Below are positions 1-64,000 of a DNA stretch of 64,000 bases, one piece after another. Positions within the stretch are counted from its first letter, which is position 1; each line of letters opens with the position of its first letter. The stretch lies in the NCBI GenBank assembly GCA_964392785.1, contig CAYMRH010000002.1:797-64796 (forward strand). The letters are read 5' to 3'. The position numbers were made by a program, and so were the translations under genes. Under the pieces are notes generated by a model. It searched no databases. It was not told the origin of the DNA and saw nothing but the letters and a program-made list of their open reading frames with translations. Source of the DNA: an uncultured Brevinematales bacterium (GTDB taxonomy: Bacteria; Spirochaetota; Brevinematia; Brevinematales; JAOACQ01).

Positions 1-93
1 CGGAAACATGTCGATCGCATAGGGGTAGAGAAAATTTGCAGCGGACAGGAAAAACGAGGCAACAACCGCCATAAACAGGATCAATTTATTCAT
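1..93 (-). CDS. 5' end of a membrane-protein gene that runs off the left edge (partial)
   Basis: ATG at 93..91 preceded by GGAGGA (rc of 98..103). The open frame to position 1 translates MNKLILFMAVVASFFLSAANFLYPYAIDMFP, a hydrophobic N-terminus. It is too short to appear in the ORF track. Confidence 0.35.
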   Translation of the reverse strand, partial: MNKLILFMAVVASFFLSAANFLYPYAIDMFP

Positions 94-227
94 TCCATCC
101 TCCCGAAAAGAATAATCATATTAAAATGCTCGGGTATATTTTGCAAGCGAACAGAACCAATCACTTGACGCGACCTGTGGTCAAATTTATCATCATCGGA
201 CTGTTCTTATGAAATTCAGAGGTCTTC

Positions 228-911
228 ATGAGTTTTCAGGACAACCTGAAGCGCGTTCGCGATTCTATTGAAACGGTTTGCGCGCGGACCGGCTCCCGGC
301 ATGAAATTGTCCTGGTCGCGGTCACAAAAACATTTCCTGCGGAAATACTACGGGAAGCCGTCAACAACGGTATCAGCGATATCGGAGAAAACCGGGTTCA
401 GGAAGCCGAGAAAAAATTCGCGGAAATTTCCGGCCTGTCATTCACCCGCCATCTGATCGGTCATCTCCAGAGCAACAAGGCGAACAAGGCCGCGGCTCTG
501 TTTGACTGGGTCCAGTCGCTGGACAGCCCGGATACGGCCGTCCGGCTGGACCGTAAACTGGCGGAGTTGAACAGAACCATGAATGTGCTGATCGAAATCA
601 ACACATCGGGAGAGCCCGGCAAAAACGGCATTCCGCCCGGCGAGGCTTCCGAACTTACGGGCCGGATCGGCGAACTGCCCCGGCTGAAATTGTCGGGACT
701 CATGACGATCGGACCGTTTGACAGGCCTCCCGAAGCCGCGCGGGTTTGTTTCCGCGAATTGCGCCGCATCCGCGAGAAATTGAGCCGGGAATTTCCGTCT
801 CTGGATCTCAGGCATTTGTCCATGGGAATGAGCGACGATTACGGGATCGCCATTGAGGAAGGATCCACCATGATCCGCCTGGGCCGGGCACTTTTCGGTG
901 GCCGGGCGTAA
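228..911 (+). CDS. yggS: YggS-family PLP-binding (pyridoxal phosphate homeostasis) protein
   Basis: 227-aa ORF with the motifs VLVAVTKTF (PLP lysine), HLIGHLQSNK, SMGMSDDY and IRLGRALFG, typical of the YggS/PROSC alanine-racemase-fold family. Confidence 0.85.
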   Translation: MSFQDNLKRVRDSIETVCARTGSRHEIVLVAVTKTFPAEILREAVNNGISDIGENRVQEAEKKFAEISGLSFTRHLIGHLQSNKANKAAALFDWVQSLDSPDTAVRLDRKLAELNRTMNVLIEINTSGEPGKNGIPPGEASELTGRIGELPRLKLSGLMTIGPFDRPPEAARVCFRELRRIREKLSREFPSLDLRHLSMGMSDDYGIAIEEGSTMIRLGRALFGGRA

Positions 912-914
912 CGG

Positions 915-1829
915 TCATTCTACGGGCTGAACATTCCGGAGCGAGGGAATTCCTTTTCCTAAAAGAACGTTCTGGAGAGCGTGTCTCATCACGGCCACGG
1001 GAGCTTCCCGACCGGTCCAGTATGTGAACTGCAGCGCCCCCTGCTCCAGCAGCATTTCCGATCCGAACACGATCCGGTTCTTCTTCTGATTGGCCGACTT
1101 GAGAAAAGCCGTCCAGTGCGGCCGGTAAACGATATCCATGACCGTCTTTTTTTCCGGCATATCCCCCGGATCTATCACGCTGGCGGCCGTATCCGGTTCC
1201 ATTCCGACCGATGTCGTGTTGACCAGAATATCCGCGCCTGAAGCCGCCTCCTTCCAGTCTGACAAATCGGCCGCGTCCAGGTTAATCCGTTTATGGAGTT
1301 TCAGCAACGCGCCGTTCTGAACGATGGATTTCCGGAGTTCTTCCCGCCTGGACGCGTTGCGGGCCAGGAGAACAACACGGCCGGGATCGGAATAATAGAA
1401 CAGGGCGAAAAGGACCGCCCTCGCCGACCCCCCTGATCCGAAAACCGCGACCGTTTTTCCGGAAATGTCCGTCCGCCCGGACAACGCCCGGAAAAAACCC
1501 GGCGCGTCGGTATTCGTGCCGGTCAGCCGGCCGTTTTGGTTGATCACCGTATTGACCGAACCGATCATGGCGGCAATGTCCGTGACTTCGTCCAGATGCG
1601 CAATAATGGATTCCTTGTACGGAATGGTGACGCTCACTCCCCGGACTGCCAGAGTCCGGATCGCGGACGCGGCGGACGCGGCGTCCCGCGGCTCGAAAGC
1701 GACATACACGGCGTTCAACCGTTCCCGCCGGAATGCCGCGTTGTGAAGAACGGGAGAAAACGAATGGCGGACAGGATTGCCGATCACACCGTAAACGGCC
1801 GTGCGGCCGTCGATCAGCGCCCCCGACAT
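915..1829 (-). CDS. aroE: shikimate dehydrogenase
   Basis: Motifs YGVIGNPVRHSFSPVLHN, SVTIPYK, NTD and the GSGGSARA dinucleotide loop. ATG at 1829. Confidence 0.85.
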   Translation of the reverse strand: MSGALIDGRTAVYGVIGNPVRHSFSPVLHNAAFRRERLNAVYVAFEPRDAASAASAIRTLAVRGVSVTIPYKESIIAHLDEVTDIAAMIGSVNTVINQNGRLTGTNTDAPGFFRALSGRTDISGKTVAVFGSGGSARAVLFALFYYSDPGRVVLLARNASRREELRKSIVQNGALLKLHKRINLDAADLSDWKEAASGADILVNTTSVGMEPDTAASVIDPGDMPEKKTVMDIVYRPHWTAFLKSANQKKNRIVFGSEMLLEQGALQFTYWTGREAPVAVMRHALQNVLLGKGIPSLRNVQPVE

Positions 1830-2269
1830 TCTTCGGACTCGATCTCTGAGATTTTATCCAGGCGGGCCTGATGACGCCCGCCCTCGTATTCCGTGGAAAG
1901 CCAGATGTCCAGCATTTTTTTCGCCTGTTCCGGCTCCACCCTCCGCCCCGCCAGGACCAGGACGTTCGCGTCGTTGTGACGGCGGGAGAATTCCGCAGTA
2001 TAGTCATCCGGGCAAAACGCCGCGCGGATCCCGTGGATTTTATTGGCCACGATGGCCGCCCCGACTCCGGATCCGCAGAGCACGACACCGCGCTCGCACA
2101 ATCCCTTCGCCACGGCGCGGGCCGCCAGCTTGATGGTGTCCGGGTAATCCATGCTGTTCTGGGAATCCGTCCCGAAATCGATCACTTCGCGGCCCTGTTC
2201 CTGAAGATACTTCCTGAGGTTCTCCTTCAGAATCCAGGCGGCGTGGTCGGACGCGATGGCAATTTTCAT
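1814..2269 (-). CDS. rpiB: ribose-5-phosphate isomerase B
   Basis: MKIAIASDHAA, VVLCGSGVG and RRHNDANVL match the LacA/RpiB signature. It overlaps the aroE start by 16 nt, so the two are likely co-transcribed. Confidence 0.9.
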   Translation of the reverse strand: MKIAIASDHAAWILKENLRKYLQEQGREVIDFGTDSQNSMDYPDTIKLAARAVAKGLCERGVVLCGSGVGAAIVANKIHGIRAAFCPDDYTAEFSRRHNDANVLVLAGRRVEPEQAKKMLDIWLSTEYEGGRHQARLDKISEIESEECRGR

Positions 2270-2276
2270 ATGAGGA

Positions 2277-3083
2277 TCAGAGCTCCTCTTCCCGGGGCGA
2301 AACGGACGAATCTTCGGGCTCCGGGTTGTCGGTGTCCACGGGCCCCTCCGGGGCCGCCACGTCCAGAAATTCCCGGATCATCCCGACGACAGCCGGATGG
2401 GTCTGAGGAAAACGACCCAGAATTTTTTTCAGGTTTTCGACTTCGGGCAAGACCGTATCATTGAAAATCTTCCGGTTTTTTTCATCGGGACCGGATTCGT
2501 AGATTTTTTTCGCCTCGTTGTATTTCTTCACGGACAGCTGGAGGGCAATGACCAGATCCACGTCCGGCTGGTTTGTGGACAGATCGTTCCAGGAAACCCA
2601 CTGATACTGGACCGGCGGTATGACCCCGGGCGTATTGGTCAGGAAATAAACGGGTCGAGCGTTCAAGGGTTCGATCCGCGCCCACTCCCTGTCGCGGGTT
2701 TCCGTCACATAAGCCAGGACCGGGGGTGCAACGGATTGCTTGTTACGGGAAACGACCGTGGGCGTTTCATAGACAATGGCCGGCAACAGAATAACGGCCC
2801 GGGCCACCGGATTGGCGATCACGCTGTCCGAATCCACAAAACCGGCCGTTCCGTCGATCGCATTCTGGACTCCGAGATAAACCGTCATCTGACCGGCCTT
2901 GTTGGTGTTCGTCACCACAAGATTCCGGCTCAGCAGTTTGTCGCCCCAGTTTAAAAAAGTCGTCCTGCCGCCCGGTTCCGAATAGAGGGCCACCAGATGG
3001 TTTTTCGGATAGTAGGCGGTTCCGCCTTTCCCGCAACCCACCAGTATCATCGGGACAATCAAGAGCAAGACGAACCGTGTCAT
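2277..3083 (-). CDS. hypothetical lipoprotein
   Basis: 268-aa ORF with signal peptide and lipobox (LLLIVPMILVGC) and an acidic Pro/Glu-rich C-terminus. I recognise no family. Confidence 0.6.
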   Translation of the reverse strand: MTRFVLLLIVPMILVGCGKGGTAYYPKNHLVALYSEPGGRTTFLNWGDKLLSRNLVVTNTNKAGQMTVYLGVQNAIDGTAGFVDSDSVIANPVARAVILLPAIVYETPTVVSRNKQSVAPPVLAYVTETRDREWARIEPLNARPVYFLTNTPGVIPPVQYQWVSWNDLSTNQPDVDLVIALQLSVKKYNEAKKIYESGPDEKNRKIFNDTVLPEVENLKKILGRFPQTHPAVVGMIREFLDVAAPEGPVDTDNPEPEDSSVSPREEEL

Positions 3084-3286
3084 AAAGACCTCCGCAGAAT
3101 GATGTCAGATTATATCTCAGGGAAAGCGAATTGTAAATTTCGGGCCGCCCACCGGCCCTTTTTTACGGGTTCCGCCGCCAAATGGGCCTTTCCCGGCCTG
3201 GATAAAACAAACCGGCAAAAACCTTGAAAAGCCGTCCGGGCCGTTAAAAACCGAGCGTAAAACACGCCGATTCGCTTCACTTTTCT

Positions 3287-3314
3287 TTGGTTAATTACGA
3301 AATAGATATATAAT
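3287..3314 (+). promoter_or_regulatory. sigma-70-like promoter candidate for the LVIVD gene pair
   Basis: TTGGTT (3287..3292), 16-nt spacer, TATAAT (3309..3314), about 30 nt upstream of the 3343 start. GGAGG Shine-Dalgarno at 3329..3333. Confidence 0.4.
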
Positions 3315-3342
3315 AAGGGAAACAATCCGGAGGTCTTAATTT

Positions 3343-4356
3343 ATGAAAAAACAACCGTACTTATTTTTATTCTGCGCGGTTGCGGCTATCGCATTTTCCC
3401 TGACCGGATGTTCGGTATCAACCGGCCCGGACACGGCCCCCACCAACTTCACTTCCATTGCCGGCTGGACCGGGAGCCTGGGACAAACCGTGCATTCGGT
3501 GGTGGCCGACGGAACGAATATTTTCGCCGCGGCCGGGCCGGACGGGCTGTTGATCTTCAGTTCGGGCCTGGTCTATATGAACGCCTTTAAAACCAACAAT
3601 CCCGCACTGGACGTCGTGATCCGGACCGTGTCCGGCAGTAAATACGCGCTGGTGGCCAACGGTATTTACAACGGCAAGGGCGGAACGATGGCGATCAACG
3701 TCAGCGACCTGACCAACCTGCAACTGACCAACTACAGCGAGTATCCCAATCTGAACCCCGTCTCGATCGTCGCTGACAGCGTCGCGACCAATTATTACAC
3801 CGCGGATACGCTCGCCGGATACCTCACCTTCACCAACAGCTGGGACACCCTCGCCAATCAGACAAACCGCCGCATTTCGCTCGGCGCCGGGGGTTGCGAC
3901 ATCGCCCTGAGCGGCGCAAAAATCTATGTCGCCGCGAAAACCGGCGGCGTTTCGATCGTTGACCACGTGCTGAACACGATCTCCGCCAACATTTCCGCAA
4001 CGCTCCTGCAGGCCAACGCCGTGGCCGTGACGGGCTCCGGCGACGGCACGCTGTTAGCCGTGGGAGACAGCCTGGGTCTTGTCATCTACGCTTTGGACGA
4101 CCCCGACCCCTCCAGCCCCCGCTATCTGGGGGGATACTATTGCGGAACGGTCTATGACGTGGCCGTGAACGGCAACGATTTTTACCTGGCTTTGGGAAAG
4201 AGCGGCGTGCTGAAAATCACACGAACCCCTCCCTCCACGTTTACCCTGGTCAAAAAAACCAGCGACGGCGTCGGGTACTACAGGCTGTTCTATAATTCCT
4301 CGACCGGTTATCTTTACGCCGCCTGCGGGATTGACGGGATCCGCGTCCTTCAGTAG
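3343..4356 (+). CDS. LVIVD-repeat beta-propeller lipoprotein
   Basis: Signal peptide with lipobox (AFSLTGC). Repeated blades of type YVAAKTGGVSIVD, GLLIF, GLVIYALDDP, GVLKI and GIRVLQ, as in the LVIVD repeat family. Confidence 0.65.
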   Translation: MKKQPYLFLFCAVAAIAFSLTGCSVSTGPDTAPTNFTSIAGWTGSLGQTVHSVVADGTNIFAAAGPDGLLIFSSGLVYMNAFKTNNPALDVVIRTVSGSKYALVANGIYNGKGGTMAINVSDLTNLQLTNYSEYPNLNPVSIVADSVATNYYTADTLAGYLTFTNSWDTLANQTNRRISLGAGGCDIALSGAKIYVAAKTGGVSIVDHVLNTISANISATLLQANAVAVTGSGDGTLLAVGDSLGLVIYALDDPDPSSPRYLGGYYCGTVYDVAVNGNDFYLALGKSGVLKITRTPPSTFTLVKKTSDGVGYYRLFYNSSTGYLYAACGIDGIRVLQ

Positions 4357-4365
4357 AACGGATTC

Positions 4366-5556
4366 ATGCGGTTCTTCAGCTTTCACATGAACAGAAAAAA
4401 GTTGTCTCTGGTTGCCGCCGCCGTTTTGGCGGGGGTGATCCTCATCGCCATCCTGTTCTGGCCCCGAATTCCGGGGGATGCGGGAAGCGGAACGAACACC
4501 ATTCCGTCCCTGCCCCTGATCGCATCCTGGGAAGGAACCAACGGAGAAGTGGTCCGCGCCCTGGCCGTTCACGAACGGAAAATTTACATGGCCGCGGGTT
4601 TTGACGGCCTGATCGTGCTGGACGCATCCAACCTGACCGTCACCGGTGCTTACGGGACCAATCAGCCCGTAAACGACGTCGTCCTGAAATCCGTCGGCAC
4701 CAACTTCTACGCGTTTCTCGCCCTCGGTTCTTACCGGGAAGAGGGCGGCATTCTGGTCCTGAACGCGACCGATCTGTCCGACATTTATCCCGTTGCAACG
4801 CTTCTGGATGCGAACTTGAGTCCGGCCGCCCTGGATATCGTATTGTCCAGAAACTCATCGCTGATCGTCACGGCGGACGAACGCTCGGGATTGGTCAGTT
4901 ACCGCTTTGACTGGGTCAATGCCGGACTGGCCACGAACCGTTTCGTATCCCTGAACGGGAAACCGGCGTACGACCTTTTCGTTCAGGGAAACCGCGCTTA
5001 CGTCGCGGCGCGCGAGGAAGGCGTGTTTATTGTCGACATCCCGGCGGGCCGCGTCCTGTCGCGGATCAAACCGACCCTCTCCCTAGCCAACTCGGTCTTC
5101 GTAAGCGGACGAACGCTGTGCGTGGGCGATAAAATGAGCGGGGTGACGCTCTACGACATATCCAGCCCCGTCAACCCGAGGCGGATATCCAGTTACAGCA
5201 CACCCGGAGACGCCTACGACGTCTGGATGATCCGGAACGATATATACGTGGCTGACGGCATCAACGGGATCCTGAAGATCCGCTGGCACGGGGGTGAAAA
5301 ATTCTCCCTGCTGAACCAGTTCTCGGACGGGTCGCTGGCATACCGGCTGTCAGTGGGTGACGACGAGACGGTTTACGCGGCCTGCGGCAGTTCCGGGTTG
5401 AGAATCCTGGACGGCCGGCCTGCCGTTCCGTCGGGGGTTCCAGTCACCATCACGGAGACCAACACGCTCCCGGCCGCGGAAACCCAAACCAATATTCCGC
5501 CCCGGACACCGCCTTCCGGAGTTCCGACCAACGTCCCCATCCGGAGATCCCGCTGA
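4366..5556 (+). CDS. LVIVD-repeat beta-propeller protein, membrane-anchored paralog
   Basis: N-terminal TM helix (LSLVAAAVLAGVILIAILFW). Blades GLIVLDASN, GILVLNATD, GVFIVDIPAG, GVTLYDISSP, GILKIRW and GLRILD. Pro/Thr-rich C-terminal tail. Starts 9 nt after the preceding paralog. Confidence 0.65.
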   Translation: MRFFSFHMNRKKLSLVAAAVLAGVILIAILFWPRIPGDAGSGTNTIPSLPLIASWEGTNGEVVRALAVHERKIYMAAGFDGLIVLDASNLTVTGAYGTNQPVNDVVLKSVGTNFYAFLALGSYREEGGILVLNATDLSDIYPVATLLDANLSPAALDIVLSRNSSLIVTADERSGLVSYRFDWVNAGLATNRFVSLNGKPAYDLFVQGNRAYVAAREEGVFIVDIPAGRVLSRIKPTLSLANSVFVSGRTLCVGDKMSGVTLYDISSPVNPRRISSYSTPGDAYDVWMIRNDIYVADGINGILKIRWHGGEKFSLLNQFSDGSLAYRLSVGDDETVYAACGSSGLRILDGRPAVPSGVPVTITETNTLPAAETQTNIPPRTPPSGVPTNVPIRRSR

Positions 5557-5608
5557 TCCCCGAAAACGTCATGATCCGATAACGGCCGGATCCTGAAAGA
5601 AGATTGAT

Positions 5609-6565
5609 TTACCGGTCGGAAGAAATTCCGGCGGCCAGTTTCAGGGCGAGTGTGATGGCGTTTTTCATGCTGACGGGGTCCGCGCGGTCCTGACCCGCGA
5701 TATCGAAAGCCGTCCCGTGGTCCGGAGACGTGCGGACAATCGGCAACCCCCATGTCACGTTCACGCCTTCTGACAGATGAAGCATTTTGAAAGCCGCCAG
5801 CCCCTGGTCGTGATACATGGCCACGACCATCCTGTACTGTCCCGCGTGGGCTTTATGGAACACAGTATCCGCGGGCAAAGGCCCGTCCACGGGTTCGCCC
5901 CGGTCCCGGAATTCCGCGACCGCCGGACCGATGATCCGTTTTTCCTCCGATCCCAGGAGGCCGTTCTCGCCGGCGTGGGGATTCAACCCGCAGACCGCGA
6001 TTCTCCAGCCGGACGGTCCGTACATGGTCCTGCAGAACGACAGGGCCGCGGACACGGCCGAACGGACACGGCGCCGCGTGAGAGCCCGGCTGACCGCCTT
6101 CAAGGGAATATGGATGGTGGCCAGAAGCACGTTCATCGAGTCGCAGGTGAAGAGCATATGGAAATCCCGGACGCCGAACACGGACGCCAGGTAGGTGGTG
6201 TGGTCGGTGAACTCGGGGTGTCCGGAACCGTGAATCAGGTCCTTGGCGACAGGACCGGTCACTATTCCCGCCGCACGGCCTGTCCGGGTCAGTTCAACGG
6301 CTTTCCGGATAAAGGCAAAGGAAAGGTCCCCTGACGCGGGGGATTTCAAACCGGACGAGAACCGGAATTTTTTCCGGGCTTCGGGTTCCACCACGACCAG
6401 GTCCCACCCTTCTCTTTGGGGCATATACCGGCCCAGAGCGCCCGGTTCGCCGATCACAATCAGACGCTCCCGTTCCCGGGGCTGAAGGGTTTTCAGAGCT
6501 TTCGCGCAGACTTCAGGACCGATCCCGTTCGGGTCCCCGATCGTTACGGCAATCCGGTCATTCAT
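5609..6565 (-). CDS. pdxA: 4-hydroxythreonine-4-phosphate dehydrogenase
   Basis: IAVTIGDPNGIGPE, LNPHAGENG and VRTSPDHGTAFDIAG are PdxA-family motifs. Its start overlaps the bactofilin stop by 8 nt. Confidence 0.85.
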   Translation of the reverse strand: MNDRIAVTIGDPNGIGPEVCAKALKTLQPRERERLIVIGEPGALGRYMPQREGWDLVVVEPEARKKFRFSSGLKSPASGDLSFAFIRKAVELTRTGRAAGIVTGPVAKDLIHGSGHPEFTDHTTYLASVFGVRDFHMLFTCDSMNVLLATIHIPLKAVSRALTRRRVRSAVSAALSFCRTMYGPSGWRIAVCGLNPHAGENGLLGSEEKRIIGPAVAEFRDRGEPVDGPLPADTVFHKAHAGQYRMVVAMYHDQGLAAFKMLHLSEGVNVTWGLPIVRTSPDHGTAFDIAGQDRADPVSMKNAITLALKLAAGISSDR

Positions 6566-6938
6566 TGTACATTTTCAGGATGGAATCCTTGGGTTGGGCG
6601 TTCAGGTTGTTCGAGATCAGGCACCGGCCTTCCAGGACCACCCCGTTCTGGATGATGAGTTCGGGCGTTTTCAGGTCTCCCACCACCCGCGCCGTCGGCA
6701 TCAGCATGACGCGCGTCGTGGCGCGGACGTTCCCGATCACCACGCCCTCGATCACGACGGAAGAGGCCTCCAGGTTCGCCTTGACGCGGCCGCCGGGACC
6801 GATAAAGATCTGGTCCACCCGGAGAACGCTTCCTTCATACTTGCCGTTGATCTGGATCGTCCCGTTGATGAGAAAGCGTCCCTCAAAAACGGACTTGTCC
6901 CCGATCACGCTGTTGACCGCCTCGCTTTTCAATGCCAC
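6558..6938 (-). CDS. bactofilin (polymer-forming cytoskeletal protein, DUF583)
   Basis: 126 aa with repetitive beta-helix windings (IGDKSVFEGRFLINGTIQINGKYEGSV, VVIEGVVIGNVRATTRVMLMPTARVVGDL, VVLEGRC) typical of bactofilins. Confidence 0.8.
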   Translation of the reverse strand: MALKSEAVNSVIGDKSVFEGRFLINGTIQINGKYEGSVLRVDQIFIGPGGRVKANLEASSVVIEGVVIGNVRATTRVMLMPTARVVGDLKTPELIIQNGVVLEGRCLISNNLNAQPKDSILKMYNE

Positions 6939-6948
6939 TGCCGTCTCC

Positions 6949-7770
6949 TCATTCTTCGTCCTCGATTTTTTCCAGGTCGGGTATTTTCAGAAACGCCGTG
7001 AATTCCTTCACGAACTGGTGGAGGTCCATCAGGGCTTTCCGCGCCGTCAGTCCGTCCAGACTGGAATGCTGGCCGTTGATTTCCACGGTCTTCTCGGGGT
7101 CCAGAAGGACCTTCTCCCCCTTTTTTTCCGAAGCGACAATGTCTTCCACGAAGGTCTGGACGGTGTGAAGGAAGCGGCCCGTCTTGATGATGACGTTGCG
7201 GTATTCCTTGGTCCTGACCTTGCCCAGATTGTCCCGGAACGCCTTGTTGTTGTTTGCGTCGGCGCCTTCGATCTGCTCCAGGATATGGCCGTATTCCTCG
7301 AGCGTCCTGACGGTCTGGTGATACAGCGTGAAAAACGTGTCGCGCTGATAGGCATGGCCGTAATCCAGCCTCAAGTTCTGTTCGGACAGCAGGCCCAGAT
7401 ATTCCCGGCCGAAAAAATTCAAATAACTCCAGGTCCAGTTGATTTCCTCGTCGTCGCAGAACATATTGAGGCGCTCGTAATAGACGTTGCGGAGAATCCG
7501 CCTGTCTTCGGCCTTGGGTTTCGAGAGATGGTCCGCGTACAGCTTCAGGTCCTGCTCGGAAATCTCGTATTTTGACAGGTCCGCCGGTGTCAGGAAACCC
7601 GACCGGAGTTTATTCAGGTCCCGTTCGATCGTCTCCAGGGTCCGGAGAGCGGACTCTTTCTTGTCCACTTCCTTGGAGGAAGAATAGATCACGCCGAACT
7701 TTTTCTTGACCTGCTCGATCTTCGCCTCGATATATTCGGCGGCGGTGTCAATCAGAGGAAATTCGGACAT
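6949..7770 (-). CDS. hypothetical protein, predicted helical; no family recognised
   Basis: 273-aa ORF between the FapA-like and bactofilin genes, 10 nt upstream of bactofilin. Lys/Glu-rich with realistic composition. The antisense ORFs here are Arg/Pro-rich junk. Confidence 0.6.
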   Translation of the reverse strand: MSEFPLIDTAAEYIEAKIEQVKKKFGVIYSSSKEVDKKESALRTLETIERDLNKLRSGFLTPADLSKYEISEQDLKLYADHLSKPKAEDRRILRNVYYERLNMFCDDEEINWTWSYLNFFGREYLGLLSEQNLRLDYGHAYQRDTFFTLYHQTVRTLEEYGHILEQIEGADANNNKAFRDNLGKVRTKEYRNVIIKTGRFLHTVQTFVEDIVASEKKGEKVLLDPEKTVEINGQHSSLDGLTARKALMDLHQFVKEFTAFLKIPDLEKIEDEE

Positions 7771-7820
7771 AAACCTCCCGCCCGACCCGGATCAAAACTT
7801 TCGTTCCGGGGCGTCGGGGT

Positions 7821-7850
7821 ATTATAGGGCGATGGGACGGAAATTTCCAA
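7821..7850 (-). promoter_or_regulatory. sigma-70-like promoter candidate for the hypothetical-bactofilin-pdxA unit
   Basis: On the minus strand: TTGGAA (rc of 7845..7850), 18-nt spacer, TATAAT (rc of 7821..7826), about 50 nt upstream of the ATG at 7770. Confidence 0.35.
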
Positions 7851-7871
7851 CGCAATCCCGGCGCACAAAGG

Positions 7872-9854
7872 TCAAATATTCCGCCGGCGGCCGGTTTCCT
7901 TGAGCTTGTCTTCCATTTCCTTGGCTTTTTCGTAAGGGGCGATCTTGATCAAACCCGCTTCCCGGTAAAAGGTCACGAATTTATAGTCGTTCTTGACGAT
8001 CAGCACGTCGCTTTTGATCTTGATTTTCACCCCGGGATACACCGTTTTGCTGACGGAGATCTTGGCGTCCTTGCCCAGACCTTCCATGTACTCCTGCAAT
8101 TGCCGCAGGTTTTCCTCGAGAGAATCCATCTCCTGTTTCAATTCGTTGTTCTTGAGCGTGAGAACGTTGAACAGGTTCTGCTTTTCCGGCGACAGCGTGC
8201 CCCGACCCATCATCATGGACAGGTTGGAAACCTGGTTCTTGATTTCGGGCCACTCCTTGTTGATTTCCTCCCGGCGTTTCACGATCTCCGCGATCCGGTT
8301 TTCCGCCGTCGGGTCGATCCCGGTTTCGACGTGGGTCTCGGTATAGGCTTCCGCCCCGACATACTTGGCGTTCACCTCATAGAGCGCCCGGACGCGGCCT
8401 CCGGCGATCTGGGACCTCTTGCCGCCGTGGACCAGGACTTTTTTCCGGCACTCGATGTTGGAATGCAGGATCACCTCGGACACGATCACGTACCCGTCCG
8501 CCTTCACGTTGGCGCGCTCGATGAACTTGGCGTAGAGATCCCCCGCGCAGACCACCTTGGCCTCGTCCTTGCCCTGAATCCCCTGGCGCACGATGATGTT
8601 GCCTTCGGCCACCACGCTGGCTTTGCCGATATTGCCCTTGACTTCCACGTTCGCACCGGAATACACCTTGAACGTGTCGTTCACGTTGCCGTACACGATC
8701 ACGTTCCCGGGGAAATTGATGTCTCCCGTGGTCAGGTCCACGTCGCCGCTCACCTCGAACACCGGCTCCACCTGGATCTTGTTGTTCTTGAAGATCACCT
8801 GCCCGTTGATGTCCGCGATGATCTGCAGGCCGTCGCTGGACAGGTGCGTGTTCGGCCCGCACATGAGCTTCACGTCTTTTCCGTCGCGGGCGGGGATCAC
8901 GCGGCCGGTCACGGTCTTTCCCGCGCGGCCTTTCTCGGGCGGGCTCTTGGTCGCGAGAACCTGTCCCACGACCACGCTCTGGACGATATCGAGCTTGTGG
9001 AAGTCCACGCTGCCGTCGGCCGCCACCTCGAATTTGACTTCGTCCTTGTCCGTTTTGAAATGATACTTGACCGTGGCGTCCTTCCCCTCGACGGGCATGT
9101 CGCCTTCGGCGATCAGGATCGGCATATTGTAGAGTTCGTTTTCCACCGCTTCGGCAATGGCTTTGTCCTTGATCCCGAACACCACACCCTTCTGCCGGAG
9201 GGCCGTCACCACTTCCTCCACGTCCACGACCCGGCCGTATTTTTCGGGCTTCGTAAACGTGCCGAACACTTTCATGTCGTCGGGAAAGGTCTGGAGCTGG
9301 AACCGGCCGTCGTAAGAAGACGGCTGATAGTCGCCGATCCGGATATTTTTCCCCGTGGGGTTTTCCGCCTCACGGCGGACCGCATTTTCGTTGTATTTGA
9401 GGATTTCGCGCGCCATGAGCTGGCCCTGGATTTCCTGGATCCCGGCATAGCGGCCGGAACCTTTCGGCGGTTCCACGCGCAGGAAAATTCCCTCCCGGGT
9501 CGCGAAAATCCTGAACCGGCCGTCCTGGTTGGGATTGACAACGATGTCTTCAAACGGCACCGCATCATCCCCGGATTTCAGGAATTCCCCGTCGAACGAA
9601 ACGTGCTCGGACACCTTGACCAGGATCCGGTGGGGTTTCCGCCCGAAACCCAGGAAACCGTTGGACCCTCGCTCCAGGATCTCGTATTCCAGATTGACAA
9701 TGCTGACTTTCATGGCGTCCGCGGCGCTTTTCAGGGCATCCTCGATGGAGAACGCATAAACTTCCACTTCGGAGTATTCGGAACGACCGCCGCCGCGTGA
9801 CGAACCGATGTCCTTGTCCTGGTCCGCGCTCAGAAGACTTCTCAGATCCGGCAT
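7872..9854 (-). CDS. FapA-family (DUF342) protein
   Basis: 660 aa. N-terminal Jag/KH-like module (VEVYAFSIEDALKSAADAMKVSIVNLEYEILERGSNGFLGFGRK). Central/C-terminal beta-helical segment (GDVDLTTGDINFPGNVIVYGNVNDTFKVYSGANVEVKGNIG...) and a C-terminal coiled coil, as in flagellar-assembly-protein-A-like DUF342 proteins. Confidence 0.7.
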   Translation of the reverse strand: MPDLRSLLSADQDKDIGSSRGGGRSEYSEVEVYAFSIEDALKSAADAMKVSIVNLEYEILERGSNGFLGFGRKPHRILVKVSEHVSFDGEFLKSGDDAVPFEDIVVNPNQDGRFRIFATREGIFLRVEPPKGSGRYAGIQEIQGQLMAREILKYNENAVRREAENPTGKNIRIGDYQPSSYDGRFQLQTFPDDMKVFGTFTKPEKYGRVVDVEEVVTALRQKGVVFGIKDKAIAEAVENELYNMPILIAEGDMPVEGKDATVKYHFKTDKDEVKFEVAADGSVDFHKLDIVQSVVVGQVLATKSPPEKGRAGKTVTGRVIPARDGKDVKLMCGPNTHLSSDGLQIIADINGQVIFKNNKIQVEPVFEVSGDVDLTTGDINFPGNVIVYGNVNDTFKVYSGANVEVKGNIGKASVVAEGNIIVRQGIQGKDEAKVVCAGDLYAKFIERANVKADGYVIVSEVILHSNIECRKKVLVHGGKRSQIAGGRVRALYEVNAKYVGAEAYTETHVETGIDPTAENRIAEIVKRREEINKEWPEIKNQVSNLSMMMGRGTLSPEKQNLFNVLTLKNNELKQEMDSLEENLRQLQEYMEGLGKDAKISVSKTVYPGVKIKIKSDVLIVKNDYKFVTFYREAGLIKIAPYEKAKEMEDKLKETGRRRNI

Positions 9855-9942
9855 AATGACCGACCCTATCTTATGTATTGTTCCGTCCGCCCCGCCCGGT
9901 TGAATGGACGACCCCGGTCAGCGGGATAACTCCGGCAAAGGC

Positions 9943-11289
9943 CTAGATCGGGTTCCGGCGCACGAACGCCGGCGGGATATTCAGTTCCGCCCGGTATTTC
10001 GCCACGGTCCGGCGGGAGAGCTGGATCCCCTTCTTCCGGAATATCTGCACGATCCTGTCGTCGCTGAAGGGATCGTTTTTGTCTTCCGCCTCGATGAAAC
10101 TTTTCAGCGTTTCCTTGACGCTCCGGGACGACACGTTGTCGCTGCCCACGTTCGCCGAGAAGAAACGCTTCAGGTTGATGATCCCCTTGCCGGTCTGGAT
10201 ATACTTGTCCTTCACGACCCGGCTGACGGTGGATTCATGGACATTTAATTCATCGGCAATATCCTTTAATTTTAAAGGAACCTGATGCTGGCTGCCCTTG
10301 AGGAAAAAATCCCTCTGTTTTTCCACGATTTTCAGGATCACCTTGAAGATAATCTCCTTGCGGGATTTGAGGTTTTCGATCAGCAGCCGGGCCCGTTCTA
10401 TATGGTCCTTCAGGAACTGCTTTTCATCCCGCCCCAGAACCGTTTTTTTCCCCTTATAGACCTGGTTGTTGTAGAGCTCCAGGGTATGGCGGTTCAGCTT
10501 GACGTCGGGGATATATTCGTCGTTCAGGACGATCTGGATGCCGTTCTCGTCAACGCTCACGGAGGCGTCCGGAATGACATAAAGCGGAAATCCCGTGGAA
10601 AACCGGGCGGTCGGTGTCACGTTCAGTGTCCTGATATGGCCGATGGCCTTCTCGACGGCCTCGAATTTCACCTTGAGTTCCGATGCGATCCGGGTGTAAT
10701 TCTTCTTTTCAAGAAATTCCCGGCACTCATCGAGCATCCGGTATTCCAGGCTGTCCCGCCCGAATTTTTCGGCGGCCTGGACAAGGAGATACTCCTGCAG
10801 GCTGTAGCACCCGACCCCGATCGGGTCCAACCGGATGATCTTCTGACGGGTCTGTTCGAGTTCGTCCGTCGTGATATCGGTGCCTTCCACCAGTTTTTCC
10901 GGAGGAATGGGCTGAAGAACGCCGTTTTCGTCGGGATTCTGGAGAAAGCCCCGGTCGTTGATGCTGGACAGGACCAGTTCGGCGGCGCGCTTCTCCCGGT
11001 CCGAAAACGACAGCCCCGTCACCTGTTCCATCATGAATTTGAAGAGGTTGGCGTCGTAAACGGAAATGTTTTCCATGAAGGACTTGTTGTCAAAATCACC
11101 CTTGGACATACGCGGAACGGTTTTCTTGTTTTCCGACTTTTTGCGCTCCAGAAGCAGCGCGGGATTCTCCTTCACCTCTTCCTCGAGTTTTTCCTTGAGT
11201 TCGGTGGCGGTCAGAACCACCAGTTCAAGCGTCTGAATCAGGGCGGGAGAAATGATCTGCCTCTGCTCCTGATTCATCTGGATCTTCAT
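9943..11289 (-). CDS. rpoN: RNA polymerase sigma-54 factor
   Basis: N-terminal Gln-rich region MKIQMNQEQRQIISPALIQTLELV, core-binding region, and C-terminal HTH plus RpoN box (SRRTVAKYRAELNIP). Start trimmed from the track's 11463 to the ATG at 11289 because the upstream 58 codons are not sigma-54-like. Confidence 0.85.
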   Translation of the reverse strand: MKIQMNQEQRQIISPALIQTLELVVLTATELKEKLEEEVKENPALLLERKKSENKKTVPRMSKGDFDNKSFMENISVYDANLFKFMMEQVTGLSFSDREKRAAELVLSSINDRGFLQNPDENGVLQPIPPEKLVEGTDITTDELEQTRQKIIRLDPIGVGCYSLQEYLLVQAAEKFGRDSLEYRMLDECREFLEKKNYTRIASELKVKFEAVEKAIGHIRTLNVTPTARFSTGFPLYVIPDASVSVDENGIQIVLNDEYIPDVKLNRHTLELYNNQVYKGKKTVLGRDEKQFLKDHIERARLLIENLKSRKEIIFKVILKIVEKQRDFFLKGSQHQVPLKLKDIADELNVHESTVSRVVKDKYIQTGKGIINLKRFFSANVGSDNVSSRSVKETLKSFIEAEDKNDPFSDDRIVQIFRKKGIQLSRRTVAKYRAELNIPPAFVRRNPI

Positions 11290-11443
11290 GGATACCCCGC
11301 TGGCGGTCCCGGACTTCAGATCAAGCGGCCGCGGACCGTTCGGCAACAGGTTATAACAAGACACGGTGAAAATCAAGGGACGGGGCGGGACGTTGATTTT
11401 GACGCCGTTTCCGCCTATACTGATTGATCCTGAGGAGCGGGCC

Positions 11444-12592
11444 GTGTTCGAAAAAATCGACAAGTCTTTTTTTACCGTGGTCCTGATCCTGATGCTTATG
11501 GGGATCGTGTTCGTTTACAGTTCCAGCTACTATATTTCCATCCGCTACACGGGCGCCCCGTACCACTTTACCGTCCGGCAGATCATCTGGGCCGCGGCTT
11601 CACTGGCCGTCATGGCGCTCTTCATCCGTTTTGATTACCGGAAACTGCCGCGATTCGTCAAACCCATGATCCTGGCGACCGTTCTCCTGCTCCTGGCCGT
11701 CTTCCTTCCCGAAGTGGGCCGGGAAAGCGGCGGGGCCAGGCGCTGGATCGATTTCCGCCTGTTCTCGTTCAACCCGTCCGAACTGGCCAAATTGACGGTC
11801 ATTGTTTACCTGGCGTCCATCCTGAACAAAAAACAGTCCAAACTTTCTGATTTCACGTTCGGGATCCTGCCCCCGTTTCTTCTGGTCTGCGTCATTTTCT
11901 TCATCATCCTTCTCCAGTCCGGTTTCTCCACGGCCGTGCTGCTGCTGTGCCTGGCCTTCATTCTCTTTTTCGTGGGCGGGGCGTCCATCAAATATTTCGG
12001 ATTGATGCTGATCCCCAGCGTCCCGATTCTCGCGGCGCTGGTGTTCCAGGTTTCCTACAGGAAGGCCCGCATCCTGTCGTTCATCAACCCCTGGGAAGAC
12101 GCCACCGGAAAAGGATACCACATCATCCAGTCGCTCAAATCCTTCGGCGAAGGGGGCATCCTGGGCGCGGGTCTGGGGAACAGCATGCAGAAAATGACCC
12201 GCCTCCCCACGCCCCATACCGATTTCATCTACTCCGTCATAGCCGAGGAAATGGGCCTGGTCGGCGCGACCGTCATCGCGGCCCTTTACCTTTTTTTGTT
12301 CGTCCGCGGGGTGCTGATCGCGCGCAGGTGCCCGGACCGCTTCGGCCAGCTCCTGGCGTTCGGCATCGTTTCCCTGATCACCTCCCACGCGCTGCTGAAC
12401 ATGGCCATCGCGACCGGCCTGGTCCCGCCCACCGGCGTCTCCCTGCCGTTCATCAGTTCCGGCGGGTCCTCGATGATGGTCCTGGCGGCGGGCAGCGGAA
12501 TGCTCCTGAATATTTCCGCCCGTAATCCGGTCCAGCGGGCCGCAACGGCCTACGAGGAGATCGGTTCGATCATCGAAGGCGACGAATCCTGA
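11444..12592 (+). CDS. FtsW/RodA/SpoVE-family peptidoglycan glycosyltransferase
   Basis: Multi-TM protein with FNPSELAKL, GKGYHIIQSLKSFGEGGILGAGLGNS and LPTPHTDFIYSVIAEEMG motifs. Start placed at GTG 11444 (GAGGAG 6 nt upstream). The track ORF begins at 11366. Confidence 0.8.
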   Translation: MFEKIDKSFFTVVLILMLMGIVFVYSSSYYISIRYTGAPYHFTVRQIIWAAASLAVMALFIRFDYRKLPRFVKPMILATVLLLLAVFLPEVGRESGGARRWIDFRLFSFNPSELAKLTVIVYLASILNKKQSKLSDFTFGILPPFLLVCVIFFIILLQSGFSTAVLLLCLAFILFFVGGASIKYFGLMLIPSVPILAALVFQVSYRKARILSFINPWEDATGKGYHIIQSLKSFGEGGILGAGLGNSMQKMTRLPTPHTDFIYSVIAEEMGLVGATVIAALYLFLFVRGVLIARRCPDRFGQLLAFGIVSLITSHALLNMAIATGLVPPTGVSLPFISSGGSSMMVLAAGSGMLLNISARNPVQRAATAYEEIGSIIEGDES

Positions 12593-12636
12593 CCGGCGTT
12601 TTACCGGACAATCGGCTTCCAATTGTGAAAATTCCC

Positions 12637-12664
12637 TTTACTTTTGCCGCAAATGTCTTATAAT
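12637..12664 (+). promoter_or_regulatory. sigma-70-like promoter candidate
   Basis: TTTACT (12637..12642), 16-nt spacer, TATAAT (12659..12664). Followed by GGAGGAGGGG upstream of the ATG at 12720. Confidence 0.4.
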
Positions 12665-12719
12665 AACGAAAGCAGATTGGGGAATCTGTCCATCATCGTT
12701 ATCATGGAGGAGGGGAATC

Positions 12720-13340
12720 ATGAAAATCTCAGACATCACGCTCGGAAAATCGGTCCTGGAAAACCTGATCGACAAGAAGAAAGACCGCCCGGTTTCTTCT
12801 TCGTCCCGGCTGACCGAACACCTCAACGCCCGCGGCGATTCGTTTGACCCGGAACGTCGCGTCCATCACGACATGGCCCGCATGAGCGAACTGCAGAAAA
12901 ACTTCGCCAGGAATTCCGCCGGCCTGCAGGGTCTTGTCAGTATGAAAAAAATGGTGGACGAACACGACCGGCTCCCCGCGCTGGACCGGAATTACCAGAA
13001 ACTGACGCAGGAACTTTCCGCTATCGTGGCGTCGACCAAATACCAGGGAGAAAACGTCATCAGCTATCTCAGCACCCAGGTGCGGGACGAGAAATCCCTG
13101 TACACCCTGAAAAACGGCCTGGACTCGGAAATCCGGAACGTGCAGCTGAAAATGTCCGCCGAACGGAAGGATATTGCCAGCTACCTGGTGCGCGAGGAAA
13201 ACCTGGCCAGCGTGAGCGCCGGCATTTCCCCCGACCGGAACCTGGAAACGGTCCGGCGCCGGATGCAGGACGCTGACGCCGCGGGCCCGCTGGAAACGCT
13301 CCATCGGAACATCCCGAAGATCTCGGCCCTGCTGGGTTAG
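12720..13340 (+). CDS. small flagellin-superfamily-like protein (divergent, truncated); function uncertain
   Basis: 206 aa with a strong Shine-Dalgarno. By eye it aligns to flagellin terminal helices. SSSSRLTEHLNARGDSFD resembles E(K/R)LSSGLRINxAxDDAAG. ARNSAGLQGL resembles RNAQDGISL. TKYQGENVISYL resembles TxFNGxxLLxG. RRRMQDADAAGPLETLHRN...ISALLG resembles SRIRDADMAKEMxEFTKN...LSLLR. There is no central domain. Confidence 0.4.
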   Translation: MKISDITLGKSVLENLIDKKKDRPVSSSSRLTEHLNARGDSFDPERRVHHDMARMSELQKNFARNSAGLQGLVSMKKMVDEHDRLPALDRNYQKLTQELSAIVASTKYQGENVISYLSTQVRDEKSLYTLKNGLDSEIRNVQLKMSAERKDIASYLVREENLASVSAGISPDRNLETVRRRMQDADAAGPLETLHRNIPKISALLG

Positions 13341-13425
13341 AAACCGCCCGCTGAAAAAGCACACCGCCTGCCGCCGTTTGCGCGACAACCGGACAGGCGG
13401 AATCTCAGGAAGGGGATCAGCTCCG

Positions 13426-14430
13426 ATGACTGATCTGAAACGGCTGTTTTCCGAGCCCGACGCCTCCCCCGTGTTCATCACGGCTGAAATCGGGATCAAT
13501 CACCTGGGCCGGGTGGACCTGGCCCGGCGTCTGATTGAAGCCGCCGGACGCGCGGGCGTTGACGCCGTCAAGTTTCAGGTTTTCCGTACCGAGAAATTCT
13601 ACAACAAACGGCTGGCGCCGGACGCGTTCGGGCTTTTCAGCAGGTTCGAACTGTCCTTTGACGATTTTCTCGGTTTGAAAGAATTCGCGGAATCGGCGGG
13701 TTTGATTTTCTACGCCACACCCCTGGACACGGATTCGCTCGATTTCCTGGTTTCTTCGGGCTGCCCCCTGGTCAAAGTGGCCAGTTCGGACATCACGAGC
13801 GAGCCGTTCCTGGCGGCGATCCGAGACCGTGTCCGCAAGCCGCGCACGCCGGTGATTCTGTCCACGGGATTTGTCAGTCTGGACGCCATTCGCAGGGCTT
13901 CCCGCATTTTCGCGGGATTGCCTCTGGCCCTGGAATACTGCGTCTCGAAATATCCGGCCGATCCCGGGGATTTTGACCTCAATTTTATCGGAACGCTGCG
14001 CCGGGAATTCGGCCGCTCCGGAACCGTGACGGGATTTTCCGACCACAGTCAGGAAAACCTTCTTTCGCTTTCGGCCGTCGCGCTGGGCGCCCGGCTGATC
14101 GAGCGTCATTTCACCACGGACCGTTCCCAGGAAGGCGCGGACCACGCCATGTCGCTGGACCCGGCCATGATGTCCGACCTCGTGCGCGGGATCCGCGAGC
14201 TGGAAAGCGCTCTCGGGCCCGGAATAAAAAGAATCACGGTTTTCGAGTCCTCGGCCGCCGGATCGTCCATGAGAGGGTTGTACGCCTCGCGGGACCTCCG
14301 CGCGGGCGAACAGGTCCGCCCGGAGGATCTGGTTCTGCTCCGGCCCGGCCGCGGGGTGACCCTGAAAAAATACCGTTCGATCCTGAACGGAAAAATCGGA
14401 AAGGACATGGGCGCCTATGAAGAGCTTTAA
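13426..14430 (+). CDS. NeuB-family nonulosonic acid (sialic/pseudaminic/legionaminic acid) synthase
   Basis: FITAEIGINHLGRVDLARRLIEAAGRAGVDAVKFQ is the NeuB signature. C-terminal SAF domain (RGLYASRDLRAGEQVRPEDLVLLRPG). Start trimmed to the ATG at 13426. Confidence 0.8.
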   Translation: MTDLKRLFSEPDASPVFITAEIGINHLGRVDLARRLIEAAGRAGVDAVKFQVFRTEKFYNKRLAPDAFGLFSRFELSFDDFLGLKEFAESAGLIFYATPLDTDSLDFLVSSGCPLVKVASSDITSEPFLAAIRDRVRKPRTPVILSTGFVSLDAIRRASRIFAGLPLALEYCVSKYPADPGDFDLNFIGTLRREFGRSGTVTGFSDHSQENLLSLSAVALGARLIERHFTTDRSQEGADHAMSLDPAMMSDLVRGIRELESALGPGIKRITVFESSAAGSSMRGLYASRDLRAGEQVRPEDLVLLRPGRGVTLKKYRSILNGKIGKDMGAYEEL

Positions 14431-15382
14431 AGTTGCCCTCAAAAACACGACCGAGGAATTTCTTCTTACCGAAGACGTCTGGCTGTGCCTGAACGTCAAG
14501 AAAGACGGTTGCGCGTTCTTCAAGAAGGACAACAAGAACGAGCTGCTGTTCGGAATTTCCCACACCCAGAAGTTCCTTCCGGCCGCCCAGAATATCCCGG
14601 CCAGCGGTCTCCGCGATTCGTTCGATCTGCTGTCCACCAACTACAACAGCGTCTGCCTGTATTATCTCAATTCCTCTGAACGCGTGATCCAGTCCTACAT
14701 CCCGCTGGACATCCACACCGTCCTGTTCCGGAGACGGGAGGGAGATTACGTCGTTTTGAACGACCACCCCCAGAAGATCCGTTATTCCGAGAACGACGTC
14801 CTGGCGGGCTTCAAGGGCAAGCTGTCCGCGAACGAACTGGACAAGCTGAGGGACGTGGTCCTGAAATCCGAAAGAATCTGCTACACCGCCCTGAACGACG
14901 CGGCCGCTTTCCTGGAATCGTACCATTCCGACGTTTTTCCGGTCTTCTGGGTCGACTTCTCCGAGCACCAGGCCTTCTCTTTCCCCATCAAGAGCTCGCT
15001 AAAAACGGTTTCCCTCACCATCGACATGATCAAAAACAAGCTGGTGCGGCACGATTCGGAGAAGATCTGGCAGATCGAAACCGTGCTTCACGAGGCCCTG
15101 GTCAACGCCATCACCTACGGAAGCGAACTGGACCACACCAAGCACGTTTCCGTGAGTTACGAGATGGGGCGCAAGGGCCTTCGCGTCATGATCCGGGATC
15201 TGGGAGCCGGTTTTGACGTCCACAACATTTCCGTGCCGGTGGGCCACGAGGCGCTGGAAAAGATTTCCGGCCGGGGCATCTACATCATGAAGAAATTCTC
15301 GGACGCCCTTTTCTTCAACGAAAAAGGCAACGAACTTCTGCTCTTTTTCCACCTGGGTAGGGACCAAAACCCCGCCTCTTAA
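14417..15382 (+). CDS. RsbW/SpoIIAB-like ATP-binding serine kinase domain protein with an unknown N-terminal domain
   Basis: The C-terminal ~130 aa carry the HATPase_c_2 pattern (ETVLHEALVNAITYG, MIRDLGAGFD, GRGIYIMKKFSD). The N-terminal ~190 aa are unrecognised. Overlaps the NeuB-like stop by 14 nt. Confidence 0.65.
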   Translation: MKSFKVALKNTTEEFLLTEDVWLCLNVKKDGCAFFKKDNKNELLFGISHTQKFLPAAQNIPASGLRDSFDLLSTNYNSVCLYYLNSSERVIQSYIPLDIHTVLFRRREGDYVVLNDHPQKIRYSENDVLAGFKGKLSANELDKLRDVVLKSERICYTALNDAAAFLESYHSDVFPVFWVDFSEHQAFSFPIKSSLKTVSLTIDMIKNKLVRHDSEKIWQIETVLHEALVNAITYGSELDHTKHVSVSYEMGRKGLRVMIRDLGAGFDVHNISVPVGHEALEKISGRGIYIMKKFSDALFFNEKGNELLLFFHLGRDQNPAS

Positions 15383-15446
15383 ACGGCGCGCTTTCGGCCC
15401 TTTCGCCCCCTCCCCTTCCGGCCGGAGCGCCGGAAACCCGCATCTT

Positions 15447-15475
15447 TTGATATTTCCCGCCCACCCTGCTATAAT
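15447..15475 (+). promoter_or_regulatory. sigma-70-like promoter candidate for ferredoxin-serA
   Basis: TTGATA (15447..15452), 17-nt spacer, TATAAT (15470..15475). GGGAGG Shine-Dalgarno before the ATG at 15511. Confidence 0.5.
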
Positions 15476-15510
15476 AATCCCTATTTTACTACGCCTGTGG
15501 GAGGTTCAAA

Positions 15511-15693
15511 ATGGCAGTGACGATCGACCAGAACGCCTGTATCGGATGCGGGGTTTGCGAAAGCATCTACCCCGATCTTTACGAAATGACCGGGGACGGA
15601 AAAGCCCAGGTCAAAGCCCTGTCCTCGATCGATACCGACCTGGCCAAAGACGCCGCGTCCCAGTGCCCGACCAACGCCATATCGGTGGACTGA
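15511..15693 (+). CDS. small [4Fe-4S] ferredoxin
   Basis: 60 aa with CIGCGVCESIYP ... CP, the single-cluster ferredoxin pattern, and a good Shine-Dalgarno. It lies in a different frame inside the spurious N-terminal extension of the serA ORF. Confidence 0.8.
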   Translation: MAVTIDQNACIGCGVCESIYPDLYEMTGDGKAQVKALSSIDTDLAKDAASQCPTNAISVD

Positions 15694-15779
15694 CGGCAGA
15701 CAGAAAAGGCATTCCCGGGCCGGCCTTTTTTCTTGAACGGCACCGGCCCACGCATTTTTCCCATCCTGAGGAGATCCGC

Positions 15780-17387
15780 ATGAAATTCAAAGTCATGGTC
15801 ACGGACAAACTGGACAAGGAAGGGATCGACATCCTGAAATCCTTCCCGGAAATCGAGGTCGTGGAAAGGGAAACCCTCAAAGGCGACGACCTGAAGAACG
15901 AACTCCAGAAAGGTTACGACGCCGTCATTGTCCGGAGCGACACCAAGCTGACCAGGGACGTGATCGCGGCCTCGCAGGGCCTGAAGGTCATTTCCCGGGC
16001 CGGGGTGGGCGTGGACAACATTGACGTCCCGGCCGCGACGGAAAAAGGCATCGTGGTCATGAACGCCCCCATGGGCAACACGATCTCCACCGCGGAATAC
16101 ACTTTCGCCATGATGATTTCACTCGCGCGGAAAATCCCGTTTGCCCACGCCACGACCAAGATTGAAGGCAAGTGGGACCGGAAAACGTTCAAGGGCGACG
16201 AACTCCTGAACAAGACGCTGGGCGTCGTGGGCCTGGGACGCATCGGAACCGAAGTGGCCAAACGCGCGCAGGCATTCGGCATGAAGATTCTGGGTTACGA
16301 CCCCTTCGTGTCTGACGAATTCGCCCGGCAGAACGGCATCGAACTCGCCACGCTGGAGAAAATTTACAGGGAAAGCGACTACATCACGCTCCACACGCCT
16401 CTGACCGATCAGACCCGCGGGATGATCGGAAAGAACGAATTGGGCATGATGAAGAAAAAGGCTCGGATCGTCAACTGCGCCCGCGGCGGCATTGTGGACG
16501 AGGCGGCTTTGGCGGAAGCCCTGAAGGAAGGCCGGATCGCCGGCGCGGCGCTGGACGTTTTTTCCAAAGAACCGCCCATGGACCCGAACCCGCGCAACCC
16601 GCTCCTGGACGCGCCCAACTGCGTTGTCTGCCCCCACCTGGGCGCTTCCACTTCCGAAGCGCAGTTCAACGTGGCCGTGGAAAGCGCGGAGACGGTGGCC
16701 AACTTCCTGATCCACGGCATGATCGCCAATTCCGTGAATATGCCGTCCATCAGCAAAGAGGCGTTTGAAAATCTCAAGGGTTTCGTCACGCTGTCGGAAC
16801 GGATGGGCTCCGTCATCGCGCAGTGCATTGACGGGCAGATCGGAGAAATACGGATATCCTGCGCCGGGGACGAGATAACCGAAAAGGATCTGTCCATCCT
16901 GACCCGCGCGGCCCTGAAAGGGCTTTTCCAGAGTTTCCTGGGCGACACCGTGAATTACGTCAACGCGACGGCGACGGCCAAATCCCGCGGGATCCGGATC
17001 ATCGAGGAAAAAGACGACCCGACCACCGAATACACCAACCTGATCGCCCTGACCGTCAAAAGCGACAAGGAAACCATGGAAATGTGGGGCACGGTCCACT
17101 CCCGCAGCCGCTGCAAGATCGTCAAGTTCAACGACTACTTCCTGGAAGTGGATCCGCACGGCACGCTGGTCATCATCTCCAACGCCGACAAGCCGGGCGT
17201 GATCGGCCGCGTCGGAACCATCATGGGAGAACACCGCATCAATATTGCCAGCATGAAAGTGTCCCGCAAACAGGACCAGAACGCGGCCTTGATCGTGCTG
17301 AACGTCGATTCGGAAATCACCGCCGACGTCACCGCCAAGCTGTCCGGCGTTCCGGATATCCTGAAATACAAAGTCGTCAAACTCTGA
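15780..17387 (+). CDS. serA: D-3-phosphoglycerate dehydrogenase
   Basis: Starts MKFKVMVTDKLDKEGIDIL with GAGGAG upstream. GVVGLGRIGTEVAKRA NAD loop, CARGGIVDE motif, and a C-terminal ACT domain. The track ORF start at 15447 is rejected. Confidence 0.85.
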   Translation: MKFKVMVTDKLDKEGIDILKSFPEIEVVERETLKGDDLKNELQKGYDAVIVRSDTKLTRDVIAASQGLKVISRAGVGVDNIDVPAATEKGIVVMNAPMGNTISTAEYTFAMMISLARKIPFAHATTKIEGKWDRKTFKGDELLNKTLGVVGLGRIGTEVAKRAQAFGMKILGYDPFVSDEFARQNGIELATLEKIYRESDYITLHTPLTDQTRGMIGKNELGMMKKKARIVNCARGGIVDEAALAEALKEGRIAGAALDVFSKEPPMDPNPRNPLLDAPNCVVCPHLGASTSEAQFNVAVESAETVANFLIHGMIANSVNMPSISKEAFENLKGFVTLSERMGSVIAQCIDGQIGEIRISCAGDEITEKDLSILTRAALKGLFQSFLGDTVNYVNATATAKSRGIRIIEEKDDPTTEYTNLIALTVKSDKETMEMWGTVHSRSRCKIVKFNDYFLEVDPHGTLVIISNADKPGVIGRVGTIMGEHRINIASMKVSRKQDQNAALIVLNVDSEITADVTAKLSGVPDILKYKVVKL

Positions 17388-17457
17388 TTCCAGGCAGGGC
17401 CCTGACGCCCCGACCCTGAGCCCCGGAAAACGAAAGAATCAGGAGAGGCCGGACGCC

Positions 17458-18099
17458 ATGAAAGCAGAACAGATCAAGGACATTCTGAGACGGGAAAAAC
17501 TGATCCCGATCCTGAGAACCCGCTCCTCGCAGAGCGTGTTTCCCATCGCGCAGGCAGTCCAGGACGGCGGCGGCCGCGTGCTGGAATACACCATGACCAT
17601 CGAGGGCATTATCCGGGAAATCGGGAAAGTCAAGGAGAAACACCCCGAACTGACGATCGGGCTGGGCACCGTGCTGGACAAAAAAGACGCCCAGGCCGCC
17701 CTGGACGCCGGGGTGGATTTCATTGTCAGCCCCATCCTGAATTACGAGATCGTGGAAACCGTGAAATCCCGGGACAAGATCGTGATGTTGTCGGGTTTTA
17801 CTCCCACGGAACTCTATAACGCCTATAAAGCCGGCTGCGATGTCGTGAAACTCTTTCCCGCCAGCGAGATGAAACCCACATTCATCCGTGAAATCCAGGG
17901 CCCCCTGCCCTTCCTCGAGATCTTTCCGACCGGCGGCCTGGACCTGATTTCCGCCATCCAGTATATCGCCAACGGCGCTTTTGCGGTCGGAATGGGTTCC
18001 ACCGTTTTCAAGAAGGAATTGATCGAAGCGAAGGAATACGGCGAGATTGCCCGGCGTTTGAATAACGCCCTCCACCGCATCCAGAACATGGAGATTTAG
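17458..18099 (+). CDS. eda: KDPG / 4-hydroxy-2-oxoglutarate aldolase
   Basis: LIPILRT, GLGTVL, FIVSP, VKLFPA (Schiff-base Lys) and FPTGG motifs of the Eda family. Confidence 0.8.
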   Translation: MKAEQIKDILRREKLIPILRTRSSQSVFPIAQAVQDGGGRVLEYTMTIEGIIREIGKVKEKHPELTIGLGTVLDKKDAQAALDAGVDFIVSPILNYEIVETVKSRDKIVMLSGFTPTELYNAYKAGCDVVKLFPASEMKPTFIREIQGPLPFLEIFPTGGLDLISAIQYIANGAFAVGMGSTVFKKELIEAKEYGEIARRLNNALHRIQNMEI

Positions 18100-18102
18100 G
18101 GC

Positions 18103-19089
18103 TTATTTTGCCGCGGGTTCCGGCTGGACTGAAAATCCCACCGATTTGAACAGATTCGTGGAAGAATGCTGGAATGAGGGATCAGACGTTTCCGTTTTCC
18201 AGCGGTCAAACACGAGCGGATTGTCCTGCACCCGGCAGTTCCCCCACCCCTTTCCCCGGAACATGGGAATCTGTTCCCAGTCCCAGTTGATGTAGCAGAC
18301 CGCCTTCACGTCCTTCTCCCGGATAAACCGGAAAAACGGCTTGAACCAGTGGTTCCAGGATTTTTCCCCTTCCAGCACCCCGCTGCCGAACGGCGTGGCT
18401 TCCGCGATCATGAGCGGTTTCCCGCGGTCACGGGCGAACTTGACCATACGCCCCATGTTCGCCGGGCCCTGCGCAAAATAGGAAACCGCGAACCAGTCCA
18501 CGTAACCGTCTCCCGGATACCAGTTGGACACGGGAATTTCCCGGAGCACGCCGTAGGAATGCCAGACAAACGCGACATTGGGCGTTTTGCGGGCGCGGAT
18601 CCGGTCAGCCACGTGCCGGTAGGTCCTGACGTAGTCATCCGGATGGTAATTGTTTTCGGGAAAATCAAACTCGTAGCCGATCCGGAGAAACACCGGCCGG
18701 CCGCTGTTTTTGATCCAGTCCGCGATAAAATCGATGTTTCCGTCGTAATGACCGTCCAGAATATCGTCCGCGTTTCCGGCCATCCAGAGGCCGATCTGGA
18801 CCATGGTATCGGGATAGCTGTCCAATAAGCCGCGCGCGTTCTGGATGCCGCCGGACGGCGGAGAATCGCTGTCCAGACCCGAAGGGTCCTGCACGGACGT
18901 GTAAACCATGAACCCGGCCGGCACGGAGCCCGTGTCCCTGACATAATCGTGAAAGGCGGAATTGTCCTGGCCTATGAACAGAAGTTTTTGACCGGAAGGG
19001 GGGACAAATTTTCCCCCGACGGCGGAATCTCCGGCGTGGACGGGCGAGGAACATAGAACCAGAAGAGCGGTCAGAACGGACGGACGCAT
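18103..19089 (-). CDS. secreted GH26-like glycoside hydrolase (mannanase family)
   Basis: Signal peptide MRPSVLTALLVLCSSPVHA. RIGYEFD and MIAEATP are candidate catalytic Glu positions. WYPGDGYVDWFAVSYF is typical of GH26. Start trimmed to the ATG at 19089. Confidence 0.6.
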   Translation of the reverse strand: MRPSVLTALLVLCSSPVHAGDSAVGGKFVPPSGQKLLFIGQDNSAFHDYVRDTGSVPAGFMVYTSVQDPSGLDSDSPPSGGIQNARGLLDSYPDTMVQIGLWMAGNADDILDGHYDGNIDFIADWIKNSGRPVFLRIGYEFDFPENNYHPDDYVRTYRHVADRIRARKTPNVAFVWHSYGVLREIPVSNWYPGDGYVDWFAVSYFAQGPANMGRMVKFARDRGKPLMIAEATPFGSGVLEGEKSWNHWFKPFFRFIREKDVKAVCYINWDWEQIPMFRGKGWGNCRVQDNPLVFDRWKTETSDPSFQHSSTNLFKSVGFSVQPEPAAK

Positions 19090-19126
19090 ATCTCGCCTCC
19101 GGGTTGTAACGGCCGTAACCGGCGGA

Positions 19127-19888
19127 TCAGGGATTGAAAGGCAGGCTGTTGTTTGCCGGGACGGGCGTCGCGGGCTGCTGGGACGGCTCGGAATAAAAGT
19201 AAATCTTGCCCCAGGCATACCGGTTCCAGATCGAGCCGGGATAATCCTTGACCATCTGGCGGTAATAGGCGATCGCGTTCTGAATGTCGCCGATCATTTC
19301 CTTGGAACGGGCCATGCCGATCAAAGCCAGAGGCGCGAATCCTTCCCCGCGGTACTGACCGACCAGCATACTGTAGTCCTGGAAAGCGCCGGCGTAATCG
19401 TTTTTCTGTTCGTGACATTGGGCGCTCCCGACCAGGGCCAGGGCCTTGTAAAACGGGGCGGAACCGCCTTGAATCACGGTGCGGTAATAGGACAGCGCGG
19501 TGTTGACGGACTCCACCTTGCCGGTTGTGTAAGCCTCTTCGTAAAACACCCGGCCCAGATACAGCCTGGCCCGCGTTGCCGCCACGGTGCCGGGGTAATT
19601 CTGCACAAGAACGTTCATATTGTTGATCTGGTCCTGATAGATCCGCTGCCGTTCGGACTGGTTGGTCACATAGCGGAGACTGTTGATATAGCTTTGGGAA
19701 ATATCGTACATGCGGCCGGCTTTTTCCTCGTTGGACTGGGAAATCCCCCTCAGGATCACGACAACCAGAACCGCGACCAGAAGCGACGCAGCGGCAATGG
19801 ATGCCGCCCACTTGTACCGGACCACCCAACCCAGGACCCGGTCAGAAACGATTTTATAGAGATTCTTTTTCGTCGTCGGCTGATTCAT
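19127..19888 (-). CDS. membrane-anchored tetratricopeptide-repeat protein
   Basis: N-terminal TM helix (AASIAAASLLVAVLVVVIL) followed by TPR-like helices (ARLYLGRVFYEEA, ALALVGSAQCHEQKNDYAGAFQDY, AIAYYRQMVKDYPGS). Its start overlaps the rpsA stop by 35 nt. Confidence 0.6.
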   Translation of the reverse strand: MNQPTTKKNLYKIVSDRVLGWVVRYKWAASIAAASLLVAVLVVVILRGISQSNEEKAGRMYDISQSYINSLRYVTNQSERQRIYQDQINNMNVLVQNYPGTVAATRARLYLGRVFYEEAYTTGKVESVNTALSYYRTVIQGGSAPFYKALALVGSAQCHEQKNDYAGAFQDYSMLVGQYRGEGFAPLALIGMARSKEMIGDIQNAIAYYRQMVKDYPGSIWNRYAWGKIYFYSEPSQQPATPVPANNSLPFNP

Positions 19889-21716
19889 CGTCTGTCTCCG
19901 TCACGTTTTTGGTAGAGGTATCGGATTCGGGAACGGCGCCCCCGTCCTCCCGGGTTCCGGGCGTTTTGGTTTTCTGCGCGGCCGCCGGTTTTTCGCGCGT
20001 TTCCTCCGCGGGCACAGCCGGCCGCTTCTCCTGAATCAGGGCGCCAATGGAGGCCGTGGTGTGGCCCGGCCGGCCGCTGGCCATGTATTTCGCGGAATCA
20101 ACCCGCTCCTCGTTGTTCAGGAAGTCCCTGATGGAAAGTTCAATCTTGAGTTTCTGGGTGTCAATGGTGCGGACCAGGGCCTGGACCTCGTCGCCCGCTT
20201 TCAGGACGTCGGACGGTTTCTCCACTTTCTCCCGGGCCAGCTGGGAAACGTGTATGAACGCCTCGGGGTCCCCGTCTGTCAGGATCGTCACGACCACGCC
20301 GTGTTCCTGGACGTCCTTCACGCGGGCCTTGACCACGGAACCCTTCGGGTAATTCATGGACAGGACCTTGTAGGGGTTGTCGGAAAGCTGCTTATAGCCC
20401 AGCCTCAGTTTTTCCTTTTCGGCGTTGAGCTCCAGAACCATGACCTGGACCTTGTCCCCTTTCTTGAATTTCTTCCTCAGGTCCACGTTCGGATCCAGCC
20501 AGTCCACGTCTTCCTTGCGCATGAGACCTTCGATGCCGTCGGGCAGTTTGACGAACACGCCAAAATCGACAATGGACGTCACGGTACCCTCGACCTTCCG
20601 GCCGTAGTTATAATTCTGCGCCGCGGCTTTCCAGGGATTTTCCTGGATGTCCCGGAGGGAAACGTCCATGCGCCTGCGTTCGGGGCTGACATTCCGGATC
20701 TTGACTTCGACAATCTGTCCGGTTGAGAGGAGCTTTTTCGGGTCGCGGACGCGCTCGGTCCAGGACATTTCTCCCACGGCCAGAAAGGCCTCCACGCCGT
20801 CTTCCACCTCGATCATCGCGCCGTCGCGCCGGAACGCCGTCACTTTTCCCTTGACCACGTCTCCCGCCTGATAACTTTCCCCCGCTTTCTGCCAGGGATC
20901 GGGCGTGAGCTGTTTTTTACCCACCCGGACAGAATTCTTGGAAGGGTCCAGACGGGTAATCACCACTTCCATCGCGTCGCCCAAAGAGACGATCTTTCTG
21001 AGGTCCGCCAGATACTTCCAGGAAAAATCGGAAACGTGAAGGAAAGCGCGGATGCCTTCCACGGTCAGGACCAGGAAGTCCTCTTCCACGCGCTCCACTT
21101 TGCCGTTGACCAGGTCTCCTTCCTTGTGCTTCTCAAAAAAGACGCCGTAGAGTTTTTTGACCGTTTTCTGGAGGAATTCCCTGCGGGAGACGGCAATGCG
21201 GCCGCGCTCCACTTCCAGCACCGCGAAATCCATGGTCTGGCCGATCAGGGCGTCGAGTTTGTCGTCGCGGCGGGTGTCCACGTGGGACAACGGCAGAAAA
21301 CCCTCAACGTCCCGTCCCAGAGTCACCAGGTATCCCTTGGGGGTTCCGTCCTTGGAAACCAGTTCCCGGATGGTTCCCTGGACCGGGAGACCTTCCGAGC
21401 AGGCCTTTTTGACTTCGTCCATTTTCGTGAATTTCTCGGCATCCAGACGGGACGCGATCATCACTCCATCGCGCATTTCCTTGACGACCACGGTGACCTG
21501 GTCCCCGATTTTCGGCAGGACCGAAAACTCGGATTTGGGCACAAGACATTCCGATTTGCTCCCCATGTCCATAAAGACGTCGGTGTCGCCGATGGCAACA
21601 ACCCGCCCCGTCTGGGCCTGCCCTCTGCGCTGCGGCGTGTCGGGCTTCTGCTCGCCCTTTTGCATCGCCTCCAGGAACAGATCGCTCATACCTTGCGCGC
21701 TCATTATTGACTCCAA
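19854..21716 (-). CDS. rpsA: 30S ribosomal protein S1
   Basis: 620 aa with six recognisable S1 OB-fold repeats (for example G.VV.G.V..I...GA.V...GVEGFL patterns) and an acidic C-terminal tail. Confidence 0.85.
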   Translation of the reverse strand: MESIMSAQGMSDLFLEAMQKGEQKPDTPQRRGQAQTGRVVAIGDTDVFMDMGSKSECLVPKSEFSVLPKIGDQVTVVVKEMRDGVMIASRLDAEKFTKMDEVKKACSEGLPVQGTIRELVSKDGTPKGYLVTLGRDVEGFLPLSHVDTRRDDKLDALIGQTMDFAVLEVERGRIAVSRREFLQKTVKKLYGVFFEKHKEGDLVNGKVERVEEDFLVLTVEGIRAFLHVSDFSWKYLADLRKIVSLGDAMEVVITRLDPSKNSVRVGKKQLTPDPWQKAGESYQAGDVVKGKVTAFRRDGAMIEVEDGVEAFLAVGEMSWTERVRDPKKLLSTGQIVEVKIRNVSPERRRMDVSLRDIQENPWKAAAQNYNYGRKVEGTVTSIVDFGVFVKLPDGIEGLMRKEDVDWLDPNVDLRKKFKKGDKVQVMVLELNAEKEKLRLGYKQLSDNPYKVLSMNYPKGSVVKARVKDVQEHGVVVTILTDGDPEAFIHVSQLAREKVEKPSDVLKAGDEVQALVRTIDTQKLKIELSIRDFLNNEERVDSAKYMASGRPGHTTASIGALIQEKRPAVPAEETREKPAAAQKTKTPGTREDGGAVPESDTSTKNVTETDDESADDEKESL

Positions 21717-21737
21717 CCCACCAAAATACGGCTTTAT

Positions 21738-21765
21738 ATTTTAATTGACCCCTCCAATTTGTCAA
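21738..21765 (-). promoter_or_regulatory. sigma-70-like promoter candidate for rpsA
   Basis: On the minus strand: TTGACA (rc of 21760..21765), 16-nt spacer, TAAAAT (rc of 21738..21743), about 20 nt upstream of the ATG at 21716. Confidence 0.5.
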
Positions 21766-21889
21766 TCTTTGGCCTTTCGGGAGGGGGGTTCAGACCCTGA
21801 AAAAGCCGGAGAAACCGAGATTGGCGCTGAAAATTTGGACGGCTTCAGGTCGTTCTGATATTGACGCCCTGCGAATCCCAGCGCTCATT

Positions 21890-22078
21890 AAAAAAAACGG
21901 CCATAAAGGCGCTTCCAAAAAACCCTGCTTCGACTGGGCTCAGCACAAGCCTGTTCGGGCGGCCCGCCCGAGGCGGGTCAGCCTTGGGTTGACAAGGTCG
22001 CGCCATAAGGGCGGTTTCTTGGCCTTTTTAGATTCGGATCAACAAAAAAGCGGGTTTCTGGAAGTGCCTTTAAGATAC
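21890..22078. ncRNA. candidate structured RNA or complex terminator (6S-like rod?); strand unresolved
   Basis: A 26-bp imperfect closing stem pairs 21904..21930 (TAAAGGCGCTTCCAAAAAACCCTGCTT) with 22048..22073 (AAGCGGGTTTCTGGAAGTGCCTTTAA) and encloses about 115 nt. That interior contains a GC hairpin, CCCGCC-CGA-GGCGGG, at 21963..21977. An A8 run at 21890..21897 gives U8 on the minus strand just after the stem. No credible CDS is present. Confidence 0.3.
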
Positions 22079-22100
22079 TATTCTCAGGCATCCTGACCAA

Positions 22101-22778
22101 TCAACGGATCTGGATATTCCTGATATCGAAAATTTCCGGCCTGGGATCCTGCGTTTCAAAGGTTTTTGTCAGGAATCTTGCAGGGACCTGATAGGTTTTC
22201 CCGCCGGCTTGGACCGGCTGATAGACGATTATTGTGGAACTCATGAGACTGTTTCCCAGCATGTAATCAATGCGCTGGATACGGTTTTCATTCGGCTTGG
22301 AGTACAGCAGCAAGGCGTTTTCAGCCGACTGGATGGCCAGCTTCAAGACGACCAGGTTCTCCTGCCGCGAATGGAAGGAGAAAGCGTATTTTCCGATGAA
22401 TTGTTCGTTTTTTTCCGAGGAAAGGATCAGGTCGAACGCGAAGATTTGCCGGGGCAGGTCGCTGTAAAGATCGCGGTACAGTTCGTCCACGTTCTGGACC
22501 CTCAAACCGATTCCGCCCTTTTTTGAATAGTTGAGCCGGACATAGACGCGCTTGGACGGATCCAGGCGGGAATCCGGGGGAATATTGCCGAGTTTCTTTT
22601 CGATCGATTTTCCGGAAAGCTCACCCGAAAAGGACGCCGGGAGTCCGTCCAGAATGGTTTTCCGCAAACCCAGAAAATATTCCTTTGCCGCAGCCGGACC
22701 GGCGTCCTGCGCCACAGACCATACGGCCGGAACGGCCACACAAACCGTCAACAAGACCAGATATCGAAAAAAGCTCAT
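22101..22778 (-). CDS. hypothetical secreted protein
   Basis: 225 aa with a signal peptide (MSFFRYLVLLTVCVAVPAVWSVAQD). I recognise no family. GC content is lower than that of the neighbouring genes. Confidence 0.55.
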   Translation of the reverse strand: MSFFRYLVLLTVCVAVPAVWSVAQDAGPAAAKEYFLGLRKTILDGLPASFSGELSGKSIEKKLGNIPPDSRLDPSKRVYVRLNYSKKGGIGLRVQNVDELYRDLYSDLPRQIFAFDLILSSEKNEQFIGKYAFSFHSRQENLVVLKLAIQSAENALLLYSKPNENRIQRIDYMLGNSLMSSTIIVYQPVQAGGKTYQVPARFLTKTFETQDPRPEIFDIRNIQIR

Positions 22779-23024
22779 GGCAAACCCCGCAAACCGTCAA
22801 TCAGACAGTATTATATACCAAAAAGCCGGTTTTTCACAGTTAAAATGACTGCCCGCCGGCATGCCAAGGATCGGCCGCATCATCGGAGCAGAAAAGCAAC
22901 ATAATCAATCGCTAATTACCCGCTCACAGGGACAGAGCCCCTGTCGGCACGAAAAAAAAACCGTTTTCAATTATAATCATCCCGATGTCCGTCCGGGAGA
23001 ACCCTCAGGAAAACCGGAGTTGAG

Positions 23025-23501
23025 GTGAACACCATGCAGACCGGAATCAGTGTAGCCAAAAACAAGGCCGTCCGCTTCATCCAGTACCGCCCGAGAACCG
23101 AGAACGAGGTCCGCCGGAAATTGTCCGGATCAGGATATGACGGAAATACGATTGACCGGGTTGTCACGCAGCTCAAGGAAGAAAACATGCTGAATGACGC
23201 GGATTTCGCCAGGGCCTGGGCCGAGGAGAGGTTCCTGTCCAAACGGCTCGGGTGGAGCAGGATCCGCCGCGAGCTCGCCCGGAAAGGCGTGGACCGCGAA
23301 ACCGTGAACCGGATCATGGAGGAGCTGTCCGATCAGTACGATGAAACGGAAAACGCAATCGCCTATCTCGCCATGAAATACCGCGGCAGACCCGGCCCCC
23401 GGGATGAACGCAAAGACATCGAGGCGCTGATCCGGGCGGGATATAACGGAAACGCCGCCCGGGCGGCCGCGCGTCAGCTGAAGGAAAAACGGCCGTCATA
23501 A
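23025..23501 (+). CDS. recX: recombination regulator RecX
   Basis: RFIQYRPRTENEVRRKL, DADFARAWAE and RIRRELARKGV are three-helix repeats typical of RecX. Confidence 0.8.
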   Translation: MNTMQTGISVAKNKAVRFIQYRPRTENEVRRKLSGSGYDGNTIDRVVTQLKEENMLNDADFARAWAEERFLSKRLGWSRIRRELARKGVDRETVNRIMEELSDQYDETENAIAYLAMKYRGRPGPRDERKDIEALIRAGYNGNAARAAARQLKEKRPS

Positions 23502-23544
23502 AAAACCGCCCGGAAACGCCGCGAAAGCGGCGATCTCCGGGCGG
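23500..23544 (-). terminator. intrinsic terminator for the symporter operon (minus strand); hairpin also follows recX
   Basis: Nested stem CCGCCCGGA..CGCCGC-GAAA-GCGGCG..TCCGGGCGG (23506..23544). On the minus strand it is followed by a T-run (the A-run at 23500..23505). Confidence 0.55.
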
Positions 23545-23591
23545 GTATTCCGAAACGGGACCGGGAAAACCCTGGCGGTTTTCCCGGATGT

Positions 23592-25199
23592 TTATTTTCC
23601 GATTCCGTTGAAACTCCTGTCCAGCGTTTCCCGTGACGGAGGTTTGGTGAAGAGGCTCACCACAATGGTCACGATGGCCGATAACGGCAGCGACACCACG
23701 ATCGGATCCACTTCCGCCCAGATGGTTTTGCCGGCGATGGTCGGCACACCGAAGATCGCCTTGGACAGCCCCAACGGAGCCGATTCGGCCGCGTGGACGA
23801 ACAGAAGCCAGAACGCGCTGACAGTCAGCCCGGTCAGGAATCCGGCGATCGCCCCGGCCTTACTGGCCCGCTTCCAGTACAGACCGCTGAAATACAGCGG
23901 CAGGAAGGTCGCGGCGCACAGACCGAAGAATATGGCCGTTCCCCTCGCGATGATGGCCGAACCCTGATCGAAGAACCGCGGCAGGACATAGGCCAGGATC
24001 GTGCTGACAAGAATCGCTATGATCATGGCGATCTTGCTGGTCAGCACCGAATTCTTCATGTTGACCCTCAGCCCCTTTTCCAGGAAATCGCGCCCGAAGG
24101 CGGACCCCATGGCGTGGAACTGGGAGGACAGCGTGGACATGGCCGCGGCGAGCAGCGTAATCATGAAGACCGCGGAAAACCACGGCGGCATGGCGGAATT
24201 GATGTACATGGGAATGATTTTCTCCACGTTCTTGGCCGCCGCGATGATCGAGATGCTTCCCAGTTTCTGGAAGAAATAGACGTTGGTCAGAGCGCCCACG
24301 GTGAAGGCGACACCCGTCATCATCAGGATGAACACGCCTCCCACCAAGATCGCGCGGTTGATTTCCCGGTCGCTTTTCACGGTCATGAAACGGACCACCA
24401 GCTGCGGTTGCGCCAGAACGCCGATCCCCACTCCCATGACGATGGTGGAAACCAGACGCCACCAGAATACCGATCCCGCGGCGGGCATGGCCGTCCAGCC
24501 CATGTGACCGGCCGCGCCCCAGATCTTTTTGGCTTCGGGGGCCAGCGCCGTCAGCGCTTTGTGGGACGGGGTGACACCCCCCAGGATAATGTAGGTAAAG
24601 ATCAGCAGGAGCGCCATGCCGATGAACATGATCGTGCCCTGGAAGGCGTCCGCGTACATCACGCCCTTCAGTCCGCCCATGACCACGTAGATGGCGACGA
24701 TGGCCACAAAGAAGAACAGCGCGATGTCGTAATTGATTTTCAGCGTTTCGCCCACGAACTGCGCCCCGCCGATGATGACGGATCCGGCGTAGAGCGGCAT
24801 GGCTACGAAGATCAGCAGTCCCGACGCCCACTGCAGAAACTTGGAATCAAACCGCTTGCCCATCAGCTCCGGGAAGGTGTGCGCGTCCAGGTTGTGGCCG
24901 ATCTTGCGCGTCCGCTTCCCGAAGATGGCGAACGCGATGAAGATGCCCACGAAAATGTTCAAAAACGTCAGCCACAGGATGCCCATGCCGTACACGGCCG
25001 CCGCGCCGCCGAAACCGACAATGGCCGACGTGCTGATGAACGTGGCGCCGTAGGAAATCGCCATGATCATCGGGTGCGCCTTGCGTCCGGCCACCAGATA
25101 ATCCGAAGCGTTTTTGGTCTGCTTGTAACCCAGGTAACCCAGGAGCGCCGTGATCACCAGATAGACAAGAACCGTGATGATGATGACCAGCAGATTCAT
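23592..25199 (-). CDS. sodium:solute symporter family (SSF) transporter
   Basis: 535 aa, about 13-14 TM helices, SSF-type N-terminus (LLGYLGYKQTKNASDYLVAGRK). Substrate unknown. Confidence 0.8.
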   Translation of the reverse strand: MNLLVIIITVLVYLVITALLGYLGYKQTKNASDYLVAGRKAHPMIMAISYGATFISTSAIVGFGGAAAVYGMGILWLTFLNIFVGIFIAFAIFGKRTRKIGHNLDAHTFPELMGKRFDSKFLQWASGLLIFVAMPLYAGSVIIGGAQFVGETLKINYDIALFFFVAIVAIYVVMGGLKGVMYADAFQGTIMFIGMALLLIFTYIILGGVTPSHKALTALAPEAKKIWGAAGHMGWTAMPAAGSVFWWRLVSTIVMGVGIGVLAQPQLVVRFMTVKSDREINRAILVGGVFILMMTGVAFTVGALTNVYFFQKLGSISIIAAAKNVEKIIPMYINSAMPPWFSAVFMITLLAAAMSTLSSQFHAMGSAFGRDFLEKGLRVNMKNSVLTSKIAMIIAILVSTILAYVLPRFFDQGSAIIARGTAIFFGLCAATFLPLYFSGLYWKRASKAGAIAGFLTGLTVSAFWLLFVHAAESAPLGLSKAIFGVPTIAGKTIWAEVDPIVVSLPLSAIVTIVVSLFTKPPSRETLDRSFNGIGK

Positions 25200-25387
25200 T
25201 TTTGACCTCCGTTATCGCCGCTCAGTTCCGGGTCTTTCTTTTCCCACTCCGCCTCTTCCTCGATCTGCCCCGGCTCCGACTCCTTGGACTTGTTCCAGTT
25301 GACCGCTCCGTACACCACGCACAGAACGGTCGCCAGGACAGAACCGAGATACCCGAACAGGACCCCGATGCCTTCGAAACCCAACAT
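25196..25387 (-). CDS. symporter small accessory membrane protein
   Basis: 63 aa with one hydrophobic hairpin/helix then an acidic tail. Its stop overlaps the SSF start (ATGA). This matches the known pairing of a small subunit upstream of SSF genes. Confidence 0.55.
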   Translation of the reverse strand: MLGFEGIGVLFGYLGSVLATVLCVVYGAVNWNKSKESEPGQIEEEAEWEKKDPELSGDNGGQK

Positions 25388-25410
25388 GGTTATACCTCCA
25401 AAACCGGACC

Positions 25411-25455
25411 GGGGGCGGATCGCACCTCCAGAGAACCGCTTTCGCGCCCGCCCCC
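25411..25455 (-). promoter_or_regulatory. GC-rich hairpin between tetR and the symporter genes (attenuator/terminator candidate)
   Basis: GGGGGCGG (25411..25418) pairs with CCGCCCCC (25448..25455). On the minus strand a short T4 run follows 7 nt after the stem. Confidence 0.3.
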
Positions 25456-25482
25456 AACCGATTGAACATCAACCCTCAAACG

Positions 25483-26106
25483 TCACGAACCCCTGTAGAT
25501 CCCATCCCTCAGCGCCCCAAGGATAAATTTCCATTCCTGAAGATAGGCCTTCTTCAGGTCTGAAACCGGCCTTTTTTTGGCAGATTCCGCCAGGAAATCG
25601 TTGCGGGTTTTGGCCAAAAGCCACCGGAGCAGGTCCAGCAGCTTTTCCCTTCCGTACCGCAGGCCTTCGGCCTGCACATCGCCGAACAAATCCAGAAAAT
25701 GCCTCAGGAATATTTTCCGGATTTTTCCGGACAGAGCCGGGTCCAGCGTCCAGCCCGATTTCGCGATGAGCCGGATTTCCGCCGGATGTCGGATATAAAA
25801 ATTGACCGCCACCGACGAAGCGAGCTGAAAACGGTCCAGGATGTCAGACGGCAGCGCCGGAGAAAGACGGGCCATTTCCTTTTTCAGGTAGCCGTACAGC
25901 CGCGCGTAGCAGTCGTCCAGTACATGGAGGAATATCTCCTCCTTGGACCGCATATACTCGTACAACCCGCCCTTCGAGATCCGCCCCCGCCGGATGATGC
26001 CGTCGGTGGAACCCTTCTCGAAACCGTGTTCCCCGAACTCCGCCACGCAGGCGTCCATGATCCTGCGCCTCTTGGAGTCGGGCAAATGACTGAAAGCCGG
26101 CTTCAC
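25483..26106 (-). CDS. TetR/AcrR-family transcriptional regulator
   Basis: N-terminal HTH (RRRIMDACVAEFGEHGFEKGSTDGIIRRGRISKGGLYEYMRSKEEIF). GTG start at 26106. Confidence 0.8.
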   Translation of the reverse strand: MKPAFSHLPDSKRRRIMDACVAEFGEHGFEKGSTDGIIRRGRISKGGLYEYMRSKEEIFLHVLDDCYARLYGYLKKEMARLSPALPSDILDRFQLASSVAVNFYIRHPAEIRLIAKSGWTLDPALSGKIRKIFLRHFLDLFGDVQAEGLRYGREKLLDLLRWLLAKTRNDFLAESAKKRPVSDLKKAYLQEWKFILGALRDGIYRGS

Positions 26107-26127
26107 CTGCCCCCCGGTACCGTTCAG

Positions 26128-26145
26128 ACCGACCGGTCAGTCGGT
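26128..26145. promoter_or_regulatory. candidate TetR operator palindrome
   Basis: ACCGAC-CGGTCA-GTCGGT inverted repeat, 22 nt upstream of the tetR GTG start. Confidence 0.3.
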
Positions 26146-26281
26146 TTTTCATTATAGAAAATTTTCAAAGACGCTGTCAACACTCTTTCTGGATATTTTT
26201 TGATAAAAAAACACCCGCCGTCCTGCCGGATGTCAACGGGAAACCGGCAAAACGGCGGGGTGAAACGGTCCGCCCCGATAC

Positions 26282-27742
26282 TCAGATGCCCTTGAAGGCC
26301 TTTACCAGAATCTTTTTATCGGGAGCTTTTGTCGCCAGGCTGACCAGGGGAATGACCCCGAACGGCACGATCATCGCGATGGACGACGCCAGCGGGGAAT
26401 TGGCGGGCCCCATGATGAAGAACAGGGCGATGGCCAGGGTGAACCCCGTCGCCATACCGGCCACGGCGCCGGCGGTCGTGGTCCGCTTCCAGTAGAGCCC
26501 GTACAGATAGGCGGCCATGAAAGTGCCGGCCACCACGCCCCAGGACAGGGACATGAGCGTGACAATGAACGAGATCTGGAACCGCGCGACCAGGTAGGAG
26601 ATGATCACGAACAGGCCGCTTAAAAAGCGCATCATCGTGAGCGACTTTTCCTTGGAGACCTTGGGATTGATGTGGCCCTTGTACATGTCGATCGCCACGG
26701 CGGAGGAGGACACCAGCACGAGCGAATCCAGAGTGGACATGGACGCGGACAGTACCAGAACCAGGATGAGCGCCAACAGGATCCCCGGAAGCTGCGTTGT
26801 CAGCAGGACCGGAATGATGTTGTCGAATGCGATCTTGCCGCCGGCCATGGGCAGCGATTCCGGCGAGAAGAACACGTGGGTCAGGGCCCCCGTGTAATAC
26901 GCCGTGAAAACGATGACCAAAGCGAACACGGTCGAAATCACGGCGCCGACGGGAATCTGTTTCTCGCTTTTGATGGCGTAGAATTTCTGGACCATCTGCG
27001 GCAGGCCCCACGTTCCGAAGGAAGTCATGAAAACCAGCGAGGCAATCGTAAGCCAGCCCGGCTGCCGGGCAACGGGAATATGCGCGTTGTAGTTCTGGAC
27101 CGCCGTCGTGACGGCCTGCACCAGGCCTCCCGCCTTGCCGGTCAGGATCACGACCATGAGGATGGAACCGAAAATCATCACGATGCCCTGGACAAAATCC
27201 GTGAGCGTAACGGCAAAATACCCTCCCAGGATCAGGTAAAAGCCCGTGATCCCCACCATCAGGATGAGCGCCACGTCGTACGGAATGTTGAACGCGGACT
27301 GGAACAGGTAGGACAGCCCCTTGAAGACGGACGCCGAATAGGGCAGAAGGAAGATGAAGATGACCGCCGCCGCGATCATTTTGAGGTTCTTCATCTGATA
27401 CCGTTCGGCAAAAAACTCCGGCATGGTCATGGTGTCCAGGTTCTGCGTCATGATGCGGGTCCGCCGCCCCAGGACCAGCCAGGACGCCAGCGCCCCGATC
27501 AGCGCGTTGCCCGCCGCGATCCACAGACCGTTCAGGCCGAACAGCCAGCCCTGACGGCCGGCAAAACCGATGAAGAGCACCGCCGAGAAATAGGAGGTCC
27601 CGTAAGCGAAAGCCGAGACCCAGGGACCGATGGACCGGTTACCGAGAAAGAAATCGCTCAGGGTGGACGTTTTCTTCATGCCCCAAACGCCGATGGCGGC
27701 CATGCCCGCCAGAAACACGACCAGGAAAATGATTCCCCACAT
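26282..27742 (-). CDS. sodium:solute symporter family (SSF) transporter, second copy
   Basis: 486 aa polytopic protein with an SSF-like N-terminus (GMKKTSTLSDFFLGNRSIGPW). Last gene of the GNAT-oxidoreductase-trpB string. Confidence 0.8.
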   Translation of the reverse strand: MWGIIFLVVFLAGMAAIGVWGMKKTSTLSDFFLGNRSIGPWVSAFAYGTSYFSAVLFIGFAGRQGWLFGLNGLWIAAGNALIGALASWLVLGRRTRIMTQNLDTMTMPEFFAERYQMKNLKMIAAAVIFIFLLPYSASVFKGLSYLFQSAFNIPYDVALILMVGITGFYLILGGYFAVTLTDFVQGIVMIFGSILMVVILTGKAGGLVQAVTTAVQNYNAHIPVARQPGWLTIASLVFMTSFGTWGLPQMVQKFYAIKSEKQIPVGAVISTVFALVIVFTAYYTGALTHVFFSPESLPMAGGKIAFDNIIPVLLTTQLPGILLALILVLVLSASMSTLDSLVLVSSSAVAIDMYKGHINPKVSKEKSLTMMRFLSGLFVIISYLVARFQISFIVTLMSLSWGVVAGTFMAAYLYGLYWKRTTTAGAVAGMATGFTLAIALFFIMGPANSPLASSIAMIVPFGVIPLVSLATKAPDKKILVKAFKGI

Positions 27743-27767
27743 AATCCTCTCCTATGCTGAAATTGCG

Positions 27768-28943
27768 TCAGACGGATCTGTTCCGGAACATTTCGTAGAT
27801 GGTCTGGACGTCCTTGTCCCCGCGGCCGGATACGTTCACGATGACGATCCCGCCGCGTTGGAAACGGTCTTTGTTGCGGATCACGTAGCCCACGGCGTGA
27901 CTGGACTCGAGCGCGGGAATGATGCCCTCTTTCCTCGAAAGGTACCGCAGGCCTTCGATCGCCTCGTCGTCGGTGACGTGGGCGGCCTCCAGACGGCCGG
28001 TGGCGTGCAGGTGCGCCACCTCCGGGCCCACTCCGGGGTAATCCAGCCCGGCCGAAATGGAATGAACGGGAGCGACCTGCCCGTAATCGTCCAGCAGCAC
28101 TTTGCTTTTGGTCCCGTGCAGAACCCCTTCGCGGCCGAACGAGAGCGTGGACGCGTGATCGCCGACACGGTCGCTTCGCCCCCCGGCCTCCACGCCGATC
28201 AATCTCACGGACGCGTCGGGAATGAATTCCGAGAACAAACCCATGGCGTTGGAACCGCCGCCCACGCAGGCCACGCAGGCGTCCGGCAGGCGGCCCTCCT
28301 TCTGCAGGATCTGCTGTTTCGCCTCGCGGCCGATCACCGACTGGAAATCCCGGACCAGCGTGGGATAAGGATGGGGGCCAGACACCGTACCGATCAGGTA
28401 ATAGGTGTTCTCCACGTTGGTCAGCCAGTCCCTGAACGCGGCGTTCATGGCGTCTTTCAGCGTGGCGCTGCCTTCCGTGACGGAATGGACTTTCGCGCCC
28501 ATGAGCTCCATCCGGAACACGTTCAGGGCCTGGCGTTTCACGTCCAGGGCGCCCATGTACACCTCGCACTCCAGGCCCATCATGGCCGCCACCGTGGCCG
28601 TGGCCACTCCGTGCTGGCCGGCACCGGTTTCGGCGATCACGCGTTTTTTGCCCATCCGTTTGGCCAGCAGGATCTGGCCGAGCGTGTTGTTGATTTTGTG
28701 GGAGCCGGTATGGTTCAGGTCCTCCCTTTTGAGGTACACCTGAAAACCCATGTCCGAGGAAAACGTTCTGGCCAGATAGAGCGGAGACGGCCGGCCGGCG
28801 TATTCCGTAAGGTAATATTCGAACTCTTTCCTGAATTCCGGGTCGTTCCGGGAGGATTCGTAATGTCGCTCCAGCTCCTCCAGGATCGGGACGAAGGATT
28901 CGGGAATGAACGCGCCCCCGAAGACGCCGAAATTCCTATCCAT
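27768..28943 (-). CDS. trpB: tryptophan synthase beta chain
   Basis: [24 protein letters not shown] (PLP Lys), [13 protein letters not shown] and GGGSNAMG are canonical TrpB motifs. Confidence 0.9.
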
Positions 28944-29907
28944 GGGATCTGCCGCCCGTCCGGTAGATCCGGTCCATGACCGCCTTGGCGATGCGCATGG
29001 CCTCCAGATCGTCCTCGGGTTTATGCGACGGGGCGCGTTCGTCCGTCACACACTGGATGAAATGGATCTGCTCCAGCCGGAGCGCGTTGTCCCGGTGCAC
29101 GAACACTTTTTCCACGAAACTGTCCTGGCGGTATTTCACCTCTTCCTTCATGACCAGATACTCCGACTGCGGCTGCCGGGTGATCGTGATCTCCTGGGTT
29201 TCGTAATTCAGACTGACAAACGCCCCTTCCTGGGAGATGGCCAGGGTCCGGGACTTGTTTTCGGAGACGCGGCTGGCCGTGACGGAGGCCACCACGCCGT
29301 TCTCAAAATAGAGGGAGGCGTTCGCCACGTCCTCGAAATCCGAATAGACCCGGCGGCCGTGCGCGGCGATGTCCGCCACTTTCGAACCCGCGATCGAGAG
29401 AACGATGTCGATATCGTGGATCATGAGGTCCAGCACCACGCCCACGTCGCGGATCCTGCTCCGGGGTCCCGTGCGCTGGGCCTGGATCAGGTAGGGATTC
29501 TTCACGATGTTTTTCAATTCCTGCACCGCCGCGTTGAAACGCTCGACGTGCCCCACCTGGAGAACGACGTTTTTGCGTTCGGCCAGTTCCACCAGTTTCT
29601 GGGCGTAGTAAAGCGTCTTGGTCATGGGCTTTTCGAGCAGCACGTGCTTGCCGGACTCCAGCGCCCGGGACGCGAAGCGGTAATGAAGGAACGTGGGCAC
29701 GGCCACGATCACCGCGTCCACGTGATTCAGGAATTTCCCGTAATCCGTGTATCCGCGGACGCCGTACTGGGCGGACAATCTGGTCACGACGGATTCGTCC
29801 GCGTCGCAGATGGCGGTGAAATCCGCCTGCGGGATGGTCGAAACGGTATTGATGTGGTAACGACCCATGTGACCGGCGCCGGCCACTCCGATGCGTAGCG
29901 ATGCCAT
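28936..29907 (-). CDS. Gfo/Idh/MocA-family NAD(P)-dependent oxidoreductase
   Basis: N-terminal Rossmann motif [15 protein letters not shown] and the EKP motif (LLEKPM). Overlaps the trpB start by 8 nt. Confidence 0.8.
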
Positions 29908-29912
29908 GAAAA

Positions 29913-30197
29913 TCAGTCTCCGGCCAGGATGGATTTGTATTTCGGGTTGGATTTCATCACGGCGGCGGCAAAGGAGCAGGACGCGGAAACCCGCAGCCCG
30001 TTTCTCAGCGCGTAATCGGCGGCGGACTCCGCCAAGGCCTGTCCGATGCCTAGGCCCCTCAGTTCCCCGGGAACGTAAGTATGGAAGAACGTCATTCGTC
30101 CATCTCCCGACCAGTCGTACTCCAACAGGCTTTCCAGGCCGTTCACGACGCAGAAAAACTTGCGGAGGTCAGGGTCATGCCGGATGTCCAGGTTCAT
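29913..30197 (-). CDS. small GNAT-like N-acetyltransferase (YjdJ/Acetyltransf_CG type)
   Basis: 94 aa. FFHTYVPGELRGLGIGQALAESAADYALRNGLRVSASCSF...NPKY matches the single-domain GNAT-like family. Confidence 0.7.
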   Translation of the reverse strand: MNLDIRHDPDLRKFFCVVNGLESLLEYDWSGDGRMTFFHTYVPGELRGLGIGQALAESAADYALRNGLRVSASCSFAAAVMKSNPKYKSILAGD

Positions 30198-30319
30198 AGC
30201 TCTTTGCCGCTCTGATGAAATCCGTATGTGATTATTCTAATCCTTACCGCTGAAAATCACAAAATATTTGCCGACCAGCAGGGACCTAATCGTGAAATAA
30301 ATTGAGAACACGGTCTTTT

Positions 30320-31360
30320 TTAAAGCTTGAAGGATTTGATTCCTTCCCGCACAATCGCCAGGGTCTTCACCGCCGCCGCCCCCAGCGGCAAACGCGATAC
30401 GCGGGCTTGACCGGGATCAATCCATCGGCAACCGGCGGTTTGTGCGCGGAACGGACCCGTCAGTCTCCGCAGGACAATCCTTCGTGTCACTCGATGACGA
30501 GTCACGGTATAATTCAGCCGATCCGGCGTCAATCCCTTATCTGCAGCCGTTTTAACCCCGGCCGGCAACCGCCCCGGCAGGTCCCAAAGCCCCTGCCGCC
30601 AGCGTCCGGATGTTTTCACGAGAAGGACCCGGTCCTGGCGCATCACGGCATAAACGGTTTCCCTTACGGCAACCCATTTTTTTCTTTTTTCCCGTGGCCG
30701 GTAAGCCGCGTCTCCCTTCCGGAACGACCGGCAGACCGCCGACAGCGGACACTCCCGACAGAGCGGTTCCCGCGCGCGGCAAACGAGCGCGCCGATCTCC
30801 ATCAAGGCCTGGTTGAAGCGACTCGGCGGGATTTTTAACCGGACGGCTTCCTCCACCCATTGCCGGGCCGTGTTCCAGTACCGGTCCTTGTCCCGGGCGG
30901 ATCGGACGGCCGGCAGCCTCTCCGCGCGGGACAGCACCCGTTTCACGTTCGCGTCCAGGATCGGCTCCGGCTTCTCGAGCGCGATGGAGCACACCGCGCC
31001 CGCGGTGTATTCCCCCACCCCGGGCAATTTCAGCCAACCCGCCCGATCGCGGGGAAACCCTTCCCGGGCGATGATCCGCGCGGCCTTGCGCAGGTTTCGG
31101 GCCCTTGCGTAGTACCCCAAGCCGGCCCACTGGCGCAGGACATCCTGTTCGGAAGCCCGGGCCAGCGTCGACACATCGGGAAACCGTTCAAGAAATTTTT
31201 CGTAATACGGAATGACGGCCGTCACGGTGGTCTGCTGGAGCATGATTTCAGAAATCCAGACCCGGTAAAGCGTGGGCCGGCCGCGCCAGGGCAGCACGCG
31301 GGCGCGCGCGCAGAACCAGCGCGAAAGTTTCCGAAAAGCTTTCCGATACTCAGAAGTCAT
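30320..31360 (-). CDS. mutY: A/G-specific adenine DNA glycosylase
   Basis: VWISEIMLQQTTV, GLGYYARARNL, an HhH-GPD segment (LPGVGEYTAGAV), a 4Cys Fe-S loop (CRAREPLCRECPLSAVC) and a C-terminal NUDIX-like domain. Confidence 0.85.
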   Translation of the reverse strand: MTSEYRKAFRKLSRWFCARARVLPWRGRPTLYRVWISEIMLQQTTVTAVIPYYEKFLERFPDVSTLARASEQDVLRQWAGLGYYARARNLRKAARIIAREGFPRDRAGWLKLPGVGEYTAGAVCSIALEKPEPILDANVKRVLSRAERLPAVRSARDKDRYWNTARQWVEEAVRLKIPPSRFNQALMEIGALVCRAREPLCRECPLSAVCRSFRKGDAAYRPREKRKKWVAVRETVYAVMRQDRVLLVKTSGRWRQGLWDLPGRLPAGVKTAADKGLTPDRLNYTVTRHRVTRRIVLRRLTGPFRAQTAGCRWIDPGQARVSRLPLGAAAVKTLAIVREGIKSFKL

Positions 31361-31435
31361 GGGCCGTTCGTCTCCGGATGAACGGTTTCATTATACAGGA
31401 ACGCGGGTTTATGATACAATATCCGCGGAGGCGAC

Positions 31436-32155
31436 ATGATCCGCGCGGACACGATCATCATCTCGGACATCCACCTGGGCAGCGAAACCTCCCGCACGGA
31501 CGACCTGGACCGGTTTCTCAAATCGCTGAAATGCCGCACGCTGATCCTGAACGGTGATATTTTCGACGACCTGAATTTCAAACGCCTCCGCCGCACGCAC
31601 TGGAACATCCTGTCCGACCTGCGCTGGTGGTCCAAGCGCATCCGGGTGGTCTGGATCCGGGGCAACCACGACACCCTCTCCGCCGACACGCTCTCCCACC
31701 TGCTGGGGCTGGAAGTGCGCGCGGATTACGAGTGGCGCTCCGGCAAACGCGTTTTCTTCGCCGCGCACGGGGACCGATGGGACATTTACATCTACAAACA
31801 CCCGCGCCTGGCCGCCCTGCTCACACGCGTCCACCGGTTTCTGCAGAAATATTTTCCGCGCATTTCGGAGCGGATGGCCCGCCGCCTGAAAAAAAACAAC
31901 GTGTTCCTCAGCCGCAACAGCGCCGCCGTGGAATATTCCGCCTTCCGGCTGGCCCGCAAGCGGGGTTATTCGGCCGTCTTCTGCGGCCACACGCACATGC
32001 CCCTGCTGAAAAAAGACGGCCGGACCGTTTACGCCAACAGCGGGTCCTGGCAGGACGATGCCCCGCACTACATCGCCCTCTCCCGGAACGACGTGTCCCT
32101 GTGCCGGTACGGCGGCGGCAAAGCCCGCGTCGTGTCGCGGGTCGAACTGGGGTAA
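31436..32155 (+). CDS. calcineurin-like metallophosphoesterase, LpxH-like
   Basis: IIISDIHLG, LNGDIFD, IRGNHD and CGHTH are metallophosphoesterase motifs. The size (239 aa) and motif spacing resemble UDP-2,3-diacylglucosamine diphosphatase. Confidence 0.6.
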   Translation: MIRADTIIISDIHLGSETSRTDDLDRFLKSLKCRTLILNGDIFDDLNFKRLRRTHWNILSDLRWWSKRIRVVWIRGNHDTLSADTLSHLLGLEVRADYEWRSGKRVFFAAHGDRWDIYIYKHPRLAALLTRVHRFLQKYFPRISERMARRLKKNNVFLSRNSAAVEYSAFRLARKRGYSAVFCGHTHMPLLKKDGRTVYANSGSWQDDAPHYIALSRNDVSLCRYGGGKARVVSRVELG

Positions 32156-32158
32156 ATT

Positions 32159-32728
32159 ATGGATATCCTGTCCGTCATCCTGATCGCCGTAGGACTGTCC
32201 ATGGACGCGTTTGCCGTGGCCATCACGAGCGGTTTTGCCACCCGCGAGCTCAAGAACTGGCAGGCCGTGCGTATGGCGGTCTTCTTCGGCGGGTTCCAGT
32301 TCCTCATGCCCCTGGTCGGCTGGCTGGCCGGTCTCACCGTGCGGCGGTACATAATCCAGGTGGACCACTGGATCGCGTTCGGCCTTCTCTCGTTCATCGG
32401 CGGCAAGATGATCTGGGAATCTCTCCAAAAGGACTGTGACGATGACAAAAAGACCTGCCCCATGGACCTGACCAACCTGATCATATTGGCGGTCGCCACC
32501 AGCATCGACGCCCTGGCCGTGGGGCTCTCCCTGTCCTTCCTGAACGTGTCCATTTTCATTCCGGCCTTGATCATCGGGTGCGTTACGTTTGCCATTTCGC
32601 TGGCCGGAGTTTACATTGGTAAGAAGTTCGGTCATCTTTTTGAGAAGAAGATGGAGCTCATCGGCGGCCTGGTCCTGATCGGCATCGGCGTAAAAATCCT
32701 TCTGGAACATCTGCTCGTTCGTCCGTAA
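32159..32728 (+). CDS. mntP: manganese efflux pump MntP
   Basis: 189 aa, 6 TM, with duplicated SMDAF/SIDAL motifs (LSMDAFAVAI, TSIDALAVGL). Confidence 0.85.
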   Translation: MDILSVILIAVGLSMDAFAVAITSGFATRELKNWQAVRMAVFFGGFQFLMPLVGWLAGLTVRRYIIQVDHWIAFGLLSFIGGKMIWESLQKDCDDDKKTCPMDLTNLIILAVATSIDALAVGLSLSFLNVSIFIPALIIGCVTFAISLAGVYIGKKFGHLFEKKMELIGGLVLIGIGVKILLEHLLVRP

Positions 32729-32804
32729 ATCCCCGCCTTGTCCGTTTGCGCAATCCGGCTATCGATGATAAAATTTCCTTCCGACTTTTTCCCGGGAGAC
32801 GAAC

Positions 32805-34589
32805 ATGGACCCGAACATCCAGGCCCGAATCCAGGAATGGCTCACGCCCGATTACGACCAGGCGACCCGCGGTGAAATCCAGGCGCTCCTGGACCGGGGA
32901 AACGAAAAGGAAATAACCGACCGCTTCTACACCGAACTCGAGTTCGGGACGGCGGGCCTGCGGGGCACCCTGGGCGCCGGGACCAACCGTATGAACATTT
33001 ACGTGGTGCGTAAAGCCACCCAGGGTTTGGCCAACGCCATTATCCGCAAGGGCGCGCAGGACCGCGGCGTGCTGTTGGGCCGGGACTCCCGCATCATGTC
33101 AGACGAATTCGCGCGCGAGGCGGCGTCCGTATTGGTCGCCAACGGCATCCGGGTCTATTTCTTCCGGGACATCCACCCCGTCCCGGCCGTTTCGTTCGGT
33201 GTGCGGCACCTGCGGTGCGTGGCGGGCGTCATGATCACCGCGTCCCACAACCCGCGCGAGTACAACGGCTACAAGGTCCTGTGGGAGGACGGCGCGCAGA
33301 TTACGCCGCCCGTGGACGCCGAGATCATCGGCGAAGTGCGCCAGATCACGTCCCTGAAGCAGGTCAAGACCGTCCCGTTCGAGGACGCTTCCCGCAGCCC
33401 CCTGTTCGCTTTTGCGGACGACCTTGTGGACGGCGCCTACCTGGACCGGGTGAAGAACCTCTCCATCCACCCCGAAGCCATCCGGAAATCCGGCGTGACC
33501 ATCTGCTATTCCCCGCTCCACGGGACGGGTTATAAACTGGTGCCGGCCAGCCTGATGAATTTCGGATTCCAGAAAGTCCTGATCGTGGAGGAACAGGCCA
33601 AACCGGACGGAAATTTTCCGACCGCGGCCTACCCCAACCCGGAGGAACAGGACGCCATGGCCGTCGGGATGAAGTTCGCCCGCCAGCAGAATGCCGACGT
33701 GTTCTTCGCGACCGACCCGGACGCGGACCGTTTCGGGGCCATGCTGAAAAAGGACGACGGGGACTTCGTCCTTTTGAACGGCAACCAGATCGCCACGCTC
33801 TTCGCCTACTACATCAGTTCGGAACTCAGGGCCACCGGGAAAATGCCGTCAGACCCCCGGATGATCACGACCATCGTGACCACGGACCTGCTGCTGGATA
33901 TCGCCCGGTCTTTTGAAGTCCGCGCGGACCAGGTCCTGACCGGTTTCAAGTGGATCGGGCATAAAATGAACGAGTACGACCGGACGGGCGGCCATTTCGT
34001 TTTCGGCTGCGAGGAAAGCCACGGTTACCTGGCCGGCACTTTTGTGCGGGACAAGGACGCCGTGATCGGCGCGTCGCTTTTCGCCGAGCTGGTGGCCTTT
34101 TACAAGTCCTCCGGAACGTCGGCGTGGAACGTGTTGCAGGACATTTACCGGAGATACGGGTATTACCGGGAGTCCCAGAAATCCGTCACCATGAAAGGCC
34201 GGGACGGGGCTGCCGAGATCCAGGCGCTGATGGAAAAACTGAGAAACGAACCGCCCCAAAAAATCGGCGGTTACGACGTGCTCCAGAAGATCGACCTCAA
34301 GACCGGCGAGGTCTTCGACTTGAAGGACGGCAAACCGGCCGGCCAACCGGCGGGCAGCGCGGCGGGTCGCTGGGACCTGCCGCCGTCCAACGTCATTATC
34401 CTGAAACTGTCCGGCAACGCGAAGATCGTGGCCCGCCCGTCCGGCACGGAACCCAAGATCAAGTTCTACTTCACGACGTATGGAAAGATCGCGGGGAAGG
34501 AACCCCTGGACGGCCTGACCGCGCGCGTGGACCGCGAACACGAGGAACTAAAAACCGCCTTTCTCCGGGACACGGGCCTGCCTTCCTGA
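32805..34589 (+). CDS. phospho-sugar mutase (PgcA-type phosphoglucomutase/phosphomannomutase family)
   Basis: GTAGLRG, active-site TASHNPREYNGYKV, DPDADR metal loop, GCEESHGY and a C-terminal RPSGTEPKIK loop. Confidence 0.8.
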   Translation: MDPNIQARIQEWLTPDYDQATRGEIQALLDRGNEKEITDRFYTELEFGTAGLRGTLGAGTNRMNIYVVRKATQGLANAIIRKGAQDRGVLLGRDSRIMSDEFAREAASVLVANGIRVYFFRDIHPVPAVSFGVRHLRCVAGVMITASHNPREYNGYKVLWEDGAQITPPVDAEIIGEVRQITSLKQVKTVPFEDASRSPLFAFADDLVDGAYLDRVKNLSIHPEAIRKSGVTICYSPLHGTGYKLVPASLMNFGFQKVLIVEEQAKPDGNFPTAAYPNPEEQDAMAVGMKFARQQNADVFFATDPDADRFGAMLKKDDGDFVLLNGNQIATLFAYYISSELRATGKMPSDPRMITTIVTTDLLLDIARSFEVRADQVLTGFKWIGHKMNEYDRTGGHFVFGCEESHGYLAGTFVRDKDAVIGASLFAELVAFYKSSGTSAWNVLQDIYRRYGYYRESQKSVTMKGRDGAAEIQALMEKLRNEPPQKIGGYDVLQKIDLKTGEVFDLKDGKPAGQPAGSAAGRWDLPPSNVIILKLSGNAKIVARPSGTEPKIKFYFTTYGKIAGKEPLDGLTARVDREHEELKTAFLRDTGLPS

Positions 34590-34601
34590 AAACGGAAGCC
34601 C

Positions 34602-35390
34602 TCAGAATTTACGGCCTCGTTCCGATTCCGCGATCACCCCGTCGATGAATTCCCGCATCCGATCGTAGTGGGAACCTTTCCAGAACACCTTCCGGCAGGA
34701 CGCGCACCGCGTGAATTCCGTAAAATCCGCTTTCACCTTCTGCGGCACTCCGTCTGCCACTTCAGCCGCCGGAACGGGCAGGATTTCCCCGTTGCAGTCC
34801 AGACAGCGCGTGAAGGGCTTGACGCTCTCTGACAGGTCAAAACGGCGGATCACCTCCACAAGCTGATGCCGGACGTTTTGGGACCGAACCCAGGTCCCGT
34901 GCGTGACCCGGCTGTTTTTCAGGAGCTGAACGTTCCGCGTGAGGATGATGCGCCGTTCGTCCGCCGAAATCCGGACCAGTTCCGGGTCGTTAGCCTGTTC
35001 CAGGATGAGCGCGTCAAACCCCAGAAGCCGCAGATGACCGCAGAGTTTCCCGAGGTGAACGTCCAGGACGAATTTGGGCGTGCGCAGCGGCGTCGGGCGC
35101 AGGCGGATCACGGTGGAAATATCCAGCGCCTCGAACACGGGATAGACGGAGATCCGGTCGCCGTCCGAAAGGCCGTGGGAAAAATCCACGGACACGCCGT
35201 TCGCCAGAATCAGGTCCACTTCCGTGTGGGGCACGCCCATCGCCTCGATGGAATCCTTAACGGACGGTTTGCCGCTGAAGGAATAGGGAACACCCGCCCC
35301 CTGCGCGGCCCTGCTCCCCGCCCTCTTCTCCGGGGGCAGGAAATCGTTCAGTTCGGCGTAGAAACGGAAAAATGCTGTGTGTTTCGGCAT
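34602..35390 (-). CDS. Mut7-C ubiquitin-like plus Mut7-C RNase (PIN-like) domain protein
   Basis: N-terminal FRFYAELNDFL ... beta-grasp, then KFVLDVHLGKL..LRLLGFD and a C-terminal zinc ribbon (CLDCNG ... CASCRKVFWKGSHY). Confidence 0.65.
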   Translation of the reverse strand: MPKHTAFFRFYAELNDFLPPEKRAGSRAAQGAGVPYSFSGKPSVKDSIEAMGVPHTEVDLILANGVSVDFSHGLSDGDRISVYPVFEALDISTVIRLRPTPLRTPKFVLDVHLGKLCGHLRLLGFDALILEQANDPELVRISADERRIILTRNVQLLKNSRVTHGTWVRSQNVRHQLVEVIRRFDLSESVKPFTRCLDCNGEILPVPAAEVADGVPQKVKADFTEFTRCASCRKVFWKGSHYDRMREFIDGVIAESERGRKF

Positions 35391-35391
35391 G

Positions 35392-36321
35392 TCAATCCCC
35401 GTCCCGCTCCAGCGGGTGATATTTTTTATGGGTTTTCTTCAATGTGTCGGCCGTGACGTGGGTGTAGATCTGCGTGGTGGAAATGTCCGAATGCCCCAGC
35501 ATCTCCTGCACGGCGCGGAGGTCGGCGCCGTTTGTGACCAGGTGCGTGGCGAAACTGTGCCGGAGGGTGTGCGGAGTGACGTCTTTGTCCAACCCGGCGT
35601 TCCGGGCGCGTTTTTTCACGACCGTCCATACGGCCACCCGGGACATGCGGCGGCCCAGACGGGATAAAAACAGAAAGTCCGTGGACAGTTTCCGGTGCGC
35701 CATTTCCTTGCGGTAGGCCATGTACTTCTTCACGGCCGCGAGCGCCCGGCGGCCAATGGGGACCACCCGCTCCTTGCCGCCCTTGCCGAACACGCGCATC
35801 ACGCCCTCTTCGAACGAAATGTCCCCGGCCTTGGCCGAGCAGAGTTCCGACACGCGAAGCCCGCAGGAATAGAGCATTTCGATCATGCAGGAATCCCGCG
35901 CCTCCACGGCCGCGAAACCCCGGTTTTTTCTTTTTTCCGCGTCTTGCGGCGCTTCGGCCGACACGGCCTTGAGCATGGACTCCACTTCCTCCACGGTCAA
36001 AAAGCCCGGCAGGGATTTCAGGTACCGGGGGCTTTCCACCAGTTCCATGGGGTTTTCGGAAATTTTTTCCATCTTCATCAGATACAGGTAATAACCCTTG
36101 AGCCCGGAAAGTTTTCTGGCAATACTCCTGTTGGATACGCCTTTTTCGTTCAGGGAAATGATGAAATCCAGGATATCCTCCCGCGTGGCGCGGTCGGGCG
36201 GTTTTTCCGGCCCCAGAAAGACGGCAAACTCCTGCATGTCTGCCAGGTAGGCCAGGAGCGAATTTTTGGACAGCCGTTTTTCGTAGGACAGGTAGATCTG
36301 GTAGTCTTCAAGGTATTGCAT
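35392..36321 (-). CDS. tyrosine site-specific recombinase XerC/XerD family
   Basis: N-terminal SAM-like core-binding domain (YLSYEKRLSKNSLLAYLADM). Catalytic motifs ARDSCMIEMLYSCGLRVSE and HTLRHSFATHL...LGHSDISTTQIYTHV. Start trimmed to the ATG at 36321. Confidence 0.8.
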   Translation of the reverse strand: MQYLEDYQIYLSYEKRLSKNSLLAYLADMQEFAVFLGPEKPPDRATREDILDFIISLNEKGVSNRSIARKLSGLKGYYLYLMKMEKISENPMELVESPRYLKSLPGFLTVEEVESMLKAVSAEAPQDAEKRKNRGFAAVEARDSCMIEMLYSCGLRVSELCSAKAGDISFEEGVMRVFGKGGKERVVPIGRRALAAVKKYMAYRKEMAHRKLSTDFLFLSRLGRRMSRVAVWTVVKKRARNAGLDKDVTPHTLRHSFATHLVTNGADLRAVQEMLGHSDISTTQIYTHVTADTLKKTHKKYHPLERDGD

Positions 36322-36334
36322 GATTGGCGCATGA

Positions 36335-36386
36335 TGGTCCGTTGGGGGTAGGGACAAGGCACGCCTTACCCCTACCCCCAACGGAC
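36335..36386. repeat. 52-nt extended perfect hairpin between uvrB and the Xer gene
   Basis: GGTCCGTTGGGGGTAGGG (36335..36352) pairs perfectly with CCCTACCCCCAACGGACC (36369..36386). The loop contains an inner AAGGC/GCCTT pairing. No U-tract on either strand. Confidence 0.6.
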
Positions 36387-36393
36387 CACGCCC

Positions 36394-38367
36394 CTACTTC
36401 TCCTTCGCCTTCAGTTCCGCAATCTCGTCCCGTACGCGGGCGGCCTGTTCGAATTCCAGGTTCTCGGCGTATTCGATCATGAGTTTTTCCAGTTCTTTCA
36501 GCAGCAGGTCCTTCTCCACGAATTTCCGTTTGTATTCCGCCACGCGGTCGCGCTCGTGTTCTTCTTCCTCGATCCTGCGTTCCAGGATGTCGTGGATCTC
36601 CTTCTGGATGGTTTTGGGAGTGATGCCGTGCTTTTTGTTGTACTCAATCTGGATGGTGCGGCGGCGGGAGGTCTCATCCAGTGCCTGTTTCATGGAATCC
36701 GTCACGCTGTCGGCGTAGAGGATCACCTTACCGTTGACGTTGCGCGCGCTGCGGCCTATGATCTGGACCAGCGACCGGGCGGAGCGCAGGAACCCCATCT
36801 TGTCCGCGTCCAGGATGCAGACCAGGGACACCTCCGGCAGGTCAATCCCCTCCCGCAGGAGGTTGATGCCCACCAGGATGTCGTACACGCCCAGGCGGAG
36901 TTTTTTCAATATCTCCACGCGCTCGATCGTCTCCACTTCCGAGTGCAGGTAGGCCACTTTCATGTCGTTTTCCGACAGGTAGTCGGACAGGTCCTCCGCC
37001 ATCTTTTTTGTGAGCGTGGTGACAAGCACGCGTTGGCCGGCCTTGATGCGCTCCCGGGATTCCAGGATGATGTCCTCGATCTGGCCTTCGCTCGGTCTCA
37101 CTTCCACTTCCGGGTCAATGAGTCCCGTGGGGCGTATGATCTGCTCCACCACCGCGCTGCCGTGGGAGAGTTCGTAATCCGCCGGCGTGGCGGACACGAA
37201 CAGCGTTTTTTTCACGATCCCCTCGAACTCGGGAAAAGTCAGGGGCCGGTTGTCCAGCGCGGAGGGCAGACGGAAACCGTAGTCCACCAGAGTCTGCTTG
37301 CGGGACCGGTCCCCCGCGCTCATGCCGCCAATCTGCGGGATGGTCTGGTGCGACTCGTCCAGGATGGCCAGAAAATCCTGCGGAAAATAGTCCAGGAGCA
37401 CGAACGGCCTCTCGCCGGGCTTGCGGAAGGAGAGGTGGCGCGAATAGTTCTCGATGCCGTTGCAGTAGCCCATCTCCTGCATCATCTCGATGTCGTAATG
37501 CGTGCGGGACTCCAGGCGGTAGGCCTCGATCTCCCGGCCCGCCGCCTTCAGCTCCTTCAGGCGTTCCTGGAGCTCGATTTCAATATTTTCCACGGCGGTT
37601 TTGAGTTTTTCGTCCGTGGTCAGGAAGAGCTTGGCGGGGTACACCACGAGCCGGTCCACGTTCTCGATCAGTTTGCCCGTCATGAAATGCAGGCGCTGGA
37701 CGTTCTCGATTTCGTCCCCGAAGAACGTCACGCGGATCACCTCGCGGGAATAGGCCGTGTGGATATCGATCACGTCGCCTTTCACCCGGAAAGCCGCGCG
37801 GCCCAGGTCAAAGTCAGAACGCTCGTACTGGATGCGCACCAGGTGGCGGATGAATTCGTCCCGGGACACGGCCAGGCCCTTCTTGACCAGGAGCATGAGT
37901 TCCTTGTAGTCCGTGGGCGCACCCAGGCCGTAGATGCACGAAACGGAGGCGACCACCAGCACGTCCCGCCGGTCCATGAGGGACGCCACGGCGGAGACCC
38001 GCATGCGGTCAATCTCGTCGTTGATGCTGGAATCCTTCTCGATGTAGAGATCCCGCTGGGGCACGTAGGCCTCGGGCTGGTAGTAGTCGTAATAGGACAC
38101 GAAGTATTCCACGGCGTTGTCAGGGAAATAATCGCGGAACTCGCGGAAGAGCTGGGCGGCCAGCGTCTTGTTGTGGCTCATGACCAGCGCCGGCACCTGC
38201 AGGTTCTCGATCACGTGCGCCATGGTGAAGGTTTTTCCGCTTCCTGTCACGCCCAGGAGCGTCTGTTTTTCCACGCCGTTCTTGAGGAAATTTTCCGTGA
38301 TGCGCTCAATGGCCTCCGGCTGGTCGCCCGAGGGTTTGTAGGGGGAGTGAACCTTGAATTTCGGCAT
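36394..38367 (-). CDS. uvrB: excinuclease ABC subunit B
   Basis: 657 aa with PSGDQPEAI, GVTGSGKT (Walker A), DESH, helicase motifs and a C-terminal UVR domain (EFEQAARVRDEI). Confidence 0.95.
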   Translation of the reverse strand: MPKFKVHSPYKPSGDQPEAIERITENFLKNGVEKQTLLGVTGSGKTFTMAHVIENLQVPALVMSHNKTLAAQLFREFRDYFPDNAVEYFVSYYDYYQPEAYVPQRDLYIEKDSSINDEIDRMRVSAVASLMDRRDVLVVASVSCIYGLGAPTDYKELMLLVKKGLAVSRDEFIRHLVRIQYERSDFDLGRAAFRVKGDVIDIHTAYSREVIRVTFFGDEIENVQRLHFMTGKLIENVDRLVVYPAKLFLTTDEKLKTAVENIEIELQERLKELKAAGREIEAYRLESRTHYDIEMMQEMGYCNGIENYSRHLSFRKPGERPFVLLDYFPQDFLAILDESHQTIPQIGGMSAGDRSRKQTLVDYGFRLPSALDNRPLTFPEFEGIVKKTLFVSATPADYELSHGSAVVEQIIRPTGLIDPEVEVRPSEGQIEDIILESRERIKAGQRVLVTTLTKKMAEDLSDYLSENDMKVAYLHSEVETIERVEILKKLRLGVYDILVGINLLREGIDLPEVSLVCILDADKMGFLRSARSLVQIIGRSARNVNGKVILYADSVTDSMKQALDETSRRRTIQIEYNKKHGITPKTIQKEIHDILERRIEEEEHERDRVAEYKRKFVEKDLLLKELEKLMIEYAENLEFEQAARVRDEIAELKAKEK

Positions 38368-38467
38368 AGGGTTAGAATATAGGGGAATTCCGCGAAATCC
38401 TCAATTATTTAACGAGGGCAGGCGCAGAGCGCGCAGAGAACGGAAAAAAAACCGCGCGCTCGCCTGA

Positions 38468-38893
38468 TCAGCGGGGATAATTCCGGTTCACTGCGCCGCA
38501 CTTCAAACACACCGGCCGGTGCACGCAGAGGAGGGAGCCGCATTTCCTGCAGGTCCACTTTTTCCGGATTCGGGCCGAAAAGCGCGTCACGCCCAGCTTT
38601 TTAATGGTCTCAAGATTTTCCAGAAAGCTCATCCCGTAGCGGGCGCGGTAACGCTTGTCCAGCGCTTTCAGGCGCTTGCAGGGAATCTTTCCGCAGGAAT
38701 GGCAAAAATTATTCCCGGGTTTCCTGATTGTCGGGCATGTCCTGATCACGCACACCGCGCAGGAATTTCTCTCGCGGCCGGTCAGCGCCCGGCAGCCGGG
38801 GCAATGGTTTTTCTCCCGCTGGTAGGCCAGGCACAGGGAGCAGACCATCCCGCAGGGGCCGATGTGGAGGCGTTTGGACGTGGGTTTATTCAT
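38468..38893 (-). CDS. Cys-rich DUF3795-family protein
   Basis: 141 aa with CGMVCSLC, CPGC, CAVCVIRTC, CHSC and CRKC...CLKC clusters, as in DUF3795. Confidence 0.6.
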   Translation of the reverse strand: MNKPTSKRLHIGPCGMVCSLCLAYQREKNHCPGCRALTGRERNSCAVCVIRTCPTIRKPGNNFCHSCGKIPCKRLKALDKRYRARYGMSFLENLETIKKLGVTRFSARIRKKWTCRKCGSLLCVHRPVCLKCGAVNRNYPR

Positions 38894-39100
38894 GGCGAAT
38901 GATGGTAATCTGGTTTCTGATTCCTGTCATTTTTTTGAACTTCTGCAAGACTTCCGTGCCCTAACGCGCTTTGCTCTCCTCGGCCCTCCAGCCCCCGCGT
39001 GCAGGTGCTGGACGCTCGGAGAGCGGGTTGAAATCCCAATCCATTCTCTTTTCCTTCGTCCCTCGTTCCACGCTGACAACGGCCGCGCTGTTTTCTTTAA

Positions 39101-39134
39101 ACAGTTTCTTTGTCAACTGACAAAGAAACTGTTG
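39101..39134. repeat. perfect 16-bp palindrome in a 330-nt non-coding gap
   Basis: AACAGTTTCTTTGTCA-AC-TGACAAAGAAACTGTT. Because of the palindrome, both ORF-track artefacts across it encode the same peptide, QFLCQLTKKL. Confidence 0.6.
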
Positions 39135-39221
39135 TTCAAACTGCAACACCACTGTCAAAAATGATTTGCCTGTTAATGAAATAAAAGTCAGTATGCGTGG
39201 GATCGAAAGGCTTTGCGGCGC

Positions 39222-40352
39222 CTAGTACATTCTCTTGTTCACGGCATAATTCAGGGAATAACACACCACCCGCGAGGGCGCGCTCGCCGGGACGAACACG
39301 GATTTGGAAAAATAATCCAGGCCGAACTTCAGACCCGGACGGTTGATGATTCCCACATGGCGGGAATTCACGTAGGCCCCCGTTTCCGCGTTGAACACGT
39401 TCAGGACCCCGGTGTCGTCCACCGCGGCCACCACGGAAAGCGTATCCGAAAAGGCGACGGGCGAAAGCGTGACGGAAGAAGCGAGCGGTCTGAACCATTC
39501 CTCGGCAACGTCGTTCAAAACGACCTGGTATTTTCCCAAACCCGCGCGCTGCGGGGACGCGGATGCGGTGAAAAACGCGCTTTCGTATGGGCCGCTCACC
39601 GGTAATAGCGGAGAGGACGGGACGGCCCAGCTCATGGAGGTGTGATAAGCCGCCCCGGAAGAGGACAGGGCCTTCACTCCGGCGTCTGTCGCGAAAAACA
39701 GGATGTGATTCCGGTAGAAGGCGGAACCGGAAAAGTTCAAACCCTCAAACTCGGTCCAGGTCCGCAGAAGGCCAAAGGACGGGTCCAGTCCGGCCACGAC
39801 CGACTTCGCGCTGACGGCGTACCAACCGCTCCCGGATTTCACCACCGCGCGCAGACCGCCCGCGAACGGGCCCAATCTGAAAACCTCAGCGCGTCCTTCC
39901 GCCGTTCGGTAGCGCACAATGCTATCCGCGCTGTGAAGAAGGAGATCGGGGCCGTCGGCCGGGCTCAGACCCTCCGCCTTCAGAACCAGATTGGTCTGGA
40001 ACATGATTCCGCCCTCCCTGTAGGAATAATGCCGGATCATGGTCGTATCCAGCGCCGTGGTACTCACCACCACCAGGGAATCCGGGGCGGGATGGAGGGC
40101 CAGGATTTTTTCTCCGGCCAGGGTCCGCTTCCAACGCAATAGTCCGGAATCGATCCAGAGCGAATATATTGAAGCGAATTCGTCGGCAAAATAGGCCGAG
40201 TTGCCCTGGATCTCGATTCCGCAGGTCACGGCGCCGTCGGTTTCCACGGACCAGATCACGCCGTCCTCACGGTCAAAATTCTGCAAAGAACAGCCCAGAA
40301 CCGGGAGCAGAACGAGCGTGAGAAGGATTTTACGGGCTGCGGCGGCCGTCAT
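39222..40352 (-). CDS. PQQ/BamB-like beta-propeller lipoprotein
   Basis: Signal peptide and lipobox (LTLVLLPVLGCS). Repeated G..W / strand patterns (GVIWSVETDGAV, SGLLRWKRTL, YVNSRHVG). The assignment is tentative. Confidence 0.5.
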   Translation of the reverse strand: MTAAAARKILLTLVLLPVLGCSLQNFDREDGVIWSVETDGAVTCGIEIQGNSAYFADEFASIYSLWIDSGLLRWKRTLAGEKILALHPAPDSLVVVSTTALDTTMIRHYSYREGGIMFQTNLVLKAEGLSPADGPDLLLHSADSIVRYRTAEGRAEVFRLGPFAGGLRAVVKSGSGWYAVSAKSVVAGLDPSFGLLRTWTEFEGLNFSGSAFYRNHILFFATDAGVKALSSSGAAYHTSMSWAVPSSPLLPVSGPYESAFFTASASPQRAGLGKYQVVLNDVAEEWFRPLASSVTLSPVAFSDTLSVVAAVDDTGVLNVFNAETGAYVNSRHVGIINRPGLKFGLDYFSKSVFVPASAPSRVVCYSLNYAVNKRMY

Positions 40353-40375
40353 GAGGGTCTTCCTTTACCGTTTAT

Positions 40376-40404
40376 TTGAAGTGACATTCCGTATAGTATA
40401 TAAT
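40376..40404 (+). promoter_or_regulatory. sigma-70-like promoter candidate for the iorA operon
   Basis: TTGAAG (40376..40381), 17-nt spacer, TATAAT (40399..40404), leaving an ~85-nt leader before the ATG at 40490. Confidence 0.5.
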
Positions 40405-40489
40405 ATACTCTCTTTCGGTCAAAATAGTGAAATGGATCTTCCTATACTATTTCGGCACGACCGGCCCGTATCATGAAGGGGTGTTCCGC

Positions 40490-42151
40490 ATGAAAGACCT
40501 GCTGTCCGGCAACGAGGCCATTGCCCGCGGGGCGTTCGAGGCCAACGTTTGGGTCGCCGCCGGTTACCCGGGAACTCCCAGTTCTGAAATCATCCAGACC
40601 CTGAGCGAACAATACCCCGAGATCGACTCCGAGTGGAGCATAAACGAAAAAGTGGCCCTGGAAGTGGCTTTGGGCGCCTCCATCGCGGGCGTCCGGTCCA
40701 TCGCCACCATGAAGCATGTGGGCCTGAACGTGGCCTCCGACCCGCTCATGACCGCCTCCTACACGGGCGTGCGGTCCGGACTGACCGTAGTCGTGGCGGA
40801 CGACCCCGGCATGCACTCCTCCCAGAACGAGCAGGATTCCCGCCACTGGGTCAAGTTCGGCCGGCTGCCGCTCCTGGAACCCTCCGACAGCCGGGAGGCC
40901 CTGGACTATACCAAGCTCTCCCTGGACCTGTCAGAACAGTACGACACGCCGGTCATCCTGCGCGCCGTGACGCGGGTGTCCCACACGAAGACCGTCGTCA
41001 ACCTGTCCGAAGCCAAACGCCGTTTACCGCCCTACTCGTACCGGAAAGACCCCGCCAAGTTCGTGATGGTCCCGGCCAACGCCATACCCCGCCACCGGGC
41101 GGTCCTGGAACGCTGGGAGAAACTGAAAACCGCGTCCGAAAAGTTCAAGGGCCATAAAATCGAACACCGCGGCACATCCGTCGGGATTGTGACACACGGC
41201 ATGATCTACCATTACGTCCGGGAAGCCCTGCCGGACGCCAGCGTGTTCAGCGTGGGAATGTACCCCGTTCCCGTTCAGGCCATCCGCAAATTCGCGTCCC
41301 GGGTTTCCAGGCTGTTCGTGGTGGAAGAATTGGACCCGGTCATCGAGGACGAACTGCGGGCCAACAGCCTGAAACTCACCGGCAAAGAGCTGTTCCCGGA
41401 GGCCGGCGAACTGTCCGTGGAACTGATCCGGAACGCGTTCGCCAAACCCAAAAAAAACGCCGCGCGGAAAACATCCGGCGCCGCGAAAACGGTCGCCGCC
41501 GCTCAACCGGCGCCGCTGCCGGGACGCCCGCCCGTCCTCTGCAAGGGCTGCGGTCACATACCGGTGTTCGAGGTCCTGCGGGACCTGGACGCCACCGTTT
41601 TGGGCGATATCGGCTGCTACACGCTGGGCGCGCTGGCGCCCTATAACGCCATGGACACCACCATCTGCATGGGAGCCAGCGTGGGAAACGAGATCGGATT
41701 CAAGAAACTGGGGCAACTCCACGGCCAACTGCCGCGGTCCGTGGCCGTGATCGGGGATTCCACGTTCTACCATTCCGGCATGACGAACCTGCTGGACGCG
41801 GTCAGCAATAAAATCCCGATCACGCTCGTGATCCTGGACAACCGGATCACGGCCATGACCGGCCACCAGACCAATCCCGGAACCTGCCTCAATTCCAAAC
41901 TCTGCGCGGCCGGCGAAGTGGACCTGGAAGCGCTGTGCCGCGGCTTGGGCGTCAAACGCGTGCGGACCGTCAACGCCTACCAGAAAGAGGACGTCCGCCG
42001 GGCCGTCCTGGAGGAATGGGACGCCGCCGAACCGTCCGTCATCATAGCCCGGGAAATCTGCGTGGTCAGCGAGTCCCGCATGAAGCAGATTCGGGATCGG
42101 CTGAAGGCGGCCGGGGACAGTTCGCCCGGCCCCACGGGAGGCGCCTCATGA
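40490..42151 (+). CDS. iorA: indolepyruvate:ferredoxin oxidoreductase alpha subunit
   Basis: MKDLLSGNEAIARGAFEANV, GYPGTPSSEI, DDPGMHSSQNEQDSR and the TPP-domain CKGCGH motif. Start trimmed to the ATG at 40490. No CxxCxxCxxxCP dicluster motifs are visible. Confidence 0.8.
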   Translation: MKDLLSGNEAIARGAFEANVWVAAGYPGTPSSEIIQTLSEQYPEIDSEWSINEKVALEVALGASIAGVRSIATMKHVGLNVASDPLMTASYTGVRSGLTVVVADDPGMHSSQNEQDSRHWVKFGRLPLLEPSDSREALDYTKLSLDLSEQYDTPVILRAVTRVSHTKTVVNLSEAKRRLPPYSYRKDPAKFVMVPANAIPRHRAVLERWEKLKTASEKFKGHKIEHRGTSVGIVTHGMIYHYVREALPDASVFSVGMYPVPVQAIRKFASRVSRLFVVEELDPVIEDELRANSLKLTGKELFPEAGELSVELIRNAFAKPKKNAARKTSGAAKTVAAAQPAPLPGRPPVLCKGCGHIPVFEVLRDLDATVLGDIGCYTLGALAPYNAMDTTICMGASVGNEIGFKKLGQLHGQLPRSVAVIGDSTFYHSGMTNLLDAVSNKIPITLVILDNRITAMTGHQTNPGTCLNSKLCAAGEVDLEALCRGLGVKRVRTVNAYQKEDVRRAVLEEWDAAEPSVIIAREICVVSESRMKQIRDRLKAAGDSSPGPTGGAS

Positions 42152-43695
42152 ACGTGGCCACCGTTTCCTTCCTGGTGGGGGCGAGTTTCGGTTTTTTCCT
42201 GACCATCCAGTACGTCATCTTCGTGCTGTTTCTGTCCAAGCGCGACGAAATCAAGAAGACCAAGGAAGACCTTTTTTACATCATCCTGATCGGGATCGCC
42301 ATCTGCCTGGCGGGCATTTTCGGCTACCTGTCCCAATCCGGGGAATTCCAGGCGCTCGCGGCCGTGTTCCGCAAGGCGCAGCTGATCGGCTCCATCCTGA
42401 CCGTCAATTTTTACGTCATGCTCCTGCGCTTTATCCTGCTCTCGATCAAGGACATGACCTTCGTGGAAACGGACGAATACAAGGGCTACACGCGCCGGTA
42501 CCTGATATTTTTCACCGTCGTGTCCGTCGCGGCCATACTGGCCGTCGCGCTGTTCGACATCACCTCGCGCCCGTTTTCGCGCCCGGGATTCCCGAACTTC
42601 ATGAACATCCCCTCGCTGGCCTATCTGGCCCTCGTAATCGTGGTGGAATCGCTCCAGTTCCAGAAAATCCTGCGCAAGGAAATCGGCAAGATCACGCCCA
42701 TCAACTTCCTCCGCTACGTGACCATCTACGGAAGCGGGATGATCGCGCTGCTCTTCTCTTTTGCCGAAATCACTTTCGCGTTCTTCAACCGGACGGACAC
42801 CGTGGCCGCGTTCGGATCCTTCTTCATGTACGGCATGGGGTTTCTGGCCGTGGGGCTGTCGCTCAACCTGATTTTCGAGTACATGGAAGTGCTGACGCGG
42901 GTCAGCGAAACCAACAAAAAACTGACGGACCTGAACCGGAAAATCATGGACGACGTCCGCACCGCCCAGTCGCTCCAGATCTCGCTCCTGCCCCTGGACA
43001 AGCAGAAGGTGATCCAGAGCCACGTGGACATGGAGATCTCCTACATGCCCATGCAGAGCGTGGGGGGAGACTATTACGACTTCTACCTGCTGGACGAAAA
43101 CAAGGTGCTCCTCTTCATCGGGGACGCGTCCGGTCACGGCGTGTACGCCGCCATGATCTGGGCCATGCTGAAGGTGGAGGTGGAGGAGCTGATCGAGGAC
43201 CAGCAGTTTACGGACCTGTCCCAGGCGTTCACCACCCTGAACCAGCGGATCACGCGCATCCTGGAGAACACCTATTCGTACGCGACGCTGTTCTCCTGCC
43301 TGATCGACCTCTCCTCGTCCACCGTGAGTTATATTTCAGCCGGACACACCGACCAGCTGTTCTTCTCCCTGGAGGGCGAGGCCGTGAACCGGATCCGCAA
43401 CAAGAACCCCATTATCGGGACGTTCAAGAACGCCCAGTTCAACGCGGACACCATCTCCTACAAACCCGGGGACATGCTGCTCCTGTTTTCCGACGGGATC
43501 GTGGAAGGAACCAACCCGGAAGGCGAGCAGCTCGGCAAGGAACGCCTGGAAAACATGCTGCTGGAAGTGGGGCAGGACACGGCCAATTCCGCGAACGCCT
43601 CCCTGGTCATCGGGAACCTGCTCATCAAGCTGGAAGAATTTTTCGAGGGCACCATCCAGAAGGACGACCGGACCCTCATGGTCATCAAACTTTAA
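42148..43695 (+). CDS. 7-TM sensor fused to a PP2C/SpoIIE-family serine phosphatase
   Basis: The ATG at 42148 overlaps the iorA TGA (ATGA). About seven hydrophobic helices span the first ~330 aa. The PP2C motifs then follow: SVGGDYYDF, FIGDASGHGVYAA, LFSDGIVE and DDRTLMVIKL. Confidence 0.8.
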   Translation: MNVATVSFLVGASFGFFLTIQYVIFVLFLSKRDEIKKTKEDLFYIILIGIAICLAGIFGYLSQSGEFQALAAVFRKAQLIGSILTVNFYVMLLRFILLSIKDMTFVETDEYKGYTRRYLIFFTVVSVAAILAVALFDITSRPFSRPGFPNFMNIPSLAYLALVIVVESLQFQKILRKEIGKITPINFLRYVTIYGSGMIALLFSFAEITFAFFNRTDTVAAFGSFFMYGMGFLAVGLSLNLIFEYMEVLTRVSETNKKLTDLNRKIMDDVRTAQSLQISLLPLDKQKVIQSHVDMEISYMPMQSVGGDYYDFYLLDENKVLLFIGDASGHGVYAAMIWAMLKVEVEELIEDQQFTDLSQAFTTLNQRITRILENTYSYATLFSCLIDLSSSTVSYISAGHTDQLFFSLEGEAVNRIRNKNPIIGTFKNAQFNADTISYKPGDMLLLFSDGIVEGTNPEGEQLGKERLENMLLEVGQDTANSANASLVIGNLLIKLEEFFEGTIQKDDRTLMVIKL

Positions 43696-43710
43696 GAGAC
43701 GGCGGGTATC

Positions 43711-44307
43711 ATGAAGAAAACGGACACAACGGCGGTGCGGAGCGTCGTGATCTGCGGGGTCGGGGGCCAGGGCATCATTCTCGCGTCTGACGTGCTGTCC
43801 ACCGCCCTCTTCACGGCGGGTTTTGACGTCAAGAAGAACGAGATCCACGGCATGAGCCAGCGCGAAGGCGCCGTGATCAGTTTCGTGCGTTACGGCCGCC
43901 GGGTTCATTCCCCCGTCGTGCCCGACGGCGGCGCGGACTGCCTGCTGGGTTTCGAGATCCTGGAAACCCTCAGAACGCTGAAATATCTCCGGAACGGCGG
44001 GGCGGTGATCGCAAACGAACAGGAGATCCACCCCACTCCCGTCCTCCTGGGGAAAGCCGAATATCCTTCCAACGCGAAGGACGTCATCCTGGCCAGGACA
44101 AAAACCGTCCTGTTCATCAAGGCCCTGGACATCGCCAAAGCGCTGGGCAACCCCAAGGCGGTGAACACCGTGCTTCTGGGCGCGCTGTCACGCCATCTGG
44201 AAAAGGTGGGCGAAAAGGCCTGGGAAGACGCCCTGCGGCGGCATGTCAAGAACGCGTTCCTGAACGTGAACCTGGAGGCCTTCCGCGCCGGCCGGGACAT
44301 ACACTGA
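43711..44307 (+). CDS. iorB: indolepyruvate:ferredoxin oxidoreductase beta subunit
   Basis: VVICGVGGQGIILAS and EIHGMSQREGAV motifs of IorB / the PFOR gamma-like domain. Confidence 0.8.
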   Translation: MKKTDTTAVRSVVICGVGGQGIILASDVLSTALFTAGFDVKKNEIHGMSQREGAVISFVRYGRRVHSPVVPDGGADCLLGFEILETLRTLKYLRNGGAVIANEQEIHPTPVLLGKAEYPSNAKDVILARTKTVLFIKALDIAKALGNPKAVNTVLLGALSRHLEKVGEKAWEDALRRHVKNAFLNVNLEAFRAGRDIH

Positions 44308-44328
44308 ACCCTTCCGGAGGAGACCCGT

Positions 44329-45642
44329 ATGACCGCATCCCGACCTGTCTGGAATCCCGAAATGGAGACCATGGATCCCGATGTCCGGAGGTCCCTGCAG
44401 CTCTACCGGCTCAAGGAGCTTTTCTCCTACGTGCGGAACAACGTGCCGTTTTACCGGAAAAAGTTCGAGGAAACCGGCGTGAACGCGTCAGACATACGTT
44501 CCCTGGACGACATCCGCCGCCTGCCCTTCACCACCAAAGCCGACCTGCGGGACAACTACCCCTTCGGGCTGTTCGCCGTTCCCATGGAGAAGATCATCCG
44601 CATCCACGCTTCCAGCGGCACCACGGGCAAACCGACGGTGGTGGGCTACACGCGCGAGGACATCGAAACCTGGTCTGAAGTCATGGCCCGGTCTCTGGTC
44701 GCGGGCGGCGCCACCAGCCATTCCGTGGTCCAGAACGCCTACGGTTACGGCCTCTTTACCGGCGGCCTGGGCATCCACTACGGAGCGGAAAAACTCGGCG
44801 CCTCCGTGATCCCGATTTCCGGCGGCAACACGGCGCGCCAGCTCCTGCTGCTCGAGGACTTCGGTCCCGACGTGATCACCTGCACGCCGTCCTATTCCCT
44901 TTACCTGGCCGAGGAAGCGGAAAAGAAGGGCTTGAACCTGAAAAAACTCAACCTGAAATTCGGCATCTTCGGCGCGGAGCCCTGGTCCGAATCCATGCGC
45001 AGGGAAATCGAGAAACGCCTGCCCATCAAGGCCATCAACATCTACGGGTTGTCGGAAATCATCGGGCCCGGCGTGGCGAACGAATGCCTCGAGCAGAACG
45101 GCCTGCATATTTTTGACGACCACTTCTATCCCGAGATCATCAACCCCGCCACGGGGGACCCGGTGAAGGAGGGTGAAAAGGGCGAACTGGTCATCACCAC
45201 GCTCACCAAGAAGGGTATCCCGCTCATCCGTTACCGCACGCGGGACCTGACCAGCATCCTCCCCGGGACCTGCCCCTGCGGGCGTACGCACCCGCGCATT
45301 GACCGGATCATGGGCCGCTCCGACGACATGCTCATCATCCGCGGCGTGAACGTGTTCCCGTCCCAGATCGAGGAAGTGCTGGTGCAGATCGAGGAAGTGG
45401 CGCCGCATTACCAGCTGATCGTGGAGCGCGAGCATAACCTGGATATCCTGACCGTCATGGTGGAGGTGAACGAAAAGGCCTTCTCCGACGAGATCAAGGG
45501 CCTGGAACGGCTCGAGCGCAAGATCCAGGGAGAGATCGAAAACGTGCTGGGCATTACCGTCACCGTCAAGCTGGTGGAACCGCGCACGGTGGAACGAAGC
45601 GAAGGCAAGGCCAAGCGCATCATTGACAAGCGGCAGATCTGA
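44329..45642 (+). CDS. paaK: phenylacetate-CoA ligase family protein
   Basis: [36 protein letters not shown] and YRTRD motifs, with the C-terminal PaaK domain. Confidence 0.85.
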
Positions 45643-45677
45643 CAGTCGGCATAACCGGAATGTGATGGAGGTTTGAC

Positions 45678-46106
45678 ATGGTGAAACAGGTTTCGATCTT
45701 CCTGGAAAATAGAGCCGGCCGGCTGGCCGAAGTGACCAAACTCCTGGCGTCCCAGGGCCTCAACATCCGCGCCCTCTCGCTCGCGGACACGTCCGATTTC
45801 GGCATCCTGCGGCTCATTATGGACGACCCCGAGAAGGCCATCGCGGCCTTGAAGGGCCAGAATTACACCGTTTCGGCCGCGGACGTGGTCGCGATAGAAG
45901 TCCCGGACAAGCCGGGCGGGTTGGCTCGTATCCTGGGCATTTTTGACGACAACCGGATTAACGTGGAATACATGTACGCCTTCCCCACCAACATACCCGA
46001 CAAGGCGGTGCTGATTTTCCGGTTTGACGACAACAAGGCCGTTATGGAAAAACTCAAGGGAAAAGACGTGAAATTGATTACGGCCCAGGAGCTGTACGGT
46101 CTTTGA
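45678..46106 (+). CDS. ACT-domain (amino-acid-binding) protein
   Basis: 142 aa with two ACT-like halves (VSIFLENRAGRLAEVTKLLASQGLNI; IEVPDKPGGLARILGIFDDNRINV). This is the usual companion of iorAB-paaK clusters. Confidence 0.75.
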   Translation: MVKQVSIFLENRAGRLAEVTKLLASQGLNIRALSLADTSDFGILRLIMDDPEKAIAALKGQNYTVSAADVVAIEVPDKPGGLARILGIFDDNRINVEYMYAFPTNIPDKAVLIFRFDDNKAVMEKLKGKDVKLITAQELYGL

Positions 46107-46135
46107 AATGAGCGGAGCCGGCCAGATGTTTAAAA

Positions 46136-46160
46136 GCCGCCCTGATCGGGCGGCTTTTTT
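46136..46160 (+). terminator. intrinsic (bidirectional) terminator after the ACT gene
   Basis: GCCGCCC-TGATC-GGGCGGC stem followed by T6 (46155..46160). An A-run precedes it, so it can also act on the minus strand. Confidence 0.7.
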
Positions 46161-46221
46161 ACCGCCCGAATTCCTTTCCCGTCAGCAGATGATAATAAAA
46201 GATGAGAAGAAAAGCGTCCGG
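46159..46221 (-). pseudogene. orphan duplicate of the last 20 codons plus stop of the HD-GYP-like gene
   Basis: The minus strand encodes PDAFLLIFYYHLLTGKEFGR-stop; the functional end at 46307..46369 encodes PDAFPLIFYYHLLTGKEFDR-stop. 52 of 60 nt are identical. The copy is 148 nt downstream and out of frame. Confidence 0.55.
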
Positions 46222-46306
46222 CCGGGACCATGGATGGTCAAGGTGCCGTGCTGCCAAGGCGCTGCACTGAGCGGAGTCGAAGTGATGGCCAAGCACGGCA
46301 TTCCTT

Positions 46307-47185
46307 TTACCTGTCGAACTCTTTTCCCGTCAACAAATGATAATAAAAGATGAGAGGAAAAGCGTCCGGTAGTATCTTCTTCTGTTTAATCTCTTTTAAA
46401 CAAATATCCATCGCCCCTTCATTTGAGTACACGCCCCTGAACGGCCTGTCGGATACCAGCGCGTCGAAAATATCGCAGGAGCGCAGGATGTTCGTGACAA
46501 AATCGGCGTTCCGGATATGGCGGGGAAAACCCCTGCCGTTCAGCGTTTCGTGATGGTTGACCACCGTGGACAGCAGGTGGTAATATTCGTCCTGGTAGTA
46601 GTACGCGGTGAGCAGCGCGGAGTAATACGGGTGCTGGTCGATCACGTGGCGTTCGCGGGTGGACAGCGCGGTTTCCTTGTGGATGATGGACGGCGGAACC
46701 TTCCCCAGTCCCAGGTCGAACAGGATCCCCACTTCGGAACAGAACAGGATGTCCTCCGCGTCCCAGAGAAAATCGATGGTGATCTGCGTCATCAGGATGG
46801 TGACGCCCAGGATATGATGGTAATTGTAACGGTAGTTCTTTTTGAGCCACCGGAGTTCCTGGAGCACTTCGCGGGGCACGACCACCCGGCCTATCTTTTT
46901 CAGGACTTCCTTTTTGACCTTGGGGTTGCGCGAGATATAGACGTACATGTCCCGGTCATTGCCCAGGAGTTTTGCGCAGTCCTCCAGAAAAAAAGAATCG
47001 GAGAGCTTTTCCAGCTTCTTGCGGTGTTTGCGGCCCAGGGCGGCCACCTCGGCGATCATGTCCGCCGAAAAGATGTCTCCCTCGCGGGCGATCACCTCGT
47101 GGTCCCAGGTGTTGATGGACACGGACAGCTTGGCCTTCCCGACCAGGGGCGACTTGATCCGGTGGACGATGTTCTGCAAAGCCAT
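46307..47185 (-). CDS. HD-GYP-family domain protein with degenerate catalytic motifs
   Basis: HD-GYP scaffold: YHHILGV, LFDLGLGK in place of LHDIGK, HHETLNGRGFP in place of HHE..DG.GYP, and CDIFDALVSDRPFRG. Confidence 0.7.
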   Translation of the reverse strand: MALQNIVHRIKSPLVGKAKLSVSINTWDHEVIAREGDIFSADMIAEVAALGRKHRKKLEKLSDSFFLEDCAKLLGNDRDMYVYISRNPKVKKEVLKKIGRVVVPREVLQELRWLKKNYRYNYHHILGVTILMTQITIDFLWDAEDILFCSEVGILFDLGLGKVPPSIIHKETALSTRERHVIDQHPYYSALLTAYYYQDEYYHLLSTVVNHHETLNGRGFPRHIRNADFVTNILRSCDIFDALVSDRPFRGVYSNEGAMDICLKEIKQKKILPDAFPLIFYYHLLTGKEFDR

Positions 47186-47220
47186 GATTCACCTTCCGGA
47201 ATGATTATACGATAACGGAT

Positions 47221-48078
47221 TCATCCTATCAAGAACACCGGGACAGGGGATTGATGGATCACCGTTTCCGCCACCCCGCCCAGAAGCATTTCCTTTACGT
47301 CACTGCGGCCCTTTTTTCCCAGGACAATCAGGCTGGCGTCCCGGCCTTTTGCGTATTCCAGGATCTCCGTCATGGCGTAGCCGCTGCGGATCTCGCTCTT
47401 CACGTCGCGGAAACCCGCCGATTCAAAGCGGCTCCGGAGCGTTTCCAGCCTGGCCGTGTCCTCGCTGTTGAAACCCGCCATCCTGCCGTCGTCCACGTGC
47501 TTCAGCTGGCGCGCGTCCTGCACGTGAAGGAGAAGCAGTTCCTGGCCGGATTCCCTCGCCATTTTTGCGACATAGGCTTCGCAACGACCCGCCGGTCCGG
47601 AAAAATCCGTCACAAAAAGGATTTTCCGGAACACGTCCGCGCAGGAGGGCCGGACGTCCCCGGCGCTTTCCGGCTCCTTCTTCAGCTTGTAAATAAAAAC
47701 GGGTTTTTGCGTGTGATGCACCACGTTTTCCGTCACGCTCCCCAGAAACATCCGGTCCAGAAACGAACTGCCGTGAGAACCGAGCATGACAAAAGACCAG
47801 TCGCCCTTGTCCGCCTCTTCCACGATCTCAAGCCAGGGAACACCCTTCACGATCCGGTAATCCGCACGGATCCCGCTTTCCTCCAGCAGCGCCTTCCATC
47901 GCTCCAGCATTTTTTGGTCCGCGTCCCGGCTCACGGCTCCGCGCGCCAGATCGGCGGCGGACAGGACGTGAAAAAGCAGAACGTCCTCCACCCCGTTCCG
48001 GGACAACCCCGCCAGACAGCCGATGATCTGTTCCGCGTAATCGTTCATGATGACGGGAAAAAGAACTTTGCCGAGCAT
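47221..48078 (-). CDS. tandem universal stress protein (UspA) domain protein
   Basis: Two Usp halves, each ending in G(S/K).G....(M/F)LGSV...V......PV(F/L) motifs (MLGSHGSSFLDRMFLGSVTENVVHHTQKPVFIY; VLGKKGRSDVKEMLLGGVAETVIHQSPVPVFLI). Confidence 0.8.
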   Translation of the reverse strand: MLGKVLFPVIMNDYAEQIIGCLAGLSRNGVEDVLLFHVLSAADLARGAVSRDADQKMLERWKALLEESGIRADYRIVKGVPWLEIVEEADKGDWSFVMLGSHGSSFLDRMFLGSVTENVVHHTQKPVFIYKLKKEPESAGDVRPSCADVFRKILFVTDFSGPAGRCEAYVAKMARESGQELLLLHVQDARQLKHVDDGRMAGFNSEDTARLETLRSRFESAGFRDVKSEIRSGYAMTEILEYAKGRDASLIVLGKKGRSDVKEMLLGGVAETVIHQSPVPVFLIG

Positions 48079-48084
48079 GGCCGC

Positions 48085-49452
48085 CTAACCTTCCCGTTTT
48101 TTCAGGATCAGGCGCATTTTGGCGAGCGCGTCATCCAGAACGCTTTTTTCCTCCGCTTCGCCGATCAGACGGACCACCGGTTCCGTGTTGGACGCCCGCA
48201 GGTGGATCCAGGCCTTGCGGCCGCTCACCGTCCAGTCCAGCCGCACTCCGTCCAGCGTGTTCAGGCGGGCGTTGCGGAATTCTTCCTTGAGTTCTCGGAC
48301 CAGCGTCAGGACATTCCCGGAGAAACGGAATTTTTCCTTGATCATGGCGTAGCGGGGAAACGCTTCCGTTATCCGGGCCAGGGGCTGGTTCCTCAAAGCC
48401 ATGAGTTCCAGGACCAGCGCAATCCCGACCAGGCTGTCACGAGCCGTATTGAGGGCGGGATAAATCACACCGCCGTTTCCTTCGCCGCCGATCAGGGCCT
48501 TGTGCAGCCGGATCCCCTCCACAACGTTCGCCTCTCCCACCTTGGTCCGGAATACGCGGCACCCGTAACGGGCGGCAATATGATCGCTGATCATGGAAGA
48601 AGACAGGTTCACCACCACACTTCCCCTCTTCCGGGACAACACGTTTTCCAGGGCAAGGGACAGTGTCCATTCCTCAGACAATACGCGGCCCGTGCCCTCG
48701 ATCACGACCAGACGGTCGGCGTCGGGGTCCTGGGCAAAAGCGACATCGGCCTTTTCCGCGCGGACGATCTTTTCCAGGTGCTTCAGGTTGGCCGGCGTCG
48801 GTTCGGCGCCCCGGGCAAACCGTCCCGTCAACTCCCCGTTGACCACGGTCACGCGGCACCCCAGTTCCTCGAGCAGGGTTTTTGTAACGGCCCCGCCCGC
48901 GCTGTTGACCGGGTCCAGAACCACGCGAAATTTCCGCGCCCGGATTTTTTCGGCATCTACTCCGGACAAAACCTGCTGCAAATGCAGTTTCACGGCGCTG
49001 GCATCCGTTATGGTCGTTCCCAGGCGGTCGTACCGGGCTTCGGGACACCCCGTCTTCAGGTATTTCCGGATCCGGGCCACGTCGGCTTCGTCCGTAAACA
49101 CGCCGCCCTTTTTGACAAACTTGAAGGCGTTCCATTCCACCGGATTGTGCGACGCGGTCACAATCACGCCTCCGGAGAGTCCCAGACGGCGCACGCCGTA
49201 CAGGATCGTGGGGGTGGGCACAACTCCGCAATCCGCCACGTCAATGCCGAGCGCGTTCAACGCGGAAGCCGTGAAACGGGAGATCATTTCCCCGGTGGGC
49301 CTCGCGTCTCGGCCCAGAAGCACCCGGGGTTTTGACATACCCGATTTCAGGAACCTTCCGAAAGCCCGAGTGTAGTCCAACAGGGCATCCAGACCCAGTG
49401 TATCGCCCCAAACACCGCGGATTCCGGAAACGCTCACCTTTAATTCAGACAT
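48085..49452 (-). CDS. phosphohexomutase family protein (PMM/PGM/GlmM-like)
   Basis: VSGIRG, active-site TASHNPVEWNAFKF, DPDADR metal loop, GGEGNGG sugar loop and RASNTEPVVR phosphate loop. Confidence 0.75.
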   Translation of the reverse strand: MSELKVSVSGIRGVWGDTLGLDALLDYTRAFGRFLKSGMSKPRVLLGRDARPTGEMISRFTASALNALGIDVADCGVVPTPTILYGVRRLGLSGGVIVTASHNPVEWNAFKFVKKGGVFTDEADVARIRKYLKTGCPEARYDRLGTTITDASAVKLHLQQVLSGVDAEKIRARKFRVVLDPVNSAGGAVTKTLLEELGCRVTVVNGELTGRFARGAEPTPANLKHLEKIVRAEKADVAFAQDPDADRLVVIEGTGRVLSEEWTLSLALENVLSRKRGSVVVNLSSSMISDHIAARYGCRVFRTKVGEANVVEGIRLHKALIGGEGNGGVIYPALNTARDSLVGIALVLELMALRNQPLARITEAFPRYAMIKEKFRFSGNVLTLVRELKEEFRNARLNTLDGVRLDWTVSGRKAWIHLRASNTEPVVRLIGEAEEKSVLDDALAKMRLILKKREG

Positions 49453-49595
49453 GTTTCTATTCTCCTTGACGAATCGATATTATACGACCGGCGGGGAAAA
49501 TTGTCTAACGGACGGGTTCCGTTGATTTTTCCGCGCCGGGACGTGGAATTTTTTCCTGATCCGGAATATAATTTCCGTTTGAGTATCGGATCCGC

Positions 49596-51026
49596 ATGGG
49601 GGCCTCCATGACCAGAATCTTTACGATTATATTTCTCTTCATCGCGGGCGCGCTGTTCGCAGACACCGCAGAGTACGACATCGTAATCCGCAACGGCCGG
49701 GTCATGGATCCCGAAACAAGACTGGATAAAACCGGGCTTTCCGTGGGAATCAACGGCAACCGCGTGGCCATCGTGACCGACAAGGCCCTTCGCGGCCGCA
49801 GGGAAATCGACGCGACGGGACTGGTGGTCGCGCCCGGGTTTATCGACAACCTGACCTACTCTCCCACCACCATGGGCGTGGCGAACAAGATCGCGGACGG
49901 CGTCACCACGCTGATCGACATGCACGGCGGGTCCGCCACGCCGGAAACCTGGTACCCCCTGCAGGACGCCAAAAAATGGCCGGTCAATTACGGCGTATCG
50001 TTTTTTTACACTCAGGTGAGAAACGCATTCGGCCTGTCCCGTTACAAGCCCGCGTCCGAAAAACAGATCCAAAAAGCGGTGGAACTCGCCGCGCACGGGC
50101 TATCCAACGGATGTCTGGGCATTTCTTTCAGCCTGGAATACAATCCCGGCATTACGTCCAACGAAATCGTTCCCCTGATGCGGCTGGCGGACCGGCACGG
50201 CGTTCCCGTATATTTCCACACCAGGTATTCCACCACAAACGAACCGGACACCGGCATTAAAGGCCTGGAGGAGGTGATCGGTTACGCCCGGGAAACGGGC
50301 GCCATGCTCCACATCGACCACATCACGAGCACGGGCGGAACGTTCTGCATGCCGCTGGCGCTCGGCTTGATTGACAAGGCCCGCCGCGAAGGAATGGATG
50401 TCACGGCCTGCCTTTACCCGTATCACTACTGGGCCACTTATCTCAATTCGGCGCGGTTCGACAAGGGCTGGCAGCGGCGTTTCAACATCACTTATTCCGA
50501 CCTTCAGCTGGGCGGCCACACAAACCGTCTCACGCCCGAAACGTTCGCGATCTACCGGGCACAGGGCAAACTGGCCATCGCGTACGCCATTCCCGAAGAG
50601 GACGTCCAGGCCGGACTCCGGTCGCCTTTTGTCATGCTGGGCAGCGACGCCATCCTCTCCCCCAATTTCAACAACCACCCCCGCGCCTCGGGAGCGTTCT
50701 GCCGGACAATCGGCGTGTATGTCCGCGAGCGCAAAGTCCTGTCCCTCATGGACGCGCTGAAAAAAATGACGCTGGACCCGGCCCGGCGACTGGAAAAACG
50801 CTGCCCGGCCATGCGCATCCGGGGACGCCTTTCGGCGGGATCCGCCGCGGATATCACGATTTTCGATTACGATACAATTTCAGACAGGGCCACACCGGAA
50901 CACCCGGAATACCGTTCCACGGGAGTCCGATACGTGATCATAAACGGCGTTCTGGTCAAGGACGGCGACAAGATCCGGAGATCGGGAAAGGGAATCGCCA
51001 TCAAGAGCGACATCGGCTCGCGGTGA
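49596..51026 (+). CDS. secreted amidohydrolase (D-aminoacylase / Amidohydro_3-like)
   Basis: Signal peptide, YDIVIRNGRVMD...IDATGLVVAPGFID N-terminus, and LGSDAI near the C-terminus. The usual HxH after PGFID is replaced by NLT. An alternative ATG lies at 49608. Confidence 0.65.
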   Translation: MGASMTRIFTIIFLFIAGALFADTAEYDIVIRNGRVMDPETRLDKTGLSVGINGNRVAIVTDKALRGRREIDATGLVVAPGFIDNLTYSPTTMGVANKIADGVTTLIDMHGGSATPETWYPLQDAKKWPVNYGVSFFYTQVRNAFGLSRYKPASEKQIQKAVELAAHGLSNGCLGISFSLEYNPGITSNEIVPLMRLADRHGVPVYFHTRYSTTNEPDTGIKGLEEVIGYARETGAMLHIDHITSTGGTFCMPLALGLIDKARREGMDVTACLYPYHYWATYLNSARFDKGWQRRFNITYSDLQLGGHTNRLTPETFAIYRAQGKLAIAYAIPEEDVQAGLRSPFVMLGSDAILSPNFNNHPRASGAFCRTIGVYVRERKVLSLMDALKKMTLDPARRLEKRCPAMRIRGRLSAGSAADITIFDYDTISDRATPEHPEYRSTGVRYVIINGVLVKDGDKIRRSGKGIAIKSDIGSR

Positions 51027-51045
51027 GAATATCAGAATTAAGAAG

Positions 51046-51075
51046 GGCCGGCCCGTTCAGGCCGGCCTTTCTTTT
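51046..51075. terminator. bidirectional intrinsic terminator between convergent genes
   Basis: GGCCGGCC-CGTTCA-GGCCGGCC stem (51046..51067) followed by TTTCTTTT on the plus strand. It sits between the amidohydrolase stop and the PorV-like gene stop. Confidence 0.65.
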
Positions 51076-51086
51076 ACAGACGCTCG

Positions 51087-52349
51087 TTAGCGGTTGGTGG
51101 TCCGTGTTGCCGGCGGCCGGCTCGGTTTTGCCGGAGCGGGGGCCGGGGCTTTGTTCGTGGCGGGCGCCGGACCTTTGATCAGTTCATCCATCTGCTGGCG
51201 TTTCTGCTGTTCTTCGCGGTATATGAACGAGCTTCCGGGCAGCAGCAGGTTGTACATCAGGGCCACGGTATGCTTCAGAGCCCCCGAATTCAGGCCGTAC
51301 TCGATGGCGTAATCCAGGACCAGCTGGTGCTGCTGGTTGAAGACATAGTTGAAACCGATCCCGCCAGACACTCCGAACGATCCCTGGAGCTGCAGGATCC
51401 AGAGGTCCAGCGTGTCTCCGATCTTTTTGGCCTGGTAGGAGAACCCCATCCTGACCGCGAGCATTTCGCCGGCAAAGGTGTTGCCCTTGAAAAGTTCGCT
51501 GGCGGTCAACTGGCGGAACTCGTAACCCAGGTTCCAGGCCATTTCGGCCTGCCGGTTGTCCGTGGCGTCGCGGCCGTAAGCCACGATCCCGAATCCCAGG
51601 TGGGACTTCTTGAAGATCAGGAGGTTCCCCAATTCCCAGTTGACCCCGAAGGACAGTTCCGAAGGCAGCGTGTCCGTCCCGTCCGGCATGATGGATATGT
51701 TGGGAGAAATCAAATTCCGGTAGGCCAGGCCCAGATGGATGGTTTCGCTGAAATCGTAGGTCGCGCCGATGTCCATGCCGAACGAAAGCCGGCCCAGCTG
51801 GGTAAAGGCCTCGTTCGCCTGGACGTCCACGGTGTTCCCCACGCCGATATCGTACAACGCGAACCGGAATCCCAGCGCCAGTTTCGCGCCCTTGGAAATC
51901 ACGTCGTGCAGGTCCTTGGCGTAATAGAGGCTGTACACGCCCTCGTGATAGAATTCCGTTTCGGTCCCGTCCACGTCCACGCCGCCCACCCCCAGCCGGT
52001 GGAACGACAGCCCCAGCGCCGCGCGCTTGGTGAAAAAGTTGTCCGGCGGAATGGTGAAGGAATTCCAGAACGGTATGCAGAAATTCACGTTGAACGTGTT
52101 GATGCCGGACTGGTCGTTCAATCCCGTGTAGGGCGTGTCCCAGGACAGGTAGGTCTGGATACTGCGCAGGAGGGCCAGGTTGGCCGGGTTGTACATCATG
52201 GTGGCCGCGCCGTCGAAATCCGCGAAGATGGCGTTGCCCATCGCGCGTCCGCGCGTGGAACCGCCGATATCCTCGAACGCGGCGTGGGTCGGCACCGTCG
52301 CTCCCGCCCAGAGGGCCAGGATCCCGAGTGTGATGAGTGCCCGTTTCAT
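51087..52349 (-). CDS. PorV/PorQ-like (FadL-fold) outer-membrane beta-barrel protein
   Basis: Signal peptide (MKRALITLGILALWAGATVPTHA). N-terminal motif GGSTRGRAMGNAIFADFDGAATMMYNPANLA resembles the PorV family. Alternating amphipathic strands rich in G/Y/F. A ~45-aa Pro/Ala-rich C-terminal extension. AGGAGG Shine-Dalgarno 26 nt after the giant-gene stop. Confidence 0.5.
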   Translation of the reverse strand: MKRALITLGILALWAGATVPTHAAFEDIGGSTRGRAMGNAIFADFDGAATMMYNPANLALLRSIQTYLSWDTPYTGLNDQSGINTFNVNFCIPFWNSFTIPPDNFFTKRAALGLSFHRLGVGGVDVDGTETEFYHEGVYSLYYAKDLHDVISKGAKLALGFRFALYDIGVGNTVDVQANEAFTQLGRLSFGMDIGATYDFSETIHLGLAYRNLISPNISIMPDGTDTLPSELSFGVNWELGNLLIFKKSHLGFGIVAYGRDATDNRQAEMAWNLGYEFRQLTASELFKGNTFAGEMLAVRMGFSYQAKKIGDTLDLWILQLQGSFGVSGGIGFNYVFNQQHQLVLDYAIEYGLNSGALKHTVALMYNLLLPGSSFIYREEQQKRQQMDELIKGPAPATNKAPAPAPAKPSRPPATRTTNR

Positions 52350-52375
52350 GTTGTCCTCCTGCCCGGTCTCTTCGC

Positions 52376-55300
52376 CTACCGGACCACGATGATCGTGCCG
52401 CTGTACACGTTCTGCCCGGCCTGGATCCGGTAAATATAAACGCCGCCTTTCACGGCATAACCTTCGTCGTCATGTCCGTCCCAGTACACTTCGCCCTGGC
52501 TGTAGGACCCGCTCCGCTCGAAACTCTTCACCAGATTGCCGCGCAGGTCGTAAATCTTGACCGTGTACTGGTCGTAAGCCCGGTCGAACACCACGCTGAT
52601 CTTGGCGTTGGCCGTGGAACGGCTGCCGGACCGCGGCGTGAACACTTTCGGCTCCACCCGGACCTGGGAGAATCCCGGCACCGTCGTCGCGGGTACGGAC
52701 CCTTCGCCGAATACGGCGTAATACTTGTGCAGGTAACCCGCCTGGATCGTGACCGTATTCGCGGACGTGTCCACCGCGCCGCCCAGACGGATCCATTCCT
52801 TGGTCATGGGCCGCCAGTAATAAACCGCCAGCTTGCTCTCGTCCCATCCCTGCGCCGCGACATTCGAATCCTCGTAATGAAGGACGATCAGGACGTCATT
52901 GGTCAGTTCCTGTTCCTCCATCGGGCTGTCGCTCAAGTCCCGCATATCCACCCAGTACATGGTCACGCTCACCGGGTCCGCGGGCGAGGCAATCGTCTTG
53001 CTCCGGGTCGAGGCCGTCTGCATATCCGTCTCGAACATGTTGGTCAGCCAGATGTCGATGGAGAAATTGCGGATCAGGGTGTTCGGATAAACCGTGATCC
53101 TGGTCGCGCTGTCCTGCTGGGCCAGAATCTCCTGCGGGGACGTGTCCCTCGCGTTCAGGGGCGAATGCCTCAGTACGTTGGTTCCGATGTTCGTCACGGC
53201 GTTCGTCTCGACGATGACCGCCGCCAGGCGGATGTCCTTGTACCGGGGAGACGTGATCACCACGTCGTAGGACCCGCCGGGCACGAAGTCCAGCAGATAG
53301 AAACCGTCGGACGCAGCCGTGCCCAGGATATTGGTCCCGAATTTGTTCGTAACCAGAGTGTCCGTTCCGCTCTGCACGACCTTGACCGACGCGTTCAGGT
53401 AACCCGGAAGGACCGCGCCCGCGACCCGCCCGAAGTCCGGAACTTCCACGGCCAGCGTGCGGGTGGAGGATTCCGGCAGAAGCGTCTCTTCCACAAACGG
53501 CGAACCCGCGAACCGGATCAGGGCCGGCATCGGAACAACGGCGTTCGTGGCCAGGGAATACCGCACCGCGATCCCGACGTTGTCAAACGTCCTCTTCTCC
53601 ACGGGCGTCGCGCCGTAATCCAGGCGGATCCAGTTGGTCCCGCCGAAGTTGGTGATCACCGGCGTCAGGTTGGAACTGGACATCCGGGAGGAGATCAGCC
53701 GGTCCACCGTCATCGCGTTCGTATCGAACGCGATCCACGCCGTCTGGATGCCGAACGCGTAGGATTCGTTCTCGATCTTGTAGCCGATCACCGCGTTGGT
53801 GTCCAGCGTATAGACAACGGGCCGTTCGTAAATATAGGTCCGGCTCTTCTGCTCGGGAATCAGCATGGACAACAGCAGCGTTTCCGGCGCCGTCGTGGAC
53901 GCCGCGGAGTCAACGGCCGAACTCTCGTTGTTCGCGACGACTGTCACCGGATAGGATCCGCTGTCCAGGATCAGGTAATCCAGATCGAAGCTGACCGTGT
54001 CCGTCAGGGACGTCGCGAACCCGCCCGGCAGTTCGTTGGTGTAGTAAATCGAAATCACGTTGCTCGTGACCTGTATGGACGTCGCTTCCGTTGTCAACAG
54101 GTCGCTGGCAAACGATCCGGCGACCGTGTTGGTCAGGGCGAAAGGCGACGCCGGCGGCACGGGCAGAACGATCCGAACAACGGACAGGGAATTGGCGCCC
54201 GACCCGGTATTGACCAGCCGCAGGCTCAACGTGTTGGTCTGCCGGACGGACGCGTTCGTGCAGACGTAGAAGAACGTGTTGATCAGGTGCGCTTCCAGCG
54301 ACGGAGACGGCATGACAAAGGACTGGTTGAGGGCGTTTAAAATGCTCTCCCGGGCCCGCCCGAATCCCGTCCCGTTGTCGGCTCGCACCGTCCAGATATT
54401 GTTGTTGGAAATCCCCTTCTGGAGCCCGTCCATGACACGGAGAGTGATCCGGTCCGAGCTGTTTTTCGGAAGGGCCCCGCCGCCAAAGTTGGTCACGTAA
54501 ACCGTCGTGTTGCTCACAAAAGCCACGCCGTTGGAACTCGCGGCCGACACCACGTTGGTATAAATCGCCGGCAGGTCCACCCTTAAGGACAGGGTGGGCA
54601 ATACGCCCGACGAATTGTTGTTGTAAAACAGCACAAGATCGTTGGTGTATTCCGTGGCCAGCACCGAAAGCGGCGTCACGCTCGCGCTCGGCGGGTTCAC
54701 CACGTTCACGTAATGATCGTACGGGGACAGATTGGTCGCGTCGTTGGTGTGCTGGCCGTTGTAGAATCGGGCCTGCACGAATACGTTGGATTCAAAGCCC
54801 GCTTTGTTGGTCAGAACCATCACCACGGTGTCCGTCATCTGGCTCGTGAAATTGGAATAATCCAGACGCAGCACGCCCGCCGCGTAATTGGTGTTCGTCA
54901 CCAGCGGCGAAAGCTGGAACGTCATGGCCGCGTTCGTGAACACCGCCGGAATGCTGATCCACGCCTGCCGGGGCCTGTTGGATCCCTGGCCCGTGTTGAT
55001 GAAACGGTAGGTCGCCGTGAATGTCCCGTGGGTCGTGAACACCTCGTTGTAATCGAACCTGGCCCGGACGGACGGCTGCGGCATCACAAACGCGATCAGG
55101 TTGGTCCCCACCTTGACGTCCGCCGCCGCGAAAGTTTCCTCGGACGTATAGTAATTCGCCATCACCGAAATCCAGACGTTCGTGTCCCCCAGATCCAGAC
55201 TGTCCGGAACGGTCAGGGTGACGATGTCGTTCGTGTCAATCACGAAAACGTTGCTGGCGTAGACCAGTTCCACGTAATTGGTCCCGTCCATGTTGGTCCA

Positions 55301-58300
55301 GACGCCCGCGCTGGGCAGAACGGTTGAGAACACCGCCCCGTTTGTCACAAACGGTCCCGGCAGGCTGATCCGCAGCCGCCGGACGTCGTTCCCGAAACCG
55401 CCCGAGTTGTTCACCACGGCCTGGAACGTCGTCTGCGCCAGGGAGGTGTCAACCGCATTGGGCGTGACCCGGAAGTCCGCCTGATAACCCGGCTGCACCA
55501 CCTCGAAATTCAGGTCCCCCGCCAGCAGGGTCTGGGACTGCACGAAGGTGTTGGTGTTCGTCGTGTTCGCCGCATAGACCGTCCAGGCCCCCTGGAACCC
55601 CGGCAGGGCCTGGTTGTCCCACGCGATGAAAAATACGGTGTCTTTTTTCTTGGCTGTCAGGTTCGTGTTGGACGCGGCGTAATCAACAAGGATATACCCG
55701 TTGGTGTAAACAAGCCGCCCGCCCAGAACGTTGGACAACCCGCTGATGTTGGTGATGATGTTGGTCAGCGCATTGGTAAACGGCGGCAGGATCTTCAGCA
55801 TCTGGATGTCGTTGCCGATCACGCCGATATTCGTGACGGTCAGCGCGTACATCTGCGACTTCAGGTCCTTGCCCACAGTCCTGGGAGTCACGGCCGCGTA
55901 GGACTGGGAATCCGGCAACACCACCGTAACGGTCAGCGAATTGGTGCCCCGCGGCGTCAAATCGCGGAACCCGCCGCTGTCACCATAGTAGAACACGCTG
56001 TTGGTCCAGTACGCGTCCGTCGGAACCGTGATATACGCCTTCGGCGCATACACCTTGAATGAAGTGAACGAGTTCCCCGTAAAATTGGTCCCGTAATCCA
56101 GATAAATTCCGCCGTTCGACACGGCCCAGGCAAACCCCTTGCCCGTCGAGTACTCCACCACCAAACCCGTGGTCTGGTAGGGATACGGCACGTCCACCTT
56201 CACGGTCTGGATGGGACTGCTCGCGGCGTTGGTCCCGTTCCGCACCACGATCTCCAGCACGTTGGACAGGTCCGTGGTCAGCGCGTTCGTGGGCGTCAGG
56301 TTGACGCCGGGTCTTTCGGTTGAAAACGTGTTCGTGCTCCCGAATATCCGGTTGGTCAGCAGTTCGTAATAGTCGTCGCCCAAAAACTGGAATCCGTTGA
56401 AGGCCGTCAGCGTCCAGGCGTCCGTCACGCCCGGCGCCAGGTTGGAATAGGCCGTGCGGACCGTCAGGACGTCGTTGGACCCCGCGGGGAGATACTGGTT
56501 GGAATAGTAAACCGTGACGTTGGTCGGCGTGAGCTGGATCAGGGCCGGAACCGACAGGTTGGACTGCCCCAGCCACCGGCTGTGCACCACGGTCACCCGG
56601 TTCGTGAACGACGCCGGGAACGCGATGCGGACTTTCTGGAACACGTCCGTTCCCTGGCCGGCGTTGGACACCACGGCCAGGAAGTCCTGCGTTTCGTTGG
56701 TCCCCGTGAAATAGACGTTGGGTGTCATGCCCGCCCCGCCCCGCGGTTTCGGTATGTCAAACTCCAGCGTCCCGGACCCACCGGACTGGACGTTCGTGAC
56801 CGGAACCGTCTCCCGGTCGTTCTGCGCGGTCACGTCCACCGCGACCGGCCCGTACTTCATGCCGTCGATCTTGTCCACCAGGTCAAATGTGATCACGTCG
56901 TTGGACAGGCCGTCCAGGATCTTTCCGCCCAGTTCGTAATTGGCCGTGATCGTGTTCGATGCGATCCCGCCATTGATGTTGCCCAGCAGGGAACTCGAGG
57001 CATTGGTGATGTTCGAAACAATGGCCACCGGCAGCGTGATCACCGCCATCCGGATCCGGTTCCCGGGCAGACCCGTATTGGTCAACGTGACATGCAGCGT
57101 GTTCGTGACCGTGGTCGTGTCGATCTTGTTGGTCTCGATCCGGTATTCGGCCAGGACCGGCGGGTATTCCACCGTCAGGAAATTCGTCGGGCTGAAAAAC
57201 CCCGTCGTGCAGTCGGAATAAAGATTGGTGTCCGAAGTCTCCGCGTTGGTCTTGAAAACCGCCGTCTGCAAGACCAGGTTCGTCAGCTGGTAATTGGTGT
57301 TCGTGAACGTGTCCCAGTCAATCCGGTCCACGAACGTCAATACGACCGTGTCCTTGTCCGGATCCATCGGATTGTCGTTCACGGACTCAAGAAGCCCGTT
57401 GCCGTCCAGGACCCCGTTCGTCCCCTGATAATACAGGAACACGACGTTCGTTCCGTTGCGGTTCGTCACCAGGATATTCTGGTTGGTATTGCTCACATGC
57501 GCGCTGCGCACGCCGATCAGGTTCGTAAACACAGGCGACAGCGTGATCCGCGCCATGCGCACGCCCACGCCCAAAGGAGACGTGTTCCAGATCACGTTGG
57601 TCACCGTGTTCGTGATGTCGCTGGTGTAGATCAGCGGATTGACCACGCGGTTTTCGCCGGCCGGCAGCGGCGGAGAAATCCAGACGCCCCAGCGGGACGG
57701 CAGGTTTTCCTCGCCCAACACGAACCCTTCCGTGTTCCCGTTGTCCCCGTACACCGCCCAATCGCGGTACAGCGCGTTGGTGTCCAGGTTCGTGATCTGG
57801 TGGATCGTCCCGAACGTCAGCATGTCGTTGGATCCCGCCGGCAGGCGGTAACCCAACCCCGCGTTGGTGTAATCGATCAAAATGACGATATTTGAGGGCG
57901 CGGACAGATTGGTCCATACCGTACGGTAGCTGTTCGCGTTCGTGTTCCCGCCCAGCCAGGAACTCTTCACCCGCTCAATATTCGTGAATTCCGCCGGCAC
58001 GTGCACGGCCAATAACAGAATGTCGTTGCCCGCATCGCCCGCGTTCTGGACGGATAGGGTGAAATTGGAAACACTATTGCTCTGAACGGTGGAATTGACG
58101 GCGACGCTGTAGGGCGTCACTCCGGCCGCCGGACGCGGGGAACGGGATATGAGCGTCACGAACTGCCGGCCGTAGTTGGTATTCGTGGTCTGCATCCACG
58201 CCGCGCCCGCCACGAAGGCGTCGCTGTTCACCCAGGATTTCCATTGATAGTTCGTGAACTTCACGCCCGGGTCCAGGTCCGCCGTGCCGTACACGTCGAA

Positions 58301-60214
58301 CGTGATCTTGTCCGAACCGTTCACGCCGGCAACGCTGTAACCCGCGCCGTGATAATCGATATAGATGCAGTTGGACAACGCCAGACTGTCCATGTAATTC
58401 GTGAAATACACGAAATTGGAAGACGCCGCCCCCATCAGTTTGGAGGTGATGTTGCTGATCGCCGTAAAACCCGTGTCCGGAACCGCGATCACCGCCGAAC
58501 TGATTTCCGGCGAAGACGCGTTCCGGCTGGTGTCCAGTTTGTAGGTGTAACTGGCCGAATCCGAACCCTCGTAGTAAGGTATGCGGCTCACGGACACTTC
58601 CCCGTCCGCGCCGGGTTGAGTATAACTTCGCACCGTGAGACCCGACGGGAAGGACACAACGGCCTTCTTGCGCCCGGTCGTGGCGTATTTGATCCCGGTC
58701 GTGTTGTTGAACACCCAGTCGATCCCGCTGTCCGCGTGCTTGACGCTGTCCGCGTACACCTCGAAGGCGTCCCCCGCGCTGTTCGGCGCCGAGGGCGTGT
58801 AGAGAGAAAACGAGACGCTGATCGCCTGACCGTTGGTCATGACGATCCGGTGGTCGTTCGCCGCCGTCGCCCGGAACCGGATCACCATCTCCCCAGACGC
58901 GTTCGTGGTCAGGGAAAAACGCCCGGCGGGCGGGTTCATGTTGGTGTTGGTGTTGGTCTGGATCCCGTACACGTTGGACACCCACACGTTCGTCAGAATC
59001 CAATTGGACACGAATGACGCCGGTTTCCTGATCGCGATCTCCGCGATCCCGCTTTCGTTCGTGGATCCCATGTAATTCGTGATCAAGACTTTGAAGGTCA
59101 CCAGCGCGTTCGTCATCGTGTTCGTCGGGTAAACAGACGCCGTCAGGTTGCTGTTCACGCTCCGGATCAGAAAATGCTTGAGCTGGGAATACACATACTG
59201 ATAGTAAATTGTGGGCTGGTTGCCATCCGGTGTGGGCGATTCGGCTGCAAAATAAGCCGCCAGTTTGTTGGTCCATGCCACGGGAACTTCCGCGAACTTG
59301 ATCCAGGAATTCAGGTAATTATGCGGCGCTCCGCTGTTGTCCCCCGCCGGGTCCAGGTTCAGGTAAATGGATACTTTCTTCCCATCATGGGTCATCTTGA
59401 TGCCCAATTCGTTCGTGGCCGCGAACTCGTTGGTTCCGGACTCGCCTGTCGGTAGACCGCCGGGGAAGGAGAACTGCCGGCGGAATGCGGTATTCGGATC
59501 CAGGGAGTTTCCGTCAATGTCCGTCATGTTGGTCCAGACGTCCACGTAGCCGGAATAATCGCGTTCGTACTGGTCGAAATAACCCCAAACGTTGTTTGTC
59601 CGTGTCCGGGCTGCACCTGTGTTGCACCAGCGGTTGAACGCTTTGTCGTACCAGAATATGAAATTTTCGAAACTGTCGCCCAGGGCTTTGGCTCCATTGT
59701 CTTCGGCCATCCAGACCTCAAACAGGCCCTTGCCGTAGTCTTCATCGAAGTTTCCCACGTTGTTCAGCTGGTTGGCGGCCGTGTTGTCGCGATGGACGAA
59801 AGTCCCGTAACGGACGATCTGGAATCCGAACGGCTGTTCAGCGGACGCGGAGGCGTCCTGGCGGTTCAACTGCGCGTTGGAAACCGGCCGGAACAGGGCG
59901 CCTTTTCCTGTGTACCATTGGTCGAATGCCGAATCCGCATTCGGGTCCCCCCTCATGATCATGCGGGCGTTTGCCGGCTGATTGGACACGAACATATTGG
60001 ATGAACCGTTGCGGGTGTTATAGGTGTTTTCCACCCAGAAATCCCGGGACATGCAGAATTTCATGTTCCAACCGTTGGTGGTCAGCGTAGTCTCGGAGGA
60101 CGAGAAATCCTCGTAATAATACAGGGAACGGGCCTGACCGGCGGCCGTCAAGACAAACAGACAGAAAACGGTAGCGGCACAAACCCGGATTCGTTGTATC
60201 ATTCTGCTTATCAT
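52376..60214 (-). CDS. giant secreted repeat protein A (2612 aa) with a T9SS/FlgD-Ig-like C-terminal domain
   Basis: Longest ORF in the window. Signal peptide MISRMIQRIRVCAATVFCLFVLTAAGQA. A ~330-aa N-terminal globular region (possibly ConA/LamG-like; weak). About 13 divergent 130-150-aa modules with the motif x-N-x-G-x-x-(G/S)-N ... (I/V)x(L/V)P..FTN (CARDB/DUF11-like). A CarboxypepD_reg-like domain (~53183..53431). A 95-aa tail ...KIYDLRGNLVKSFERSGSYSQGEVYWDGHDDEGYAVKGGVYIYRIQAGQNVYSGTIIVVR. Asn/Thr/Ser/Val-rich and Cys-poor. Confidence 0.85.
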   Translation of the reverse strand: MISRMIQRIRVCAATVFCLFVLTAAGQARSLYYYEDFSSSETTLTTNGWNMKFCMSRDFWVENTYNTRNGSSNMFVSNQPANARMIMRGDPNADSAFDQWYTGKGALFRPVSNAQLNRQDASASAEQPFGFQIVRYGTFVHRDNTAANQLNNVGNFDEDYGKGLFEVWMAEDNGAKALGDSFENFIFWYDKAFNRWCNTGAARTRTNNVWGYFDQYERDYSGYVDVWTNMTDIDGNSLDPNTAFRRQFSFPGGLPTGESGTNEFAATNELGIKMTHDGKKVSIYLNLDPAGDNSGAPHNYLNSWIKFAEVPVAWTNKLAAYFAAESPTPDGNQPTIYYQYVYSQLKHFLIRSVNSNLTASVYPTNTMTNALVTFKVLITNYMGSTNESGIAEIAIRKPASFVSNWILTNVWVSNVYGIQTNTNTNMNPPAGRFSLTTNASGEMVIRFRATAANDHRIVMTNGQAISVSFSLYTPSAPNSAGDAFEVYADSVKHADSGIDWVFNNTTGIKYATTGRKKAVVSFPSGLTVRSYTQPGADGEVSVSRIPYYEGSDSASYTYKLDTSRNASSPEISSAVIAVPDTGFTAISNITSKLMGAASSNFVYFTNYMDSLALSNCIYIDYHGAGYSVAGVNGSDKITFDVYGTADLDPGVKFTNYQWKSWVNSDAFVAGAAWMQTTNTNYGRQFVTLISRSPRPAAGVTPYSVAVNSTVQSNSVSNFTLSVQNAGDAGNDILLLAVHVPAEFTNIERVKSSWLGGNTNANSYRTVWTNLSAPSNIVILIDYTNAGLGYRLPAGSNDMLTFGTIHQITNLDTNALYRDWAVYGDNGNTEGFVLGEENLPSRWGVWISPPLPAGENRVVNPLIYTSDITNTVTNVIWNTSPLGVGVRMARITLSPVFTNLIGVRSAHVSNTNQNILVTNRNGTNVVFLYYQGTNGVLDGNGLLESVNDNPMDPDKDTVVLTFVDRIDWDTFTNTNYQLTNLVLQTAVFKTNAETSDTNLYSDCTTGFFSPTNFLTVEYPPVLAEYRIETNKIDTTTVTNTLHVTLTNTGLPGNRIRMAVITLPVAIVSNITNASSSLLGNINGGIASNTITANYELGGKILDGLSNDVITFDLVDKIDGMKYGPVAVDVTAQNDRETVPVTNVQSGGSGTLEFDIPKPRGGAGMTPNVYFTGTNETQDFLAVVSNAGQGTDVFQKVRIAFPASFTNRVTVVHSRWLGQSNLSVPALIQLTPTNVTVYYSNQYLPAGSNDVLTVRTAYSNLAPGVTDAWTLTAFNGFQFLGDDYYELLTNRIFGSTNTFSTERPGVNLTPTNALTTDLSNVLEIVVRNGTNAASSPIQTVKVDVPYPYQTTGLVVEYSTGKGFAWAVSNGGIYLDYGTNFTGNSFTSFKVYAPKAYITVPTDAYWTNSVFYYGDSGGFRDLTPRGTNSLTVTVVLPDSQSYAAVTPRTVGKDLKSQMYALTVTNIGVIGNDIQMLKILPPFTNALTNIITNISGLSNVLGGRLVYTNGYILVDYAASNTNLTAKKKDTVFFIAWDNQALPGFQGAWTVYAANTTNTNTFVQSQTLLAGDLNFEVVQPGYQADFRVTPNAVDTSLAQTTFQAVVNNSGGFGNDVRRLRISLPGPFVTNGAVFSTVLPSAGVWTNMDGTNYVELVYASNVFVIDTNDIVTLTVPDSLDLGDTNVWISVMANYYTSEETFAAADVKVGTNLIAFVMPQPSVRARFDYNEVFTTHGTFTATYRFINTGQGSNRPRQAWISIPAVFTNAAMTFQLSPLVTNTNYAAGVLRLDYSNFTSQMTDTVVMVLTNKAGFESNVFVQARFYNGQHTNDATNLSPYDHYVNVVNPPSASVTPLSVLATEYTNDLVLFYNNNSSGVLPTLSLRVDLPAIYTNVVSAASSNGVAFVSNTTVYVTNFGGGALPKNSSDRITLRVMDGLQKGISNNNIWTVRADNGTGFGRARESILNALNQSFVMPSPSLEAHLINTFFYVCTNASVRQTNTLSLRLVNTGSGANSLSVVRIVLPVPPASPFALTNTVAGSFASDLLTTEATSIQVTSNVISIYYTNELPGGFATSLTDTVSFDLDYLILDSGSYPVTVVANNESSAVDSAASTTAPETLLLSMLIPEQKSRTYIYERPVVYTLDTNAVIGYKIENESYAFGIQTAWIAFDTNAMTVDRLISSRMSSSNLTPVITNFGGTNWIRLDYGATPVEKRTFDNVGIAVRYSLATNAVVPMPALIRFAGSPFVEETLLPESSTRTLAVEVPDFGRVAGAVLPGYLNASVKVVQSGTDTLVTNKFGTNILGTAASDGFYLLDFVPGGSYDVVITSPRYKDIRLAAVIVETNAVTNIGTNVLRHSPLNARDTSPQEILAQQDSATRITVYPNTLIRNFSIDIWLTNMFETDMQTASTRSKTIASPADPVSVTMYWVDMRDLSDSPMEEQELTNDVLIVLHYEDSNVAAQGWDESKLAVYYWRPMTKEWIRLGGAVDTSANTVTIQAGYLHKYYAVFGEGSVPATTVPGFSQVRVEPKVFTPRSGSRSTANAKISVVFDRAYDQYTVKIYDLRGNLVKSFERSGSYSQGEVYWDGHDDEGYAVKGGVYIYRIQAGQNVYSGTIIVVR

Positions 60215-60220
60215 AACAAC

Positions 60221-63200
60221 CTACCGCACAATCACGATGGTGCCGGAATAGACCTGCCCGCCCGCCAGGACGCGGTAAATATACACGCCGCCCTTGACCG
60301 GGTAGCCGTCGTCGTCCCGGGAATCCCACGCCACTTCGCCCTGGTTGTAGGACCCCTTGCGGGCAAAACTCTTCACCAGGTTGCCGCGCAGGTCAAAGAT
60401 CCTGACTTCATACCCGTCCGGCGCCTGCAGGGCGTCCAGCTCGAAGGTGATCCGCACGTTGCCGAAATACCCGTCCGCGCTCTTGGTAGGCGTGAAAATC
60501 TTGGGCCGCGCGGCCACGTTCCGGATCACGCCGTCTGCCGCCACACCGCCGAACACGCCGTACAGATCGTGCAAGAACCCGGCCTTCAGGACCACCTGTT
60601 TGTTCACGCTGTCCACGGTGCCGCCCATCTTTGTCCAGCGGCCCGCCACGCGGTCCCAATAATACGCGGAGAGTTCCGTTTCGCTCCAGCCGCGGGACGC
60701 GATGTCTGTCGCGTCGTATCCCAGGTAGATAATGGCGTCCAGCTTCAGAACCTCTCCTTCCACGACGGCGTTGGGCAGGTTCCGGATGTCAAACCAGTAC
60801 CCCTGCAATCCCGCCGTGGTCGAGGGCGCTTTCACTTTCGAATTCCGGTTCAAGTCCGCCTTCTGTTCCGCCGTCAGGTCCACCATCCGGATGTCCAGGG
60901 ACATGTCTCGTTCAAGTCCCGCCACGGGGAACTCCACGCGGGAATTTGTGGATTCGTAACTCGCCACCGTCTGGTTGGTGAGAGAATCCGGGTCCAGTAC
61001 GGCATTCTGCATGGTGATGATGGACACGAGATTCTCCATGTTCGACAGAATCGTAACCGTCCCGCGGTAGGTCCGGAACCGGGACGCGGCGAGCTCCAGA
61101 GTATAGTCCCCGGCGGGAATAAAGGAAAACGCGTATTCGCCGTTGGTTCCGGTCACTGTCCCGGCCAGTTCCCCGTCAATATTGGTGGCCAATACGGAAG
61201 TACCCGGCTGGTACAGTTTGGCGGCCACGGCATATCCGCGCGGGAAGATCTCCCCTTTCAGTTTGCCCCAGAGCGCGTCGTTCACGGACAGCACCTGGGT
61301 GTATCCGGCGTTCACCGTACCGAACGTCCCGTTCGTCACCCCCGTCAGGACCACCGTGGAGGTCAGCATGGTATTCGTCACGTTCGTGATGGAATAGTTC
61401 AAATACAGGGTGATGATGTCCCGCTGGCTGAACGGGATGGCGTTCGCGCTGTAATCAATTTCTATGGCCGAGCCCGTGTTGTTCACCACGGAACCGGCCC
61501 ACGTGTTGGACACCGCCGCCACACGGATCAGGTTCGAATCATAAGGAATGCTCGCGCTGGTCAGGGACGTGTTGAGCGAACCGTTCAGGATCCGGTATTC
61601 TATCCGGTCGTTGGTGTTGATCGTGAAAATGGAACTGCGCCCGTTGATGTAACCCTGGACCGTGACCGCCGGGAATTCCACCCTCAGATTAAGCGCTCCC
61701 GCCCCGCCTTCACCCGGAACCGCCACGTACCGGCCTTCGATGTCGCCGTTGGTCAGGTTCACGGCCTCGGCCGTAATGGTCATGTTCGTGGCCGACTCCA
61801 GCGTGTTGGAAAAAGACAGCCACACCACGTCCGTGCCGGCGGCCGGCACCAGGTTCGTGTTCTGGTACTGGACCGTCACGACGTTGCCGGCTATGGATGA
61901 GCCGGCGTCCGTGAAGAACTGGTTGCTGAGCACCGTCAGTCCCGCCAGCGCCTGCGGGATCGCAAACCGGAAGCGCGACAGCCCGTTACTGCCCGTGCCT
62001 TTGTTGTAGACCGTGACCGCCATGTTCGTCTGGCCTGTCGTGGTGTAGAACTGGTTGTAGGACAATTTCGCGGTCGCCGCGGCGGCGGGCATGGTGAACG
62101 CCACGTTGGTAGAACCGGACACGTCCTGGTCCATCAGCACCCAGGAACTGCCGTTATGCGCTCTTGCGGAAATCCCGGCGTTCGTGTCTCCCACCGCCAG
62201 GCCGTCGGAGAGCCGGAAGGTCACGGCGTCGTTCCCGCCCGATGACAGTTCGTTCCCGTCAGAAACGTAATCCAGCGTCAGGCTCGTGATCATGCCGTAA
62301 ATGTTGTCCCGGTTCGTGATCACCAGGCTGTTCGTCATGAGGATCCCTGTGAACGGGCTGGAAAATTCCAGAACCACCTTCTGGACTTTCGCCTTCCCGC
62401 CCGTGTTGTTCAGGATGAAGACGTTCACGTCGTTGGACGCCGTGGTGGTGGACAGGGCGTTGGGTGTCACGTAATAGGTGGGCACGGTCACGATGTCCAG
62501 TTGCCGGCCGTCCACCGCCAGGTCCGATACGCCTGACGCATAGACCGCGTTGTCCACCTGGCAGGCAAACGTGTGGTTGGTGGGGGTCAGGACGGCCGAA
62601 CGCAGGGTCAGGTACACCGTGTCGTTCGAACCCGGAACAAAATTGTTCGAGTAATCCAGCGTCAGAACTCCCGTCCCGCCGTCGTAAGCCGCGTTCGTGG
62701 CTAGGGAGTTGCTCGCGTCTGCGGCGTTAAAAAGCGCCCGGTAGGGCTCCGGCAGCGTGATGCGCGCCCGGAAAATGTCCCCCGAGCCGTCCCCGGTGTT
62801 CGTGATCCGGAATCCCAGCACAAAATTGGTGGTCCTGGTGTACACTTCACGGGGCAACGGGCTCACAATCCCCGCCCGGGCCGCCGGCGACGGCATGAGG
62901 AAATACGACTGCCAGCTCTTCCCCGCGTATTCCTGCCCGGCCTTGTACCGGTTGTCCGTCGTATCATAGGCCACGGCGTTCGTCCACGCGAAGTTTGTTT
63001 CCCCGTAAAGATACAGGTCGTTCACCTTGATCTGCACCGCGTCATAATCTCCGGGCACGATCGGGCTGTCGTACACGATCTCGAAAGCCGTCCGGTCGTT
63101 GGTCAAAGTGATGGACGCGGCCCGGCTGTTGGTCACCTGCAGGGAATTGGTGTCAAAAAAGTCCGCCCCGCCCGGCACGGAAACCCACACTCGGGTCATA

Positions 63201-64000
63201 TTGTTGCCCGACCCGCTCTGGTTATATATGTAGTAATTGAACGTGTTGGAGACGCGCGTGGTCCAGACCTTGTTCCTGTTGGATTCGGACCCGTCGATCG
63301 CGTTCAACGCCTCCAGATAGGCCGCCGCCTTCACGTTCGGCGTGTAAATGATGTTGGACAGCGTCTTACCGGCCGGCACCGTGATGTCCGCACGGTAGCT
63401 CTCGTCGTTCGTGGTCGCGTTCGCCACCTGCACGCGCCATTGGGACTGCACCGTGCCCGTGGCCACGCTGTCAAATCCGATCATGCGGATCGTGTCCGTC
63501 TCCAGGGCCAGCAGGTCCTTTCCGGCGGCGTCGTAATCAATCCAGACGTTGGTTCCGTCGTAAACGCCCGAGAGCTGCTTGGTCAGACAGGTCACGGAAG
63601 TGATGTTCGTGATCGCGGCCGGGGGCGTGAATTTCACGATCTTGATGTTGTTCCCGCTGTCCCCGGTGTTCTTGAGGTAAAATTCATAGGTGTAATTGGT
63701 GAAATCCTCGGGCACGAATTCTCCGGCCGTGATGTACCCCGTCCCGCTCGCCGGCGGGAAGGAAAACGAAACCGTCACGCTCTTGCCGATTTCCACCGCC
63801 GTATCGCGCCATCCCCCGCCGTCCGCATAATCCGCCTGAGCGCCCAATACGGAATAATTGGTCCCGATCGCCCAGTTGTCGTCCAGCACGAAACGGATAT
63901 TGTCCGCCTCCCCGGCCTGGAGGCCTGAGGAATAATTTACCAATATCCAGCGCGTGCTCGCGTTGATGTTCGTGACCGCCGTCGTTCCCGGCTGTTCGAT
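60221..64000 (-). CDS. giant secreted repeat protein B (5'-partial; at least 1259 aa in window), paralog of A
   Basis: The frame stays open from 63943 to 64000 (IEQPGTTAVTNINASTRWI precedes the track's TTG 'start'), so the gene continues beyond the window. It has the same module motif (YEFYLKNTGDSGNNIKIVKFTPPAAITN; FRITNTGDGSGDIFRARITLPEPY). It has the same C-terminal architecture and tail (...RIFDLRGNLVKSFARKGSYNQGEVAWDSRDDDGYPVKGGVYIYRVLAGGQVYSGTIVIVR). Its stop lies 6 nt before the start of A. Confidence 0.8.
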   Translation of the reverse strand: MEQPGTTAVTNINASTRWILVNYSSGLQAGEADNIRFVLDDNWAIGTNYSVLGAQADYADGGGWRDTAVEIGKSVTVSFSFPPASGTGYITAGEFVPEDFTNYTYEFYLKNTGDSGNNIKIVKFTPPAAITNITSVTCLTKQLSGVYDGTNVWIDYDAAGKDLLALETDTIRMIGFDSVATGTVQSQWRVQVANATTNDESYRADITVPAGKTLSNIIYTPNVKAAAYLEALNAIDGSESNRNKVWTTRVSNTFNYYIYNQSGSGNNMTRVWVSVPGGADFFDTNSLQVTNSRAASITLTNDRTAFEIVYDSPIVPGDYDAVQIKVNDLYLYGETNFAWTNAVAYDTTDNRYKAGQEYAGKSWQSYFLMPSPAARAGIVSPLPREVYTRTTNFVLGFRITNTGDGSGDIFRARITLPEPYRALFNAADASNSLATNAAYDGGTGVLTLDYSNNFVPGSNDTVYLTLRSAVLTPTNHTFACQVDNAVYASGVSDLAVDGRQLDIVTVPTYYVTPNALSTTTASNDVNVFILNNTGGKAKVQKVVLEFSSPFTGILMTNSLVITNRDNIYGMITSLTLDYVSDGNELSSGGNDAVTFRLSDGLAVGDTNAGISARAHNGSSWVLMDQDVSGSTNVAFTMPAAAATAKLSYNQFYTTTGQTNMAVTVYNKGTGSNGLSRFRFAIPQALAGLTVLSNQFFTDAGSSIAGNVVTVQYQNTNLVPAAGTDVVWLSFSNTLESATNMTITAEAVNLTNGDIEGRYVAVPGEGGAGALNLRVEFPAVTVQGYINGRSSIFTINTNDRIEYRILNGSLNTSLTSASIPYDSNLIRVAAVSNTWAGSVVNNTGSAIEIDYSANAIPFSQRDIITLYLNYSITNVTNTMLTSTVVLTGVTNGTFGTVNAGYTQVLSVNDALWGKLKGEIFPRGYAVAAKLYQPGTSVLATNIDGELAGTVTGTNGEYAFSFIPAGDYTLELAASRFRTYRGTVTILSNMENLVSIITMQNAVLDPDSLTNQTVASYESTNSRVEFPVAGLERDMSLDIRMVDLTAEQKADLNRNSKVKAPSTTAGLQGYWFDIRNLPNAVVEGEVLKLDAIIYLGYDATDIASRGWSETELSAYYWDRVAGRWTKMGGTVDSVNKQVVLKAGFLHDLYGVFGGVAADGVIRNVAARPKIFTPTKSADGYFGNVRITFELDALQAPDGYEVRIFDLRGNLVKSFARKGSYNQGEVAWDSRDDDGYPVKGGVYIYRVLAGGQVYSGTIVIVR

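Follow-up and report, generated by a model that had tools for sequence, protein, structure and literature searches.

What is a flagellin-like protein of only 206 residues doing beside a nonulosonic-acid synthase and an anti-sigma-type kinase? The question arises from a 64,000-nucleotide stretch of DNA from an uncultured Brevinematales bacterium (the whole of which is referred to here as the window). An initial annotation had described a 206-aa product (p206) as a miniature flagellin, followed by two overlapping genes, one of the NeuB family and one encoding an RsbW-like kinase, with rpoN and a FapA gene upstream and no other flagellar structural gene in 64 kb. The ORFs and the overlap were found as described, and rpoN and the fapA-type gene were located upstream on the opposite strand (Table 1). 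Among ~45 ORFs of the window scanned with Pfam, none was a flagellar structural gene, and gene 2 of the trio was the only one of a nonulosonic-acid pathway.

Table 1. Positions in the window of the three genes, their control elements and the upstream genes
Feature	Position	Strand	Details
fapA-type gene (FapA)	7872-9854	opposite to trio, upstream	identified by Pfam scan
rpoN ORF	9943-11463	opposite to trio, upstream	RpoN box RRTVAKYR in translation
Operon promoter, sigma-70-type	12637..12664	+	TTTACT, 16-nt spacer, TATAAT
5′ leader	12672..12715	+	7-bp hairpin, then Shine-Dalgarno GGAGGAGGGG
p206 ORF	12720..13340	+	206 aa, ORF read from sequence
NeuB-family synthase gene (gene 2)	13426..14430	+	334 aa; alternative TTG start at 13378
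PP2C-like/RsbW-type fusion gene (gene 3)	14417..15382	+	321 aa; 14-nt overlap with NeuB gene
Next sigma-70-type promoter	15447..15475	+	TTGATA, 17-nt spacer, TATAAT; upstream of ferredoxin gene

The three-gene unit and its promoter

The trio is a compact conserved unit behind a sigma-70-type promoter of its own. Whether the arrangement is conserved had been raised by the initial annotation. Of the distinct orthologous loci, 14 were of sufficient length for this to be judged, and the three genes were adjacent and intact in each of them. These loci belong to Brevinematales/Brevinematia spirochaetes, to which the operon is limited. The genes flanking the trio differ between orthologous loci and the overlap between the NeuB and kinase genes is kept. 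Synteny persists across the clade although p206 identity has fallen to 24-53%.

The operon promoter matched the consensus at 10/12 positions in our scan, its −35 hexamer starting at position 12637, where the feature delimited by the initial annotation also begins. The −35 and −10 elements aligned in 13/13 loci compared. A search upstream of p206 found neither a sigma-28 nor a sigma-54 motif; the sigma-54 sequence TGGCAC-N5-TTGC was absent in 13/13 loci, which have the conserved sigma-70-type promoter in its stead. In spirochaetes, sigma-70 drives some of the flagellin genes (PMC9481697). Downstream of gene 3, the next promoter (11/12 in the consensus scan, with an upstream TG) marks the limit of the three-gene unit.

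Within the leader, the hairpin (12672-12689) has a GGGG loop, and GGAGGAGGGG at 12706-12715 is a very strong Shine-Dalgarno sequence. Seven relatives have AAAAGGA(T/G)TT at the equivalent site, followed by GGAGGAGGG. RNA folding gave leader structures no more stable than those of shuffled sequences, and a CsrA-type two-site leader is therefore only an idea.

One proposal had been that p206 is a relic, a decaying flagellin gene without function. Its shortness and extreme divergence from flagellins are what such a gene might show. However, 28/28 members of the p206 family have an intact ORF of ~200 aa with invariant residues, conservation extends to the promoter and the Shine-Dalgarno sequence, and synteny has outlasted the divergence of the protein itself. 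Given this conservation, we rejected the relic reading, which we find scarcely credible.

Likeness of p206 to flagellin

Only 23 relatives of p206 were found in 1.84 billion proteins. The 28 members of the family are each ~200 aa long, with intact ORFs and invariant residues. p206 had no match above the cut-off in Pfam or NCBIfam and none among PDB sequences, and it represents a new orphan protein family without a Pfam model.

The description of p206 as a flagellin had rested on an alignment by eye to both conserved ends of flagellins. PF00669 (Flagellin_N) gave no hit to the window p206 at E-values up to 1; it matched 4/28 family members, the best at a sub-threshold E-value of 0.0084. It was the most recurrent sub-threshold Pfam hit in the family, as LafA was among NCBIfam models (also 4/28). 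PF00700 (Flagellin_C) hit neither p206 nor its family. When the family profile was aligned in full with that of 25 short flagellins, the hhalign score was 25.4, compared with 13.5 ± 2.5 for column shuffles (0/150 reached it) and 14.4 for a reversed-profile control; the hhalign probability was 5%. The ND1b segment scored 29.6, as against 8.7 ± 2.0 in shuffles (0/100 reached it). Here the family matches the flagellin motif L..EI.RIA..T.FNG..LL with a collinear motif, L..EL..I...TK(F/Y).GE, which scored above every column shuffle.

The alignment by eye was thus upheld in part. TKYQGENVISYL and the helix that precedes it are conserved in the family and match flagellin ND1b and the start of the hairpin. 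The C-terminal region did not hold up: 12/120 shuffles did as well as the C half and 23/100 as well as the C end, giving no significant flagellin similarity. Two of the four motifs noted by eye, SRLTEHLNARGDSFD and RRRMQDADAAG, are specific to the window protein; of their residues, only D40 is conserved across the 28 members. Neither terminus of p206 showed significant flagellin similarity, and D0 helices were not detectable.

A relaxed alignment of p206 and flagellin is collinear from end to end, placing ERK.IAsYLV on flagellin qRa.LGAyQNR. Common to both are the ND1b motif L..E(I/L)..I...T.(F/Y).G, the element ER..(I/L)(A/G).Y, lying collinear with the point at which flagellin CD1 begins, and an LL(G/R) ending, p206 finishing in LLG as flagellins do. 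p206 differs in missing the region LSSG.RIN.A.DDAAG, in scoring above no model cut-off, in its undetectable N- and C-terminal D0 helices, and in its length, ~200 aa being below that of the shortest flagellins retrieved (253-273 aa). In the family sense, then, p206 is not a miniature flagellin, PF00669 and PF00700 both remaining below threshold; its resemblance to flagellin lies in one significant motif and in a D1-like predicted fold.

The AlphaFold (AF2) model has a core at residues 45-165 with pLDDT above 90, made up of a helix (44-83), a second helix (92-105), a hairpin (107-112) and a long helix (124-166). In the model these follow the order of the flagellin D1 elements: ND1a helix, ND1b helix, beta-hairpin and CD1 helix. 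The termini are conserved in sequence and predicted with low confidence, and they are probably disordered. The top PDB folds in Foldseek were chains of Helicobacter pylori HP1076, followed by Bacillus cereus and Bacillus subtilis flagellins, FljK and FlgL. The HP1076 chains (3k1h, 3k1i_C/D and 6lea_C/D) gave probabilities of 0.97-0.99 and target-normalised TM-scores of 0.65-0.67, with E-values of 0.26-0.63 and rmsd values of 4.9-9.3 Å. Flagellin and HP1076 E-values together spanned 0.26-2.5; every p206 E-value was above 0.1, and long helical bundles draw false matches. Overall, the likeness to flagellin D1 is weak, though consistent.

HP1076 is a mimic of flagellin D1 that occupies on FliS the site for flagellin D1, does not polymerise and is limited to epsilon-proteobacteria (PMC7248283). 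Motility is unaffected in an hp1076 null mutant (PMC7248283), so HP1076 offers a precedent without a defined function. Both proteins are small and soluble (171 aa for HP1076, PDB 3K1H, 3K1I and 6LEA), lineage-restricted and non-flagellin by sequence, with a D1-like helical core, which for p206 is predicted. In Foldseek the p206 model finds its best match in HP1076, a likeness of predicted fold. p206 differs from it in its long conserved terminal extensions and in its promoter, which is of the sigma-70 type, a sigma-54 motif being absent, whereas HP1076 expression depends on RpoN. Nor is HP1076 reported beside a NeuB or kinase gene, both of which adjoin p206. If p206 is a D1 mimic, it would be a second, independently evolved example after HP1076, and unlike HP1076 it has a strictly conserved genetic context of nonulosonic-acid synthase and partner-switch kinase.

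Among the functions first proposed for p206 was that of a glycosylated subunit of a non-flagellar filament. That p206 is a filament subunit is unlikely, because neither a D0 nor a Flagellin_C region can be detected in it. A related but quite improbable reading is that the flagellar type III system exports p206, either as a minor structural or junction part of the periplasmic flagellum or as a secreted, non-structural flagellin like Campylobacter jejuni FlaC, possibly glycosylated. A D1-like core between conserved termini for which disorder is predicted, as expected of export and chaperone signals, would suit such a protein, as would the flagellin-like LLG ending; the strong ribosome-binding site implies abundance. 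However, axial assembly needs D0 heptad regions and a Flagellin_C match, and neither is detectable. FlaC-type proteins still match flagellin Pfam models, which p206 misses. The protein that p206 most resembles in fold, HP1076, is also one that does not polymerise (PMC7248283).

The NeuB-family synthase and the kinase fusion

The assignment of gene 2 to the NeuB family was confirmed by PF03102 (E 2.9e-58; 197.6 bits, the gathering cut-off being 22.1). At the C-terminus there is a marginal SAF/AFP-like domain (SAF, 21.3 bits). The ATG at 13426 is the likelier start, public gene calls giving the 334-aa form. Scores fell below the equivalog cut-offs of both TIGR03569 (NeuB; 247 versus 399.65) and TIGR03586 (PseI; 185 versus 340.25). 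The closest solved relative was SpsE (1vli, E 9e-45), in comparison with which GFSDHS, IERHFT and GADHAMSL are conserved. These contain the metal-binding motifs SDHS, E.HFT and DH, which we take, from Neisseria meningitidis NeuB, to be catalytic. Judged by these motifs, gene 2 should encode a catalytically competent NeuB-family synthase. It shares the full-length NeuB domain, the marginal C-terminal SAF and the metal-binding His motifs with the NeuB/PseI/LegI/SpsE synthases, but sits outside any Pse, Leg or Neu pathway cluster. No glycosyltransferase or CMP-sugar synthetase gene lies near the trio, and in the relatives' loci the 10 kb around it contained no flagellar gene.

Capsule or LOS synthesis is a common role of NeuB-family enzymes, and SpsE, the best solved match, is a spore-crust enzyme. 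A somewhat unlikely reading is that the operon makes and regulates a nonulosonic-acid glycan of the envelope (a lipoglycan, a capsule-like layer or a surface protein modification). The kinase would then control NeuB, and p206 would be a structural or adaptor component, a lineage-specific helical protein unrelated to flagellin whose likeness to it is convergent or due to chance. Consistent with this, NeuB is translationally coupled to the kinase and not to p206, and every database-wide statistic for p206 is sub-threshold. FtsW/RodA, directly upstream of the trio, and its other neighbours, ferredoxin, serA and eda, likewise belong to the envelope or to housekeeping, and none of them is flagellar. 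However, FtsW/RodA is in a transcription unit of its own; two other genes separate it from p206 in one relative, and at two other loci an FtsW/RodA match is absent upstream of p206. Moreover, three independent approaches, namely the top Foldseek hits, targeted hhalign with shuffles and the recurrent weak hits in two HMM libraries, picked flagellin among thousands of alternatives. If the likeness is nevertheless convergent, an ordinary lineage-specific operon of unknown function remains.

Gene 3 is translationally coupled to gene 2 through the 14-nt overlap. Its RsbW-like assignment was borne out by HATPase_c_2 (PF13581, E 1.7e-17, 64.1 bits against a cut-off of 27.4) and by Foldseek matches of the kinase part to RsbW and SpoIIAB. 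A GHKL serine kinase domain of RsbW/SpoIIAB type spans residues ~195-312; its N, G1 and G2 boxes (E..NA..G, D.G.GFD and SGRGIY) are invariant in 14 orthologues. The N-terminal domain, at first listed as unknown, can now be described from Foldseek as a degenerate PP2C-like domain (residues 1 to ~190; 14417 to ~14990; model pLDDT ~80-90). Gene 3 matched the RsbU and RsbW parts of Mycobacterium tuberculosis Rv1364c (3ke6, E 4.7e-10) and RsbX (3w40, 1.2e-5), with weaker matches to 2pk0, RssB and SpoIIE. It gave no hit to PF07228 (SpoIIE) in Pfam, and residues 1-190 contain no Asp that is invariant across the 14 orthologues.

Rv1364c, the best structural match, has the same order of PP2C-like domain and HATPase_c_2 as gene 3. 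Unlike PP2C-RsbW fusions of this type, gene 3 has no conserved catalytic Asp, no SpoIIE Pfam match and no PAS, REC or STAS domain, and it is coupled to a NeuB-family enzyme. We did not find such a translationally coupled pair of NeuB and pseudo-PP2C kinase described in the literature. Another PP2C-RsbW fusion, Pseudomonas aeruginosa HsbR, regulates partner switching and signals through FlgM.

The most conserved segment of p206 is a loop, G110-E111...S115-Y116-L117-S118-T119...D123. We consider it unlikely that p206 is a non-STAS substrate or partner of the kinase, Ser/Thr phosphorylation in the GE.VISYLST loop switching its partner and so controlling a sigma factor or other regulator. In favour are the invariant ATP-binding boxes of the kinase and the partner-switching circuits of which PP2C-kinase fusions such as Rv1364c form part; moreover, the operon has no STAS gene, p206 and NeuB being its only other members and neither of them STAS. 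Against this, phosphorylation by RsbW-type kinases is known for STAS domains, a fold that p206 lacks, and the phosphatase-like domain lacks a conserved metal-binding Asp.

A flagellin D1 mimic as the preferred reading

The reading that we tentatively prefer combines the three products as a non-polymerising relative or mimic of flagellin D1, a supply of nonulosonic acid and a partner-switch signalling protein. The analysis shows the anatomy of the genes, their synteny and promoter, the identity of the domains and the weak likeness to flagellin D1; every functional link of the trio to flagellin handling or glycosylation is one that we infer. p206 would be a highly diverged relative or mimic in which the ND1b motif and the ND1a/ND1b/hairpin/CD1 topology survive but D0 helices can no longer be recognised, and its conserved, probably disordered termini would be its own. 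It may be cytoplasmic and occupy a site on a partner that handles flagellin (FliS, FliW or a flagellin glycosyltransferase), much as HP1076 sits on FliS. Of the three functions originally suggested for p206, that of a regulatory decoy fits best, for which HP1076 is the structural precedent (PMC7248283). Gene 2 would be the source of the nonulosonic acid which, in spirochaetes, is O-linked to FlaB at its D1 loops; in Treponema denticola, the nonulosonic-acid glycan on these loops is essential for filament assembly (PMC13439194). The pseudo-PP2C/RsbW-type kinase may give the module a partner-switching or phosphorylation output. If p206 is such a mimic, the context of the trio leads to testable hypotheses on how the O-glycosylation of flagellin is coordinated with its chaperoning and expression in spirochaetes.

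One more elaborate version, a long shot, would make the trio a glycosylation checkpoint for the spirochaete flagellum, with the p206 decoy as sensor in a STAS-free partner-switching circuit. p206 would be O-glycosylated or phosphorylated on the invariant ISYLST loop and would report the supply of nonulosonic acid from NeuB to the pseudo-PP2C/RsbW kinase. The kinase would in turn gate flagellin expression or export via a sigma factor, FliS or FliW.

The linking role proposed for p206 in the preferred reading has a counterpart in GlfM (bioRxiv 10.1101/2023.12.03.569772), likewise a small helical protein encoded beside genes for sialic-acid-type sugars. GlfM is needed to link flagellin with the glycosylation machinery, as p206 is only proposed to do. 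GlfM is an 89-aa, FliS/FliT-like four-helix bundle that acts as adaptor for the flagellin glycosyltransferase Maf-2 and flanks a maf gene, whereas p206 is D1-like with no maf gene nearby; the likeness would be one of function only.

Flagellin likeness of the p206 protein

The initial annotation had proposed that p206, a 206-aa protein encoded by the first of three adjacent genes (the trio, with a NeuB-family gene, gene 2, and a kinase fusion gene, gene 3), was a miniature flagellin-like protein. As a flagellin, p206 failed at every curated or database-wide level (Pfam, NCBIfam, phmmer, PDB profile and hhalign). The Pfam scan gave no match and the NCBIfam scan a single faint match, to LafA, a lateral flagellin (E 0.017; 14.5 bits where the cut-off is 365); no flagellin model in either library scored above threshold, and neither FlaG nor FlgL was matched at E values up to 1. 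Searched exhaustively with phmmer, 1.84 billion representative proteins yielded only 23 relatives, each of ∼200 aa and none a flagellin. The MAGs in which p206 relatives occurred all carried the label Brevinematales, Brevinematia or Spirochaetota. A 28-sequence family profile matched nothing relevant among PDB sequences, and hhalign of this profile against 25 short flagellins gave a probability of 5% with a pairwise E-value of 0.007. The family, with only these 23 representative clusters, has no Pfam model and no name in any source, and we found no description of it or of the trio combination. A FlgM-like anti-sigma-28 identity, suggested by the MKI... start and a D-S-v-x-l motif, was rejected at an hhalign probability of 0.2%, a weak test made with a B. 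subtilis FlgM sequence.

Three independent weaker lines (fold, sequence motif and recurrent weak matches) converge on flagellin. When the 28 family members were scanned singly, the models matched by most members were Flagellin_N in Pfam (4/28, best E 0.0084, 24,736 models) and LafA in NCBIfam (4/28, best E 0.0029, 18,950 models). The hhalign score against the short flagellins was 25.4, compared with 13.5 ± 2.5 for column shuffles (none of 150 reached it) and 14.4 for the reversed profile; block shuffles, which keep the local motif intact, reached it twice in 150. The main source of the signal was the motif (D/N)Y..LS.EL..IV..TK(F/Y).GE.VIS, which aligned to flagellin Q.E...L..EI.RIA..T.FN..LL, that is, to segment ND1b of the flagellin D1 domain and the start of the hairpin. 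This segment scored 29.6 against 8.7 ± 2.0 for shuffles, none of 100 reaching it. At a relaxed threshold the alignment was collinear to the last residue, pairing ERK.IAsYLV with qRa.LGAyQNR and NI..LLG with VL.LL(R). The C-terminal half alone was not significant against flagellin (12 of 120 shuffles reached its score), nor was the extreme C-terminus. Four flagellin motifs had originally been identified by eye, of which TKYQGENVISYL proved to be real. ARNSAGLQGL is conserved in the family as KN..SL.GL and is not significantly flagellin-like, while SRLTEHLNARGDSFD and RRRMQDADAAG are specific to the window and not conserved in the family.

The fold was predicted with AlphaFold2 using the 28-sequence alignment. 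The core was modelled confidently (pLDDT above 90, residues 50–160), with helices at 44–83, 92–105 and 124–166 and a short beta-hairpin at 107–112, the ND1a/ND1b/hairpin/CD1 topology of flagellin D1; both termini were of low confidence. A Foldseek search of 350,542 PDB chains placed five chains of H. pylori HP1076 at the top (probability 0.97–0.99, target-normalised TM-score 0.65–0.67), followed by B. cereus and B. subtilis flagellins and, lower down, Caulobacter FljK and B. cereus FlgL, all with E-values of 0.26 to 2.5. The 171-aa HP1076 is described as having high structural homology to flagellin D1, with which it competes for the D1 binding site on FliS (PMC7248283). The core of p206 is likely D1-like. 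From the sub-threshold statistics and the predicted structure, we lean towards regarding p206 as a distant and strongly diverged offshoot of the flagellin superfamily; it resembles D1, yet is outside the flagellin family as defined by that family's models. It has no detectable segments of the flagellin D0 domain, so filament assembly is unlikely.

The most conserved stretch of p206 is the hairpin and following loop, G110-E111-x-V-I-S-Y-L-S-T119-x-V-x-D123-E-K-S-L-Y-T. In T. denticola FlaB, the D1 loops carry O-linked nonulosonic-acid glycans (PMC13439194), and the hhalign register suggests that the conserved p206 position corresponds to these loops. The N-terminus (MKI.DI..GK..LE.L..KKK) and C-terminus (NI..LLG) are conserved in sequence and low-confidence in the model, a pattern typical of partner-binding or export segments. 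We nevertheless give little weight to the export of p206 as a minor component of the flagellum or a protein like FlaC.

Organisation and conservation of the trio

The three genes are co-oriented, and a second promoter before the ferredoxin gene delimits them as a unit; no convincing terminator was seen between them in the window sequence. The ATG of gene 2 is preceded by a GGAAGGGG ribosome-binding site and is where public gene calls begin (334 aa).

Coordinates of the trio, its expression signals and other features in the window
Feature	Coordinates	Strand	Remarks
Bactofilin gene	6558-6938		
Unknown 273-aa gene	6949-7770		
FapA/DUF342 gene	7872-9854	-	
rpoN ORF	9943-11463	-	mechanical call
FtsW/RodA ORF	11366-12592	+	mechanical call
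Sigma-70-type promoter	12637-12664		TTTACT-16-TATAAT, ahead of p206
p206 leader	12672-12715		
p206 gene	12720-13340	+	ORF, 206 aa
NeuB-family gene (gene 2)	TTG 13378 or ATG 13426 to 14430	+	ORF
Gene 3	14417-15382	+	ORF, 321 aa; 14-nt overlap with NeuB gene
Gene 3 N-domain	14417-14990		PP2C-like fold
Second promoter	15447-15475		ahead of next gene, ferredoxin
586-aa ORF	41935-43695	+	SpoIIE/PP2C domain
2612-aa ORF	52376-60214	-	
1240-aa ORF	60221-63943	-	

In all 13 upstream regions compared, the −35 and −10 elements aligned, as did GGAGGAGGG, a very strong Shine-Dalgarno sequence, and a pattern search found a sigma-28 or sigma-54 motif in the promoter position upstream of p206 at none of these loci. 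Sigma-70 promoters drive several flagellin genes in spirochaetes (PMC9481697), so the promoter type is no argument against a flagellar role. An AAAAGGA(T/G)TT element is present in the p206 leader at 7 of the 13 loci (L005–L010 and L015, from other sequences carrying the trio), ∼20–45 nt upstream of the p206-homologue start and ∼15–25 nt upstream of the Shine-Dalgarno sequence; in its place the window leader has a 7-bp hairpin with a GGGG loop. GGA motifs were found in 7/13 leaders, and the predicted stability of the leader hairpins did not exceed that of shuffles. Two GGA motifs in this arrangement recall flagellin leaders under CsrA control, and we offer a CsrA-type leader here as an idea only.

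Synteny was compared between the window and orthologous loci in nine GTDB species genomes, three contigs of JGI metagenomes and two other assemblies. Every locus of sufficient length has the order p206, NeuB, kinase, and essentially all of them retain the 14-nt NeuB/kinase overlap, a sign of translational coupling. Contigs of near-complete MAGs with the trio include CAWCLF010000001.1 (2.74 Mb), CAWIGG010000002.1 and CAVYGN010000001.1. A lack of conservation of the trio was among the points that the initial annotation counted against its proposal; the trio is conserved across these loci. A relic is hardly credible for p206, because its ORF is intact, its family contains invariant residues and its expression signals are conserved.

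The flanks differ between loci. FtsW/RodA is separated from p206 by two extra genes in one lineage, and two orthologous loci have no FtsW/RodA match upstream; ferredoxin and serA genes are missing in one locus and the ferredoxin gene in another. In the window, rpoN, a Jag_N-FapA fusion, the unknown 273-aa gene, a bactofilin gene and pdxA lie upstream and divergent from the trio, as well as an FtsW/RodA-family gene called on the + strand. The first four form a string, and the FapA/DUF342 protein has an N-terminal Jag_N domain (E 2.3e-13) followed by FapA_N and the FapA beta-solenoid. The mechanical calls for rpoN and FtsW/RodA overlap head-to-head by ∼100 nt. Because FtsW/RodA alignments to relatives begin no earlier than residue 21–29, both genes probably start inside the called ORFs and share a short divergent promoter region.

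Among ∼45 window ORFs scanned with Pfam, none was a flagellar structural gene or a further nonulosonic-acid pathway gene. This absence of flagellar neighbours and the housekeeping surroundings fit the main rival reading, that p206 resembles flagellin by convergence and the operon works for a cell-envelope glycan, which we regard as possible though on the unlikely side.

The NeuB-family enzyme and the kinase fusion

The NeuB domain of gene 2 is complete (E 2.9e-58), and a SAF domain scores marginally. Among solved structures B. subtilis SpsE (1vli, E 9e-45) is the best relative, ahead of those of NeuB and PseI, and the GFSDHS, IERHFT and GADH motifs are conserved. On these grounds gene 2 probably encodes an active nonulosonic-acid synthase, an assignment at the level of the NeuB family; its score is under both the NeuB and PseI equivalog cut-offs, so that these models assign no sugar specificity.

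The C-terminal domain of gene 3 is an RsbW/SpoIIAB-type GHKL kinase domain, as originally proposed, with N, G1 and G2 boxes invariant in 14 orthologues. The N-terminal domain, previously left as unknown, has a predicted PP2C-like fold (AF2 pLDDT ∼80–90). The gene 3 model matched the two-domain RsbU+RsbW structure of Rv1364c from M. tuberculosis (3ke6, E 4.7e-10) and, at E 1.2e-5, RsbX; weaker matches were to other PP2C phosphatases, among them the inactive PP2C-like domain of RssB. The N-domain has no invariant Asp and no Pfam SpoIIE match. Lacking a conserved catalytic Asp, the domain looks like a pseudo-phosphatase, probably acting as a regulatory or binding domain; gene 3 shares the architecture of PP2C-RsbW fusions, but with a degenerate phosphatase domain. 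No homologue of the N-domain was found outside the clade: a word-indexed search returned close relatives only, and a metagenome scan gave three more orthologous loci and no distant homologue. PDB 9qih was set aside as uninformative, having matched the kinase domain only; the entry, a spirochaete protein that contains an RsbW-like ATPase domain, goes by two names, SenB in the sequence library and, in the structure library, response regulator LvrC from Leptospira. The trio operon encodes no STAS partner, and it is improbable, in our judgement, that p206 is a non-STAS substrate of the kinase.

In one organism the kinase gene is frameshift-split (225 aa + 76 aa) in the ENA/GTDB MAG contig (L001/L005 11611-12553) and intact, at 313 aa, in an independent Logan assembly (L002 7954-8895); the split is most likely an assembly error and not a pseudogene. 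The window contains a second partner-switching-type component, a 586-aa ORF with a bona fide C-terminal SpoIIE/PP2C phosphatase domain (PF07228, E 1.2e-37). The called ORF and the preceding TPP-enzyme gene share ∼200 nt, so translation probably begins further downstream.

A proposed role for the trio and other large ORFs

The trio is a conserved, separately promoted three-gene unit. It combines an orphan protein with a predicted D1-like core, a NeuB-family enzyme that seems competent, and a translationally coupled pseudo-PP2C/RsbW kinase. Assembly of spirochaete FlaB filaments needs nonulosonic-acid O-glycosylation of the D1 loops (PMC13439194), and flagellin glycosylation is cytoplasmic and may require small adaptor proteins, such as GlfM (bioRxiv 10.1101/2023.12.03.569772). 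Given these precedents and the competition of HP1076 for FliS, we tentatively propose that p206 could mimic flagellin D1 without polymerising. By binding a partner in flagellin handling (FliS, FliW or the glycosyltransferase), it would couple that handling to sugar supply, with the gene 3 kinase as the signalling output; HP1076 is the system that it would work most like. Periplasmic flagella are assumed in Brevinematales, from the literature on spirochaete flagellar conservation.

Elsewhere in the window there are two adjacent very large ORFs of 2612 and 1240 aa, probably encoding giant surface or adhesin-like proteins. The 1240-aa ORF gave weak matches to CarboxypepD_reg and to a FlgD_ig-like Ig domain, both under the gathering score.

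What the first reader, a model, noticed from the sequence alone, without database searches (positions are those of the whole stretch)
53645..59107. About 13 highly divergent ~140-aa modules in giant protein A sharing one compact motif: candidate unclassified repeat family
Reading the translation, the same short signature recurs roughly every 130-150 residues while the rest of each module has diverged. Examples in A are FTLSVQNAGDAGNDILLLAVHVPAEFTN, LHVTLTNTGLPGNRIRMAVITLPVAIVSN, FLAVVSNAGQGTDVFQKVRIAFPASFTN, YALTVTNIGVIGNDIQMLKILPPFTN, FQAVVNNSGGFGNDVRRLRISLPGPFVTN and ATYRFINTGQGSNRPRQAWISIPAVFTN. In B, examples are YEFYLKNTGDSGNNIKIVKFTPPAAITN, FNYYIYNQSGSGNNMTRVWVSVPGG and MAVTVYNKGTGSNGLSRFRFAIPQAL. 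Each module usually also has a later ..(I/V)..Y.......L..G(S/G)NDx(L/I)TF.. strand. The strand-turn-strand pattern V.N.G.....v.v..P recalls CARDB/DUF11 Ig-like domains. However, the period is about 40% longer than those domains, so each unit may be an Ig-like domain plus an extra subdomain. Divergence at the DNA level (no near-identical DNA repeats visible) argues for an old, selected array rather than recent slippage. The proteins are extremely Asn/Thr-rich, and many N-x-S/T tripeptides are visible (NIT, NAS, NVT, NLT, NTT, NFT ...). These could be glycosylation sequons or just compositional bias.
Basis: seen in the sequence. Interest (0 to 1): 0.55.

Follow-up and report, generated by a model that had tools for sequence, protein, structure and literature searches.

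The report
New beta-sandwich repeat in giant spirochaete protein
The region encodes 12 clear plus one degenerate end-to-end copies of a roughly 138-residue all-beta domain that no curated family describes; the copies most likely form the long stalk of a giant surface protein of an uncultured Brevinematales spirochaete, which makes this a real but not revolutionary new domain family.

Summary
Gene A (52376-60214, minus strand, 2612 aa) carries 12 canonical modules (aa 533-2259) plus one divergent module (aa ~352-540). They tile with no linkers, at a period of 123-170 aa. A profile built only from protein B finds the modules of A in register. Shuffled A gives nothing.

Each module is one compact 12-strand beta domain (AlphaFold2 pLDDT 93.6, pTM 0.87). 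It is not an Ig domain plus an extra subdomain. Pfam and NCBIfam have no match; CARDB is hit weakly by 3 of 70 modules. The best solved folds (integrin thigh/calf, cohesins, YcnI) reach only TM 0.57-0.68.

An exhaustive profile search of 1.84 billion representatives finds only 168 proteins. Those that carry names are mostly Spirochaetota MAGs.

Module k of A matches module k of its orthologues, and there are no DNA repeats. The array is therefore old and frozen.

N-x-S/T sequons are not enriched (41 observed, 40.6 expected).

Architecture of A: signal peptide, concanavalin-A-like head, 13 modules, C-terminal cassette ending in a FlgD_ig / T9SS-CTD-like domain. A full-length paralogue (B) lies upstream and a PorP/SprF-PorV-family outer-membrane barrel gene lies downstream, a synteny conserved in several genomes.

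Best reading: stalk modules of a paired giant, lectin-headed surface fibril. This is a new member of a known kind.

The parts
52376..60214 (-). Gene A: 2612-aa giant secreted protein. Order of parts: signal peptide, head, 13 modules, C-terminal cassette.
   Evidence: ORF list and translation. The identical protein P0001 is found in an NCBI assembly, and orthologues are 33-50% identical.
60131..60214 (-). Sec-type signal peptide (aa 1-28, MISRMIQRIRVCAATVFCLFVLTAAGQA). The mature N-terminus RSLYYYEDF is conserved in the family.
   Evidence: Read from the translation. The conserved S-x-YYY-E-x-F start after a hydrophobic leader is seen in 17 relatives. The cleavage site is inferred and was not run through a predictor.
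59147..60130 (-). N-terminal head (aa 29-356), concanavalin-A-like lectin/glucanase jelly-roll fold.
   Evidence: AlphaFold2 with a 17-sequence alignment gives pLDDT 70 and pTM 0.80. The listed top 50 Foldseek PDB hits are predominantly ConA-like folds (GH16, legume lectins, ERGIC-53/VIP36, PL7), E 2e-6 to 3e-4, with low TM of 0.3-0.5. There are no sequence-level hits in PDB or Pfam.
58619..59146 (-). Module 0 (aa ~352-540), a divergent copy of the repeat.
   Evidence: HMMER is marginal (E 0.18). hhalign of its orthologue alignment A5 against module alignment A2 gives probability 70% and E 3.9e-5. The equivalent module is significant in P0003 and P0004.
58136..58618 (-). Module 1 (aa 533-693)
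   Evidence: Family profile, 67.6 bits, profile positions 2-138.
57668..58141 (-). Module 2 (aa 692-849)
   Evidence: 80.0 bits.
57161..57673 (-). Module 3 (aa 848-1018)
   Evidence: 59.7 bits.
56750..57166 (-). Module 4 (aa 1017-1155)
   Evidence: 93.6 bits.
56309..56755 (-). Module 5 (aa 1154-1302)
   Evidence: 92.7 bits.
55913..56308 (-). Module 6 (aa 1303-1434)
   Evidence: 58.1 bits.
55490..55918 (-). Module 7 (aa 1433-1575)
   Evidence: 93.3 bits.
55079..55495 (-). Module 8 (aa 1574-1712), the module whose structure was predicted.
   Evidence: 85.2 bits. AlphaFold2 pLDDT 93.6, pTM 0.87, 12 strands.
54689..55084 (-). Module 9 (aa 1711-1842)
   Evidence: 75.1 bits.
54308..54697 (-). Module 10 (aa 1840-1969)
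   Evidence: 68.6 bits.
53855..54313 (-). Module 11 (aa 1968-2120)
   Evidence: 58.3 bits.
53438..53860 (-). Module 12 (aa 2119-2259)
   Evidence: 51.5 bits.
53180..53431 (-). CarboxypepD_reg-like small beta domain (aa ~2262-2345).
   Evidence: The homologous stretch in B hits PF13620 at E 1.9e-6, below the gathering score. It is conserved in all family loci.
52655..53179 (-). Conserved pre-CTD domain (aa ~2346-2520), unclassified.
   Evidence: tblastn shows conservation in every related locus. No Pfam hit.
52379..52654 (-). C-terminal domain (aa ~2521-2612), FlgD_ig / T9SS-CTD-like.
   Evidence: PF13860 FlgD_ig 30.7 bits (cut-off 27); CHU_C E 7e-4; TIGR04183 Por_Secre_tail E 2e-3. It is the best-conserved part between A and B, 58% identical.
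60221..64000 (-). Gene B, a full-length paralogue of A. Only the C-terminal 1259 aa lie in the window. Its stop codon is 6 nt upstream of A's start codon.
   Evidence: Translation. B-type orthologues are 2543-2573 aa with the same head, 12 modules and C-terminal cassette.
61280..63994 (-). Modules of B: one truncated by the window edge (63755-63994), then six complete (63338-63760, 62891-63295, 62480-62896, 62087-62491, 61670-62092, 61280-61675).
   Evidence: Family profile, 39-84 bits. They are colinear with A modules 6-12.
51087..52349 (-). 420-aa outer-membrane beta-barrel gene of the PorV/PorQ-PorP/SprF (FadL-like) family, 26 nt downstream of A.
   Evidence: NCBIfam PorV_fam E 6.2e-10 over profile positions 3-321 of 326, and PorP/SprF E 9e-5, both below cut-off. 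Orthologue P0196 (51% identical) passes the Pfam PorP_SprF gathering score (34 bits versus 22.3). Synteny with the giant genes holds in L001, L004, L008 and L011, and in Leptospiraceae locus L005.

Best explanation
Shown: the finding lies in the central part of a 2612-aa secreted protein of a Brevinematales spirochaete. That part is a head-to-tail array of 12 canonical copies plus one degenerate copy of a ~138-residue all-beta domain. The domain's sequence family is absent from Pfam and NCBIfam. The 'compact motif' (V-x-N-x-G-x-x-G-N-x-I...I-x-x-P-x-x-F-T-N) is a beta-hairpin (strand, turn, strand) plus the following Pro/Thr-Asn segment. The later '..Y....G-S-N-D-x-x-T-F' is a second hairpin. 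Together they hold the two nearly invariant residues (N30 and Y79 of the module).

Inferred: the modules are structural spacers. Stacked without linkers, they would form a rod some tens of nanometres long. The rod would hold an N-terminal concanavalin-A-like (lectin/glucanase-fold) head away from the cell. The C-terminal cassette (CarboxypepD_reg-like domain, unclassified domain, FlgD_ig / T9SS-CTD-like domain) would stay at the outer membrane. There it is probably bound or handled by the co-transcribed PorP/SprF-PorV-family barrel, in the way SprF holds the giant adhesin SprB in Flavobacterium.

The protein is made together with a full-length paralogue (B) encoded 6 nt upstream. The two may act as a pair. 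The number and order of modules have been fixed since before A and B duplicated, so the modules are individually conserved and not interchangeable.
For: Repeat reality.

Single-domain fold: AlphaFold2 pLDDT 93.6, pTM 0.87, 12 strands. Foldseek gives only generic ~140-aa beta-sandwiches (integrin alpha thigh/calf, cohesins 2vo8/5n5p/2xdh, YcnI, the CLIPPER domain of a fibrillar adhesin) at TM 0.49-0.68 and 18% identity or less.

No curated family matches.

Rarity and taxonomy: 168 hits among 1.84e9 representatives, with up to 34 modules per protein. Named members are Brevinematia/Brevinematales, Leptospiraceae and Spirochaetota MAGs, plus one Gemmatimonadota protein.

Frozen array: position-specific orthology. 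B-type paralogues also have 12 modules. No DNA repeats.

Surface-protein architecture: signal peptide and conserved mature N-terminus; ConA-like head; FlgD_ig/CHU_C/Por_Secre_tail-like C-terminal domain, which is the most conserved part.

Partner barrel. Conserved B-A-barrel synteny.

Precedents: SprB-SprF and PG1035-PorP binding (PMC9143113). Definition of fibrillar adhesins as a stalk of tandem domains plus an adhesive domain (bioRxiv 10.1101/2020.12.07.414375).
Against: - There is no experimental or expression evidence.
- The head model is only moderately confident (pLDDT 70), its TM-scores to lectins are low (0.3-0.5), and no ligand site was identified.
- The C-terminal domain reaches only the FlgD_ig threshold, not those of the T9SS CTD models.
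- The window's barrel protein itself is below the PorV/PorP cut-offs.
- T9SS is described as restricted to Bacteroidetes/FCB (PMC4793230), and no T9SS core gene was seen in the window.
- The barrel is not adjacent to the giants in two loci (L002, L003).
- The rod geometry was not modelled because no multi-module prediction was run.
Confidence: 0.62

Rival explanations
1. The modules are ordinary CARDB/DUF11-type Ig-like domains that carry an extra subdomain. This is the first reader's model, and the family would then be a long variant of an existing Pfam repeat.
For: The V-x-N-x-G hairpin resembles CARDB/NEW3. In Pfam, 3 of 70 modules hit CARDB (best E 0.003) and 1 hits NPCBM_assoc/NEW3 (E 0.022).
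Against: 67 of 70 modules give no CARDB hit, and DUF11 is never hit. The profile of 138 positions is conserved over the whole period. AlphaFold2 gives one compact domain with pTM 0.87, not two. No entry described as CARDB appears among the top 50 Foldseek hits.
Confidence: 0.12
2. The modules are cohesin-like docking sites. A and B would be scaffoldins, and each position-specific module would bind a different partner protein.
For: Cohesin modules are among the best structural matches (2vo8, 5n5p, 2xdh; E 4e-5, TM 0.57-0.59) and have the same size. Strict position-specific conservation of each module fits module-specific partners.
Against: TM below 0.6, rmsd about 4.5 A and 7-18% identity indicate only generic sandwich similarity. 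There is no sequence match to cohesin in Pfam or PDB. There are no inter-module linkers. No dockerin-like partners were seen in the neighbourhood.
Confidence: 0.08
3. A and B are building blocks of a surface coat (an S-layer or sheath-like lattice) rather than projecting adhesins.
For: Two co-translated paralogues are always encoded together. The composition is acidic, Thr/Asn/Ser-rich and Cys-poor. The genomic context is housekeeping.
Against: A head, rod and anchor architecture with a lectin-fold head is typical of fibrils. Nothing here tests lattice formation.
Confidence: 0.12
4. The Asn/Thr richness reflects heavy N-glycosylation at N-x-S/T sequons.
For: Many sequons are visible (41 in A, 21 in B).
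Against: The counts equal the composition-shuffled expectation in A, B and six relatives (z -0.6 to 1.8). The real bias is the dipeptide T-N, which is not a sequon.
Confidence: 0.05

Closest known systems
Stalk domains of bacterial fibrillar adhesins (tandem Ig-like / beta-sandwich repeats such as Big, CnaB, SdrD_B, and the CLIPPER domain in PDB 9ifr)
   Same: There is a long head-to-tail array of beta-sandwich domains between an N-terminal putative binding domain and a cell-proximal C-terminal anchor. The protein is secreted by a Sec signal peptide and is more than 2500 aa long. This fits the definition in bioRxiv 10.1101/2020.12.07.414375.
   Different: The sequence family is not in Pfam. 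The unit has ~138 aa and 12 strands rather than ~80-100 aa. The copies are only ~20% identical and are position-specifically conserved rather than homogenised. There is no conserved Lys, so isopeptide bonds are unlikely (inference from the alignment). The host is an uncultured spirochaete lineage.
CARDB (PF07705) / NEW3 (PF10633) / DUF11 (PF01345) domains
   Same: They share the strand-turn-strand signature V-x-N-x-G...v-x-v-x-x-P, tandem occurrence in large surface proteins, and weak sub-threshold hits for a few modules.
   Different: The module is about 40% longer and conserved over its whole length. 67 of 70 modules give no hit, and DUF11 is never hit.
Cohesin modules and integrin alpha thigh/calf domains (closest solved folds)
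   Same: Both are ~140-residue beta-sandwiches. They are the best Foldseek matches, with E about 2e-5 to 5e-5 and TM 0.57-0.63. YcnI reaches TM 0.68.
   Different: Identity is 7-18% and rmsd 4-6 A. There is no sequence-profile relationship. No dockerin or integrin context exists.
SprB-SprF (type B CTD cargo plus cognate PorP-like barrel) of the Bacteroidota type IX secretion system
   Same: A giant repetitive surface protein with a conserved C-terminal domain is encoded immediately upstream of a PorP/SprF-PorV-family 14-strand-type barrel gene (PMC9143113).
   Different: The host phylum is Spirochaetota, where T9SS is not described (PMC4793230). The C-terminal domain passes only the FlgD_ig threshold. 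No T9SS core genes were seen in the window. Two paralogous cargos are present instead of one.

Membership tests
CARDB (PF07705) | Match to the Pfam model at or above its gathering score | tested here: not met
   The whole proteins give no hit at E<=1. Of 70 modules scanned singly, 3 hit, with best E 0.003.
CARDB (PF07705) | Domain size of about 100 residues with a 7-strand Ig-like sandwich (stated from knowledge of the family, not checked here) | tested here: not met
   The module profile has 138 positions and tiles without linkers. The model has 12 strands in one domain.
DUF11 (PF01345) | Match to the Pfam model | tested here: not met
   It is absent from the 25 listed families (of 30) hit by any of the 70 modules at E<=1.
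Cohesin (PF00963) | Sequence-profile match to cohesin | tested here: not met
   No Pfam hit. The module profile has no significant hit against PDB sequences.
Cohesin (PF00963) | Cohesin jelly-roll fold | tested here: inconclusive
   Foldseek TM 0.57-0.59 and rmsd about 4.5 A to 2vo8, 5n5p and 2xdh. Strand topology could not be inspected because no coordinates were available.
Fibrillar adhesin (Monzon et al. definition) | Stalk of tandemly repeated domains | tested here: met
   13 abutting modules.
Fibrillar adhesin (Monzon et al. definition) | At least one adhesive domain | tested here: inconclusive
   The head is predicted as a ConA-like lectin/glucanase fold. The model has moderate confidence and no binding site or ligand is known.
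Fibrillar adhesin (Monzon et al. definition) | Attachment at the cell surface | not testable with these tools
   Only inferred from the signal peptide, the CTD-like domain and the adjacent barrel gene.
T9SS cargo with type B CTD plus cognate PorP/SprF | C-terminal domain matching CHU_C / TIGR04131-type or Por_Secre_tail models above threshold | tested here: not met
   CHU_C 20.1 bits (cut-off 27). Por_Secre_tail 11.4 bits in Pfam and 18 bits in TIGR04183 (cut-off 23). Only FlgD_ig passes, at 30.7 versus 27.
T9SS cargo with type B CTD plus cognate PorP/SprF | Adjacent gene for a PorP/SprF-family outer-membrane barrel | tested here: met
   The window barrel gives PorV_fam E 6e-10 over the full profile length and PorP/SprF E 9e-5, both below cut-off. 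Its 51%-identical orthologue P0196 passes the Pfam PorP_SprF gathering score. Synteny holds in five or more loci.
T9SS cargo with type B CTD plus cognate PorP/SprF | T9SS core machinery (SprA/Sov, PorK/L/M/N) in the same genome | not tested
   Only the 64-kb window and +-10 kb of related loci could be read. None of the ORFs scanned there matched a T9SS core family. No whole genome was searchable.
FlgD_ig (PF13860) C-terminal domain | Match at or above the gathering score | tested here: met
   A scores 30.7 bits against a cut-off of 27. B scores 23.7 bits, which is below it.
N-glycoprotein with enriched sequons | N-x-S/T density above the composition-shuffled expectation | tested here: not met
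   A: 41 versus 40.6 +- 5.6. B: 21 versus 17.3 +- 3.7. Relatives give z -0.6 to 1.8.

The most novel reading that the evidence does not exclude
The B-A-barrel operon may be a self-contained surface-display module related to the type-B-CTD/PorP branch of type IX secretion, but operating in Spirochaetota (Brevinematia and Leptospiraceae), outside the FCB superphylum. It would export and anchor a heterotypic pair of ~60-nm lectin-headed fibrils built from a previously undescribed 138-residue beta-sandwich domain. The strictly position-specific modules might each carry a distinct binding surface.
Probability: 0.15. Interest if true: 0.7.

Novelty: new member of a known kind. Interest (0 to 1): 0.4.

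Why it matters
It defines a domain family that curated databases lack. The family has about 170 representative proteins with 12 to 34 copies each. It would turn about 70% of several 2500-5500-aa 'hypothetical proteins' of Brevinematia and other spirochaete MAGs into annotated stalk regions.

It also gives a clear example of a tandem array that has been frozen in number and order since an ancient gene duplication. This contrasts with the homogenised repeats of most adhesins.

The linked observation is a hint that CTD/PorP-type anchoring may exist outside the phyla where type IX secretion is known. The giant CTD-bearing proteins sit next to a PorP/SprF-PorV-family barrel gene in two spirochaete classes. 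The barrel gene occurs in the cultured species Thermospira aquatica, but no giant gene lies within 10 kb of it there, and whether that genome encodes the giants was not determined.

Tried and rejected
- Self-BLASTP of A against itself returned only the identity hit because contained HSPs are culled. It was replaced by phmmer/hmmsearch iteration.
- A simple regular expression for the motif found only 3 of 12 modules in A, because the motif is too degenerate for a pattern.
- The module profile found nothing significant against PDB sequences. The same was true for the head profile, the barrel profile and the C-terminal cassette.
- The search for homologous proteins with the module alignment returned no hit through the word index. 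The exhaustive HMMER search had already given the family.
- The look-up of encoding contigs could not locate the window's own contig through P0001.
- The minus-strand ORFs 50100-50678 and 49440-50096 were first taken as operon members. They have no family hits, and the real gene there is a plus-strand amidohydrolase at 49596-51026. The plus-strand ORFs overlapping gene A (52337-54340 and 56582-57895) have no hits and are treated as shadow ORFs.
- Literature searches for Brevinematales or Brevinematia giant proteins, and for T9SS in Spirochaetes/Spirochaetota or Leptospira, found nothing on this family.
- A GH16-type catalytic motif (E-x-D-x-x-E) was looked for by eye in the head consensus and not seen. 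This is an inference, not a formal test.
Full report
WHAT IS THERE

The finding lies inside a 7839-nt minus-strand gene, A (52376-60214, 2612 aa). Six nucleotides upstream ends a second giant gene, B (60221 to beyond 64000), which runs off the window; 1259 aa are visible. Pfam and NCBIfam recognise only the extreme C-termini. In A, FlgD_ig scores 30.7 bits, with weaker CHU_C and Por_Secre_tail hits. In B there is a CarboxypepD_reg-like stretch. Nothing matches the central 1700 residues.

CHECKING THE OBSERVATION

Single modules used as phmmer queries hit the other modules in register. Iteration converges on 12 modules in A and 6 plus 1 truncated module in B. With orthologues included, the profile has 138 positions, and consecutive envelopes abut with no linker: 533-693, 692-849, and so on to 2119-2259.

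Two controls show this is not circular or compositional:
- A profile trained on B alone recovers nine A modules at 13-52 bits. In 100 shuffles of A the maximum was 7.1 bits.
- 68% of raw Smith-Waterman scores between A modules exceed the 95th percentile of module-versus-shuffled-module scores.

A thirteenth, N-proximal module (aa ~352-540) is marginal by HMMER. A profile-profile comparison supports it (probability 70%, E 3.9e-5). 'About 13' is therefore right, as 12 plus 1 degenerate.

Tandem Repeats Finder reports nothing in 52376-64000. The only long DNA repeat is the C-terminal domain shared by A and B at 74%.

WHAT A MODULE IS

AlphaFold2 was run on module 8 with a 70-module alignment. It gives one compact all-beta domain with 12 strands (pLDDT 93.6, pTM 0.87). 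The second motif is strands 72-79 and 89-98. N30 and Y79 are the two nearly invariant positions.

Foldseek against the PDB gives only generic ~140-residue sandwiches at TM 0.49-0.68 and 7-18% identity. These are integrin alpha thigh/calf, three cohesins, YcnI, the CLIPPER domain of a fibrillar adhesin and the diphtheria toxin R domain.

At the sequence level, CARDB is hit by 3 of 70 modules (best E 0.003), NEW3 by one, and DUF11 by none. The module is thus a single domain, not 'Ig plus an extra subdomain'. It is at most a very distant relative of CARDB-like domains.

HOW WIDESPREAD IT IS

An exhaustive HMMER search of 1.84 billion representatives finds 168 proteins at E<=1e-3, of which 76 are below 1e-30. 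Most are 2200-5500 aa with 10-34 modules. Named members are Brevinematia/Brevinematales MAGs and 'Brevinematales bacterium NS', Leptospiraceae and Spirochaetota MAGs, and one weak Gemmatimonadota protein. All are 'hypothetical' or named after FlgD_ig.

HOW OLD THE ARRAY IS

Module k of A is the best match of module k in P0002 (12 of 12), in P0005 (11 of 12), and in P0003 with a shift of one (11 of 12). Within-protein similarities are much lower.

B-type paralogues in three other genomes are full-length copies with the same head, 12 modules and C-terminal cassette. A modules 7, 9, 10 and 12 pair best with the colinear B modules.

The 12-module array therefore predates the A/B duplication and has since been frozen in number and order. 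This is the opposite of slippage-driven repeats.

THE GLYCOSYLATION HINT

N-x-S/T counts equal the shuffled expectation (A 41 versus 40.6; B 21 versus 17.3; relatives z -0.6 to 1.8). The real anomaly is the dipeptide Thr-Asn. In A it occurs 93 times against 24 expected (z 15.6), and z is 8-19 in Brevinematia relatives. It is concentrated at fixed module positions: after the conserved Pro in 40 of 70 modules, and before the W-strand in 23 of 70. It explains the short GTTCGT/GTTGGT DNA matches. Its meaning is unexplained.

THE REST OF THE PROTEIN AND THE NEIGHBOURHOOD

Residues 1-28 look like a Sec signal peptide. The mature start S-x-YYY-E-x-F is conserved in 17 relatives.

Residues 29-356 fold into a jelly roll (pLDDT 70, pTM 0.80). 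Its listed top Foldseek hits are predominantly concanavalin-A-like lectins or glucanases: GH16, legume lectins, ERGIC-53/VIP36 and PL7.

After module 12 comes a cassette conserved in every relative: a CarboxypepD_reg-like domain, an unclassified ~175-aa domain, and the FlgD_ig-type C-terminal domain. This last domain is the best-conserved part between A and B (58%).

Twenty-six nucleotides downstream of A lies a 420-aa outer-membrane barrel gene (51087-52349). It matches NCBIfam PorV/PorQ over the full profile length (E 6e-10) and PorP/SprF (E 9e-5), both below cut-off. A 51%-identical orthologue passes the Pfam PorP_SprF threshold.

The order B-A-barrel recurs in L001, L004 and L011, and A-barrel recurs in L008. 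In a Leptospiraceae MAG the barrel lies just upstream of a giant pair. The barrel is absent next to the giants in L002 and L003.

The rest of the window is housekeeping: PGM, Usp, an HD domain protein, sigma-54, FapA, UvrB and SSF transporters. The next gene after the barrel is a convergent amidohydrolase. Plus-strand ORFs over gene A have no family hits.

INTERPRETATION

Shown:
- a real, ancient, linker-less array of a single-domain beta-sandwich family not represented in Pfam or NCBIfam;
- a secreted-protein architecture with a lectin-fold head and a CTD-like tail;
- conserved pairing with a paralogue and with a PorP/PorV-family barrel.

Inferred:
- The modules are a rigid stalk. Thirteen sandwiches would give a rod of some tens of nanometres. 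This is my estimate and was not modelled.
- The stalk presents the head away from the outer membrane, as in fibrillar adhesins (bioRxiv 10.1101/2020.12.07.414375).
- The C-terminus is held by the barrel, as SprF holds SprB and PorP holds PG1035 (PMC9143113).

Against a full T9SS analogy:
- the phylum, since T9SS was reported only in Bacteroidetes (PMC4793230);
- the sub-threshold CTD scores;
- the lack of visible core genes, which I could not search for genome-wide.

Rivals are listed with their tests: a long CARDB variant, a cohesin-like scaffold, a surface lattice, and a glycoprotein.

VERDICT

The sub-domain and glycosylation ideas do not hold. It is a new domain family of a familiar kind, namely stalk repeats of giant bacterial surface proteins. 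It has an interesting but unproven side link to PorP/CTD-type anchoring in spirochaetes.

Noticed in passing
window 52376-64000 (proteins A and B); also P0002-P0008: The dipeptide Thr-Asn is strongly over-represented. In A it occurs 93 times against 24 expected (z 15.6), in B 31 against 10, and z is 8-19 in Brevinematia relatives. It is not enriched in the Leptospiraceae or Gemmatimonadota hits. It sits at fixed module positions, often at the start of strands. The cause is unknown.
   Followed up: partly
window 51087-52349 (-): A PorV/PorQ-PorP/SprF-family outer-membrane barrel gene lies directly downstream of gene A. It is syntenic with the giant pair in at least five other loci, including a Leptospiraceae MAG. 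The arrangement resembles sprB-sprF, in a phylum not known to have T9SS.
   Followed up: partly
window 59147-60130 (-): The N-terminal head of A (aa 29-356) is predicted to have a concanavalin-A-like lectin/glucanase jelly-roll fold, with no sequence-level family match. The invariant residues in 17 relatives include Y5, F9, W21, R29, P100, G102, R107, D115, N258, P261 and N274 of the head alignment.
   Followed up: partly
window 60221-64000 (-): Gene B is cut by the window end. Its orthologues are 2543-2573 aa, so about half of it, including the head and modules 1-5, lies outside the window.
   Followed up: yes
L001 17871-19586: The barrel orthologue in MAG DeMMO3_10 is 571 aa. It has a ~180-aa C-terminal extension full of short T-N-Y / T-N-F repeats (for example TNYLLANYLGTNYIATNY...), which echoes the TN bias of the giant proteins.
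   Followed up: no
L008 (CAYOJI010000135.1, 2769 nt): A 2.8-kb contig carries the end of a giant A-type gene plus the barrel gene. It is binned as 'uncultured Nitrospiraceae bacterium'. It is 53-60% identical to the Brevinematia genes and is probably mis-binned.
   Followed up: no
L010 (Thermospira aquatica CP073355.1, 579672-601012): The cultured Brevinematia species Thermospira aquatica has the barrel orthologue (54% identical). No giant gene lies within 10 kb of it, and IS/transposase genes flank it. Whether the giants exist elsewhere in that genome was not determined.
   Followed up: no
window 49440-50678 (-), 52337-54340 (+), 56582-57895 (+): These are long ORFs without any family hit in this 59% G+C DNA. 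The first two overlap a real plus-strand amidohydrolase gene (49596-51026). The others are antisense to gene A. All are likely shadow ORFs.
   Followed up: yes
window 23592-25199 (-) and 26282-27742 (-): Two sodium:solute symporter (SSF) paralogues lie close together. Elsewhere in the window are FapA, sigma-54, UvrB, ribosomal protein S1 and two PGM/PMM genes. This is an ordinary chromosomal context.
   Followed up: no
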